Counted from the first letter of the stretch, positions 1-64,000 are shown. The stretch is 64,000 nucleotides of DNA from Eutreptiella sp. 'Long Island Sound 2002' (GCA_964036045.1 OZ038378.1:74152001-74216000), one strand, 5' to 3'. The notes: a model not told the origin generated them from the letters alone. Made by a program: numbers and translations.

Positions 1-599
1 GTGGATGTTGGCGCCTCCCGCACATCCACCTCATCCAACCCTTTGACGACCCTGATGACACCCCCCTCCTTGTTAACCTCCGCACGGAGGCCAAATGCCT
101 GCGCGGCCGAGTGTGGGAGATCATTTTTAATGCCGATTTTCGTGACTCCCATAGGGAGCAGGTCGTTGGGGAGAGGGCCGCGGTTTATGCCACCCTAGCC
201 CAGCAGCACCTGCTGCTTCGGACATGAGAATTGTGCTTGCAACTGCTATTTGCATGGGTTATGAGGCCCTCCGGAACATGCTGAAATTTATGTACACATT
301 TTATTCCGTTACCCTGTCGACCAGCATCTTGGGGTGTCCTTCCATGTGAGCTTGCAAGTGCGTCGAAGGGCTGCCGGACGCAGCGCCAAAACCGGTTCCG
401 GCGGGGATTCCAGCGTTGAAAGGGTTTCTGGCGGGGAGGTTGCAGCTAGGGGATCCAGCACTAGAACCGGTTCCAGTGGAGGTTCTAGCGCAGTTCTATA
501 GGGTGTCTAGCAGGCCTTCATCGCCACATTATGCCCCACGGTTTTGTCAACAGCCAGCATGTCAGCTGCCAATACACAAGTTCATCCATTCGTGGCATC

Positions 600-2230
600 A
601 TTACCACCCTTGAAGGGGTATGGGACACTCGTAGGGCGATAGGCACAAGACCGCAGGCCCCTTATCCAAAGGATATGTGCCGCCCTACTAGTGGACAACA
701 GAATCAAGGTGCTGGACACCCCTGGAGGGATTTTTCTAAGGGTGGCGAGCAGTTCGGGGGACCCCGCTCTACGACGCGCCATTGGGGTGTGGAAGTGCGT
801 GAGGCGGCTATGGTCATCCATCCGCCAAATGTACAAGCTGCCGTGGATTGCACAAAGGAACACCTAGACCGTGCGCGGGCAGCCTTGACGCCGTATTCGG
901 CAACAACATGGATGCTGAGCGGTGGAACTTGCATGAACGGAGTGCGGCGACACATACACTTGACGATGTGGTGTACACGCAGCTTCGTCTAGCCCGGGAG
1001 GCAGAAGATTTAAGGGCGGCCACCCAAAGAAAAATTGGTCGTGTGTTGCCCGGATGCCACACCCCTGTGGCGGACATGAGTCACGAAGTGGGACTTGTTT
1101 GTCCATTTTTGGGGTGATGGGATTTGGGCTGCTAATAGTATCCACCGTTGGGCCATGTGGTTTTGCCTACATGGCCCAGATGACGGGGCTTGCCTTGTCA
1201 CTATTGACTTGGAGGCCAAACTCAGTCACCAAGTGCATCACCTTCAAGGTTGATGCACATATTATATAGAGGGTGCACGGAAGGAGTTTGAGTGCATACT
1301 TACGGATGATGGCCAGCTCTTGAGTGTTACAAACGGGGGAGGCAAATATTGGGACGGATGTAGGGACTGCAAGGGACTTCACCTTGTAGACGAACGACCC
1401 ACGGAGGTACAATGGGGCGCTCTTTTAAGGGACATCGAGGGTAGAGTGGGGGGCGTGGAGCACGGCATGTGCGGTTTTGTGAACATGTTCAAGACACGGC
1501 TCACAAGCAGCCTTGTGGACTGGGTGTAAGGTGTTCCAAGTATTAGCAATTTTATGGCCAGCTTGGTAGATATTTGGGATGATTTGCAAGATGACGCAAA
1601 AAGCATCCCGGTTGCAGTGCGCTTGTTCCAAAAGTGAACAAAGGGAGGCTAGTTTGATATATGTACCAGCAAGCCTCTCTTGCAGAAGCATGCATATGCG
1701 ACCCGCCTAGTGGCTGCTTTATTGCAGCATTTGCCGAAGCGGCAGGGCGGAGGGGGGGTCGTTGTGGATATGTGGCTGCGCAATTTCACAAGTGGTTTGT
1801 GGAAGGAGTGTGTGCCACTAACGGCTGCACAAAGCAGTGCTGCTCGGGCACACACTGCCAAGATTGGGGAGTGTTTGGTTAAGATGGGGTGGGAGTCCTC
1901 CCCTTGGGTTCATTTGGTGTCACTCTGCTGCCCTGCTCAAGGTGTATGGGGCATTGTACATTGTTAGTAGCATACCTTTTGAGCACCGCAACAAACCCTT
2001 TAAGGTGGCGTTGAAGCACATTTTCCGGCGCTGGTGCCTTCAACGGCCCCGTATGCGCCTCCGTGGGTGGGGACATGTTATGGGATGGAGGCCTTGGATA
2101 TTTGCCTCCGCTGGCAAGCCGCATGCAACGATCTCAACAGTGTGAGGCCATACGGGACAAAAGACAACGGCACTGCCCCTTGTAAAATGATGGAGTCCTA
2201 TGTTTGCTTGCCCGGTGTTTCTGCGGGGTA
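600..2230 (+). pseudogene. Possible heavily decayed non-LTR retrotransposon RT C-terminal half
   Basis: Fragments in shifting frames loosely resemble RT4 (RVASSSGDP), the RT5-6 region (VQAAVDCTKEHLDRARAAL) and a thumb-like motif ILYRGCTEG at ~1260. There are many stops and no intact YxDD. Confidence 0.3.
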
Positions 2231-2948
2231 GTGAGGTAGGATTGGGCACACCCCCGAAGCGCTAGAACCTCCCCCAGAACCCCCGGCGGAACCAGTTCTA
2301 GCGCTAGAACCCCCGCCAGAACCCTGCCAGAACTGCTTGCGGCGGAAAAGGGGGAATTGCAAATGGCCTTCCTCGGGGTCAATTTTGTCAAATAACTTCA
2401 GATGCCAGCATTTCACACACAAGGAAGGATTTTCGACCCCCCAGATAGGGGGTTTGAACCCGTTACCCCCAGGTCCCAAAAACCCACCGGAACCCCAGCT
2501 ATGGGTATAGTCACCAAATGGGCTATCACACTTCAGACTGCAGACTTTTATGAACCATCACCCTCAACCCCTCACCCCCCCCTCCCTCGATGTTGGGTAT
2601 TCCCCCCCCCCTTTGAGAGCAGACTTTTGCTCCCTGACGCGTTTGCATGCCCTCCCCCTGTATCACACTTTGTTCTGGAAAATGGGAAACTGGGAAACTT
2701 ATGACATAGAAAACTCCCCCCTCGCAGTATTATACTTCTCCCACTGTCACCCACCAAAGTAGACCGGGAAATTGAGGGCATTCGGGCCAGAACGGGGAAA
2801 GCTGGGAAATGGAACCCCCCCCCCCCTCTCAGTACCTGTAGTCTAAGACCGGGGAATGGAGGGCATACCGGCGAGAATGGGGAAAGCTGGGAAATGGAAC
2901 CCCCCCCCCTGTCAATAGCTGCAGTCTAAATGTTTCTGCCGCCGTTTC

Positions 2949-3400
2949 AATTTGATTATGCAGAACACCCTGGAGGTGTTTTGGTTGTTTGTGGTCTAGG
3001 CCTTGGGGCCTACGACCATACACCCCTTCAGTGATGAACATGCTGACTACGGCTGCGAAGGGGTTTGGACATGTTTGTTTTTGCATCCGATCAGAATGTG
3101 CTCACAATTTGATTTTGCGGAACATCCTCGAGGTGTTTTGGTTGGTCATGGTCTAGTCCTTGGCGCCTACGACCATATACACCTTCAGTGATGAATACGC
3201 TGACAACAACTAAGAAGGGGTTTTGACATGTTTGTTTTTGCATCCGATCAAAATGTGCTCACAATTTGATTATGCAGAACATTCTCGAGGTGTTTTGGTT
3301 GTGTGTGGTCTAGGCCTTGGCGCCTATGACCGTATACCCCTTCAGTGATGAACATGCTGACAACAACTCAGAAGGGGTTTTGACATGCTCGCTTTTCAAT
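2949..3400. repeat. 157-bp tandem repeat, ~3 copies; partial copy at ~4725-4790
   Basis: tttgatt(a/t)tgc(a/g)gaaca...ggtctag(g/t)ccttgg...ttcagtgatgaa...gaaggggttt recurs at 2951, 3108 and 3265 (period 157). It sits in a composite degenerate repeat zone spanning ~2650-4790. Confidence 0.9.
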
Positions 3401-4790
3401 CCAATTAGAATTTGCAGCCCACGAGCCCCTTCAATGACGCTGCATCTAGCATGACACAATGCTTTGCCACGCGTGGGTCACTGTAAGGACCCCTGCAGGG
3501 ACCTTTTTCTTAGGACTTGTTTTTTGCGGACAGAGCTTAGGAAAAGGGAAAAAACTTTGCAGCCGAGGAAAGGGACACATTCCTCTGTGCTGCTGCCTCC
3601 ATCACGCAACCTGTCATGTCCGAACAAATGCGCACCATGTCCTCCAATTGTCAACAACCATTTTGAAAACCCTTGTTTGTCAATGTCCTGTGCAACCAAC
3701 ATACAGCCGAGGGGCTTTGTAGTTGTATTTGAATTTCTTTTGGCATTGTGTGATGTTTTCTTCCCAACCCTCCTACTTACCCTTCAAGCATGCTTGCAAT
3801 CCGCTGAACTTTGCACCCCTCATGGTTTGTGTTTATTTGCAGGAAGTATGGAAAAGGATCTGGCAAGGACCATATACAGAGAAACCACACCCCTACGCAT
3901 GCTCTGTTTTGCTGTGCTTCCCATGTTTACATGCTTTGCCTCCCTTTGTGCTCTTTTGCCGGGTCGTATGGAAAAGCATTCGCAAAATACTACAAAGTAG
4001 GGAAACCACTGCCCTCCCCCTTACCTTGTGCATCAACATATGGAAAAGCGTGCCCCCCCTCCTCATATGTCATGTGTCATGTGGGCTACCATTTGTTTGA
4101 TGTTTGCGTAGTTACCATGACCCTTCTATTTGTCAACCCGAATTCTATCGGAACGATTTGTGTGACTGTAGGTAACATGTACGTGTCATGTATCCACCAT
4201 TGTGGTCCTCTTTGCAACCCCTTCAGTGATGATTTCATTCAATTGTGCACCTTGTGGGGTTGCTCTACTGATGTTGGGTTTGAGGTGTGCCACAAACCCT
4301 TGCAGGGATCTTTTTCTTAGGACCTGCTTGGTGTCGCGAGAGACTTTGAAAAACAGCACCGTTTTGTGCACTGAGAACTGCCCAGGCCACCATAGCAGCG
4401 GGTGTGCCATTAGCAGGGAGAAAGGTCCTCTCTCCCTGGCAGCCTCTCCGTGCCTCAGAGCGGCAGCCCCAAAATGCCATGGGCACCCACAGGGAGTCCC
4501 CGAGTGGTCCAGACCACTCCCAATAGGGTGTATCCGACTTTAAGCTCCAAAACAAGACATCTGAGAAGGGGTTTTGCTATGTGTCACATTCTCCTTGTAC
4601 CTATGTCCCTTCGGTGCTTATCTCTCCTTTGTTGTGCATGTCTCTCCTGACACAAAGGGAAATGAAATGTTGCACCCCCCCCCCCCTCTTTGAACCTGAA
4701 GTTTGAACTTTTGGGCTATCGTTTGAATGCAGAACACCCTTGACGAGTTTAGGTTGTCTATGGTCTAGGCCTTGGCGCCTTTGACCATAT

Positions 4791-4825
4791 TGAGGTGAGG
4801 AAGTGAGTCAAGGGTCTAGACCGTC
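4791..4825 (+). other. 35-nt boundary motif, copy 1 (TGAGGTGAGGAAGTG-N6-GGGTCTAGACCGTC)
   Basis: 31/35 identical to 5855-5889. It truncates a 157-bp repeat copy and contains the perfect palindrome GGTCTAGACC. Confidence 0.75.
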
Positions 4826-5854
4826 GCGGCACCCGTGGCCCTCTGTTTTCAGCTTGCCATGTCGTCTAGCCCCCTTAGCCTGGCCTCTTCTATCCCCTCC
4901 GGCCCTTCCTTCCCGGAATGCGGCTTCGGGGATCTGGCAGAGCTCCTGCGGTTTGGGGACCAACCCCCATCGCCACCGTGGGACACTGATCCCGAGAAGT
5001 GTCTCAGCGAACTGGCCTCGCCCCAGCCTCCATTGCTGACACCGCCCCACTCTCCCCCTTAATCAAGCCGTGCACCAACAACCTCTCCAGCACCAGTAAG
5101 TCCTCCGCCCAGACCACACGTTAGCTCAACTCCATACCAAGTAGCCCTAGAAGCCGTGTAGGATGCCCTGATGTGCAGTGCCGTGCCACCACCATCCCCC
5201 CCACAACCCCCCAAGTACGTACCCAAAGACCCCCCCAACCCCCCCAAACCCACTGTTCACAGGCCATACAGTGCCAAAACTTTGCAGCTCATCCGGGAGA
5301 ATCACGGGGATGGGGTTCAGTAATTCGTAGACGGGGTGCTCAACCGCCGAGCGATGTACCGGTTTGCGGTTCAGGGGCCCAAGACAAACCCCCTACGGGC
5401 GTGGCAGGAGGGCATGCGAATTAGCCGTTCGCATTTCCTCAGCATTGGCGAAGAGCATGCAGCAGGGGTGCTTGAAATCCTCTGTGCTACCCCAAAAACT
5501 CCCCGTATGCCCAAGCCGGCCCCAGAACTTGTGCCTCGTCGGCCACTGCCCCCTCGAGCGAGTGATCAGGTGACACTGACCCAGTATAGCAGGCACCGCC
5601 GTTCCTCACTCGTCCCACTGGCACCGTCCCAAAGCGGCCACGCCCCACCCCGCAGTATGGTTCATTGCTCAAGCGGCGAGCGTCTCACTCCGCCCCACCA
5701 CCAGAGAGGGCGCAATTTGGGTCAATGCTCCCTGCGCAAGCCCCCCAGCAGCGACCCCGGACTTCGGCGAGACGTTCCACTTTCAACCTCTTCGGCAAGT
5801 GTGCACCGAGCATCTCTTACACATAGGGCACTCTTTTATTTTCAACCTCCCCCT

Positions 5855-5889
5855 TGAGGTGAGGAAGTGCATCTGGGGTCTAGACCGTC
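5855..5889 (+). other. 35-nt boundary motif, copy 2
   Basis: Direct repeat of 4791-4825, lying immediately upstream of the 88-bp array. Confidence 0.75.
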
Positions 5890-5934
5890 CCGCCTCTCAC
5901 CCACACATTTGAGTTGGGACTGCCCCAACACCCA

Positions 5935-6450
5935 CGCGTTCATCTCCCACCCCCTACGGTCCGCCTAGCCGCAGGAGTTGCACCTCGGTCCCCGGCCACA
6001 GTGCCCCGACCAGGGCCGTCATTCATCCCCCAAGGGACCTACTGCGGGCCGCCGAGCCGCAGGAGATCGCCCTCGGTCCCCGGCCACAGCGCCCCGAGCA
6101 GGGTCGTCGTTCATCCCCCGAGCCACCTACTGCGGGCCGCCGAGCCGCAGGAGTTCGCCTTCGGTCCCCGGCCACGGCGCCCCGATCAAGGTGGTCGTTC
6201 ATCCCCCAACCCACCCACTGCGGGCCGCCCAGCCGCAGGCGTTCGCCCTCGCTCCCCGGCCACAGTGCCCCGACCAGGGTCGTCGTTCACCTCTGTACCC
6301 ACCTACTGAGGGCCGCCGAGCCGCAGGAGTTCGCCCTCGGTCCCCGGCCACAGCGCCCGGACGAGGGTCGTTCTTCAACCCCCAACCCACCTACTGCAAG
6401 CCGCCGAGCCACAGAAGTTCGCCCTCGGTCCCCGGCCACATCGCCCCGAC
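5935..6450. repeat. 88-bp GC-rich tandem repeat, ~6 copies
   Basis: The (g/a)cag(g/a)(a/c) marker falls at 5971, 6059, 6147, 6235, 6323 and 6411, an exact period of 88. Confidence 0.95.
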
Positions 6451-6471
6451 CTGGACAACATGCCCAGCGCC

Positions 6472-6575
6472 AAAGGCGAAGGCAACGGTCAAGGCCCTCA
6501 GCAAGGCAAAGGCCAAGGCCCTCAGCAAGGCAAAGGCCAAGCCCCTCAACAACGCAAAGGCCAAGGCCCTCCGTA
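6472..6575 (+). repeat. 24-bp repeat encoding KAKAKALS-like units (~4 copies)
   Basis: caaggcaaaggccaaggccctcag is repeated and reads KAKAKALS in the 5978..6832 frame. Confidence 0.8.
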
Positions 6576-6618
6576 AGCCAAAGACAAGGCCCGGACCTTT
6601 GCTAAAACCCTTGCACAC

Positions 6619-8870
6619 GTGGACTACGACATCGACACGAGCTCAACAGAGGGATTCACCACCCGGTGGGACGATCACGACACATATGTCCAGAAGGCAT
6701 CCCTTGTGCACACTCTCCACGAGTGTGCCGCCTCCCGGAAGTGGGCATGGGAGCAAGGCGCCGCGAGGTGGCTATGGTCTGAGAAGACACAGCGGCAGAA
6801 AGAGGACAAGAATGGTAACATGGTGCTCATAACAAAACGGGTTGCTGAGATTGAAGTTTGGGGCAACTATGATCTGCCCGTTCCGGTCGTTGCGTGAGGA
6901 GATACGGACGGGGAAGGCATGGAACACGTTGCTCAATGCCACTCGGCAAGAACCACATGTGGCTGCTAGCCTCCCTACCGAGGACCAGCAGAGCCTATGC
7001 CACCTTATGGCGCATCACAACCTTAACCCCTCCCAAGCCTTGGCTGGTCGGCAATGTCTGGATGAGGGTGCTATTGTCTCCTCCATGACTTATGGAGCCG
7101 GCACAGGGAAGTCGGAGACCGGTTGCTTGCATCAAGGCAGTGATATGGGAGCAGGGGCACTTTGACCCATGCATCCCGAATCCGAAGAAGCCAGATTTGA
7201 TACAAACTGGCAAGAAGGGGGGGGGGGGGGGCACCTGACGACCCCCCCCCCCCCCGGGCATGCATCTTAGTCACTGCCCCGACAAATGCACAGGTTGACA
7301 ACCTAATGCGGCGGGTGATCCAGTCGGCTGAAGAGGATCCTACCTTCACACAAGAAGTTCTGAAGAATCATCCGGCGCCCTAGATGCGGACACGTGCTGC
7401 AAGGGGCCACCCCCCCCCCCCCCCGATTTGCGTGCGTACAACCAGCCAACAGTTCAAGAGATGCTGGCCAATCATCTGGAGTGCAATGGCAAATTTGCAT
7501 GTGCCCTCAACAGCTGCCGTGTGGTCTTTGCAACAGCAGGGATGGTTGCCACAAGGCGAAGGTTTCTGTTGGGGGGGCCCCCAGCAGGCCACAAACTTGG
7601 TTTGCATTCAACTTCGTGGATGAGTCCTCGAGGCATAGCATCCCAGTGGGTCTGGACTTGGCCGCTTTTGGGGCACAGTGCATGTTTTGTGGCGATGCCG
7701 GTCAACTGCACCCATACAGTGCCATCACTCTTTTGGCAATGCAGTACAGTAAGGTGTCGTCTAACCCAATTGCTTGGCCACAGAAAGAGCATTTTGTTAA
7801 CCTCGATGTGGACATTGACCAGGGACGACGGATGCAATATGGTGACTCACCGCGCTTGGCCACAAGTAGTGTGTTGCAGTTCGTTCTGTACCGTACAAGG
7901 TGTACAGCCTGTGTTTTAACCCAACAGTTCCGCATGGACCTGCCATTGGCAATGGTGGTGCGTGGATTGTTCACTAAGGGGTCATTGCGTTCGTACCCCC
8001 CTTTCTCCCCAGCATTACCCCCCCCCCCCCCGCATAGTCAGCACAAGTAATGTGGAGTGGAAATGTGAGCTGACACGGTATGGGATGTCAGAGGAGCGGG
8101 TGCAGGTCCTCAAGTGGGAGATTATGGGGCCCCCTTGTCATGGACGACGAGATGCTCTGCCAAGGGAACGTGAGCAAGGACTAGGTGTGGCTTGTGCTGC
8201 ACTTTTCCGTAGGATGCACACACTGCACAAGCGTACCCCCCACCCAGTGGCAATCGTCACCACACACTATGCACAGATGCTATGGGTGCGGCACGGTGTG
8301 TGGGAAGCAGGGCGCAGACTGCATGGGGAGCAGGCATATGAGTGTGTGCAGGTAATCGCCACCCCGGACCGATACCAGGGTTTGCGGGCCCCGGTTGTCC
8401 TTCCCTTAATGGTGTCCTGGGACCCGGCGATCATGAAGGACGTGGTGCGGGCAAACACACTAACCCGCAGGGCCCAATCGGAGCTCCATCTTTTTGGGCC
8501 CTTTCTGAATTGGGATGAGTTCCCCCACACTGTTGGTTGGCCGAGTGGGTTGCGGTTGATGGCTGACCAACTGCAGCAAGGAGCATCCCAGGAGGAACTA
8601 CAGCAGGTGTGGTTTCCAGGGGTTCTGCACCAACTGCCTACCCTTGCCAAACCACAGGCAGGTGTAATTTACAAGTTTAGGGGAGGGGGGGTTGGGGGTG
8701 GTGATGGAGTGGCTTTGGAAGCCCTGGAAGAGGCACGCAAAGAGACTCGACCCTTGGGGATCCCCCCCTCCCTCAAAGTGACCAATTGTTGGATTCGGAG
8801 CGAATCATGGCCAACAAGAGGGCTGAGACATTGGAGATGCGGATGCGCCTTGAAACGCGGGAAGTGAAAT
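6619..8870 (+). pseudogene. Frameshifted Upf1/DNA2/SEN1-like superfamily-1 helicase
   Basis: Motifs occur in the correct order: Walker A GAGTGKS (7094-7114), VVFATAG, Walker B FVDESS (DE 7619-7624), motif III GDAGQLHP (~7691), LTQQFRM (~7916-7936), AIVTTHYAQ, ATPDRYQG (motif V) and RANTLTRRAQSELHLFG (motif VI). They are split over several frames. Confidence 0.85.
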
Positions 8871-9387
8871 CAATGCACCTCGGGGTGACCCTGCCAGGTT
8901 TCACGCAGTGGGCATTCCCCTACATCCTCATCAACGATGGGGAAACGAATTGGGCAGCGTCGCATGACATTGAGGAGTTGGTGGGAGTGTGCCACACAGA
9001 CGAATTGCAGGAATTCGAGAGGAGGCCTGTACAGTTTGTGATCACCAAACCCCTCCAGAATGCCCAAACGTATCCCCACCCCCCCCCCGCCCCCGGTCAG
9101 CTGCCTACCACACTGTGTCCCTGCCTGTGTGGCAAGATGGCTATAGGCACTTGGATACTGTAGCCTTCCTCGAGGATGACTTCTGCACACCCTTGGGGGT
9201 GTATGTCACATCTTTGCTGCATGGGGTGAGAGAGCGCGAGGGGGGGGGGGGGGGGATGTGTCTGCCCCACATGCTGTTCACCATGGACATACCCTGCAGT
9301 GTGCTTGGACGGCATTGTCGGGTCGTGTGAAGCGGTATGTCCTTGGCCAGGTTGCAGTGAAAGACGAGCCTCCATCAACTGGCATTC

Positions 9388-9405
9388 AAATCTCAAAGAA
9401 AAAAC
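9388..9405 (+). repeat. Left target-site duplication of LINE
   Basis: aaatctcaaagaaaaaac; 17/18 match to 17124-17141. Confidence 0.8.
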
Positions 9406-9406
9406 T

Positions 9407-11949
9407 ATGAACGAAATACATCCGGACTGCACACCGACAATCACGAACCATGGGCTTTAGATGAAACCCCCCCGGGCACCCACGAGGCAAACTCACACCC
9501 CCCACTAGAGGACAACACGACACAGGAACTTCCTCGGAATGGAGAGCCTAACACACCCTCCGATCACCACAGAGGGGTTTAACTACTCCCCCCCGCCCCC
9601 CCCATGAGGACACAGAGGCATACACATTCCACAAAGACGACAACGACCCCCTAGATGAACTCCCCATACATACACCAACGGAGTACCAGCGCATAGAAGA
9701 GTTTGTGAAACTCAATACGGGAACACCACAACAACCGATGGCAACGACAGAACAAGAAACATTGAAAGCATCGGTCATATAGGACGCACAAACCAGACTA
9801 AAAGTGTACTTAAAGAAAAACCCAAACCGTGCGGTAACCACAGAACACATCTGGCGGCAGACGCAAGACGGGGCATGGTATGACAGGGCTACCTACCAAC
9901 TACCCCTGTTTGCGCAACGCACGCTGCTCAACGTCATGACGGTGATACACGAGGCAGACTCCGACGGCATACACACGGTACCGGAGATGGCGGAGGTAGA
10001 ACGGTACACAGTCCACACAGAAGGCGACCATGAGGGGAACTCACACATCCGGAACAAAACATACCTACTCCTACCACAAGCAACCGGAACTGGCCGCAAC
10101 CACCACCGACGGATGCAACGCGCGGCCATACAGACAGAATGGGGCGGAAGTGAGGACGAACGCGTCGACCAATTCTTGCGTGCCCTCAGCGACCCAGGGG
10201 CCAAGGAAGTGCTTGTGGCGTACAAAGCAGATCGGCAGGATACCACAGCCCTGCAGACTTACCACATGGACGGCGTGCATCGTGCACCGCTACGGAAGCT
10301 AGCCCGCTACGTAAGAGGTGTTTATGAATTCGATAAATTGCCGCACGCAAGTGGTCCCCGGAGCAAGAAAACTTAGTCGATCACCTACAACCCAAACCCA
10401 TCATGGTCCTGGACCTGGACAACACCATCAAGATGGGCCATGAGCCCGCACACAAAGCCTACACACTCACGAAGGGCACGCCACTGCAGGTGGGACTGGA
10501 AGACCGCACGGATACACTACTACCACAACCGGCCAAAACTACGGTAGTGGTGGAGTTCCCACCGGAAACTGGCATTAGGACGCGAGACGCATTTATGAAA
10601 CGGGTAAATGGACACCAGCTTGACGTCGCCTCCACCATAGCAAACAACGACCCACACAACACTTTCCGGTGGAAGTGTGCATCCGAACACGCCGCGGGAC
10701 AAAGCGGGTCACAGGCCTAGAGACTACACCTACCCATGCAACTACTGCCCAAACGGACGCAAGCACTACAAACAATGAACATGAAGAGGAAAACGCCGGA
10801 AACCCCGGACCCTACTGGCTCACTGAAACCGACTACGAAAGCCTATACATCCTTCGGCAACATTACACTGAACATAAGGAACACAAAATCACGTCGGTAG
10901 AGGAAATCCTGGACGACATAGACAGGGAACAACTGGAGCTGCGAAGGAGCATCGCCTCCTTCCTAAAAGGCTTCCAACCAGTCGACTCCTACCGCTTAAC
11001 AATACAGTTTCACCCAGACGCAGACCGACGCTTGATTGCCCAACTACTGAAGGGCATGGAAAGCTACGAGCTGGTTCACGTGATGACAAACGTCATAGTG
11101 AACCGAAGTCGCTCCAGGGACATCAAACGGCCACCCAAACCAACCAGATACGACACCACAACGGTGTTTGTAGGGTGGACACAGGGCGCAGGAGACGATA
11201 CGGCGAAGGTCGTAGCATTCTTCTTTGGATGTGGGAGCAGCCGGAAACCCGAACCCAACATGTGGAGTGACGCGGGCTGCACCTATGCCTCACTCCAGTA
11301 CCAACATGCCACGGTGGTGGCCCTCGGCGCCAGGCAATATATAGGAGTAGCACCCGGCGAATACATACACCTAACACTAGGAGACGATAAAACGGACACG
11401 CAGGTAACAAAATGCATTGACCAAATGCTCTCACAAAAGATGCCGCAGGAAACGGGCGACGACGCGGCATTCCGGAGACGCATGAAGGCAGGAAAACAGC
11501 TGGGCGCTGACATGATGACAGATTGGATCATCCGGGAAATCAACAACGAAAAGCAATTGCTCGCAGAACCCGAACCCATCAACGTGGCAGACTGGGACGA
11601 GGCCATCATGACCGAACTCGGCCAGACCAATGACGACATGACGCCAACACACCTCCAACCGCAACTGGACACGATGGATACGGATGCACACCTCGACAAA
11701 CAACCCAACGACACGGGCCTACCCATACCTGCACACCCACGACCGTCACACCAGGCACATAACACAAAGGCAAACAACAAAACACCACAAGAAAACCCCA
11801 CAAAGATGACACTGCCACCAAAAAAGAAGAAGGCGACACCGGCATCCCCACACCCCAACCAGAAAACGGACGGAACGGCCGCTTTCACCGCCGACACCAA
11901 ACACAAAGGAAAAGGGAAGGGGCCGTCACAGGGCATAGGAAAAAAGTGA
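9407..11949 (+). pseudogene. LINE ORF1-like region (broken into 9804-10376, 10403-10720, 10669-11949)
   Basis: Long, consistently biased ORFs lie upstream of the pol region. TTVFVGW...YASLQY is RRM-like (inference) and the C-terminus is Lys-rich. Confidence 0.6.
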
Positions 11950-12281
11950 GGTGCCTTTTCCTCATGCCCTTCATAGCCGTAATGGCCCTCCACCTCCTCT
12001 TGGTCCCCACCACACATATGGAAGGACCAGTACTCCTGCTCCCTTTAATTCGGAGAGTGCGGAGGCGTTATACCTTGCCACTTCGATACCGACACAACAA
12101 CAAGCAGGACCTTGCCCCTCACAACTAGCGTATGTGGCGCCCCTGCATGTTACTACTCTATATTGCCTGTTTCTTCCACACCCCGCCCGCTCCCAGCACA
12201 GGGGTACCAACCCGCTACTACCACGCACCGGTCCCCAGCACTACGGTCATCAACCCCCACAACACATGTTTCATCAACAGG

Positions 12282-12323
12282 TGGGTCCTCACATGTGGGG
12301 ACGTACACCCCAACCCAGGCCAC
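12282..12323 (+). other. 2A-like ribosome-skipping peptide (WVLTCGDVHPNPG) of LINE ORF2
   Basis: GDVHPNPG is at 12297-12320. Inserting one C gives NPG|P and joins the APE frame. Confidence 0.7.
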
Positions 12324-12475
12324 CGGAGGATATACCAGCTCCGGCGCGACTGCCGCCTTGTACCAGGACCCCCCCGTCCTTCTTCTGGACATAGAGGAAT
12401 ACACAGCACCTGGTGGTCAACACGAACCGACGGCACGACAACCTGGATAACATCACCAACGCACAAAACCGAGAC

Positions 12476-13140
12476 ATGAAAATGGCCAGGTTGAATATAT
12501 AGGGCGCACAAGGCTCCGTTACCCTACAGCGCTGGGCCAGTGTCCTCCACCCGATCAGCCAGTGTCGTATCGACCTCTGCGGCATTCAAGAATACAACCC
12601 GTGTTTCCCGTTGCCGGAGGCAGCCACTACCACACTCAACAACGACTACAAGTGCTACGCTGCACCAGGGTCCGAACCACGGGTAGCAATCATCATCCGC
12701 CACACTGTGGTCCCTCACGTCTTCGAAACGTTATACTCGCCTAACAGTTTAGCGGGGGCCATCAGTCTGCAGCTCCCCAATAGCCCCTGCCGGACCATAG
12801 CCTGCGTTTACTCCAAATTAACCCGTCAGGACAAGCAAGAGGTAGATCCCTTTCTGCAATCCCCCAGCCATACGGCATCGTAATGGGGGATTAGAATGAC
12901 GACATATGGTCGCACCCTTGGCAACACGACCTAGCCAACAGCGCGTTTCTCGATCCGTTACACGCAAGTAGTCAACCGCCCGATCCCCGACAGTACTACA
13001 CACACATACCAAGGCATGGACGACCACGTCGCCTGGACGCCATATTGATAAGGCAACAAATATCCAACATACCCTGAACATACTATGACACTATACAAAT
13101 GCCCATATCGCACCACGCGCTGGTTTTACTTGGCATCCGT
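12476..13140 (+). pseudogene. Apurinic-like endonuclease (APE) domain of LINE
   Basis: RLNI*G, IDLCGIQEY, VAIIIR, IACVYS, IVMGD*ND, RRLDAILIR and ISHH(SDH-like) occur in order, with stops and frameshifts. Confidence 0.85.
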
Positions 13141-14708
13141 TGGAGGATAGGAGCCCCCGACCCATCCCGCGGGAAACCGCAGCTATCGGTCTCGACGTGT
13201 TACACCACGCACTTCTAGCGCTTTACCAACTCAATGTCCACCCTACCCGTGAAGGATACCGACCCACCCCTACACACGGTACGGCGCATCCTGTCGGCTA
13301 TCGCCCACGCGGCACAGCCACGACGATCCACACGCACCAAGACGCTGGCACAGCAACCTGGTCGGAACCCCCGGACCCCACGGCACGGTTACGGAAGTTT
13401 GGGGAAGCACAAGAACACCACATACGGAAACCAATCGGAAAACTCCGCCAAGCGGCAGTAAACAGATCCGTTTACTTCTATAAAATGGTCAAGAGATGGC
13501 GCACCGGACTCATTGCGCAAGACACGCCGCAACCCGCAATAGGAGGAACACAAAACGTTCTGAACCACTTTGGTGGCGACCCAACATACGACAAAGACGC
13601 GTGCGAGCGACTTATACGGAAACACGTACGACACCACACATGGAACACATCAACCCCAACATACGAGGAATACCTGAAGTGCCTGCGGGCACCAAAGAAC
13701 AAATCAGCCGGACCTGATGGAGTACCACCGCACCTGCTCCGGCACTTACCCAACCACATACAGAAACAACTGTACCAAGCAATCATTGCGGTCTGGAACG
13801 GGCAAAACATCCCAGTCGCCTGGCTGCGGTCAAGGGTAGTGCTCATTTATCAAAAGAAGGACCCACAAGACCCACAAAACTTCAGGCCAATTTACGTGTC
13901 CACCGCCATATATAGCATCCTCACACGCCTCCTCCTGATGCTTATATCTAGGGCCATGACCCCGGGACTACTCGACATACAACACGGGGCACTACAAGGC
14001 CGAAACACCACGACCCTAGCCACAAAGCTACTAAACGACTCACACACACAAGACGGGTACGTGGCCCTCCTAGATGTAGCCAAGGCATTCCCCTCCGTCC
14101 TCCGACCAATGCTCACCGGGATCGTCAAGGAGGCAGGGGCACCGGAAAACATCATACTAATGCTCGGTGAAATATACCAGCACACACCGGCTATACTGTC
14201 CCTCCACGGACGGGACCTCCCCATACATCCCACCATGGGCATGAAAGAGGGGTGCCCCCTCTCTCCTACACTATTCCTCTTATACTACGACATACTACTT
14301 AGGGAGACCAAAGCACGATGCCCGGGAGCCCACCTTTATCCATTCGTCGATGACATCCCGGTACGCGCACCCACGAGGGAATCACTATTACACATCCTAG
14401 ACACACTCCACAAAGTGGCGTATAGAATGGGGCTTTGCTTCAACAACGACAAAACCGAAGTATACCACTGGGCCAAGGACTATAATCTGGAGCCCATCAC
14501 ATGGCAGCACCAGCTTATCCCGGTGCGTGCCACCAATATTGACGTACTTTGGCCACATACTAGCCCAACCCACACAAGAAGATACAGCGTGGGACATGGT
14601 TACCACACAATTGCATCACGATATAGCGGCGTACAGGACCCTACCGCTCAACGGCTTCGAGAAGGTAGCCATCATCAATGCCGTCCTCACCCCATGATGG
14701 ACTTATAG
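13140..14708 (+). pseudogene. Reverse transcriptase domain of LINE
   Basis: KSAGPDG, NFRPI, QHG, LLDVAKAFPSV, GMKEGCPLSP, FVDD (14343-14354) and GLCFNNDKT. The thumb (HGWLGL) continues to ~15010. Confidence 0.95.
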
Positions 14709-15239
14709 GGGGCTGTTCCTCGGGAACAGACCCCGGATGGTGTTATGGGACGACATAGTCCTACATTACATCGGGGACACACCCGGAATAGAACAACAAA
14801 TGAACAAACATCGACTGACAACCAACCTAAATCACGGGTGGCTAGGTCTACGACAGCTATGGTGGTCCTACATCACCCGGTGGGTCACACGGGGGCAGCA
14901 AGAACTACAAAACAATGGCCCCACACAACAGCTCACCGCAACCCAATATAAATACATTGACGCCGTCCGCGCCCTGGGGGGCACGGTGGGCCAGCGCATA
15001 TCCCAACCTAGGTAGCACCGCCCCCTGTCGGCGGGACATACGACTCGGAGAGCTCGGAAGAAGACCAGGAAACAAATGCGGGGAAAACGCAGCCGCGCAG
15101 CCCACCGTCTAGATTATGGCTGGATGAACCCGCCGGACGAACCAACCCCAGAGGAAACTCTTGAGGTCTCCCAGGCACTACCACACCAACGGACGATCCA
15201 CGGGATCACCATACATTATACGGGAGAACCCACCACCAC

Positions 15240-15600
15240 AAGGTGGTATACAGACGGGTCGAAACCACACGGAAGAGCGGGAGGGGGCATATACAATGGA
15301 AACTACCGCGCAGCATTCCTTGTGCACGGGCCCCAACAGGTGTACCGTGCCGAGACAATCGCGTGCGCGCTGGCCTCCGAACGCAGGGGATGAAATCATA
15401 CTCGACAACCAAGGTGTGGTGAAAGCCACCCCTATAAAACGCAAAGGAGTGGTCAAAGACCAGGACTACCGTGACATAGGTTACCACAACGCCTCCCTGA
15501 AAGACTCACAATACGATAGACTCCGGGACACCGTACCCTAGAGCAAGCCACCACGTATAGCGACTATAAGGACATACAAGGGAGCAACCACTCCAATGTC
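15240..15600 (+). pseudogene. RNase H domain of LINE
   Basis: WYTDGS (D at 15253), GGGIY, YRAETIAC and IILDNQGVV, with a frameshift. Confidence 0.8.
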
Positions 15601-17123
15601 TTTGCCAATATGGGCGACAACCTGCCCATGGACTCCCAACAACCACAACCCCATGATATTGTCCTCATCGGACAAATCATGCCCACGGCACAGTAAGGTG
15701 GTGGGGAACAGGTGTCCCCTGCGAGAGGTCCCCCACCTTATGCTCCGAATGTGGCCAACATCACGGAGCGTCGGTGCACTCAAGACTAGCGTAGTGCCCC
15801 GCCTGGGGCAAATTTTTGGATCTGTGGCGCAGGAGCTTGGCTGATTGGACCCAACACACGTGCCAATGGCAGAAAACGGCCACCAGCCTCGACCTCTGGC
15901 TCTGTACCAGACTGCTCACCCCGCTGTCCCTCATCAACGCCATACCCACCACGGAGCTACATAAACTACGGGCCGAGGTAGGCCTCTTTCAGTTCCGCAT
16001 GATTCACGCTGTCCAAACCCTAAGACAGAAGCTTGCCGACCCCACACCACATCAGCCGCCATCACCCCTATGGTTGACTAAGTTTGTTGCGCATACACCG
16101 CCCCCACGGGAAACGGCGCAAAATTTACGCAACCACGTCGGAGCGCCAATGCGGAGCGGCATGAAACGAAAACGTAGGAATGAGCCCGCGACGGCGAAAC
16201 CCATAGACCCCGACGAATGGATTCGGGATGCAAACGCTGCAAACGACGACGAGGCGGTGGCATGGCTGGGGAGAATGCAGGAGAGCAACACGACCTAGGA
16301 AGAACAAGCCGAGAAGCGCCGACGCCTCGACGTTGACGCACGGCGGTGGGAACAGTACCAAACGGCCTGAGAGAGGTTGGCGCAAGAGCACGCGCAGCGT
16401 GCCTACGACACATATCACAGCGCACACGCATCTGAGGTAACACGGCGGCACATATGCAACCTGCACGCATTATACTCCAACACACTAACTGCCGAAACCG
16501 AACATCACCTGCTTGTTACAAAACCGAACGAAGAACAAATGGCAGCACAACGACTGCACAGCACACATACAAACATGTGCCTGCTACGCCGCCAATGGTA
16601 TGAACAAGCAAAACGCGACACAGTGACGTGGTACGCGGACGCGAAGACATCACTATTGTCCTACAAAAGATACGAGGAGATGTGCACAGAAACCAACAAG
16701 CTGCTAGCCCACAAGTTACGGCAGGCACACTACATGTGGCGCCAACAGTAACACATCGTGAACTTAACACAGGGGTTCAATGACAACTGCAGACAGAAAA
16801 CCACACAATACCGGGACGCTTGCAGACAAGCACGGCAGACAATATACCTGATGCGGAAACGACCACGGGAACAATGGGACCCCACCTTGTGGGAAGTCCC
16901 ATTGCAACCCCTACCAAAACGACACAAAACGCACTGGGATCCAAATGAGTGGGAAATCCCGTTGACGTGACCACAACCACCTCAACGGGAAACCATGGGG
17001 GCCCAGCCGTGAGCTGAAGCCCGTATGCACACCCTCGCTCTGCCGAAATCTATACTTGCTCTGAACTTGGGTCACAGCGGTCAATGGCATATTATGAACT
17101 GGCCTAGTTGATCAAAAAACAAA

Positions 17124-17141
17124 AAATCTCAAGGAAAAAAC
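17124..17141 (+). repeat. Right target-site duplication of LINE
   Basis: aaatctcaaggaaaaaac directly follows the A-rich tail. Confidence 0.8.
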
Positions 17142-17559
17142 CCTGATCTGACCCTTGTGGTGACGGCTGTGAGGCACATTTGACAGCCTCCATGGATTAT
17201 TTAGGGCAACTTTGGAACATTTGAGGGTCTGTGTGAAACATTGGAGGTTCTGTATGGATAGTTATGTGTCTGCATGGAATATCATGGGTCGCCGGGCGAC
17301 ATTCGAGGGTCTCTATGGACTGCTTGGGGTCTTTGTGCAATGTTTGCTTATGTGGAACAATTCAGGGTGTTATGAAACAAATCAGGGGCTCCATGGACAA
17401 CCCCCCCACAAAATCCCAGGACGTGTAACCAGTATCCCCCCGAGGTGATCCAAGTTGGTGTCATGTCCTTGCCTTTGCGCAATGACTCGCACCCCTAGAA
17501 CGTTTGACAGACTATGTGGAATATTTTGGTGGTCCAAAGAACATTTGAGGGTCTAAGTG

Positions 17560-20500
17560 GAATATTTCATACCTCCGTGAATTATTTAACCCCCTCCGTG
17601 GAATATTTGATACCTCCGTGGATTATTTAACCCCCTCCGTGAAATATTTGATACCTCCGTGGAATGTTTAACCCCCTCCGTGGGATATTTGACCGTGAAT
17701 TTTTTAACCCCCTCCGTGAAATATTTCATACCTCCGTCAATTATTTAACCCCCTTCTTGGAAGATTTCATACCTCCGTTGATTATTTAACCCCCTCTGTG
17801 GAATATTTGATACCTCCGTGGAATGTTTCACCCCCTCCGTGGAATATTTCATACCTCCGTGAATTATTCAACCCCCTCCGTGGCATATTTGATAGCTCCA
17901 TGAATTATTTAGCCCCCTTCGTGGAAGATTTCATACCTCCGTGGATTATTCAACCTCCTCCGTGGCATCTTTGATACCTCCGTGAATTATTTAACCCCCT
18001 CCGTGAAATATTTGATACCTCCGTGGATTATTTAACCCCCTCCGTGGAATATTTGATACCTCCGTGGATAATTTAATCCCCTCCGTGGAATATTTCATTC
18101 CTCTATGAATTGTTTACCCCCTCCCTGAAATATTTGATACCGCCGTGGAATGTTTAACCCCCTCCGTGAAATATTTGATACCTCCGTGAATTTTTTAACC
18201 TCCTCCGTGGAATATGTCATACCTTCGTGGATTATTTAACCCCCTCCGTGAAATATTCAATACCCCCGTGAAATATTTAACCCCCTCCGTGGAATATTTC
18301 ATTGCTCCGTGATTTATTTAACCCCCTCCGTGAAATATTTGATACCTCCCTGTATTATTAAACCCCCTCTGTGGATTATTAAGCCCCCTCCGTGGAATGC
18401 TTGATACCTCTGCGGAATATTTAACTCCCTCCGACGAATATTTAATACCTCTGTGGAATATTTAACCCCCTCCGTGAAATAATTGATACCTCCGTGGAAT
18501 GTTTAACCCCCTCCGTGGAATATTTGATACCTCCGTGGACAATTTAATCCCCTCCGTGGAATATTTGATACCTCTGTGAATTTTTTAACCCCCTCAGTGG
18601 AATATTTGATACCCCGTGAATTATTTAACCCCCTTAGTGCAATATTTGATACCTCCGTGAAGTATTCAACTCCCTCCGTGGAAGATTTGATACCTCCGTG
18701 AAATAATTTAACCCCCTCCGTGTAATATTTGATACCTCCGTGAATTATTTAACCCCCTCCGTGAAATAGTTGATACCTCCGTGGAACATGTAACCCCCTT
18801 CGTGGAATGTTTGATACTTTGGTAAATCCATTTAACGCCCTCCGTGGAATATTTTACACCTCGGTGAATTATTTAACTTGCTCCGTGGAATATTTGATAC
18901 CTCCGTGAATTATTTAACCCCCTTCTTGGAAGATTTTATACCCCCGTGGATTATTTAATCCGCTATGTGGAATATTTGACGGCTCCGTGGATTATTTAAC
19001 CCCCTCCGTGGCATCTTTGATACCTCTGTGAATTATTTAACCCTCTCCGTGAAATATTTGACGGCTCCGTGGAATATTTAACCCCCCCCCGTGGAATATT
19101 TGACCCCTCCATGGAATATTGAACCCCCTCCGTGGAATATTTGATACCTCCGTGAATTATTTAACCCCTTCCGTGGAATGTTTGATACCTCCGTGAATTT
19201 TTCCCCCCCTCCGTGAAATATTTGATACCTCCGTTGATTGTTGGACCCCCTCCGTGGAATATTTGATACCTCCGTTGTTTATTTACCCCCTCCGAGGAAT
19301 ATTTGATAGCTCCGTGAATTATTTAACTCCCTCCGTGAAATATTTGATACCTCCGCGGAATGTTTAACCCCCTCCGTGGGATATTTGACCGTGAATTATT
19401 TAACCCCCTCCGTGAAATATTTCATACCTCCGTGAATTATTTAACCCCCTTCTTGGAAGATTTCATGCCTCCGTTGATTTTTTAACCCCCTCTGTGGAAT
19501 ATTTGATACCTCCGTGGAATGTTTCACCCCCTCCGTGGAATACTTCATACCTCCGTGAATTATTCAACCCCCTCCGTGGCATATTTGATAGCTCCGTGAA
19601 TTATTTAGGCCCCTTCGTGGAAGATTTTGTACCTCCGTGGATTATTCAACCCCCTCTGTGGAATATTTCATACCTCCGTGAATTATTCACCCCCCTCCGT
19701 GAAATATTTGATTCGTCCATGAATTGTTTAACCCCCTCCGTGGAATATTTGATACCTCCGTGGAATGTTTAACGCCCTCCGTGAAATATTTGATACCTCC
19801 GTGGATTATTCAACCCCCTCCGTGGAATATTTGATACCTCCGTGGATAATTTAATCCCCTCCGTGGAATATTTCATTCCTCTGTGAATTGTTTACCCCCT
19901 CCCTGAAATATTTGATACCGCCGTGGATTATTTAACCCCCTCCTTGAAATATTTGATACCTCCGTGAATTTTTTAACCCCCTCCGTGGAATATGTCATAC
20001 CTTCGTGGATTATTTAACCCCCTCCGTGAAATATTCAATACCCCCGTGAATTATTTAACCCCCTCCGTGGAATATTTCATTCCTCCGTGATTTATTTAAC
20101 CCCCTCCGTGAAATATTTGATACCTCCCTGTATTTTTTAACCCCCTCAGTGGAATATTTGATACCCCCGTGAATTATTTAACCCCCTTAGTGGAATATTT
20201 GATACCTCCGTGAATTATTCAACTTCCTCCGTGGAAGATTTGATACCTCCGTGAAATAATTTAACCCCCTCCGTGGAATATTTGATACCTCCGTGAATTA
20301 TTTAACCCCCTCCGTGAAATAGTTGATACCTCCGTGGAATATGTAACCCCCTCCGTGGAATGTTTGATACCTTGGTAAATCCATTTCACGCCCTCCGTGG
20401 AATATTTCACACCTCGGTGAATTATTTAACCTGCTCCGTGGAATATTTGATACCTCCGTGAATTATTTAACCCCCTTCCTGGAAGATTTTATACCTCCGT

Positions 20501-23500
20501 GGATTATTTAACCCGCTATGTGGAATATTTGACGGCTCCGCTCATTATTTAACCCCCTCCGTGGCATCTTTGATACCTCCGTGAATTATTTAACCCTCTC
20601 CGTGAAATATTTGACGGCTCCGTGGAATATTTAACCCCCCCCCCCCGTGGAATATTTGACCCCTCCATGGAATATTGAACCCCCTCCGTGGAATATTTGA
20701 TACCTCCGTGGGATATTTAACCCCCTCCGTGGAATATTTGATACCTCCGTGAATTATTTAACCCCCTCCGTGGAATGTTTGATACCTCCGTGAATTCTTC
20801 CCCCCCTCCGTGAAATATTTGATACCTCCGTTGATTGTTGGACCCCCTCCGTGGAATATTTGATACCTCCGTTGTTTATTTAGCCCTCTGAGGAACATTT
20901 GATAGCTCCGTGAATTATTTAACTCCCTCCGTGAAATATTTGATACCTCCGTGGAATATTCAACCCCCTCCGTGGAATATTTGACCCCTCCGTGGAATAT
21001 TGAAACCCCTCCGTGGAATATTTGATACCTCCGTGGAATAATTAACCTTCTCTATGGAATATTTGATACCTCCGTGAATTATTTAACCCCCTCTGTGGAA
21101 TATTCGATACCTCCATGGAATGTTTAACCCCCTCCAAGGCATATTGGATACCTCCGTGAGTTATTTCACCCCCTCCGTGAAAATATTTGATACCGTTGTG
21201 AATGATTTAACCCCATCCGTGGAATATTGGATACCTCCGTGAATTCTTTCCCCCCATCCGTGACATTTTTGATACCTTTGTGGATTATTTAACCCCCTCC
21301 GTGGAATATTTGATACCTACGTGGAATGTTTAACCCCCTCCCTGGAATATTTGATACCTCTGTGAATTATTGAACCCCCTCCATGGAATATTTCATACCT
21401 CCCTGAATTATTCAACCCCCTCCGTGGAATATTTGATACCTCCGTGAAACATTTCACCCCCTCCGTGGAATATTTGATACCCCCCTGGAATATTCAACTC
21501 CCTCTGTAGAATATTTGATCCCTCTCTGGATTTTTTAACCCTCTCCGTAAATTATTTGATACCTCCGTGAATTGTTTAACCCCCTCCGTGGAATATTTCA
21601 TACCTCCGTGGAATATTTGATACCTTTGTGAAACATTTCACCCCCTCCGTGGAATATTTGATACCCCCGTGGAATATTCACCACCCTCTGTAGAATATTT
21701 GATCCCTCTCCGGATTATTTAACCCCCTCCGTGGAGTATTTTATACCTCCATGGATTATTAAACCCCCTCCGTGGAATATTTGATACCTCAGTGGAATGT
21801 TTAACCCCCTGCGTGGAATATTTGATACATCTGTGGAATATTTAACCCCCTACGTGGAATATTTCACCCCTCCGTGAATTTTTTAACCCCCCTTTGTGGA
21901 TTATTTAACCCCCCCATGGAATATTTGATACCTCCGTGGATTATTTCACTCCCTCCATGGAATATTCGATACCTCCACGGATTATTTAACCCCCTCCGTG
22001 GAATGTTTGATACCTCCGTGAATTATCTAACGCCCTCCGTGAAATGTTTCATACCCCTGTGAATTATTTAACCTCCTCCGTGGAATATTGGACACCTCCG
22101 TTGACTATTTCACTCCCTCCATGGAATATTCGATACCTCCACGGATTATTTAACCCCCTCCGTGGAATATTTCATACCTCCATGAATTATTTCACCCCCC
22201 CCGTGGAATATTTGATACCTCCGTGGATTTTTAACCCCCTCCGTGAAATATTTGTTACCTCCGTGGATTATTAAACCCCCTCCGTGGAATGTTGGATACC
22301 TCCGTGGATTATTTAACCCCCTCCGTGGAATACTTGATACCTCCGTGAATTTTTCAACCCCCTCGGTGGAATATTTGATACCTGGGTGGACTATTTAACC
22401 CCCTTTGATACCTCCACGAATTATTTGACCCCTTCCGTGGAACATCCGATACCTCCGTGGCATATTTCACCCCCTCCGTGAAATATTTGATACCTCCGTG
22501 AATCGCCTCCCCCCCTCCGTGGAATATTTGATACCCCCGTGAATTATTTAACCCCCTCCGTGAAATATTTGATACCTCCGTGGATTATTTATCCCCCCCG
22601 TGAAATGTTGGATACCTGCGTGGAATATTTAACCCCCTCCGTGGAATATTTGATACCTTCGTGGACTGTTTAACCTTCTCCGTGGAATACTTGATACCTC
22701 CGTGGATTATTTAACCCCCTCCGTGAAATACTTGATACCTCCGTGGATTATTTATCCCCCCCCCGTGAAATATTTGCTACCTCCCTGGAATTTTCAACCG
22801 CTTCCGTGGAATATTTCATACCCCCGTGAACTATTTAACCCCCTCCATGGAATATTTGATACCTCCGTGAATGATTTCCCCCCCTCCGTGGAATATTTGA
22901 TACCTCGGTGAATTATTCAATGCCCTCCGTGGAATGTTTCATACATCCGTGAATCGTTTTCCCCCCTCCGTGAAATATTTGATACCTTCGTGGATCGTTT
23001 AACCCCCCCGGTGAAACATTTGATACCTCCGTGAACTATTTAACGCCCTCCGTGGGAGATTTTATACCTCCGTGAATTATTTAACCCCCTCCGTGAAACA
23101 TTTGCTACCTCCGTGCAATGTTTAACCCCCTCCGTGGAATATTTGATACCTCCTTGAATCATTTAACCCCCTCCGTGAAATATTTGATACCTCCGTGAAC
23201 AATTTTTACCCCTCCGTGGAATATTTGATACCTCCGTGAATTATTTGACCCCCTCTGTGGAATATTTGATACCTCCGTGGAATGTTTAACCCCCTCCGTG
23301 GAATATTGATACCTCCGTGAATTATTTAACCACCTCCGCGAAATATCTGCCACGTCCGTGAATTATTTAAACACCTCCATGAAATATTTGATACCTCCGT
23401 GGCTTATTTTAACCCCCTCCGTGAAATATTTGATACCTCCGTGGATTGTTTAACCCCCTCGGTGAAACATTTGATACCTCCGTGAACTATTTAACGCCCT

Positions 23501-24806
23501 CCGTGGGAGATTTTATACCTCCGTGAATTATTTAACCCCCTCCGTGAAACATTTGCTACCTCCGTGAAATGTTTAACCCCCTCCGTGGAATATTTGATAC
23601 CTCCTTGAATCATTTAACCCCCTCCGTGAAATATTTGATACCCCCGTGAACAATTTTTACCCCTCCATGGAATATTTGATACCTCCGTGAATTATTTAAC
23701 CCCCTCCGTGGAATATTTGATACCTCCGTGGAATGGTTAACCCCCTCCGTGGAATATTTGATACCTCCGTGAATTATTTAACCCCCTCCGCGAAATATCT
23801 GACACGTCCGTGAATTATTTAAACCCCTCCATGAAATATTTGATACCTCCGTTGCTTATTTTAACCCCCTCCGTGAAATATTTGATACCTCCGTGGATTA
23901 TTTAAACCCCTCCGTGAAATATTTCATACCTTTGTGGACTATTTATCCCCCTCCGCGAAATATTTGATACCTCCGTGAAGTGTTTAACCCCCTGCGTGAA
24001 ATATTTGATACCTCCGTGAATTATTTAACCCCATTAATGAAATATTTGATACCGCCGTGAATTATTTAACCCCCTCCCTGGAATATTTGATACCTCCGTG
24101 GAATGTTTAACCCCCTCTGTGGAATATTTGATGCCTCCGTGGATTATTTAACCCCCTCCGTGAAATATCTAACACGTCCGTGAATTATTTAACCCCCTCC
24201 ATGAAATATTTGATACCTCCGTGGCTTATTTTAACCCCCTCCGTGAAATATTTGATACCTCCGTGGATTATTTAACGCCCTCCGTGAAATATTTCATACT
24301 CTTGTGGACTATTTATCCCCCTGCGTGAAATATTTGATACCTCCGTGGAGTGTTTCACCCCCTCCGTGAAATATTTGATACCTCCGTGAATTATTTAACC
24401 CCATCAGAGAAATTTTTGATACCGCCGTGAATTTCTTAACCCCCTCCTTGAAATATTTGATACCTCCGTGGAATGTTTAAACCCCTCCGTGGGATAATTG
24501 ATACCTCCGTGAATTATTCAACCCCCTCCGTAGAGTATTTCGTGCGTCCGTGAATCATTTAACCCCCTCCGTGAAACATTTGATACCTCCGTGAATTATT
24601 TAACCCCATACGTGGAATATTTCATATCTCCGTGGATTATTGAACCCCTTTTGTGGAATATTTGATACCTCCGTGCATTATTTAATCCCCTCCGTGAAAT
24701 ATTTGATGCATACCTGGAATATTTAACCCCCTTTGTGAAATATTTGATACCTCCTTGGAATGTTTAACCCCCTCCGTGGAATATTTGATACCTCCGTGAA
24801 TTATTG
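17560..24806. repeat. 41-bp satellite array 1 (GGAATATTTGATACCTCCGT + GAATTATTTAACCCCCTCCGT), ~175 monomers; degenerate lead-in 17160-17560
   Basis: Continuous tandem repetition of a dimer of 20- and 21-bp subunits. Confidence 0.98.
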
Positions 24807-26880
24807 ATGGATAGTGGCGTGCAGTGCTTGAGGTTGCCACAATCGCCGCCGCCACCGGTGCCGCCGACCAATGACGGGCCACAAGGTGACCCTTTGCCCA
24901 ATGTGAAGGTTTGCACTCTGCAGTGTCGCACTCGGCAATGTTGCTCAGTGATGTAGGTGTTGCTCTGGCCTTTGTGGCTGTTGAGCACCGCTCGTCTTCC
25001 ATTTTTTGGGTGCCATGTCCAAACTGTCCGATCCGCTTGCAACAGGCCGAGGACGCGAGTAAGAGGGGCCCTACAGTGGAGGCACCTACCGATGTGCCTG
25101 ACGGTGTGCCTGACGGTGTTGCTGCGGTGGAGCCATTGGCAGATGGTGACGGGCACGACTAGAACCCCATCGTTCCGGAAGCCCCCAATGGAGGGGAGGA
25201 GATTGACCAAGGTTGTGGCATGTGAGGTTCGTGCGTTGCCTGCTTCCCATGGTTGTCCTCTCCGTCCTGCATGTTGTGTGTGGTTGTGGCTCGGGACTGG
25301 TTAGCGTGTTCCGGACGTCCCGCGTGTTGTCTCTACCACTGGCTCTAGATCCATGAACTCGTTTTTCCCGTTGTTCCCATCGTCCAGCACCACGTTGGCG
25401 TTTCTTCTCCAGCTCTCATCCATTTTTCATCACTTTTCATTAGTTGCTTAGGCCCGGTGCATGAGGTATAGGCCATGGAGGACGCGAAGAGGATTGTGAT
25501 GACGGAAATGGATTGGACGAGAAGATCATTGACACCAAGCCTTTGCCATCCCAACCCATGGGACCGGTGCGAACCCTGCTGGGAACCCTGCGTAGGCCGG
25601 GTACCCAATTACGAGGACGCGGCCCCACCGCCCGCCTCCCCCCCAAGCACACACCCCCAGTACACAAACAGAAACACCAACAAAAACACAAACACGCTCT
25701 TATGTGTTAGGTGTGTCTTGCGCGTTCCGCACAGGTGGTTTTGGATTTGCTCCAAAACCACCTCTAGCAGAGCCAACGTGCAGGACACCCAGGAACACCA
25801 GGGACGTTTCGTTCCACTTGGCAAGGACACTACCATGTCCTACAAGTGGCTTTGGTAAAAAAGTTGGTTCTCTAGCTAACGGAATTCGTGGTATCACGAG
25901 CATGCGCGACGTAGTGGCGGCAGCAATAGGCAAGTCCGCAGCTGTTGTTGTGCGTAGTTTGTTTCAACTTGTTCTAGATGTTGCCCACATTCAAGCGAAG
26001 ATGGTAACAAAGAGGAGTTTGTACAATGACAGGGCAAACGGGAAGGTAAAGGTTGCAGTGTACAATTCATGCGCACCCGCCGGTTGGAGTCCCTCATTAC
26101 GATGTGCTTTGGGGAGGGGGGACTGAACAACAAGCAAGTGGGACGTAGGCTATGGAGGTAGACTATGGGGTGATGTTTGTAGGGACTGGTGGGACAATTT
26201 GGGCAGGATGTGCGTGTATGCATGGCAAACGGGATGGCAGTCTTGGGGGGAGGTAGGAAGGCCACACGAATATACTATACGGGCAAGGCCCACTTATTCT
26301 TACTGTGTCTCAAGCTTGTGTGATCACATTTTCGGATTGACCACATGTATTTCTTTGCCCACAATTGGAGAATCATGTCCAAACTTTGATGCTTTACCAT
26401 GGAAGGTATCATCGTAGGCTAAGGTGCATGCTCAGCAATGGCGGGGGCCTAAGCGTCCTGCGTGGCCGCCTACGTGTGTAGGTTGTGGTTGACAACCACA
26501 TGATAGGTGACACCCTCCGTCAACAGGGCTGGGATGTCACCAATAGGTCCATGCGTGGACAAGGGGCTGTGGTAGTGCGGCCATTGGCGCGGGGTGCCTG
26601 CAAGAGGGCACTTAGCGACCTCAACTGTGTTCCTATCCTCTTGCAGCGTTTCAAAATCCGTAAGCGGCGGGCCTACGGCATGCGGACATGTGACCATGGC
26701 TTGTGGTGCCTCCGGGTACTTGAGGCGGTGCACGCCACGCATTGGAGGTGCGCGTGTGTGTCAAAATCACTGGCAAAATGGAATGATTTTCGCGCGAATT
26801 CGGTGCATATTTGCTTTCGCAATCGCGCCGCAAACACAGGGAAGGGATGCCGTAGGAATGGGGCATTTGGTGGGGCACCA
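24807..26880 (+). pseudogene. Non-satellite island; possible decayed LINE 5' part with APE remnant
   Basis: VGSLANGIRG (~25862), VAVYNSCAP (~26052), WGDV (~26148) and RPTYSYCVSSLCDHIF (~26287-26330) resemble APE motifs in the correct order, but the match is weak. Confidence 0.3.
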
Positions 26881-28090
26881 TGAAATATTTGATACCCGCG
26901 TGAATTCTTTAACCTGCTCAGAGGAATATTTGATGCCTCTATGGAATATTTAACCCCCTCCGTGGAATATTTGATACCTGCGTGAATTCTTTAACCCCCT
27001 CCCTGGAATTTTTGATACCTCTGTGGATTATCTAACTCCCTGCATGAAATATTTGATACCTTCGTGGATTATTTAACCCCCTTCGTGAAATATTTGATAC
27101 CTCCGTGAATTATTTAGCCCCCTCCGTGGAATATTTCGTACCTCCCTCAATTACTTAACCCCTACCCCGAAATATTTTATGCCTCCGTGAATTAGTTAAC
27201 CCCCTCTGTGGAATATTTCATACCTCCGTGGAATGTTTAACCCCCTCTGTGGAATATTTGATACCTCCGTGAATTATTTCACCCCCCCCCCCCGGGAAAT
27301 ATTTGATACCTTGGTGGATTATCTAACCACTCGGTGAAATACTTGATACCTCCGTGAATTATTCAACCCCCTCCGTGAAGTATTTGATACCTCCGTGAAT
27401 TACTTAACCCCCTCCGTGGAATATTTGATACCTCCGTGAATTATTTCACCCCCCCCCCTGTGAAATATTTGATACCTTGGTGGATTCCTTAACCCCCTGC
27501 GTGGAATGTTGGATACCTCCGTGGATTATTTAACCACCCCCGTGGAATATTTGATACCTCCGTGGAATATTTAACCCCCTCTGTGAAATCTTTGATACCT
27601 CCGTGAATTATTTAACCCACTCTGTGGAGTATTTCATACCTCCGTGAATTTTTTAATCCTGTCCTCGGAATATTTGATACCTTCGTGAATTATCTAACAC
27701 CGTCCCCGGACGAATTCATGCCTCCGTGGATTATTTAAGCCCCTCTATGGAATATTTGATACCTTCGTGGATTCTTTAACGCCCTCCGGGAAATATTTGA
27801 CACTTGTGTGGAATATTTGACCCCCTCCGTGAAATGTTTGGTACCACCGTGGATTTTGAAACCCCCTCCGTGGAATATTTGATACCTCCCTGGATTATTT
27901 AGCCCCCTCTGTAAAAATTATGATACATCCGTGGATTATTTAACCCCCTCCGTGAAATATTTGACACCTCCGTGTATTATCAGACCCCGTTTGTGAAATA
28001 TTTGATACCTCCGTGGAATGTTTAACCCCCTTCGCGGAATTTGGGATTCCTCCGTGAATTATTTAACCCCCTCCGTGGAATACTTCGTAC
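26881..28090. repeat. 41-bp satellite array 2
   Basis: Same monomer as array 1. Confidence 0.97.
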
Positions 28091-28232
28091 CCCTGTACGC
28101 TGTATTGAAGTTCTGATGGAGGCTGTCGGTAGCAAGGACAGCAGCAATCTGCGCCTTGACCGTAGTTCTTGACTGCTGGTTGCCCCCTTTGCACTGTGCA
28201 GTCTGTTTTTCATTTTTACATGAGCAGACAGG
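28091..28232 (+). repeat. Split direct repeat A1
   Basis: ccctgtacgctgtattgaagttctgatggag...catgagcagacagg is repeated at 33870. Confidence 0.93.
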
Positions 28233-28256
28233 ACCAATCGGAGGCACCCCGCGACT

Positions 28257-30764
28257 ATGGGTGCCTTTCTCATGCCGTCATCAGCTCGCCAACGGGGAGA
28301 AGTGGTCAGGGACGACAACAGCCAGACCAATGGACTGGGATATCAGGACGAGGAGGAAGCAGGGATGCCTCGCAATGGATATCGTGCCGACGACAGTGGG
28401 GTGTTCGTGGGCAGTGGCGATGGCGGCCTACCTCAAGCAAAGCCCGGTGGAAGCGTTCGAGGGCGAGAGCGGAGTACAAATGCGACAAGTACCAGGGGGA
28501 GCACGGTGCAGGTGTGCGCTGTGGACCCCTCGCGGAGATACAAGCCGGTGCGGCCCGCGTGGAAGACCGGCCTGGGGGTCAACCTTACGGTGATGGCAGT
28601 GGAGGAGTCACTGGGTCAGACGACGGCCCCGCCCCGACCAAGACTAGTCACGGCGATTGCTGGCAGTGGCAACGATACGGCCCCGGCAGGAGCACATAAG
28701 GACTGGGTACAGAAGGGCCCGATGACTTCCCCGCGGCGGCAAACGCCGGCGGTTCCCGCGAAGCAGGCCGACCGGGTGATGGAATCCACTGTGACGACAG
28801 TCAGAGGCTCACTAGGTCTGGCCCCCCTCGATCCCGATCCAGTGGCGACGGTTGCTGGCAAGGGCGGGGGTGCAGCGGCGGCAGGAGAGCAGTGGAGCTG
28901 GGTATGTAGAACTGTGGTGGCCACACAGCGGCGACACACGCCGATGTTTCCCGCGAAGCAGGCCGACCGGGTGATGGAATGCACTGTGACGACAGTGCGA
29001 GGCTCACTAGGTCTGGCCCCCCTCGATCCCGGTCCGGTGGCGACGGCTGCTGGCAAGGGCGGGGGTGCAGCGGCGGCAGGAGCACAGCAGAGCTGGGTTT
29101 AGGGGTGGTTGATGGCCCCAAGGCGCCGACACTCGCAAAGGAGGCAGTGGTGCACACTAACCAGGGGAATGGCCTACACCCTTGCTCGCCAAGCGCAATG
29201 CGGGCCCGTTTGGGCGGGGCCAGGCACCCCAGGAGTGCGCCGGCGGCAAGAGTGAGGTCGGACTGGGCATGGAGGTGCTTGGTAGCCCCCCTTTTGCAGG
29301 GGAAAATGATTTTGAGAAAGAGGACTGTGCGGACGTTGAAGAGCTCGTCGAATGGTGGCAACACCAAGAAGAGGGTTGGAACTCGGACACAGTACTCGAT
29401 GAGTGGGATAGTGTGAGGACATGCGACGGCTTCATTGAGGTGCACGAGACAGTGTTCTTCCCAGAACCTACTGACGATCGGCCACTAGACCCGGAAGGGC
29501 AGTTGCTGGTATGGGATCGCCACGTTCTACTGCGAGACCTGCGAGGGGCCGTGCACCAGGTACCGGTGCACATGGACAGGGACTGCAGGCAGTTTGCAGC
29601 ATGGTAGCCTGATCAACTTGAGGACGTCATCTTCATTGCGGGGGCTATGGTGTTGGTGAAAAGCGCGAGCCTGCGAGACCTTGGTGTCGTACCTGGTATG
29701 CTTCTGGAGATGAGGGCCCGACTAACGGGGTGAGCTGGGGACTCACACCCGATGGCGGGGCTTGCCGTCTTCCGTGTGCAGAAGTACGAAACCTGGAGGG
29801 AGTACCTGGCGGGTTCGCGATGACAGCCGGAGCATTCACACGCGCCATAGAAAAGATGATAGGCCGGTTTGCGGGAGACTTGCCCTCCCTGTTGACGAAC
29901 GTAAGCGTCACGTGCCCGGGACTGGAGCCAGAGCATATGTGGACCTTGCTGGGATGCTTTGAGACGTATGCGGGCGCCCTGTTGGATTTCTCCGTGATGC
30001 GGTACGTGCAGGTTCGCCGTGAAGAGTACCATGATCCAGAGGACTGGGGTGCGTTGCAGGAGGCCCGCAGAGAGTATGACGAGGTAGAGCATCAGGTCCC
30101 ATTAGAAGGAGCGAACAGAAAAGAACAAGATGAGCACCTGAGTGAGCTTGAGAGTAGCGACGAGGAAGAGAGCCCGTACGAGGTCCTGAACCTGGACAAC
30201 GTGCGCAAAATCAGGAAGCGGCCGGGTGCGCCCAAATGGACGGTAAGACTCAGCAAGGCCCTTCGAGACTACCTGCAGCAACCAGAGAGAGCGGAGGCAC
30301 ATAGCCTGGCGAATGCCATATGGGAAGTTATGCGGAAGATGGATCGCCACGGGGGTGCCTACTTGAAGGAAGAATGGAAGAAAAAGCACAAGAAGGAAAA
30401 GAAGAAGCGACGCAGGGAGCGCAAGAAGGCGAAGAAAGCGGGCCAAAAAAGCAAGAAAGGCAAGGGACGCAAGTCGAGGGATTCTGACTCCTCCAACGGC
30501 AGCTCTAGCGAGTCCAGCACCAGCTTGGATAGTTCGTCATACTCCCAGTCCAGTGGCAAAAGTGGACGCCAAAAAGCCACACAACGAGCGAGTGCCGGAC
30601 GCAAAGGAAAGGTGGAAATCTGGGTCGTGGACGGGCGGCGGGAGTTTTGGTCCAAGAAAAGCCAGCGGTGGATCGACTGTAGCAACCCGCCAGAGGTGCC
30701 ATGCCCCAAGTGTGGACAGCGGCACTGGTACCACGAGGCCGAGGCCTTTGGCTGTGGGTCTTGA
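28257..30764 (+). pseudogene. gag-like ORF1 of YR element 1 (broken)
   Basis: ORF pieces 28257-29102, 29182-29607 and 29730-30764. It ends in a Lys/Ser-rich tract and CPKCGQRHWYHEAEAFGC (zinc-knuckle-like). Homologous pieces occur in copy 2. Confidence 0.7.
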
Positions 30765-30769
30765 CTACG

Positions 30770-31650
30770 AGAGAATGGGGGGGGCGCGTTGGATGAGCTG
30801 GACAGGGGGGGGTCGGGCACTCTGCGAGGCCGTGCAGCAGTACCTGGATGCCATCCAGTCAGAGCCTGGACACTTCTGGCTGTCAGCGGCAGCGCATGCC
30901 CTGGAGGAGAGCACCAGAAAGGGATACGCAGCAGCCCTCCGGCGGCTGTGGAAGCGAAGAGGGGAACAGTTTGGGGCGAGCCCACGCCAACTTCTGGAGT
31001 TGGAGATCAAGGAAATGGTGGAAGTGAGAACGCGGAGGGGAACCCCAAAAAGTTACTGTCCGCCTGCAGGCACTTGGACAAATTACATCTTCATCCCAAG
31101 ATTGTGGAAACCGGGGACTGGCGGGTGGTCAAGTGGCTGGCCAAGAGGCGGGTACGTGGCGAGTCAGCCCTGGTACGCTGCGCGCCGATGGAATTGTTCG
31201 TCTGGCTGGTGGAGCAGATTGTGGACCTGGCAAGCGCCGAAATCGTGGCGCTGGCCTGCATCAGCGTGGCGTGCCTGCTGCGAGTGGGAGAGGCGGCCAG
31301 AGTGCGCACCATTACACGTGGGGACGTCCGGTTCAACGGTGAAAAAGGGCGGCCAGGCATCTGGGATGTGGAGGTCAGACCATGGACATAATGGTGGGTA
31401 CTGTTCCTCTGGGAAATCCGACGACTCAAACACGGGCGTGCCGACTTGCCCTTTGCCTTCCAGGACGCGACGGAGTTACAGGCGGGATGGAAAAAGATTG
31501 TTGGAGGCTCGGACTTCGAAGGGTACAGGTGGCATGCCCTGCGTAGGTGTGGAGCGGCAGTCCTGTGGTTCTGGGGCGCCCGCATCCAGACGGTCATGCT
31601 CGCGGGAGGGTGAGTCACCCGCAGTGTCGCCAAGGATTACTGCCACCCAA
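30770..31650 (+). pseudogene. Tyrosine recombinase of YR element 1
   Basis: LLRVGE (R 31281), GEKG, WHALRR (H 31533, R 31542), MLAG-frameshift and AKDY (Y ~31638). It is frameshifted with stops. Confidence 0.92.
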
Positions 31651-31949
31651 CGCACGCGTGGTTCTGCGAAAGACGGATGCACCTCCCGGTTCCGGTGCAC
31701 TGGGTGGGGGGGGGGGACTGGCGGAACGTTCCAGTACAGCTCAGAAGAACGACCTGTGGACAGTTTGTGGGCGCGATGGGTCCGAGCGGATCTGCGAGAC
31801 GCTGCACCTCAGCGATGCCCTGGGGCTCCGGCGAGTGCAGTCGGCACAAAGAGACGGAAAAGAAGCAAATCCTTGGAGCCCACGAATGCCACGCGCGCGG
31901 AGTACGACAACGCGTCCAGCAGCGAAGGAGAATACCGGTTCATGGAGTG

Positions 31950-32900
31950 TGACCAGTGATGCGTTGGATGGCTTCGGCAGGCAAGTGGAGAGACTGATGC
32001 GACTACCAGATGTCCCGCGTATTCAAGAAGGCCTTGTAGCGGGAGGGCTGATGGCGCTAGGAAGGCTGGCGGCTACTATTGACCCGCGCAGGGGGTTGTT
32101 AAGACTAACGCAAGCCCTGGAGACCATCTCGGAGGAAGGCCTCAGTCAGGCGTCGGAGGAGTCGTACTATGATGATGACGAGGTAGAGCCGGTGAGCCTG
32201 CAGCTTGCCAGGCGGGGGATTGGTGAAGTGGGAAAGGTTAGAATGGCGGATACCATATGGCGGCGTTGCGTGCCGAAGGACCTTCTACGTACATACCAGG
32301 CGTGGGACCGGAAATATGCCAGTGGTGTACCAATGGTGGACAGCCCAGCCGTGGGCGACATGCTCAGCTCTATTCGCGAGGCGGGACCTTTGATGAAGTG
32401 CAGCGAGGCCCGAGGTACCCGCAAAGCAAGGGTCTTTCCTAAGAACTCGCAGAAATGTGCACTCATTTTGGTGTGTGTTGGTCTGAACGACGCGGACTTG
32501 CGTAAGCCGCCCAAATTCCGTTTACCCCAGGTGGAGTAGGTAACTCGCCTGATGGCGGATGCAGGTCATAAGGCTTTTCTGGGGAAAATAGATCTCAGCA
32601 ATTGTCTTTGGTCTATTCGCATGCCGTACAGGTGGTGTAGGGTTTTCCATGTGAACACACCCCAAGGATGTTTCCGCTGGTTGACTCTGCCCTTTGGGTG
32701 GAAGTACTCGCCTGTACTTTGCCAGATACTTGTTTCCGCGCTAGTCAGGAGGGCCCTGCGCGACTTGCGGGCGAGGGGGGTCACTTACCCGGACGATGTC
32801 CTTGTGTCTGCGGTGGGTAGGTGCCGTCTGCGCGTTGCTGCGCGCCGCGTGAGCCGAGTCTTGGGCCGGGCGGGGTTCCCCTTAGCCCTAAGAGTGTGAT
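31950..32900 (+). pseudogene. Reverse transcriptase of YR element 1
   Basis: VFPKNSQKCALI, KIDLSNCLWSI, LPFGWKYSP and YPDD (32786-32797). Confidence 0.92.
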
Positions 32901-33747
32901 TGAGCCTGTCGGAACCTTGGATTTTATTTGGAAACAGTTTTCTGCCGCTACTTTGACTGAGGAGAATAAGCCAGGGATTATTGGTGGCATTGTGGCACTC
33001 TGGCTTTTGGGCGTTGTCCAGAACAGGCTGAGCGCGCGGATGGCTGCGCGATTGTTAGGCAAGCTTGAGTGGGCTGTGAGGCCCAATGCTGGGCTGGCCC
33101 CATTTGTTGCAGGGGGCCACTGTTGGAAGTTGAGCGATTTTTGTGATTTTCGAAAGGGCATGCATAGGGCGCTGATGACTACCATTGCCTTTGCCCTGAC
33201 ACTGCAGTGCTTTGCGCCTTGGCCGTGGTTGCCTCAGATGCCAGTGTCTCAGTGTGTCTTTTTCACTGATGCCGCCAAGAGAAGTACGAAGGGCAGGTAC
33301 AGGATTGGGATTGTGAGAGAGGGCAGGCGATGGGTCAGCCATAAGGCGCCCAAGTGTATCAGTACTTTACAGCAGGCAAAATTGTATAATGCAGTGTATG
33401 CGCTGCGCTTGGGTTGCTATATGCGCTTACCTTATGTTGTGATTGCCACACACAGCGACGTTGGCAGGGCACATATTTTAGGCATGCGTGGGGGTATTTT
33501 CTTGCGTAGCCGGCAGCGACTTCTTCGACAGTTGTTCTGGCTCAGGAGCTGGAATGATCGCCCTATGGGTGTTTTCAGGGTAAGCACGGATTTGAATCCT
33601 GCCTACCCGCCTAGTAGGCTGGGATCCTTTCACACGCACAGTGATGTTACTGACAGTGTTAAGCGCCGGCAGGCAGCTTGGAAAGGTGAGCCGAATCCTT
33701 TTATTTGTCTTGATTTTCTCCCGAGGTTTGCATGGCGTCTGCGATGA
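32900..33747 (+). pseudogene. RT connection and RNase H of YR element 1
   Basis: FFTDAA, QQAKLY (E mutated), IATHS and NPAYPPSR (DIRS-type NxADxxSR). Confidence 0.85.
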
Positions 33748-33770
33748 TCCTCGCATTCGCTCGTATAAGG

Positions 33771-34192
33771 GTTGGCAGCTTGGTATGCATGTGGAATGCA
33801 ATGAATGTTCGTCCTGTGCTTGCTTATGTGCTGCATTGGAGTGCCCTGCGACCGAAAGCCGGTTTGAACCCCTGTACGCTGTATTGAAGTTCTGATGGAG
33901 CCTGTCGGTAGCAGGGACAGCCAACCTGCGCCTTGACCGTAGTTCTTGACTGCAGGTTGCTTCCTTTGCACTGTGCAGTCTTTTTTTCATTTTTACATGA
34001 GCAGACAGGCCCGCCCACCCGCCCGGAGATTTTGTCTTTTCCGTGCGCACACTGGCACGGAGTGTCGCACCCAGGCAGTCTGGAATCATAGCCGTTGGCA
34101 GCTTGGTTTGCATGTGGAATGCAATGACTGTTCGTCCTGTGCTTGCTTATGTGCTGCATTTGACTGCCTTGCGACCGACAGCCAGTTTGAAC
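33771..34192 (+). repeat. Right terminal block B1 (33771-33869), A2 (33870-34009), B2 (34094-34192)
   Basis: gttggcagcttgg...tttgaac occurs twice, 99 bp each, flanking A2. Confidence 0.93.
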
Positions 34193-34900
34193 CTCCGTGA
34201 ATTATTTAACCCCCTCGGTGAAATATTTGATACCTCCGTGAATTATTTACCCCCCTCCGTGGAATATTTCATACCTCTGTGGATTATTGAACCTCCTCCG
34301 TGGAATAATTGATACCTCCGTGGATTATTCAACCAACCCCCTCCGTGAAATGATTGATACCTCCGTGGAATATTTGATACCCCCCCGAATTATTTAACCC
34401 CCCCCCCCCGTGAAATACTTGATACCTCCGTGAATTCTTTAATCCTCTCCGTGGAATATTTGATACCTCCATGGAATGTTTCACCCCCTCCGTGGGATAT
34501 TTGATACCTCCATGGATTATTTAACCCCCTCCGTGAAATATTTGATACCTCCGTGAATTATTTAACCCCCTCCCTGGAATTTTTGATACCTTTGTGAATT
34601 ATTTAACCCCCTCTGTGGAATATTTGATACCTCCGTTGAATGTTTAACCCCCTCCGTGGAATATTTGATACCTCCGTGGATTATTTAACCCCTTGTGTGA
34701 AATTTTTGATACCTCCGTGAAATATTTAACCCCCTCCGTGGAATTTTTCATACCTCCGTAAATTTTTTCACCCCCTCCGTGAAATATTTGATGCCTCCAT
34801 GGATTATTTAACCCCCTCGGTGGAATATATGCTACCTCCGTGGAGGATTTAACCCCCTTTATGGACCTTTGTGGATTATTTAACCCCCTCCGTGAAATAA
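34193..34900. repeat. 41-bp satellite array 3 (continuation of array 2 after the YR insertion)
   Basis: It resumes at ctccgtgaatt, exactly in register with the left junction. Confidence 0.95.
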
Positions 34901-34917
34901 TTGCCGCTGCTCCTTGA

Positions 34918-35040
34918 CCAGGGTCGTCATGCATTCCCCAACCCACCTACTGCTGGCCCTTGAGCCGCAGAAGTTTGCCCTTGGTACCTGGCCGCCGCGC
35001 CTCGGTTTGGGTCTTCGTTCACATCCCAGCCCACCCACTG
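34918..35040 (+). repeat. ~1.4 diverged copies of the 88-bp repeat seen at 5935-6450
   Basis: ccagggtcgtcatgcattccccaacccacctactgctggcccttgagccgcagaagtttgcc... is roughly 80% identical by eye to the 88-bp unit. Confidence 0.85.
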
Positions 35041-36085
35041 GCATCAAGTGGGCCTGCGCAAGAACCCAAGGAGGAAGCGTCCTACCACTTCGAGTATCGG
35101 GGTCTAGGACCAGATTGCCCTCCTGAGTTGTGGTTAACAACAAGTGCCCACCGGCCTGCACCTTGTGGGCCACGAAAGAAGCCACAACCTTTAACTGTTG
35201 TGAGGCAGCCTCGTACAGATGGCCCAGCATCTTGAATGGCCCCCAACGGACACTATGGAGGCCGCTCGGATGAACATGGGCTTGCGCCTAGCCTTGGGCC
35301 AGATAGGGTCGAGCGCCCCACCTGAACAAGAGGCCATCTATTATAGGAAGTTAGCATGGCACACAGCACCATGTGCCAGGGCTGTGGTCCATACCCATGG
35401 ACTTGCAGCATTGTGCCGCCTGATGTACAGCCAAGAGGGCAGTCCCAATTGCACACGAGAGGATGGTGGTGCTGTTGTGGAATACCGTACGGTAGCCTCT
35501 AACCTGTGGGAGCGGATAAAACAGTATGAGCAGGAAAGTCGGGAGCCGGGTGGTCCACGAGGGGCCATTTTTGGACGGCCCATGAGCGTTTGCATACGCA
35601 CTTGGATGGAGGCTTGGAATAACATTGTGTATGTCTTGCCACTCGTGCACTCATCGCCATTCTGGAGAGGGGAGACCAGGTACCCCACACCCTCTGTGGA
35701 GAAGATGTATGTGGCTGGGGTACGGAGACAACCCTTGGGCCGAATGTAGTATTTTTGGCCACAGGCAACAGGTGCAGCACAGCCATTCACAAGTGATTTG
35801 GTTGCACCTGCGAGCCGCCGGAACTGAGCGTTGCCGGCCGGTGGCAAGGGTTCGAAAGGACAGGGCACCCCAGGATCCGGGGATGGTCGGCAAAGATCGT
35901 CGTTGCCAGGTGGTGGCACATGTTCGACTAGACAGGGGTCTGCTGGATCTAGGGGTAGTCAACGGAGCTCGCCGTTGCCAGAAAGTTCAAGTTCTACTTG
36001 CAGTCCCGGACCTCAACCGACCGTCCCAACCAAACGAGGTCGTGTGACGGTGTGGTTGACTAGGCAGTAGCACTTTGACCAAGCA

Positions 36086-37267
36086 TTGATGCAAACTTGC
36101 CCCGGAATTGCACAGAATGTCCGCATTGCGATGCAAGGCTTGGGGGAGCAACGGCGGGAGCCCCTGTCAGAAGACGCCCTGGTGGCTGCCCATATTGTGG
36201 GACGCCACTTTGCAGAGTCCATGCGTATCCCCATGCAAGAAAGTAGCCACGTGATACTGAGGTGCACCCCTTTCAGCCTTGACATACCCCGCAACTACTT
36301 GGGATACCTCCATGCTGGTGTCTGTGTGGTGAACAATGCATGGTCAGATGATGCTCGTGAGGAGGCCATGGAACTTTTATTGGAAGCAATGGCTGAAGCT
36401 GGGGTGCAAGGCCCCGACCCCCCAGATCTCATGACACTTGACCAGGATCCCCCGAGAGGTGATCCAAGCGAGTCGGACGTCCCAGCCTGTGCGATGCGAC
36501 TCGGATCCCAAGGTACATCTGGTGGTGTCCCTTGTGACAAAGGTACACCCAATGATGCAGGTGCTGTGCACCAGGACGATCAGATGCAGGAAGGGGACAC
36601 AAAGGAGGCCATAGGCACAGATGGCATCCGTGGCGATGCACAGCACTGCCTACCCCCGCAACCTCCTCCCCCCCTAACTCCTATGACTGCTGACCAGGAT
36701 CCCCGCAGAGATGATCCAAGTGAGTCCGACGTCCCAGCCTGTGCGCTGCGATGTGGACCCCACGGCGCACCCGGTGTTGCATATGGTGTGCATGGTGATG
36801 ATGAAATTGAGGGCCGAGAAATGATGGAGAACACACGTCCTGGTGTTGCACAAGAGTGCCTAACCGCACACTCTCGTTGTGGTGTTGAGGCACTCTCTCA
36901 TCAGGGGTCGCCTGTGCCACTAGCACAACGCCCACCAAAGGTTTTGTTTACTGGGCAAGATAGTGAAATGTCGTCCCCTACTATGCATAGCAGTTTGGGG
37001 ACTGCATGCACCGTCATGGCACTTAGTAAGTCCAGCACAGATGGCTCACACCTAAGCAACAGCCCCCCCTCAAGCAAGAAAGCTATGCCTAGGGATCCCA
37101 AACACATGCCTGCTGCAAAGTGTGTGCGGTTTGGCGAGGACCTAGCTACACCAATTGAGATCGACAATCCTAACCAAAAGCTTGAAAAGGATCCATTGAA
37201 GGCCAAGGCCGGTAGGGATCCACCTACCATCCGTCAACTGAAGTTACGGTTGGCGCCTGATGGGTAG
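36086..37267 (+). CDS. Uninterrupted 393-aa ORF of unknown function, with an internal duplicated DQDPxRxDPSESDVPACA unit
   Basis: Long open frame co-oriented with the downstream domains. The repeat units are at ~36437 and ~36690. Confidence 0.4.
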   Translation: MMQTCPGIAQNVRIAMQGLGEQRREPLSEDALVAAHIVGRHFAESMRIPMQESSHVILRCTPFSLDIPRNYLGYLHAGVCVVNNAWSDDAREEAMELLLEAMAEAGVQGPDPPDLMTLDQDPPRGDPSESDVPACAMRLGSQGTSGGVPCDKGTPNDAGAVHQDDQMQEGDTKEAIGTDGIRGDAQHCLPPQPPPPLTPMTADQDPRRDDPSESDVPACALRCGPHGAPGVAYGVHGDDEIEGREMMENTRPGVAQECLTAHSRCGVEALSHQGSPVPLAQRPPKVLFTGQDSEMSSPTMHSSLGTACTVMALSKSSTDGSHLSNSPPSSKKAMPRDPKHMPAAKCVRFGEDLATPIEIDNPNQKLEKDPLKAKAGRDPPTIRQLKLRLAPDG

Positions 37268-37799
37268 ACCTCTATTGCATGTTTCTTTTTTTGCAGCTGC
37301 CCTAAGCCTCCATGCTCTCCGCAGTCAAACCCCCTTATCTCGTGTGGACCTGCGAGTTTAGGCAACCATAATGTACAGGGAACGGTGTGGCAAAGAGGTG
37401 AAAGAGAGTGCTCTAAGTGTCTGTAGGGCCCTGGAAGAGGATAAATGGGACGAGAGGCCCTAGGGGGGTTTGCTAGACCATTTTCGACATCTGGCCACCC
37501 ACATCGATGGGAAGGTTGTGCTGTTGCGTACAAACACGGCAAAAATAATGGGTTCAAGGTTTGGCCCCGACACTGTTGTGACGCCTGCTGCAGTTTGGAG
37601 TCCGGGTATGGCGGAAGCCAAAGTGTAGCATACAACTGAGGAGATGGAGGAAGCCTGTGAACAAGCATGCGTGATCCTCATTGGTGAGGCCGAACGTGAT
37701 GGGTTCCAGGGTGGAGGACATTTCCGAGGCGCCAGCTATGACCGCTGGTTGCAGGTAGCACCTTTGTGTGTCTTGCATGGCATAATGGGGACATTGGTG

Positions 37800-38360
37800 T
37801 ACAGAAGAGAGACGTTTGGGCAGTTCTCCTTGCGAAGGTTACTGCTGGGTGTCGGTGGGAGCAAAGGGCATACAAGGAAGGGGGATGTGCGCCGGTCACG
37901 GCTTGTGCATGGGACACGGGAGCAGGGCCCCTTTTTGTTGATGGTGAACCACATTGCAAGGGGGTTCGGTGCGAGAGTGGTTCACATGGACTACCATACA
38001 GCTGTGATGCAATGAAATGTCAGATCTCCATCAACGTCGTTTTGATAGTACCCCATGGTCAGCAGTGTTCTGCACGGGGCAGCACGTGGGTGGTGAGATC
38101 TGGGTGGAAGAGGGAGGCGTTGGCAGTGGACCGCGTGGCACACCAGGGAGAAGGCATTGCCCAGATGGCATTACCCGTACGGGCCATAGGTACCGTGTCG
38201 ATAGGCAACCTGTAGTGGTCCGCACTCGGGCATGACATGCTACTTGCCCATGGGAAGGGGACAGGCGATTGGTGGTGCTTTACGGCCGTGGAGAATGGCA
38301 GAGTTTGCCTCCATCGCACCGTGAGTTCTTGCACCAGCATGCCTTCCGCCTACCTGCAGG
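37800..38360 (+). pseudogene. 2OG-Fe(II) dioxygenase (DSBH), TET/JBP-like
   Basis: LLLGVGGSKG...TREQGPFLLMVN...YHTAVMQ*N, then a frameshift, then LHQRRFDSTPWSAVFCTGQHVGGEIWVEE...VVVRTRA*HATCPWEGDRRLVVLY...LPPSHREFLHQHAFRLP. The distal His (38236) and 2OG-binding Arg (~38263) are present. The HxD reads HQR in this copy. Confidence 0.7.
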
Positions 38361-38395
38361 TTAGTGGCGGTCCGCAACGTGGAGCACGGCAACAG

Positions 38396-39260
38396 CCATG
38401 TGGCATGGCGAACCCCCAACGTCACAATCGGTGCTGGCTTGGTACAATATTGCAATGCCTCCTACTGGCCTCTGGCGGATAGGAGGCCTTCCATGAATAG
38501 TGCCCAGATGATGTGGCGCTGTGGGCTACACTTTGGGGTGACATTGTGGCAGGTACGACAGGTGCTGTGTACCATTCACATGCCATTGCGCGTCACTTGG
38601 CCGAGGAGGGGCGGCCAACTGTTAGTGTGTGCCAGTGTAGTGCCCGGTGTCAATATGTTAGAAGGCTCCCAAGTTTGAGTGGAAGCACGAGTCCGAGATG
38701 GCTGAGTGTTGGAAGCACATGGTACCGAAGCTGGTTTGTGCTGGTGTTCGTTCTGTGTCTGACTGCTTGTGTCATGAGCAATGGTGGCAGCACTGCCTAG
38801 TATGTGACAAGAAAGTCTTCCAAGCTGGAGGGGAGTTGGCAATGGCTGCCCAAGTGTTGCATGGTAGTAACCAGGGGCAAAGCGTGCGGATGCGATTAAG
38901 GGAGGGAATGAGGGGCCGTTCGTTGGGCCGCCCTTCAAACGCCCCCCCATGTGGCTGTGGGGAGGATCTCCAAGAGGCCATTGTACTATCGCCACTGGTG
39001 TTCAACAAGTTGGCTCCACTCCATGTCCACAATCAACAGCTTCACAGCTTGACCGTGGATCATGAGTTTGTGGATGTCAACAGGTACCATTGGTCCCTCC
39101 GGGCCATGGTACTACCCAATGCAGCGACCAGGGAGGAAGGGCACTTTGTTGTTCCCATTTTGGTTCGCGATGAGTGGTGGCTGTTTGATGATGCCTCAGT
39201 GACAAGTGGACGGCCCCCTGCCGATTCGCGAAAAGTGACATTCCTATTGTATGAGCGTAC
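38396..39260 (+). pseudogene. Ubiquitin-specific protease (peptidase C19) domain
   Basis: Cys box GMANPQRHNRCWLGTILQCL (Cys 38432). His box WSLRAMV...EGHFVV...WWLFDDASV...FLLYER (His 39142, Asp 39187/39190). The two halves are in different frames. Confidence 0.85.
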
Positions 39261-39899
39261 TCCCACAAAGATGGTGGGTCTTTCACAAGGCGGTTCACAA
39301 AGGGGTGCCTACAATCGTGGTGCACGTGGTGCCCCCTCTCAGTCTGCAGCAACAAATGTCCACAGGCATGTCCAGAGCATGCCGAGTTACACCCCATTCC
39401 CAGCCATGGCGCTGGCAACCGGTGACCCAGAGTCTACCAACCACGTTGGGGAAGCACAACCCTCCCCCTCGCAGTCTATAGCACCAGCTATCGACAGGCA
39501 TGCCCGGAGCCTGCCAAGTAACACCCAGTTGGCCGCCATGGCGCTGCCAACGGGTGACCCTGCATATACCACACATGTGGGGGATGCCCAATCCTCCACC
39601 GAGTTTATCGAAGCTGTGGCAAAGTTTGTACAAAAACAAAGGGTACGGGTGAAACAAGATTTGCAGGTCCGTGTGCAAGCCCACCATGTTCATCTCCGGG
39701 CACGTCTTGAGGAGTGGGATGAAAGGCATGCAGGTCAGGGCATGTCACACCGGTCTGTTGCCGAGTCCATAGAACAGGATAGAGCCCGATCTGCTGCATT
39801 GGCAGCAGCAGGGAGCAATGCTTTTTCTGTGATGATGGGGGCAGCCCCCAAGCAACAGACAGCACGGCCAAAGACATTGCAAGCCTTTGTGGATGGGCA

Positions 39900-42010
39900 T
39901 TGGCAGTTGCAGTTCACTGTTGAAGGGGGTGTAATGTGCATGTGTTGTGCATGGGTTGCTCAAATGGATTGTCGTGTGGTGAAGCGGCCACGGAAGGCGG
40001 CTACACCCTTGGTGAATGGAACATATGGCATAGGCATGTGTATGATGATGGCTGGACCAAAGGGATGGCGTAGAGGTGTCCTGGAGGGTCACCTGGGTGT
40101 GTCACGTGGCACAACCCGCAACCGGAGGAAAATTGGGAATCGTGGACACCACCACTTGGCTGCCGAGGAGAATTTCCGGGTGCATTGTGCGGAACATTTT
40201 CGGGCATTGTGCCATAGTGCATCTGTGTGTGCAATCAATGTGGCACCGAAAAGCACAGTGTTCATTAGGGGTGAGGGCATGGACCTCGGTGTGCCTATGA
40301 GCGACGCGGTGGGAGCCATTTTGTCAGGCTTGGTGGTGATATACATTGGGCTCCGCATGTGCACATCCATCCATGCCATCCAGTGAACGCATTCCTTTGC
40401 ATTGCGCGTTGACCTCTGAACCGGGCCATCATGCCTCTTGTCGATGGATAGTTGAGAAGGCCATGGTTGCAATGCATGGTGCCATGCACGATGGTGTGTC
40501 AGACACTCTGCAAAGGGCATTGATTGCCTTGTTGTTGGATGGATCTGACCGGCAACGGCATCGCATTAATGAGTATGCCATCCTGGTCCTCTTCCCTGGC
40601 ACTGGGCCAGGGGGAATGTGTGAAGTGTTCCTTGGTGTGGTGGATGTGGCTTCATGGGAGGCACATGAGGTGACAGCACAGGTGGAGGCAGTGTTGCTGT
40701 CCTGGATGCCTGACGGTGCCTAGTGGGCTTAGAAGGCTGTGGCTTTTGCTGTGGATGGTGTCTAACCTCGGTGTGCGTGGTGCCACTGCACGACAAGCTG
40801 TTGATGTGTCGGCAATGGAGCACAATGTGTTTGCCATGCTTGTGAAGTCATTGTCCTTGCTAACCCCCCCGGGTGAGCCATGCCATGTGGTTCAGCGCAA
40901 GCTAGGTCTTGCCTTGGAGGCTGCCGGCCACGTGCATGGTGACTATCTGGCAGCTGTGCGTCGCCAACGTGCATTGTACAACGGTGCGCGCCAGTGGGAG
41001 GACCTAGAGAGGTGTCTCCAAAAGCACAGCAGACCCGATACACGTAGCGGGTTGCATTTGATCCCTGCCAGTCACCGTATCCGGTGGTTTGAAGCAGATG
41101 CTCATCGCAACAAGGTGTTCTTGGCCAATGTGCCATGGGTGGTGAGGCATTTGGATTCCAGAACGCACCTCACCACCAAGGAGGAGGATGTCCGGGAGGA
41201 TTGCCATGATGCAGGTTTGCTGTCATGGGCTGTGGTATATGGAGACATACTACATGGCACACGTAGCTTCAACAAGGTTGCACAGTTGCATGCACCAACA
41301 GGTGCCCGCCTGACCAAAGCAACCGAAATGTCACTGGCACGGGTGGAAAAGGTGGCGAGGGAGGAGGGGCCACAGTGGACTCAATTCAAAGAGCAAACTG
41401 TGACGGGTGCATGGCATGACGTTGAATTGGTCCGATTTGATACCGATGGCCGGAGGTGCACAACCAGGCCCCCTTTTCTAGCCAAAGAGGCACGTGCAGT
41501 CACAGACACATTGCTTGCTGGCATCATGGAGGCACATGGGACCATTGACCCCGGGGGTGTTCTTGAGTGTGTTGTGTTGCTTGACCATGGCCGTTGGCTC
41601 GCTCTACCAGGGGCTGATCGGGCCACATTTGGAGTGGATCTGCCGAAGCAGTTCATGGGCACACACCACGCTGAACCAGCAGCTGCGCATTATTGCTGCT
41701 CGTGCATTGGAAGAGTGGGAATCCTTCAAGGAGCATGTCCTTCAAACCTTTGCCAAGACCCCCATGTCCCAGATTTGGGAGGCCTTGACGCCGGAGCGGG
41801 AGCATCTCCAATGGGTGAATGTTTGGCGTGTTTTGTCATTGCTGTGCACATGTTGCCTTGCTGAGGATGCTGTTGAGCGTGCCATTTCGTTGCGTGGGAG
41901 GTTCACCAGCAGTATGCATGATATGGAGCACACACCTGTCCTTAGCATGTGCATGGCTGTGCATTGTAATCTGCCACCTTTGCGACAGTGCGTGAAGGGG
42001 CGGGGTGTCA
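39900..42010 (+). pseudogene. hAT-family (ZNF862-like) DDE transposase
   Basis: TTF-like WQLQF...CMCC (39901-39948), LLLDGSD (D 40538), FLGVVDV, AFAVDG-SNLG (D 40754), RKLGLAL, IRW (41082) and hATC-like AVERAIS (E 41875). Several frameshifts and stops. Confidence 0.8.
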
Positions 42011-42289
42011 AGGTAGCCCGCAAGCTGGTAGCCAATGCACGCTTCGATGTGCGTCCCCGGCATAGGGTTTCACAGCACATGGATCCACATACATCAGCGG
42101 AAGCGGCCATGCTGCAATGCCTAGAGGGGGAGGCTGCAGTGGCAGACGATGGTGACATTTTGCCATTTTTGGGGGGTTTCGAGGTGCCACTGGCTTGCCA
42201 AGGGCAAACACGCAAACGGGCGGACCGACAAGCCCCGTCTGGGGACACTATGGTCGAACCAGATGGTAGTCTAGCTCAGCATGGTGGCA

Positions 42290-42810
42290 ACCATGACTTC
42301 TTCACTTGCCGAACCGGCATTGACTGTGCAGCGTGCAGGTAGTCTCTGCGCATCTGTTGCAACACATGTCTGCTTTGCCACACATGCTTTGTCAAAGATC
42401 CAGGACCGTGTGGTGAGGCAATGGTGCAGGTAGTGGATGATGCAGCCGAGGCTGCTGAAAATAACAGCGAAAAGGAAGCAGTGGCACCACGGAAGTCCGA
42501 CCCAAAGCATGCCTTGGCCCGTGCACAGGGCAACCTGGTATGTGCCGCAAAGGCAGGCACATTGCGTGACTGGACACGCGCTCGCATCTATGATTGCTTG
42601 GGTGCCATGGGTGTGAAGGTGCCATATAACATGAACCGGCAACAAGCCCGAGACATTGCTATGCAGCAGGCATTGCCTTTGCGAGCCCAAATGGACTGTG
42701 ATTGCGTCCCCCCAACGGATCGTGTTACCCGTTCTGCTGCACCCCCCAGCAGCTTACAACCATGTTCCCAGGCGCCGGTGGATGACAAGGATGGACTCAT
42801 TGATGAATGA
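42290..42810 (+). pseudogene. Cys-rich zinc-finger-like plus small helical (SAP/HeH-like) C-terminal region of the transposase locus
   Basis: FTCRTGIDCAACR*SLRICCNTCLLCHTC, then WTRARIYDCLGAMGVKVPYNMNRQQARDIAM. Confidence 0.35.
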
Positions 42811-43260
42811 CACAGTTGGGGTGGCAGTGGTATTGTGCTTTTGCATGCTTGCTGTGCCAACCCCCATGGTACCCATGTTCTCGTTCTCTGCAGGTCCATT
42901 CGTACATTAGCAACCATCACCATGAATTGTATTTTTCATTTTCTGTCCGATGTTGTGCTGTAGGAGCGGAGGGCTAACGTTTTTCCATTTCGCTTGGTTT
43001 TCCCTTTCCCACATTTTCTCCAGCAACCCATTTTCCAAGAGGTTTGGGTGTCTGGGGGGGGGGGGGGGGGGCTTTTGCCACATTTTTCCAAGAATTGCCT
43101 TTTCCACATTTTCAAACCCCATATTTTCCCCAACCCATCATTTTCTTGAACTGAACGGTTGGTTGTTTTGGGGGGGGCGGAAACCCTTGTATCAAACTTT
43201 TCCTAGAGGTCCCTTTGCCACATTTTCCATTCCAACACCCCCTATTTTCCCCAACCCACC

Positions 43261-43442
43261 TTTTTCCTGAAGTGAAGTTCCTGTGTGTCTGTGGGGGGGG
43301 GGGGTGCTGCACTTTTATCACCATTTTCCTGAAGTGAAGTTGTTGTGTGTCTTGGGGGGGGGTACTGCACTGTTATCACCATTTTCCTGAAGTGAAGTTC
43401 CTATGTGTCTGGGGGGGGGGGGGGGGGCTGCACTTTTATCAG
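43261..43442. repeat. ~60-bp tandem repeat x3 with poly-G
   Basis: ttttcctgaagtgaagtt...gtgtct-G(n)-ctgcac at 43262, 43324 and 43382. Confidence 0.9.
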
Positions 43443-43499
43443 ACTAGCACTAATTGGCCCAAGGACGTTGAATCCCAAATGAAGGGGTTTGCAAAGGAG

Positions 43500-44460
43500 A
43501 GCACAGTACAAGACAATCAATTGGGCTATGGCGCAATGTCAGAAGAGCATGATTTTGCTTGATACCGCAAGATGCGTCCATGGCTACCCAAAGCAGTGTA
43601 CTTTCTTGACGTAACACAGCACGTCATCCCATCCTTCTTCATCTTCGTTGTTCGGCCGTGTAGAAGCTTATGAACACGAAAGATGAAATATTCGCGCCGT
43701 GGACATAAACTGGCACACAAAAGTAGAGCGCGCCAAACATGTGCGACAACACAACAACCGGACAATGGCATAACCGTTTCTTTGATGACACAGTGGCTAC
43801 GATTTCGGGTTGTCTTTTGCAGTCAAGGGGTAGTAATACCGGCAGCTCACTTTCCCCGCCACGCAAACATTCCACAAGAGGATCTGTTTTCACTGGCATG
43901 GTTGCTTCTTTTTCACTTTGATCGTCATACCCATTTTACAAGACATGCACGCGGACCTACACATACAAATGTACGCAGGTGATCTAGTAATTGACATGGT
44001 ATGTTCTTGCTGGATGCACAAACATTGCTTGAATTCCTACTGAATGCCTTGCGCACGTGTGGAATACACACGAGGTGGCGTACGACTAGAGTTGCGGACG
44101 TTTGTGGTGTGCCTAGGGCTCAAATTTACCCACAAGATCAAAGATTTGGCACTAATGCATCAATAGGCATGGCGCGTGACAAGGATATTTATGCATCTGC
44201 CACTTCCAGATCCTTCCTTAGGGCATCGACGATCCGAGAGTTGGATTTGACTCGCGCCAGGAAGGTACAGTTGTTAAGGCTATGCATTTTTCTAGTATGG
44301 ATTTTGCCATCACAAGTATGCTACCCCAACAAACAAATCATTCAAAGCATGTGCTCGAGGGTGCAAACGGCTTGAGAGAACGACTCTTGGGAACTCAAGT
44401 TATTGAAATTTGGTCACGCTCTTCCGAGGGTGGTTTTGGCCTCATCCCGCAGAGAAACTG
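43500..44460 (+). pseudogene. Decayed, 5'-truncated non-LTR reverse transcriptase
   Basis: DNQLGY (RT2, ~43512), YFLDV (RT3), IPQEDLFS (RT4), FFTLIVIPIL...MYAGDLVI (YADD with GAT>GGT, 43972-43983), VCLGLKF (RT7, ~44103) and thumb SEGGFGL (~44422). The element probably continues to ~45500-46000. Confidence 0.75.
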
Positions 44461-47400
44461 TTCTCGTTTTTCCACGTGCATGTCCTTTTTACATTTTGTG
44501 AGCTAGCCGGATCACTCCGCCCCACAGTGTGTCGACAGGTTTTAGTTTTCGTTTGAGTTACGGGGAAAAAACTACGAATGGTTACACTTCTCGACTGTGC
44601 AACTCGGGTCGGTTCCCTGGGCTCCTTGGAACATGATTGGGTTATCCGGCAAGGCATACTCACAACTAAGACAACAGCTCCGAATCTACATTCATGAGCA
44701 TGTGATTGTGGGTGACATCCCACTACAACCGAAAACGAACACCGGTACTCTTATTTTTGCAACCGTTCCACAAAGGACGGGCAGGCGACTATTTTAGATC
44801 TACAACGACATTCCTACGGCTTGACTCCGCCTTCATTTCATCCCAGTCATTTTGCACACGCAAAGACAATATCGGATGCATAGGCCAACCCATCCTAGAT
44901 CCGATGGGCTTTGTTAATCCTAAGACTATCTCCAAAAGTCTTTTTTTGTATAATTCTGGCCTCACATGACCCAACGGCCGTGGAACCGTGGTGCAGTTTC
45001 AGTAACTTTGTGGTACTTCACTCGAGCAAATATTTTCTCAGAGAAAGTCTATTGGCCGAACCGAACGTGGGTGAAAGATTGGCTAGTAGGACAACAACCA
45101 TGTCCTATGTTTCGTGATGCGGGGATAGTAGCATATGCCTTTTTCAATGGTAAGTTTTCGTTTTTCGCCATGGACACTCTTTCGAAATGCCTACAATGTT
45201 GTACGCATGAAACAACGCACGACACGACACGGACATCATCGTCACCTGAACGACTTTTGTTGGCAGCGAAACGAGCCAACTGGAGCACGCGGTGCGCTGT
45301 CCAGCTGTCTTGTTGAACAACCAGTGCACTATATTTTGTGAACACGTGGCACACCATTTTACAGTGTTGGTCGACATTGTGATGTTTGAGCATCAACATT
45401 GGGGAGTTCTACCAATTTATGGTTGTTTGCTAGGTTTTCTCACGTCGGGACAATTGGTATACACGGCGGTGTCACGGACACAACTATCGTCGCCAACAAC
45501 CCAGCAACAAAAGGCTCACCGACGGACACTGCCCGAAAATGGCACGCAATAGCTATCGGACCTCTTCGGGTTCGGTTCCACACATTGATATGTGGAAAGA
45601 AACTTTGATTTTATTCCAGGTGTATAGCACACGCATAGCGGTCCATGTACCGTCACCCGGAGGATTGACGGAAAATGTAGTAGTGGATTAGTTGGCAGGG
45701 CAAGGTCGCATTCGAGGCCCGCTATGGACGATGAATTCACTTGTTTTGCATGTCTCCTCTAGGGTTAGGAGGAAGATCCACAGCTTCAAGTCATCGTGGC
45801 GCGAGGGCACACACCACCACCATTGACCAGGGAGCACAATGATTTTGGACCATGGACACCACACTCAGTGAGTGCCGTTTTAGATTTGGGCACGTCATAG
45901 GGCACGCTAGGAACACACTGCACCACATCGATGCAACGGCTCATGCCACCAATTTATCAAGTGGACACGCCTTCTCTACATGTCTCCTTGGATTTCACCG
46001 ATTTCCATTTTTCACTTTGTATGTTGTGGTACATGAGCCATTGATGCTATATCCCATTTTGAGCCAATAAATGACGACAAGGCAATGATGCACGTTGTAC
46101 ATAGTTGGCATGCTATACATAAGTGACACAATGGAACACAAGGAGCAGTGGAACCACATTCATGGGTGTGGTGCCCGATTTGACGAAAACCATCGGATCC
46201 CTAAAGCTGCAAGTTCACGATTAGTGAGCTTCCTATGCATGCCGTAGACGTGTTCTCATACCCTGCCGTAGGTCATGTGCCCGACGATGTACTGCGCTTC
46301 TGTTTGGGAAAGGTGGAGCGACCGTATGTGTCTCACTGCCATTTGTCCTTCATTGTGGCATCCGGGTCTACGTCGGTGGTCGGCACCGTCTTTGGGGTCC
46401 AGATAATCTTTTTCGTTGTCAATCAAATACTTCAAGCTGTAGTGTGCAACAATTTGATGGCTAGGGGCTTGCTACAAATCTTGTAGGCGCCGCCTCCTGC
46501 TATGGTATCACAATGTGTGAAAGGGCTCCTTGGCCCTCGCCCCATCACCGCGTGGCACTATACTTCGAACAAGCCCCAAGGGTAGTGTGGCTGTAGATTT
46601 CTACGCCTTAGACTATGCTTTTTGCAAGTCACCAACCCTATCAAGTTTAATGCCTTGAATTTTTTTTCATTTTGACCCAATTGAGTTGAATTCGCACAAC
46701 ATTCGTATGAAATTTACACCTCCACGCAACAAAAAATATTGTTCCAAATTCATTCATGAATGAGAATTTTGTATGAAATTCGTACATGGCCTGTCAGGCT
46801 TACACTTCCGGGGGGGGGGGGGATTAAGCCCCCCAAAACTGGGGGTTGGGTGGGAAAAGGGCTCAATTGACAGACACCATTCTCAGTAATGAAACCACAT
46901 TTTTCGGGAGTTTCTTTCCTGAAAACTTTGTCACCTTTCCACCCATCCTTGCTCACGCATGCCCGTGCATTGGAGCGTGGATGGGACGCACCCATCCTTG
47001 CTCACGTGCCTTTCTGCCCATGCCCCGGAGCCCACCTTTAGGGACTCTCAATCCACGCTTCGTTCCGTGGCCCCTTGAGTTGGGGTTAGGGACTTGCAAT
47101 GTACACTTTGTTGCGTCGCCCCTTGAGTGGGTTAGGGACTCGCAATCCACCGCCGGACGTCCGTGGGTCGGTTTGGGGGGTATTTTGGGGGTCCCGTCTA
47201 TGGAGCGCGCCCCTTTTTTGGGCTGGGCGTCCCGGCCGGAGGGCTCTATGCCCCCCCTGCCCCCCCAACAAACGAAAACCCGGCCTCCCCATAATTCTGC
47301 GAAATGTATGTGAACTTACAGCTTATCCCTACCATGGTAGTTGATGGACCAAAGTTATGCCCACTATATCAATGAATGGTGGGTCGCTAGTTCCAACTGT

Positions 47401-47539
47401 CCCCTTGTGCTCAATGCAGGCCCAAGATAGTGCACCATGGCACACATACCGATGGTGATGCCGCCTAGTAGGGGTCGTGAGCATTAAGTACAAAAGCGGA
47501 AGCGGGCAAAAAAAGAACACCTAGGGGCCGGTCCTTTTT

Positions 47540-47800
47540 GTTACACAAGAAATGAAGAACACAACACCTCATTCTCCACAATATGTACTCTAAGGTCTTT
47601 TGAAAATCTCCACACATGTCGCAAATCCCTTTGGCATGAAAGATTTCTATACCTTGACAATTCCTGAGAGCTTTTTTGAGTTTTAGTTGTAAACCGCAAG
47701 GTGCAATTCTAAGCGAGGGCCGGAAAGTTGCACAAGCCAGAAAAAAAAGGTTGTGAAATATTTTTTTTGACACACTGCTTCGAAAGCTGATGGTGTCCTC
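47540..47800 (-). pseudogene. Possible LINE C-terminal zinc-finger remnant
   Basis: ICDMCGDFQKTLEYILW resembles the CxxC...ETxEHxLxxC motif. It is isolated. Confidence 0.3.
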
Positions 47801-48541
47801 CATTCGGAAATAGTGCTTGGCAATTGTGATGGCGTGCATGCAAGGTTGCCGGGTGGGCTGGGCTAGGATTGATGCTTGGAAAAGGTGGTGGGGGTTGGGG
47901 CGGTTGGGGAAACTGCTTGGAAACTTTTATCTTTGGGGGTGGTTGGGAGAAGTGGTGGTTGAGATCGGTGCTTGCAAAAGCGGTTGGGCGGGGGCATATG
48001 GGAAAGTGCTTCGAAATTTTGATGGGCGGGGGTGCAGACAGGTGCTTGTGAAGTTGTATCTGAGGTTGCCAGGTGGGTTGGGCTCGGTTTGGTGCTCGGA
48101 AGTTGCCCAAGGGCGATGCACCGAAAAAGTGTTCGGTTTGTTCCTATCAAGAATTGCTTTGGAAAAGTAATTGCAACAGTACCACGGGACACCATCGCGT
48201 GGAAGCAATTGTTGTCTTCATGGGCCAAAGTAAAAGGTTGGTTGTGAATACTAGAGCACAGATGTAGCAATACCTCTGACCAAATATACATTTCAAGGGA
48301 AGCATATTTGTTGCATGTGACGGTCCACTTTCCACTGTAACTCTTTTGTGCACTTGGTTGGAGTGTAAGCCGTTCTGAAAAATCACACGGCAAACGGCCA
48401 AACGGAGCACAACACTGTTTTTCAAAAATGTACACAACCACCTTTTGCTGCACTGTCTCACGTTGGGTGCCATTTTCAAAAATTATGTTGCAAAGAGCGA
48501 AGAGGATACACGAAAGCAACAACATAGCAAGAGCTTAATGG

Positions 48542-49704
48542 ATGACGTGATTCAAAGCCCTCTGGCTCGCATCGGAAAGAGGGTCACCACTGTTCATACA
48601 TTGTACAGATTTAGTTGGGCATTTAAATTACACATATTACTTTGGTTGGACACAAACAATTCCACGCGCTAAAAGAGAGCAGGGAGCCTTGGGCAAGAAA
48701 ACTGATTCCGAAGCAAACAAAAACAAAGACAATAGTGAAGCCTATGGGTTCAGGGGCAACAGCGGTGAGATGAAAAAAAACAATGCACAAGAGTTTGGGC
48801 TAGCTACCTAGAGTTCTGAGTCTTGCGAAGCCTCCTCGGCACTAGCCCGGCCAGTGCTCGCACCTTTCTCACTTTGTGCTAGCAAGGGGAACCAAAACTA
48901 CGGTCCAAGGCAGCTACCGTGAGCCTCTGGGGACTGCAAGTGGTGGCCACCCCAATGTGGGCACCTCTGACCTGCTCCAACCCCTGGCATACTTGCTGAA
49001 GCTTAGTGCAAGTCCGTGGCGACAATTGCCCAGGTGCAGCTTCAGCTTGTGCTGCCGACGTCTGGGTTGCTGCCATGGGATGCTGGGTCGCTCACGCGGT
49101 TTGTCGTTCTGCCCCATGGTTGTCCGATTCCGCTTGGTGCAGCCGCCCTCGTTGGTTCGGCGCCTCCAACTTTGCCGTTAGTGTGTAGGTTTGTTGTCAA
49201 TTCTTAGATGGCTACTATCGCAGCCTTTGCACCATGGGGTCCCGTACTTGCTGGTTGCAACTGCAGTTGCTAGGCCGGCGCCTTCTTGGTGGCGGGGGCA
49301 TCGGTTGTGTCAAGCACAAGTTGCTCATTTTTTTTGGGCGCAAGTCGAGTGTGGGAAAAACAGGCTCAGAAATATAGATACGAGAGTTATGCTTTTTTTG
49401 TGACACGACCTACACCTGAAAAAATTTACGCGCCTTACGTTTTTTTTGAACAAAAAAGAAAAGCGAGGTACGTTTTTTTCGTTACGCGACCTGCACTTTT
49501 TTGATACGGGACCCAAAGAAAAAAAGAAATAAGCGAGTTACTTTTTTCTTTTTGCAAAAGAAATACCACGGTACCTTTTACATGACGTACACTTGTTTTA
49601 ATGCGCGACCTATTGCCAGAAGAAAAAAAAGGGGGTGAGGCAGCCACTTCTGATTTTGTTCCCCTTTGTTGGGGATCACCGAGAATGGAAGGGTGATGTA
49701 GTGT
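48542..49704. repeat. Segment X, near-identical to X' 50143-51306
   Basis: Offset 1601-1602 with only a few substitutions and one poly-T length change. Confidence 0.97.
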
Positions 49705-49705
49705 A

Positions 49706-50145
49706 GAGCTACAGCGTGAGCCCAGCTGGGATTCTGACACCGTGCTAGAGGAGTGGGAGAGCGTGTCGATTGAGGAGGGCCTAAAGCAGACCGGTCAGAC
49801 CACGGTATGCGGCGGGGATCAACGTGGTCCCCAAATGGAGGCCGAAGGGCAACAATTGGTATGCGACAGGCATGTCATGCTACGACACATACGGGGAGAT
49901 GGGTACCAAGTATACACGGAGTTTGACGGGGACTGCTCCCAGTGCACCAGACAATATGGGGCAAAGGGCGGTACAACCATGGTGATAGCGGGGGCGACAG
50001 TGCTCGTGGAAGGGATTTTCCTAAGACTGCACAGAGTTGTGCCGGGTATGCGCATAGAGTTGAGGACAAAGTTGCATGGAGGGGCAGGAGACTTGCAAAC
50101 ACTGGCGGCGTTAGCGGTTTTGATGGTCCAGAAGTACAATACATG
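49706..50145 (+). repeat. Segment Y, near-identical copy of gag fragment 52522-52961 of YR element 2
   Basis: Identical translation LEEWESVSIEEG...VQKYNT; offset 2816. Confidence 0.97.
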
Positions 50146-51306
50146 ACGTGATTCAAAGCCCTCTGGCTCGCATCGGAAAGAGGGTCACCACTGTTCATAC
50201 ATTGTACAGATTTAGTTGGGCATTTAAATTACACATATTACTTTGGTTGGACACAAACAATTCCACGCGCTAAAAGAGAGCAGGGAGCCTTGGGCAAGAA
50301 AACTGATTCCGAAGCAAACAAAAACAAAGACAATAGTGAAGCCTATGGGTTCAGGGGCAACAGCGGTGAGATGAAAAAAAACAATGCACAAGAGTTTGGG
50401 CTAGCTACCTAGAGTTCTGAGTCTTGCGAAGCCTCCTCGGCACTAGCCCGGCCAGTGCTCGCACCTTTCTCACTTTGTGCTAGCAAGGGGAACCAAAACT
50501 ACGGTCCAAGGCAGCTACCGTGAGCCTGTGGGGACTGCAAGTGGTGGCCACCCCAATGTGGGCACCTCTGACCTGCTCCAACCCCTGGCATACTTGCTGA
50601 AGCTTAGTGCAAGTCCGTGGCGACAATTGCCCAGGTGCAGCTTCAGCTTGTGCTGCCGACGTCTGGGTTGCTGCCATGGGATGCTGGGTCGCTCACGCGG
50701 TTTGTCGTTCTGCCCCATGGTTGTCCGATTCCGCTTGGTGCAGCCGCCCTCGTTGGTTCGGCGCCTCCAACTTTGCCGTTAGTGTGTAGGTTTGTTGTCA
50801 ATTCTTAGATGGCTACTATCGCAGCCTTTGCACCATGGGGTCCCGTACTTGCTGGTTGCAACTGCAGTTGCTAGGCCGGCGCCTTCTTGGTGGCGGGGGC
50901 ATCGGTTGTGTCAAGCACAAGTTGCTCATTTTTTTTTTGGCGCAAGTCGAGTGTGGGAAAAACAGGCTCGGAAATATAGATACGAGAGTTATGCTTTTTT
51001 TGTGACACGACCTACACCTGAAAAAATTTACGCGCCTTACGTTTTTTTTGAACAAAAAAGAAAAGCGAGGTACGTTTTTTTCGTTACGCGACCTGCACTT
51101 TTTTGATACGGGACCCAAAGAAAAAAAGAAATAAGCGAGTTACTTTTTTCTTTTTGCAAAAGAAATACCACGGTACCTTTTACATGACGTACACTTGTTT
51201 TAATGCGCGACCTATTGCCAGAAGAAAAAAAAGGGGGTGAGGCAGCCACTTCTGATTTTGTTCCCCTTTGTTGGGGATCACCGAGAATGGAAGGGTGATG
51301 TAGTGT
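50143..51306. repeat. Segment X'
   Basis: Duplicate of 48542-49704. Confidence 0.97.
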
Positions 51307-51722
51307 TTCCGCCCTCGTTTGGGCCCCCAAGAAGGCAGGTATGAGGCACCCACTTCTGATTTTATTTTCCTTTGTGGGGGACCACTACTGATTTTTTGCT
51401 CCCCGCGCTCGGGTTGAGGATCCCCGACAATGAAGGGGCGACGTAGGTAGGTTAGGTAGGGTGAGCGAGCTTTCAAATGCTGCCACTCCGGAACAAGATG
51501 TTTTGGTGCCCGTCCTTGCCACTCTCTCCAACGTAGCCAAGCCCTGGAATGCTGGCATGGATGATACTGCTATCCCTGTGGTTCCAGCACGGATGGCAAC
51601 CCGCTAGACGCCCGTCAAACCAAGCCTCTTGTTGTCGGAGATTTGTTAAGAGACAAGAACGTTCTTGCGCGGCTTCAGGACAAGTTGTACCACAATGAGG
51701 TTGATGAGCCACGGGCATCGAC

Positions 51723-54700
51723 CTTTGTACGTTGTATAGTTGTTCAATAGCGAGCTGTCATCGAGTGGGTACTACAAGCAGAATACTAGGGACAGGGCAG
51801 GACTGCAGGGTCATCGTTTGCTGCACAGTCTGATTTTCATCTTAAATGAACAGATGTGTGTGCCGGTCGGGGGCACCCCGTCACGAGGGGCGCCTATCTC
51901 ATGCCGTGGGAGCAGGAGAGCTGTCAACCGCTCGCCAGCGTGGAGATCAGGCTATCGACGACACCGTCCATACCAGCCGATTGGGGATGGGCACCTTGGA
52001 GAGTGACAAGGGTGCTGGGTATGCCGAGAACGTGCTTGAGGCACCCGGCAGAGGTGACATAGTGGGGGACAAGGACCACGAGCAGGATGATGATGGAGGG
52101 CAAACCGGAGCCAAAAGCAGGTTTGAGGAGTATGCGGCCGGTGACCATGAAGTATGGAGAGTAGGAGACGAAGCCGGAGTTCACCATACGGGAGCCGGCC
52201 CCGTAGGCCCGCTGTGCAATAAGCCCCGCCGTGATGACGGTGGCGAGCTCATGTAGATCAATCAAGGCCCCCCTCAGACCGAGTCGAGCGACAACGGCTG
52301 TTGGCGACGGCAGCGACCCAATGGGAGAAGGAGAACCTGCTGACCAAGTCGCTCCGTGATTTATGGTCCTCCTCCGACGACGGCGGGAAGCTCGCAGAGT
52401 CCCCCTCCCCCCCCGGGACAGCCCTCGTCGAAGGCCGAGCACGAGTGGCGGAAGGAGCTTGAGTACAATAGAATCATTGGAGCAACAAGGAGATCCCCAC
52501 AAGGCTGTGCAAGAAGATTGGGAGCTACAGCGTGAGCCCAGCTGGGATTCTGACACCGTGCTAGAGGAGTGGGAGAGCGTGTCGATTGAGGAGGGCCTAA
52601 AGCAGACCGGTCAGACCACGGTATGCGGCGGGGATCAACGTGGTCCCCAAATGGAGGCCGAAGGGCAACAATTGGTATGCGACAGGCATGTCATGCTACG
52701 ACACATACGGGGAGATGGGTACCAAGTATACACGGAGTTTGACGGGGACTGCTCCCAGTGCACCAGACAATATGGGGCAAAGGGCGGTACAACCATGGTG
52801 ATAGCGGGGGCGACAGTGCTCGTGGAAGGGATTTTCCTAAGACTGCACAGAGTTGTGCCGGGTATGCGCATAGAGTTGAGGACAAAGTTGCATGGAGGGG
52901 CAGGAGACTTGCAAACACTGGCGGCGTTAGCGGTTTTGATGGTCCAGAAGTACAACACATGTAGGGCGTACCTATCAAGGGCCCCGCCGACGGCCGGGGC
53001 GTTCAGAAGAACAATTGAAAACATGGTGAGAAGATTTAGCGGGGACACATCGGTATTGTTGGCAGAGGTGGCGAAAGTGTGCCGGGTATCACACCACATC
53101 ACATGTGGCACCTGGTAGGGGCCTTTGAGGTCTATGTGGGGGCGGTGTTGCATATCAGCTTCCTGCAATATGTGCAGGTGCAACGTACCGAGTACCACAG
53201 CACGGCGGACCGGGATGCCCCGCACGAGGCCCGCAAAGAATATCATGAATTGGAGCGACGAATGGAGATTAAGAAAGAAGATGCCCACGCACCTCGACAC
53301 GAACCATAGGAGGCCAGCAGTGACGAAGAATCCCCTATGATGCACTCACTATGGTCAACGTACGGAAGATTCACAGGCGCCTGGGTGCGCCGACGTGGAC
53401 CATACGAGTAAGTACAACGCTACGCAAGTATCTATAGGACCGGGAGATAGTGGGGTAACATGGCCTGGCACATGCGGTATGTATGCGGTATGGAATGTCT
53501 TGAGAAAAATGGATTGTCAAGGAGCCAGCTACCTGAAGGAGCATTGGAAGGAAAAGAAGAAGAGGATGAAGGACAAGCGAAACCCACGCAAGGAAACAAA
53601 GAAAATCGGTAAGGGGAGAAAACGCAAGAAGTCCAAGGATTGGTCGAGTTCTTCCAGCAGATCGTCTCGTGGGTCTAGCTCAGGTGGGGACGGCATGACC
53701 TCATCATCATCCTCCTCCGCAGGGGAACCGCAGAAAAACACGCAACGGCCACACGCTAGTAAGCGAGGAAACCGGAAATGCGCATCGCGGGTGGCCGCTG
53801 GGAGTTTTGGTCCCAAAAGCAACAAAAGTGGATTGACTATACGAGCCCACTAGAAGCGCCAAGCCCCAAGTGCGGGCAACAACATTGGTATCACGACGCC
53901 GAGGCCTTTGGTTGCGGGGCCTGACTGCTAGCAGATTGCAAGGGGGGCTTGTAGGCGGTGGACCAAGGGGGGCGAAGACTCCGGGCGGCCTTACAGGCTT
54001 ACTTGGACGCCACTGAGGCGGAGCTTGGACAGTCATGGCTGTCAACGGCATCACACACCCGGGAGGAGCGTACTAGGAAAGGGTATGCTGCGGCAGTCAA
54101 CCCTTGTGAGTGTCTGAAGTTGGAGATTACGGAAATGGTGGCAGGGGACAATGCGGAGGGTAGCCTCAAGAAAGTGCTTTGTGGATGCAGGCATCTGGAC
54201 AAACTACCACTACACCCGAGAATCGTGGAGCCGGGAGATTGGCAGGTGGTCAGGTGGCTGGCCAAGAGATAGTTTCGAGTGGGCACAACCTTGGTACCCT
54301 GGGCGCCGATGGATATTTTCGGATGGCTCGCGGAGCAGATAAAGAATTTGGAGACGGCAGAGGTCGTGGCCTTGGTGTGCATCGGTGTGGCATGCTTGCT
54401 ATAGGCTTGAGAGGCGGTATCGGTGCGGACCAGTGAAAAGGGAGACGTTCGGTTCAATGCAGAGAAGGGGCGCCCAAGCATATGGGACGTCGAGGTGGGG
54501 CCGTGGACGAGATGGTGGGCGCTATTCGGGAGATCTAAAGGTTGAAGCATGGGAGGGCGGACCTGTCGTTCTCCTTCGATGATGCAAATGGACTCCAAGC
54601 AAAGGGAGAAGGTGGTCTCGGGTTCGGACTTTGCGAAGTACCAATGGCATGCTTCCCGCATATGCGGGGCGGCGGTACTATGGTATTGGGGAGCACGCAT

Positions 54701-56830
54701 CCAGACCATCGCGCTGGTAAGGGGCCGGCTCCCGCCAGCAATCGCCAAGGCCTACTGCCATCGGCAACACGAATGCAGCCGCGAACCATGCATGGGACTG
54801 CCGGTACCTGTGGACTGGGTGGGACGTGGTGCAGAAGGGGAGTTCGGCTACAAGTCAGAAGAAAGGGCTGTGGACAGTATGTGGGCAAAATGGATCCGGG
54901 TAGATCTGCGAGACGGCCACACTGAGCGACGCGATACGGGTGGAGAAGCGCCAAACAACGACAAAGCAATGGAAGAGGACCCGGTCGGCGGAGCCTGCCT
55001 GTACCAGGGCCAAAGAATACGACGGCAAATCCAGCAGCGAAGGGGAGTACGTCTTTATGGCCAGTGAGCACTGAGCATGTGAAGCGGTTCGGGAAGCCCG
55101 TGGAACGCGTGATGGAGCTGCCAGATGTTCCGGATTGTTACGCCCGCTTGGTGGCGGGAGGACCCATGGCGTTAGGCAGATTGGCTGCGCAGAATGAGCC
55201 CAAGAGAGGCATGGACAGACTAGCGGAAGCCCTGTCAACCATCTAACACGACAGCCTCAGCCAAGCATCCGACGAGTCTTGTTATGATCCAGACCACTAG
55301 GAGCCCGTCGCCGTGGAGTTGGCTAAACGGGGGTTGGGAGAAGTAGGCAAAGCGCCTGTGGCTTCCGCGTTATGGCGCAAGAATGTACTGAAGAAATGCC
55401 ACAACAAGCACGGCACTAGCAAAGCCAGGGTGATCCCTAAACGCTCCCAAAAATGTTCCCTAATTTTTGCGTGTGTATGATTCAATAAGGCAGATGGCAG
55501 GTCACTGGCGAGGGTTCAACTCCCGCAGATTGACAAGGTGCTGCGCATGTTGGCGACGGCTAGCCCTAAGTCTTATCTAACGAAACTTGATATAGCAAAC
55601 TATTTCTGGTCCATCCGTATGCCACGGTGCTGGACGAGAGTGTTCCGTGTGTGCACGCGGCGTGGGTGTTATAGTCGGTTGACTCTGCCCTTTGGCTGGC
55701 GGTATTCGCGTGTGATTTGCCAAAGGCTTGTTTCCCCACTGGTGAGGCGTGCGTTACGTGGGTTGCGTGTATGGGGGCCACTTACATGGATAATGTGCTT
55801 GTTGTAGCGGTAGGTCGTGACCGTGTCAGAATGGCGGTGCGGCGTGTGTGTAGAACTTTGCGCCGCGCGGGTTTTTTGGTTGGTGCTAAAAGTGTTGTTG
55901 AGTTGGTGCGTGTGATCGATTTCATAGGGAAGAGATTTGATTCTGCGGCTCAGACTATCGAGATCGAACCAGGGCTGATGGGCAGTGCTATTGTGCTGTG
56001 GTTGCTGGGCTTGGTGCGCAACCGCCTGAGTGAACTTACGGTTGCAAGGTCATTAGGGAAGCTTGAGTGGGCGATATGCCCCAATGCAGGCCTGGCCCCT
56101 TTCGTTTCAAGAGGGCACTGCTGGAAGCTTACGGATTACAGGGATTTGGGGGGCAGGTTAGGCGGTCCCTCATAACTGTGTTGGCGTTTGCCTTAAACCC
56201 CCAGAGCTACTCGCATTGGCCTTGGTTGATAGACAGGCTTTCGCAAGGCTGTGTTTTCTTTACTGACACACCTGAAACACGGAAGCAAAACAGATACAGG
56301 ATCGGGATTGTGCGTGCAGCAGGGCAATCACGTAGCCCCGGAGTGGATAGACACGGTGCAACATGCTGAGCTTTATGCAGCCCTGTTTGCCTTGCGTTTG
56401 GGGTGTTACATGCACCTTCCTTATGTTGTGGTAGCCACGGACAGTGATGTCACTAGGTCGCAGATTTTAGGGATGAAGGGAGAAAATTATTTGCGCTCTC
56501 AGCAATGTATGCTTCGCTAGTTATTTTGGTTACGTAGTTGGAATGACCACCCCATGGGCGTTTTTAGAGTCTGCACTGATGTTAACCCTACAGACCCCCC
56601 TAGTAGGCTGGGATCCTTTGGCACACGTGATGCAGTCACTGATTGTGTTAAGCGCCGACAGGTAGCTTTGAAAGGGGAGCCGAACCCGTATATGTGCCTT
56701 GCTTTTCTCCCGAGGTTTGCGTGGGGCCTGCCTTGATTTTCCTGCTTGATACCTCGCATTCACTCGATTCGAGGTTGGCAGCTTGATCAGCCTATGGAAT
56801 GCAAGTTTTGCCTGCGTTCATGCGTGCTCG
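51723..56830 (+). mobile_element. YR retrotransposon copy 2 (diverged subfamily, more decayed, 3'-truncated within B1)
   Basis: A-like repeat at 51723-~51855 (tttgtacgttgta...cagtctgattttcatcttaaatgaacaga). gag ends in CGQQHWYHDAEAFGC (~53870-53920). YR ~53945-54790 (WHASR kept, catalytic Arg lost). RT ~55060-55960 (LPFGW, YMDN). RNaseH to 56738 (FFTDT, QHAELY, NPTDPPSR). B-like gttggcagcttg at 56775. Confidence 0.9.
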
Positions 56831-56869
56831 GTCTGCCCCACAGAACAACAGTAAGCCGAAACTATGGCG

Positions 56870-57355
56870 GTGACATGCATTGCGTCTTGCCTGAAAATGA
56901 TGAGGAAGTACGAAGACAGTAAGGGCACCAACCATACAACCGTTGGTTTGGCTTTGAGGCGCCACCACATATTTATTATTAATAGTGACCGTGGTGAAGG
57001 GCTCCATTGGTTTCTTGTGCCATCGACCGCGAAGTCCCAGTATGGGCCTTCAAAGTTCACATTTGGGAGCCACTTTGTGGTAATTCCTTGGTCCGGCCAA
57101 TGTTGAAACGCCTCAAGTCAAAGGGTGTTGCCGCACATGCTCGGGCTTTGGGTTTTCAAGAGGATAGTTGGTCATGTGGCTATCAATCGCTGCATCTTTG
57201 TGATGAGGTGGCTGGCCAAAGGGGAAGCCTCGACAACGTTGTTGTTACACCTTTGCTGAAAGGTTTCATCAAGGAAGCACTGCGCATCATCAATGCAGAT
57301 CGCTCCGTCCGAGTCCCCGGCACCATCCCGGAGAATGGGTGGGAGGGGGGGTGAT
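56870..57355 (+). pseudogene. Ulp1/SENP-like clan CE (C48) cysteine protease remnant
   Basis: FIINSDRGEGLHW (His 57005), then a frameshift, then CAID...IWEPL...GFQEDSWSCGY (Gln 57157, Cys 57175). Confidence 0.7.
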
Positions 57356-58003
57356 TTCCTGGGAGCCTGGAGAATCTCCTCCTGCCCCAGCCTCCAACCC
57401 TGAGTCCCCGCCCCCATCTACTTCCCCCCTCCTTTTTGATGAAGAGGATCCTCTTTCGGAACCCGAGGGCAACATAGCTGCCTCCTCCTGGGAGCCAACA
57501 ATTGGAGAATCTCCTGCCTTCCCGGCTTGCAACTCCGAGGACGTGCCCCAAGATGGGAAGTCCGTAAAGGGCAATGTTAAGGCCCCTCCACAGACCCTGC
57601 AGTCCACTTCCTCTTCTAACCCCCCCACAAGTGATGACGCCCGTCCATACGTGTTCATCCGTGGGAAGCTTTTCGAGGTGCCCGCGACGTACCCAAAATG
57701 CGCAGAGGGTCGGTTGGTGAACGACAAACAGTTTTTTCGAGAGTTGCTTGCAAAGGACATGCATGACGCTTGTGCGCTTGCGCGGAACACGAATCCACGT
57801 GCAAAGCCGAAGGCATCGGACACACTTCTGGTTTGATCTACAAGCGTGTGTTTGCCGACTTCTTGTAGTTGGTGCCACACCATTATGGGTGCATGCGAAG
57901 AATGTAGCTGGCCCGAGGTGACCGGACTCAGGTGGTATCACTGGCTTGAGCTTCCTAGCCAGTGGCGCCGGCAGTATCGGTATCCGTGTCATTTTGACAC
58001 CGC

Positions 58004-58100
58004 TTGCCAAAGGCCGAAGGGCAAATTGCATTTTTTGTTTGCGGTCATGATGAGTGTGCTCCATGTTATTTCCGCTATCTGCTGGCGATGAGTATAAAGA
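58004..58100 (+). pseudogene. Partial RING-finger-like motif
   Basis: FFVCGHDECAPCYFRYL resembles the CGHxxCxxC half of a RING domain. The first CxxC is not in frame. Confidence 0.3.
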
Positions 58101-58229
58101 CCACCCTTCACGCCGCGGCTCCATTGCTTTACACGTGCCGGAGGTACCCAAAATGTCCATGGGAGCTATATGCTTCACCTCCTCCGGTAGCAATGGCGGT
58201 TGTTGGGTGGTTCTTGTGTTTCCCCGCAT

Positions 58230-58400
58230 TTTTTTTTTTTTTTTGGAAAAAAGGGTTTTTTTTTTCATACACGACTTACGCCAAAAAATAAAAGTTTGCG
58301 CAACTTACACCAAAAAAAAAATCCGTTGAAAAAAAAATGCGACTTACGCAAAAAAAAAGTTAGGCGTCTGACGCCAAAAAAAACAGCGACTTACGCTTAT
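58230..58400. repeat. Cluster of CGACTTACGC-like motifs separated by A/T tracts
   Basis: cgacttacgcc, caacttacacc, cgacttacgc, tctgacgcc and cgacttacgc alternate with A6-A10 runs. Confidence 0.7.
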
Positions 58401-59956
58401 TTCCACAATCGAGCTACGCTTTCCTCGGCATCGGTTGGGCAGGTCGTGAGGGCCTTGCCCTTGTGTTCCTTCCCCCGTGTGGATCTCCCCCCAGCCTACG
58501 TCCCCGACTTCACCCACATCTGAGTTTCAGTGCTGACATCCTCCGCTTCACCCTTCGCTTTCCCCCCCCCCTTCCCGTGATTTCTTTCCAACCCACGCGC
58601 GCATCTGCAACGACGCATCATCGCTCCTGTCCAAATTGCGCGGCCCCCATGCTTGGCAGCTCCCAAGCTCCAAAATTTTTCACCTGACAAGAACCCTTGG
58701 GTAATTGCCCTTTCCACCCTCCAATGCCCGGACTAGAGGCGGAATGCAAACCGCCCCGGCTGACCCCTTCTCCCATAAAAAAAAAATGAAAACCAACAAT
58801 TTGGGGCTGCTCAAACATACTACAGACACCAGGTCAGTGTTTAGAATTGGCATTCATTGTTTGGCACATTCCTTAGCAGTAGGTAACTTGCTTGCAGGTA
58901 CTGAGATAGCGTTTCCCGGTTTGGGTGCTGACCACGGTCAGCTCTTACTGTGTGCATGGCAATCAGGAATGAGGGCGAGTAGATGGGGGTTGTGGACGGA
59001 GGACAGGGTGGAGGAGGGGATTGAGGTGCCAGTGAGGTGCCAGGGTATGTGTATATTTGCCATTGACGTGTTCGGATTACAACTCCTGAACAAAGTTGAA
59101 AGTGAGGCTTACATCCAACAATCATTGAATGGGCCCATTCAAAGACTGTCTTTGTGACAATCAGCATTCAGTTTCTGAACATGTGGCACCGCAAGCATCC
59201 AGTAAGCGACAACAGCCTATGGACATGCATTGATGAATGGGCAAAACTGTGCCAGCAGCAGCGCATGGGCGCCGTACCAACATTGTCCCCACAATTTTTG
59301 TTTTCACACAAATTGGGTGATGTGCGATCAGTTGATGCATGTTTCCAGGAGTTGAAGGAGAAATGTGCAGCATCACAGGAACTGTATGACTCTAGAAGTG
59401 CTCCCAACAAGCACCAACCCTAGTAAATGCTCATGAGGAGCACCACCCCTGGAAAGTCACCAGAGGTGGCCGTTTTCAGGAGCGGCGATTTTTTTGTCAA
59501 GCTTTTTGCTCCTGAAGAGCTTGGAGCATTGCTCCCACTGCAGGCCCTTCAATCTTTTTTTTGACATTTCTATCCCCAACAGCTCAAAAGTCTTGACAGT
59601 CCCCCTTTAATTCATGTTGTCCCCAACTGTTGAGTTGTGCAGTCATTTCCCCTGGCTGAAAGTGATGCTTTGCTCCTCTTCCTGTAGCCACCTAGTCCCT
59701 TGCCCATGCCTTGTGGACTTTCCACACTGCCATGCCGCCACAAATTGGCGTCCATGCTCTGCAGAAGGTGCAGCCCCATGTGATTTCATCTTCTGTTGTG
59801 ATGTCCCGTCCGGTCCTCGTCATCACCAGTTGCATTAAGGCTCCAAGCAAAGGTGATTTCTGCCGCACGTCGGGAATTTTATAAACCATTTTGGAAAGCC
59901 TAAAAGGAGGGGCAGATACCCTTCCTTTCTCACTAAGAGCTGTTGAATGTTGAATG

Positions 59957-60052
59957 CGTGGTTGTGGTGGTTGTGGATATGGTTGTGGCTGTGCATGTAA
60001 TTGTGGTTGCCATTGTGGTTGTGGCCATGGTTGTAGTTGGTTGTTGTTGTGA
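59957..60052. repeat. Degenerate (TGGTTG)n/(GTT)n microsatellite
   Basis: Low-complexity gttgtggtggttgtgg... tract upstream of the MAPK start. Confidence 0.8.
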
Positions 60053-60150
60053 TACCATCGAAACCCTGACCGCCAGACATCTTTGCACCTCATATTTGCA
60101 GGTCCATGGTCTAGTTGGCATTTGCTGTGGATCCTAAATGGACGTTTGTT

Positions 60151-60332
60151 ATGGCACGTGAAGCCCCAAAATATGTCAGTTATGCAATAAAAGGAGGACG
60201 GCCATTCGTTGTGACAGATGACTACAGAGTCGATTGCCAGTTGGGCAGTGGTGGTTTTGGTGTCGTATGCAGTGGAACACATGTGTTGACAGATGAGAGG
60301 GTGGCCATCAAGCAACTCTTTTTGGATGGCAG
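60151..60332 (+). CDS. MAP kinase (CMGC), exon 1
   Basis: MAREAPKY...DYRVDCQLGSGGFGVVCSG...ERVAIKQLFLDG covers kinase subdomains I-II. GT donor at 60333. The start codon is inferred. Confidence 0.88.
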
Positions 60333-61124
60333 GTGTGTGTGCATGTGCCCAGGGTCATTGTCATGTTGACTACAAGTGCAGACAACTATCAAAGTGATGT
60401 TCAAGGGAATGGTAACAGTCCACATAATTCGACATCTAAAAGGTGGCGGTCACGCACCATGCAGGCAATGCTAAAGGTGGTGGCAAACGTAAAGGCAACT
60501 GCGAAGGCGAACAATACCATAAGATTGCTTTTTGCCTTCACATTACCTGACACTGGCATCATCTTTGTCAATCCGGTCGTAATCACCTCTACTTCTTCTT
60601 GATGATTGCCCTTATCGGTTGTGCAAAGCAATGCCGTTTTATGTCATGCAATGTACTGCAACACAACGTAAGGTGAAGTGAAGCGAAGTAAAGTATTTCT
60701 GAAGGCACTGAATGACAAAGGCCATGATACAGGAAGACAAGGTCATCATAAAGGGTTGTCATAAAGGCCAACTTAAGATCAAGGTCATCATGAACGTGGT
60801 TAAAAATTCATGATGATCCATTGATAAAGGCAATGATAAGGGTGACCCTAGACTGCAACCATTCAGGTGAGGGTAACAAGCTCAGGTTCCAGCTGGAACA
60901 ATACATCTCATGAAAAGAGCAACACCATGCACAGAGGGCTCAAAGTGTGACGCAGGATACTGGCGTGACGCCATAAGGCAGTAGATCATGTGAGGCAGTG
61001 AAAATGATGCTTGGGAGCCTCAGTCCAAAAACACGAAGTGGTGCAATGATCGCTGGGCAAGTTTTTGTGAATTGAACAACAAGAAACCCAGTTTCTGACA
61101 ACCTTTGCCTGACTGCAAATTTAG

Positions 61125-61288
61125 GGTGATAAGTGGTGTTCGCTTACTTCGGGAAATCAAGGCTCTCAAGTTCTTTGACCATGACAACATTGTATCCCTT
61201 TATGACATTATTCAAATACATGATAAAAACTTTCACGAAATTTATTTGGTGATGGATTACATGGACTGCGACTTAGGTGCAATCATAG
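61125..61288 (+). CDS. MAP kinase, exon 2 (gene continues beyond what is identifiable here)
   Basis: AG acceptor at 61123-24. VISGVRLLREIKALKFFDHDNIVSLYDII...EIYLVMDYMDCDLGAII covers subdomains III-V. GT donor at 61289. The spliced K-to-LRE spacing equals that of ERK-type kinases. Confidence 0.9.
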
Positions 61289-64000
61289 GTGTGTGCATGA
61301 GGTTCTTTTGCAGATATGGCCAGCTGCGTTCCTCAGAGGCAGGGAATCACTGGAAAAGAGTGGTGGGCAGGGAGCTGTTTTCGAGGAGGAGAAGGAATGC
61401 CTCCATCTCTCACCCCCATGGTCCGCTCCTTTGCTTGCTACTGTATGGCCAATTTATGGCCCAGAAAGTCGATGCTGTGGTATTTCCCACCTGTGATGTT
61501 CCCTGCCAACATGGCGACGGTAGCACCCAGCTGGTTGTCTTCTGTCACGGCTCAGGAGCTCTGGCAACACAACAACACTGAGTATGTTAGGATCAGACGC
61601 ACTGCCCTTGAGCCCTTCTGCAAACTATGTCCTGACCACTCTAGGCCCTTTCTAATAACCTGGAGTTGCAGTTTATCCTTTCGGGATTGTTGCATTCTCT
61701 AGGGTGTATTGTGATCCACTCCAAAGCCCCATGTGGATGGCATGCCAGTCAGACAGTGGTTCCATGACCAGGCATTGCGGCTGGTTCATTGCAATCCCTC
61801 CACCTTCATGTCAGTTTCGACCAGACAAGTCATTGAGGCTTGCCCAGCCTGGAACTCGGAGTGGATCCCGTCGTATGTACAGATTCTACGAAATAGACGA
61901 ATGGAAGCAATCCCAGAGGCCAGCATTCTGCACCCACCGTGCCACCCAGACCCTGGTCTCCTCTCCAAATGTACGGAATGAAAGATCAGAAGACCGACAA
62001 TTCTTGTCTCACAGCATGCAACCATGGGAATAGCGTGTAGTGTTGTTCGTTGTACCATGTGCATTCCCTGTGTGCTGCCAGTCAAATGCTGGAATGCTTC
62101 GTTAATCTGAATAAATGTGTGTCATGGGAAACTGCAGATACCTCACAGGCAAGTGACTCGCAGGACACTCAAAAAAATTTGCATTTTTTTCTGCTCTTTT
62201 TTTTCTTTACACTCGTGTGACACTTTTCCCTATGTTACGTTCCCAAACCAGTTGTGGTGTGCCCCCTCCAAACTTCACGACATGGGAATGACTGAATGTG
62301 AAGCATAATGGGAGGGATGCCAAGGGGAGAAGCAACTTGCAAGCAACACGACAAATGCACCATTTTGAGCGAAGGATCCGGATCACCAAGTGTTACCCAT
62401 CAAAGGTACGCAGCATTCCCAGGAATTTTGCCAGTGGTTTTTTTGTTTTCTTGTTCTTAGTTTGTGCCATCGGCGGTGGCATTTAGATGGGTCACAATTT
62501 CATGACATTTGCCAAGGGCGGAGTTGATCTACTTGGCACATCTACAAAAGTAAGCCGACTGTGTAATTGTTTTTTTCCAAGGCGGACTGGATCAGCCATT
62601 AGCACGTAGGTCATATTGTGTGTGTTTGTGTGTGTTGTTGTTGTTTTTGTGGGGGGGGGGGGGGGCTACTGATGCACTTTTCTTGTCAAAGGACTTTCCT
62701 GTCATCGGTACACACCTCACCCTATCACTTTCTCCTAGATTCTTGCCCGGTGTAGCTTGGTAGACTTTTTACTGGTGGTGGTGGATGTGGCGAACCTCCA
62801 TGTTTCCACCTATCTGCCCGCATCCCCATGCAAATCTCATGGTCCCTCCCCATTGGCTCCGAGGGGGGGCACGTGGGTGCCCCCTCCCCCCCGCCCCGCA
62901 CAGTGTTGCGTTTTTGGGTGATTTGTCGGTGGGGGCAAACCAACATAGATAGATTTCGTTTTTTGGCAGCGCCCAACCTCGTAGACCTTGTGACTTTGGT
63001 TCCCTTAAACAGGCGGTCCTCAAAAGGGAGCACACAGTCGGTTGTTGGACTGGTTTCTAAAGTTGTTCCACAGAGGTCTTGCGTGTTTGGCGGAGTGGGC
63101 TAGGCTCAGATGGCTGTGCAGCCTTGTTCCCCATTGAGGTGAGATGTGCATTCCTTCGGGCAGTATTTGTTGCGCTTGTGGTTATCTCCTAGCCTGTTTT
63201 AAAAATGACCAATGCGGGGCTCACACCATCTAGGCAAATAATGCTCTTTTCATCTTCTCCACGTAGTTTTGGCAGTTTTTTCCCCAACCGCAGCCGAGCA
63301 TTGAACACATGTTCTATGGATCTACGCAAGGCTACGGAAGCATGTGAGTTGGGCTACCTGTCTTGGAGGTGTTGCCACAGGTAGGTACCATGGTAATGTA
63401 TGGTTACAGGTCAGGGTCTCTAAGAGCGCATCTCCGGTGAGGTCTGGGTTTGCTTCCTTGGATTGTTTGCTTATTGGGAAGGGCGGGGCTAGAGCACTGC
63501 TATTCATATTTTAGTGCCATTGCAGTGTGTGTGGGGAGTGGGACCAGGTTGGCCCATTGTATGGGTTTTGTTGTGCCTCACCCACTGATTTGGAATCCTG
63601 CTTGGGTCGTTGTCTCTGTTGGTCTGCTATGCAATGGGTGACCAGAAGGTTTTGGGCGGCCACGTCGGGTACAGCATAGCAGTTGCTTGTCTGGGAATAG
63701 TGTTGGGCTGTGCCCACTCGGGTTCTCGCCCCTTTTTCTAGGGACTCTTACCACCAACAAGAGACCTGGGTGCAGCATCACCATACCTTTTTTTTGGAAA
63801 GGTGTCTGGGGTAATTTTGGGGTCCACGTGCCCTTAAACACAAGTGCCCCGCAAAAAGTGTGGGGAAAATTCGCTGTTTTCTGGGTGATTTTCCTTCATT
63901 GATAAGATTTTTTTCGGACCCGGACCAAAAAAGTGGCACCAAATCACCCCCTCTTTTCGGCCAGCTCAAAAAAAGGTTAGCACATTGCAGCCAAAATTCA

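Follow-up and report, generated by a model that had tools for sequence, protein, structure and literature searches.

The stretch of Eutreptiella sp. DNA analysed here (64,000 nucleotides, termed the window) carries sequences resembling a TET/JBP dioxygenase, a USP protease and a D-D-E transposase on one strand, which raises the question whether these parts form a single mobile element and, if so, to which type it belongs and what its additional domains might do. The window body is quite probably the coding part of an inactivated copy from a high-copy family of cut-and-paste transposons of the hAT type that carries cargo in two reading frames, ORF-A and ORF-B, and for which an anti-silencing mechanism is proposed.

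Layout and decay of the window copy

The coordinates of the coding features in the window were derived from frame-by-frame translation and from tblastn searches with the intact paralogue proteins P0247 and P0220. The coding body and the adjoining right arm comprise the following features.

35219-42807, plus strand: coding body of the family copy, with TET/JBP-like double-stranded beta-helix domain, USP Cys and His boxes, Cys cluster and D-D-E-like core in this order
35219-38361, plus strand: ORF-A, decayed, with an N-terminal domain without assignment, a repeat-rich linker, a papain/OTU-like domain and the dioxygenase fold (tblastn with L001 ORF1 and P0247)
37267-37730, plus strand: papain/OTU-like Cys-His domain (family alignments, motifs)
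37830-38361, plus strand: TET/JBP-like double-stranded beta-helix domain (predicted model, Foldseek, profile matches)
38405-42807, plus strand: ORF-B, decayed, with USP, linker, Cys cluster, D-D-E core and Cys-rich tail (tblastn with intact P0220, 1473 aa)
38405-39290, plus strand: USP (C19) domain (Pfam UCH, motifs) with Cys box GMANPQRHNRCWLGTILQCLL (about 38405-38460) and His box GHFVVPILVRDEWWLFDDASV (about 39166-39230), the boxes located by translation and tblastn
39332-39597, plus strand: 132-bp tandem duplication in the USP-transposase linker
39930-42010, plus strand: Cys cluster and hAT-like D-D-E core (motifs, ESM features), with D/D/E-like motifs at about 40541, 40759 and 41875
42290-42807, plus strand: Cys-rich tail and C-terminal peptide, kept between subfamilies and ending ...VDDMDGLIDE
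42815-43445, plus strand: right arm containing 58-bp repeats (43257-43441) but missing some 83 bp at its end, right TIR included

The order of dioxygenase, USP and transposase on the plus strand that had been reported in a preliminary description of this locus was thus recovered in place; the papain/OTU-like domain had been overlooked there under the label 'unknown ORFs'. ORF-A of the window copy is 69-79% identical to L001 ORF1 and P0247 and contains 11 stops in three frames, and ORF-B aligns to P0220 in five pieces with 74-87% identity and five stops. Reading through the copy by tblastn requires frames 2, 3 and 1 for ORF-A and frames 2, 1, 2, 3 and 1 for ORF-B, which amounts to about six frame changes and at least 16 in-frame stops within the aligned pieces. 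Since the copy is spread over multiple frames, contains these stops and has lost its last 83 bp or so including the right terminal repeat, it is dead, as had been claimed before. The window copy is surrounded by nested LINE and tyrosine-recombinase elements and by satellites.

Co-linearity and selection in the family

The family consists of hundreds of members in two subfamilies that are about 70% alike. Protein clusters of 231, 215, 144 and 173 members at 90% identity or more point to hundreds of copies, and the summed depth of the family in run X1 is very high. The host has a large genome rich in repeats, and estuary metagenome runs contain near-identical sequence.

The gene order is identical in L001, L002, L003, L004, L005, L006, L007 and L010, and the flanks differ at each of these loci; the co-linearity of the parts is therefore not due to chance. 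Both subfamilies are co-linear with the same gene order, and natural intact proteins were found for ORF-B (P0220, spanning USP through transposase) and for ORF-A (P0258, 1048 aa, in line with an intact length of about 1050 aa). Moreover, pN/pS remained below one in every coding segment, ranging from 0.2 to 0.6 after rounding, with values of 0.38 for the beta-helix domain, 0.44 for the papain-like domain, 0.37-0.58 for the USP and 0.18-0.23 for the transposase core. These data bear out the earlier view that the dioxygenase-like, USP and transposase parts form one unit, and the three domains were found to recur together at a minimum of eight loci with unrelated flanks. The proposal of a single ancestral reading frame encoding a polyprotein is not supported, however: in both subfamilies a stop closes ORF-A directly behind the dioxygenase fold, and the USP ORF starts in a different frame with its own ATG.

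The fragmented state of the window copy amid nested elements, together with several other loci that are likewise nests of elements, could suggest that separate elements became nested by chance, or that a host gene cluster was spread by segmental duplication, rather than one transposon. This reading is very improbable and is already contradicted by the same order and the same junctions at these loci in two diverged subfamilies, by the single intact natural ORF that holds USP and transposase, by the pN/pS values and by the enclosure of the L003 body in one TIR/TSD pair.

Element ends and upstream sequence

L003, an internally deleted copy, is the only copy found with both ends and a target site duplication. 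It shows perfect 14-bp TIRs CAGCTATGGGTATA at positions 6008-6021 and 13760-13773, with an identical 8-bp duplication GTGAACGG flanking both ends, so that the terminal structure sought by the preliminary description is present in this copy. An 8-bp target site duplication is a hallmark of hAT elements. The right terminus ...TTTATACCCATAGCTG is common to L001, L002, L003 and L005 and nearly so to L004 (subfamily 1), and is followed by unrelated flanks; subfamily 2 has a variant right terminus. Upstream of the coding body, the window contains the following features.

2496-2563, plus strand: family left end, with the 14-bp TIR CAGCTATGGGTATA (2496-2509) and subterminal sequence (exact 12-mer and 14-mer match), outside the span originally described
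2564-5945, plus strand: left-arm sequence (blastn feature map), also adjoining helicase units and left arms in L005, L007 and L010
5946-6452, plus strand: first 88-bp tandem array (blastn to the arrays ahead of ORF-A in L001, L002, L004 and L005)
6881-9222, plus strand: decayed gene for an SF1 (Upf1/DNA2-like) helicase, 38-64% identical to that of L006 by tblastn
17557-24805, plus strand: 41-bp satellite, main block; the same satellite abuts the body upstream in L001, L002, L004, L005 and L009
26878-28097, plus strand: 41-bp satellite, second block
34186-34903, plus strand: final block of the 41-bp satellite, directly adjoining the body
34903-35040, plus strand: second 88-bp array, a 1.5-unit remnant

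The left end in the window matches the TSD-flanked left end of L003 over 74 bp with 88% identity. Positions 34918 and 43445, given earlier as the bounds of the element, are consequently not its true ends, in view of the upstream arrays and the family left end at 2496. The 41-bp satellite and the 88-bp array upstream of the body are putative internal parts of the element. A conserved junction of about 100 bp joins the satellite to the body, and a related 52-bp unit occupies the equivalent place in subfamily 2; in L002 and L009 the satellite begins without a TIR. The helicase of L006 yielded Pfam matches to AAA_11 (3.8e-16) and AAA_12 (1.9e-11), and the order of helicase, satellite and body is repeated in L006 and in L007/L009. 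The SF1 helicase thus probably belongs to the same giant element, as far as can be judged from its recurrent position.

Transposase core and superfamily

The core of intact ORF-B copies contains the motifs LLLDGSDRQ, AVDGASNLG, CHVVQRKLGLALE and AVERAISLRGRF, arranged in an order and spacing of D-72-D-376-E. Read by eye, these correspond to DGS.., DGASN.G, CH....L.L and ER.(I/F)S, and such motifs with a helical stretch that separates the second D from the E represent the hAT layout of Hermes and Ac. ESM features gave values of 0.89-0.94 against clusters with DUF4371, FAM200-ZBED5 RNase-like and Dimer_Tnp_hAT domains. The assignment as a mobile element of the hAT type is supported by the TIR and TSD of L003 together with these features.

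The hAT-specific HMMs (DUF4371, Dimer_Tnp_hAT and FAM200-ZBED5 RNase-like) gave no Pfam match at E-values up to 10 on P0043, P0046, P0049, P0016 and P0220, and the family transposase profile had no match in the PDB, Hermes included. The AlphaFold2 model of the transposase is unusable (mean pLDDT 33); its secondary structure and the D-72-D-376-E spacing would accommodate an RNase H-like fold carrying an all-alpha insertion, but bear no weight as evidence for it. Neither the 'TTF zinc finger' nor the hAT domains named in the preliminary description were matched by an HMM; its hAT assignment is supported by the 14-bp TIR and the 8-bp TSD of L003, and for the transposase itself only by the ESM similarity and the motifs read by eye. 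It is unlikely, but deserves mention, that the element belongs to another superfamily with 8-bp duplications (e.g. P, Zisupton, Merlin or Novosib) or to a new one, its likeness to hAT being superficial. The missing profile matches and the poor model are in keeping with this alternative, as is the start of the TIR, CAGCT, which fits just four of the five positions of the usual YARNG. It is opposed by the 8-bp length of the TSD, by the motifs and their spacing, by the helical stretch between the second D and the E in the low-confidence model, and by the observation that DUF4371, FAM200-ZBED5 RNase-like or Dimer_Tnp_hAT domains are present in all named ESM neighbours at 0.88-0.92.

The two protease-like domains

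Intact ORF-B begins at the USP Cys box, and as P0220 retains the complete frame, this ORF is by its sequence a true USP-transposase fusion. Pfam UCH scored 27.1 bits on the L001 ORF and 25.6 bits on P0220 against a cut-off of 23.9, covering the His-box third of the model only, and 13.2 bits on the window copy itself. A PDB profile search at the His box returned only USP12, USP5 and USP46 (E 0.04). The Cys box lies outside the HMM-matched region, and in the alignment both N-x5-CWLGxxLQCL and GHFxxHxxxxxxWWLCDDxxV can be read as conserved in the two subfamilies. The USP assignment made previously is upheld by the scores above cut-off and by the conserved boxes.

The papain/OTU-like domain of ORF-A shows the motifs YVAGACFFYA ... 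GGxPDHF..LA..DGxVVLLR ... GGHYRGA in intact copies. In a predicted model of moderate pLDDT, the Cys sits at the N-terminal end of a helix and the His lies within a strand, and these Cys-loop-like and His-loop-like motifs with their helix-then-sheet order would fit a papain-like fold. No Pfam or PDB-profile match to OTU was obtained with 24 diverse members; the OTU-like assignment is a lead that draws on the motifs and on an ESM similarity to an OTU-containing cluster of only 0.74.

The TET/JBP-like domain and its HxH motif

The predicted model reaches a pLDDT above 90 over the beta-helix domain. A Foldseek search of the PDB ranked CcTet first (1.7e-4), VIA-align gave a Z of 8.9 for NgTET1 versus 8.1 for AlkB, which is a small margin over AlkB-type enzymes, and a structural search of AFDB Swiss-Prot returned JBP2 (4.8e-5) and JBP1 at the top. 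The modelled fold is therefore best matched by TET/JBP proteins such as CcTet, NgTET1 and JBP2. The element's own proteins had no match to Pfam Tet_JBP (PF12851), the HMM check proposed earlier, and this model matched just three of 53 distant homologues (best E 0.0013).

The family motif reads PHQH..(D/N) ... WHxTCxWxG(D/E)RR, with LHQRRFD in the window copy. Of 38 family members, 37 have HxH as the iron motif, which also occurs in the nearest outgroup fragments, in contrast to HxD in 25 of 26 more distant homologues; relatives found by profile search carry HxDxxN. The distal His (WHxT) is kept, and W-x-G-(D/E)-R-R lines up with G-x-R in the HxD-bearing homologues, which contains the 2-oxoglutarate-binding Arg (WHxTxxWxGxR in 32 family members). 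In other oxygenases of the cupin fold, iron sites formed by three His are catalytic. In prolyl 4-hydroxylase (P4H), a D-to-H replacement producing a 3-His site abolished activity (PMC2767507). Because the acidic iron ligand is His in almost all members and such a site is inactive in P4H, dioxygenase activity of the HxH domain is doubtful; the earlier 2OG-Fe(II) dioxygenase claim is borne out by the fold, which is closest to TET/JBP, but not by the carboxylate ligand, which is replaced.

A serious possibility, if somewhat short of an even one, is that the domain is dead or repurposed, for instance as a reader of DNA or modified bases or as a scaffold, in which case the idea of base-mark rewriting would be wrong. 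The HxH motif in the family and its nearest outgroup, the P4H precedent and the missing Tet_JBP match all speak for this possibility; the joint retention of proximal His, distal His and Arg (GxRR), the purifying selection on the domain and the catalytic three-His sites of cupin-fold enzymes speak for an enzyme.

Proposed mechanism

As a hAT-type transposon, the element would end in 14-bp inverted repeats and make 8-bp target duplications. ORF-A would be preceded by the 88-bp array and a kilobase-scale satellite, with the SF1 helicase gene further upstream in several copies, including that of the window. ORF-A would consist of the unassigned N-terminal domain, linker, papain/OTU-like Cys-His domain and a TET/JBP-fold domain with His-x-His for His-x-Asp, and ORF-B, uninterrupted, of USP, linker, Cys cluster, a D-D-E core into which a long helical segment is inserted, a C-terminal block resembling hAT and the Cys-rich tail. 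The transposase part of ORF-B would excise and insert the element, and the fused USP, perhaps along with the second protease, may remove ubiquitin either from the transposase or from the chromatin around the element. The TET/JBP-like domain may act on the DNA bases of the element, although, given the HxH motif, it may catalyse something other than the usual hydroxylation of 5mC or T, or may only bind. Together, these actions could counter host silencing or degradation.

Comparison with known systems

Ulp1 is carried by Mutator-like elements. VTD and OTU domains occur in Helitrons and Helentrons (Erven et al. 2022, PMC9741609), and TET/JBP proteins are encoded by fungal DNA transposons (KDZ, hAT7, Harbinger, EnSpm, Helitron and others) of Pucciniomycetes, Agaricomycetes and Pezizomycetes (Kojima 2025, PMC12730594). 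Since the latter include hAT elements of rust fungi (Puccinia), TET/JBP cargo in hAT as such is already published; cargo related to proteases or ubiquitin is not mentioned there. A limited literature search brought up no DNA transposon reported to carry a USP. Although each type of cargo has precedents in other transposons, the combination of a USP-transposase fusion and a TET/JBP-like domain in one hAT-like element appears not to have been described before.

The fungal elements (PMC12730594) share with the present one the cut-and-paste mode, a hAT lineage, a TET/JBP-fold gene beside the transposase and a presumed role in escape from methylation-based silencing. Here, however, the host is not a fungus, the TSD is 8 bp instead of 7 bp, and HxH serves as the iron motif; in ORF-A a papain-like domain is joined to the dioxygenase fold, and the transposase is fused to a USP. 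The Helitron and Helentron cargo (PMC9741609) likewise places a Cys-protease of the ubiquitin system inside a transposition protein, with a proposed role in shielding such proteins from ubiquitin-dependent degradation; in the present element the protease is a C19 USP fused to the N-terminus of a D-D-E transposase and not to RepHel, and the element further encodes a second, papain-like protease domain and the dioxygenase fold.

With the DUF4371/ZMYM1/FAM200-ZBED5-like branch of hAT (references Hermes and Ac), the element has in common the 8-bp TSD, the short TIR starting CAG, the core motifs with a long helical insertion and the nearest ESM clusters. It differs from this branch in being too divergent for Pfam HMMs, in its 1473-aa protein with N-terminal USP and C-terminal Cys-rich tail, in kilobases of putative internal satellite and in the SF1 helicase gene of some copies. 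The kinetoplastid JBP2 is a thymine dioxygenase encoded by a host gene, with HxD and an SWI2/SNF2 SF2 helicase in the same polypeptide, whereas the domain described here has HxH and the helicase is of SF1, encoded by a separate gene kilobases upstream whose membership in the element is putative. JBP2 is nevertheless the best Swiss-Prot structural match of the beta-helix domain, and in both systems a helicase is associated with the dioxygenase.

Family members and state of the window copy

Translation of window positions 34900-43500 in the three forward frames yielded a chain of stop-free pieces in which the frame switches repeatedly. The pieces were assigned by tblastn with intact paralogue proteins to two reading frames, designated ORF-A and ORF-B. 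Both analyses agree with the positions that the preliminary description gives for the dioxygenase-like part, for the Cys and His boxes of the USP, for the Cys cluster and for the D-D-E-like motifs. Its observation is thereby confirmed; its interpretation was correct in kind and off in several particulars.

Features of the window (positions in the window; strand where assigned)
2496-2509: family left end, exact 14-mer (88% identity over 74 bp with the left end of locus L003)
3.4 kb following the left end at 2496: left-arm sequence
5946-6452: first 88-bp array, following the left arm
6881-9222: decayed SF1 helicase, following the first 88-bp array
about 9.7-17.5 kb: LINE, nested in the putative giant element
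17557-24805 and 26878-28097: 41-bp satellite blocks
28.1-34.2 kb: tyrosine-recombinase element, nested in the putative giant element
34186-34903: 41-bp satellite block, flanking the coding stretch on the left
35219-38361, forward strand: ORF-A homology in frames 2, 3 and 1, with 11 stops
38405-42807, forward strand: ORF-B homology in frames 2, 1, 2, 3 and 1, with 5 stops
43257-43441: 58-bp repeats, flanking the coding stretch on the right

A second copy of the coding stretch was not found within the 64-kb window. The family match ends at 43445, and the last 83 bp or so, including the right terminal repeat, are missing from this copy. With a 574-aa ORF of the window as protein query, 25 paralogues with approximately 80% identity were detected on contigs of megabase length in a single ENA assembly, and queries with ORF-A and the transposase part returned further paralogues, including clusters of 231, 215, 144 and 173 members at an identity of at least 90%. 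Ten loci (L001 to L010) were retrieved for comparison. Window positions 34903-43445 align over their full length with L001, L002, L004 and L005 at 85-89% identity, and L003 aligns from 36788 onward; L001 and L005 are 95% identical to each other across 9 kb. The loci L006 and L007 represent a second subfamily with approximately 70% identical DNA and an unchanged gene order. Over the coding stretch, the contigs of run X1 add up to depths of tens of thousands. Three small runs with the same species label gave no match to the window, and scans for a dinoflagellate spliced-leader relic and against Rfam were negative. Its hundreds of young copies make the family a major shaper of the host genome.

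A comparison of L005 with L006, representing the two subfamilies, gave pS values of 0.53-0.82, which are near saturation, and pN values of 0.12-0.50. The resulting pN/pS ratios were 0.18-0.23 for the transposase core, 0.37-0.58 for the USP pieces, 0.38 for the dioxygenase fold and 0.44 for the papain-like domain. The ratio is below 1 in each of them, and every coding part has been kept up along the active lineages. Between USP and transposase, the linker contains a tandem duplication of 132 bp (window 39332-39597) that codes for a repeated Pro/Thr-rich peptide and is found in all copies.

Two adjacent reading frames instead of one polyprotein

The single polyprotein that had been proposed for the element is replaced by two ORFs. 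In both subfamilies, the ORF containing the dioxygenase fold terminates a few residues past the domain (...FRLPAG or ...FRLHAGA before the stop codon), and the USP is encoded in a different frame, in which the Cys box opens with an ATG (M-A/E-N-P...). Moreover, natural intact versions of both products exist. The ORF-A paralogue P0258 comprises 1048 aa with an N-terminal domain, a linker, the papain-like domain and the dioxygenase fold, and the ORF-B paralogue P0220 comprises 1473 aa, begins with MANPPSHNWCWLG, continues through USP, linker, Cys cluster, D-D-E core and Cys-rich tail, and ends with ...DGLIDE. Accordingly, the fusion of USP and transposase is real and that of dioxygenase and USP is not.

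The distance from the ORF-A stop to the ORF-B start is approximately 44 nt, with a change of frame (L005 8520-8600; L006 8780-8850; window 38340-38410). In both subfamilies, a second ATG in the USP frame lies a few codons upstream of the Cys box and overlaps with the terminal part of ORF-A. The two ORFs possibly form a coupled bicistronic arrangement. A candidate splice donor where ORF-A stops (CAG|GTTAGT) is unsupported, because the USP starts only about 44 nt away, the frame changes and an ATG is in place in both subfamilies.

The dioxygenase-like domain

The dioxygenase-like domain of the element itself had no Pfam match, including Tet_JBP, among the ORF pieces of the window and the intact paralogues, and the ORF-A alignment (A2) gave nothing relevant against PDB profiles. 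An exhaustive profile search collected 133 proteins, the distant ones of which match this domain only. These distant homologues share the consensus WTS..N.....HxDxxN...GGELWVE...WHxTxPWxGxR, and 3 of 53 showed a weak match to Tet_JBP and 1 of 53 a match to 2OG-FeII_Oxy_3. An AlphaFold2 model computed from the profile-search alignment reached a pLDDT above 90 over the domain. A Foldseek comparison of this model with the PDB ranked CcTet first, followed by ALKBH6, AlkB and CMD1, and VIA-align returned Z values of 8.9 for NgTET1, 8.1 for AlkB and 7.8 for CcTet. The best structural matches among Swiss-Prot models were JBP2 and JBP1, and the matches in the ESM Atlas were clusters with Tet_JBP, 2OG-FeII_Oxy_3 or 2OG-FeII_Oxy_2 (ALKBH2). 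These matches indicate that the modelled fold is of the nucleic-acid 2OG dioxygenase type, with TET/JBP as nearest group by a small margin over AlkB.

The iron motif of the family reads HxH and not HxD. Of 38 family members, 37 have His in place of the Asp, whereas HxD is kept in 25 of 26 distant homologues; the distal His and Arg are retained in the family. Since a three-His site in prolyl 4-hydroxylase is inactive (PMC2767507), ordinary activity of the HxH domain is not to be assumed. The domain is nonetheless under purifying selection (pN/pS 0.38). The three-His site may belong to a reader module or else give the 2OG-oxygenase fold a new kind of catalysis.

The canonical HxD version of the domain also occurs within long proteins (P0139, P0147, P0157, P0158 and others), several of which are copia-type polyproteins with RVT_2 and rve, so that the domain is cargo of several transposon classes.

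Two protease-like domains

The Pfam model UCH matched L001 with 27.1 bits and P0220 with 25.6 bits at a cut-off of 23.9, and the match spans the third of the model that contains the His box. A search of the PDB with the USP family profile returned USP12, USP5 and USP46 only, with marginal E-values. The residues of the Cys box and the His box are conserved in both subfamilies. A second, papain-like domain had been overlooked in the ORFs that the preliminary description lists as unknown. It is located upstream of the dioxygenase fold and contains the conserved motifs YVAGACF(F/Y)YA, GGxP(D/E)HF..LA..DGxVVLLR and GGH(Y/F)RGA; in a structural model of moderate confidence, the Cys sits at the beginning of a helix and the His is part of a strand. 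An assignment to the OTU class had no HMM support, the alignment of the domain (A8) gave nothing relevant against PDB profiles, and the ESM lead to OTU is weak (0.74). The domain is thus described here as papain-like and possibly OTU.

Transposase and element ends

Models of hAT proteins in Pfam matched neither the ORF pieces of the window nor the intact paralogues, the transposase alignment (A5) gave nothing relevant against PDB profiles, and an AlphaFold2 model of transposase residues 1-800 with 27 close relatives had a pLDDT of 33, which is too low to use. The 'TTF zinc finger' of the preliminary description is just a Cys cluster without a model match. The assignment to the hAT lineage is based on the element ends, on the ESM-feature neighbours of the transposase (0.89-0.94), each of which contains DUF4371, FAM200-ZBED5 RNase-like or Dimer_Tnp_hAT, and on the motifs LLLDGSDRQ, AVDGASNLG, CHVVQRKLGLALE and AVERAISLRGRF with the spacing D-72-D-376-E. 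Read by eye, this layout fits the known one of Hermes and Ac. A C-terminal peptide (...DRVTRSAAPPSSSQP..SQ.PVDDMDGLIDE; window 42700-42807 and the C-termini of the family proteins P0043, P0046 and P0220) is nearly identical between the otherwise 30% different subfamilies and may serve in docking a host factor.

The hAT signature consists of short inverted repeats starting with CAG and an 8-bp duplication. An exact right terminus ...CAGACTTCAGACTTCAGACTTTATACCCATAGCTG is common to L001, L002, L003 and L005, with unrelated sequence beyond, and is present with one change in L004. In the internally deleted copy L003, the 14-mer CAGCTATGGGTATA occurs in inverted orientation at 6008-6021 and the right terminus lies at 13760-13773; the 8 bp outside the left and right ends of this copy are identical (GTGAACGG). 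These data, along with the family left end at window 2496, place the real ends of the element elsewhere than at 34918 and 43445, the limits given in the preliminary description. A second copy bounded by target site duplications was not obtained, as upstream walks in L007/L009 and L003/L008 gave no further left end.

Two other window positions were considered as right end. Positions 11720-11731 were rejected because they lie inside LINE coding sequence and lack subterminal repeats; positions 43585-43596 are a weak match with a flank unlike the 8 bp left of 2496.

The 58-bp repeats present in the right arm of all copies reappear inverted in the left arm (L003 6213-6356), and CAGACTT motifs occur beside both ends in the same orientation; both are candidate transposase-binding sites. 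In L007, a subfamily-2 right end (1-20460) adjoins, from 20461 onward, the interior of a subfamily-1 ORF-A at the equivalent of L001 7681. A matching left junction does not occur in the 27 kb upstream, and consequently the inserted unit is very long or the site was rearranged.

A larger element with internal satellite and possible helicase

The 41-bp satellite is located immediately upstream of the coding body in L001, L002, L004, L005 and L009, and a conserved junction of approximately 100 bp connects it to an 88-bp array and the body. A related 52-bp satellite occupies the equivalent position in subfamily 2 (L006 3282-5187). In the deletion derivative P0048, the satellite is joined straight to the transposase core. 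The order helicase, satellite and body is repeated in L006 and L007/L009, and the L006 helicase contains the Pfam domains AAA_11 and AAA_12. On the basis of the shared satellite and array junctions, the left end at 2496 and this repeated order, the region from window 2496 to about 43.5 kb may be one giant element of approximately 41 kb with nested insertions. A pair of target site duplications around the whole unit was not found, and in L002 and L009 the satellite starts without a terminal repeat beside unrelated DNA. In L010, where helicase and satellite are missing, the left arm is followed by an 88-bp array and the body, a layout that recombination between the two 88-bp arrays would explain. 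One fragment of the papain-like family in alignment A8 also has a weak AAA_11 match.

These data suggest that the transposon spreads and seeds the 41-bp satellite carried inside it, and thus point to one route by which a transposon can spread satellite DNA. We consider a wider scenario rather unlikely. In it, the hAT-lineage transposon is giant (>20 kb) and includes, besides a satellite array of its own, the SF1 helicase, a pair of ubiquitin-system proteases, one of them in fusion with the transposase, and a TET/JBP-fold enzyme whose metal site is fixed as three-His; these parts would act together as a kit against silencing or degradation, and the HxH enzyme would perform a DNA-base chemistry unlike that of known TET/JBP proteins.

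Relation to known cargo-bearing transposons

Research on transposon-borne enzymes that target the silencing marks of the host is recent, and so far TET/JBP cargo has been documented in fungi and deubiquitinase cargo in Helitrons. Helitrons carry VTD and OTU deubiquitinase domains that were proposed to protect transposition proteins (PMC9741609). In a limited literature search, neither a DNA transposon with a USP nor one with combined TET/JBP and deubiquitinase cargo came up; the Eutreptiella family would put both together in one element and in a different host lineage. It is most unusual in that USP and transposase are naturally fused, that the three-His site is fixed and that a satellite, with a possible helicase, lies inside the element. 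The fusion makes the idea of a self-deubiquitinating transposase directly testable.

The family is a variation on known types of cargo-bearing transposons. The combination of hAT and TET/JBP has prior art among the fungal DNA transposons with TET/JBP genes, which include a hAT lineage in Puccinia, and protease cargo is unmentioned in that paper (PMC12730594). The Puccinia lineage generates 7-bp target site duplications (PMC12730594), whereas the duplication of the Eutreptiella family, as detected in L003, comprises 8 bp.
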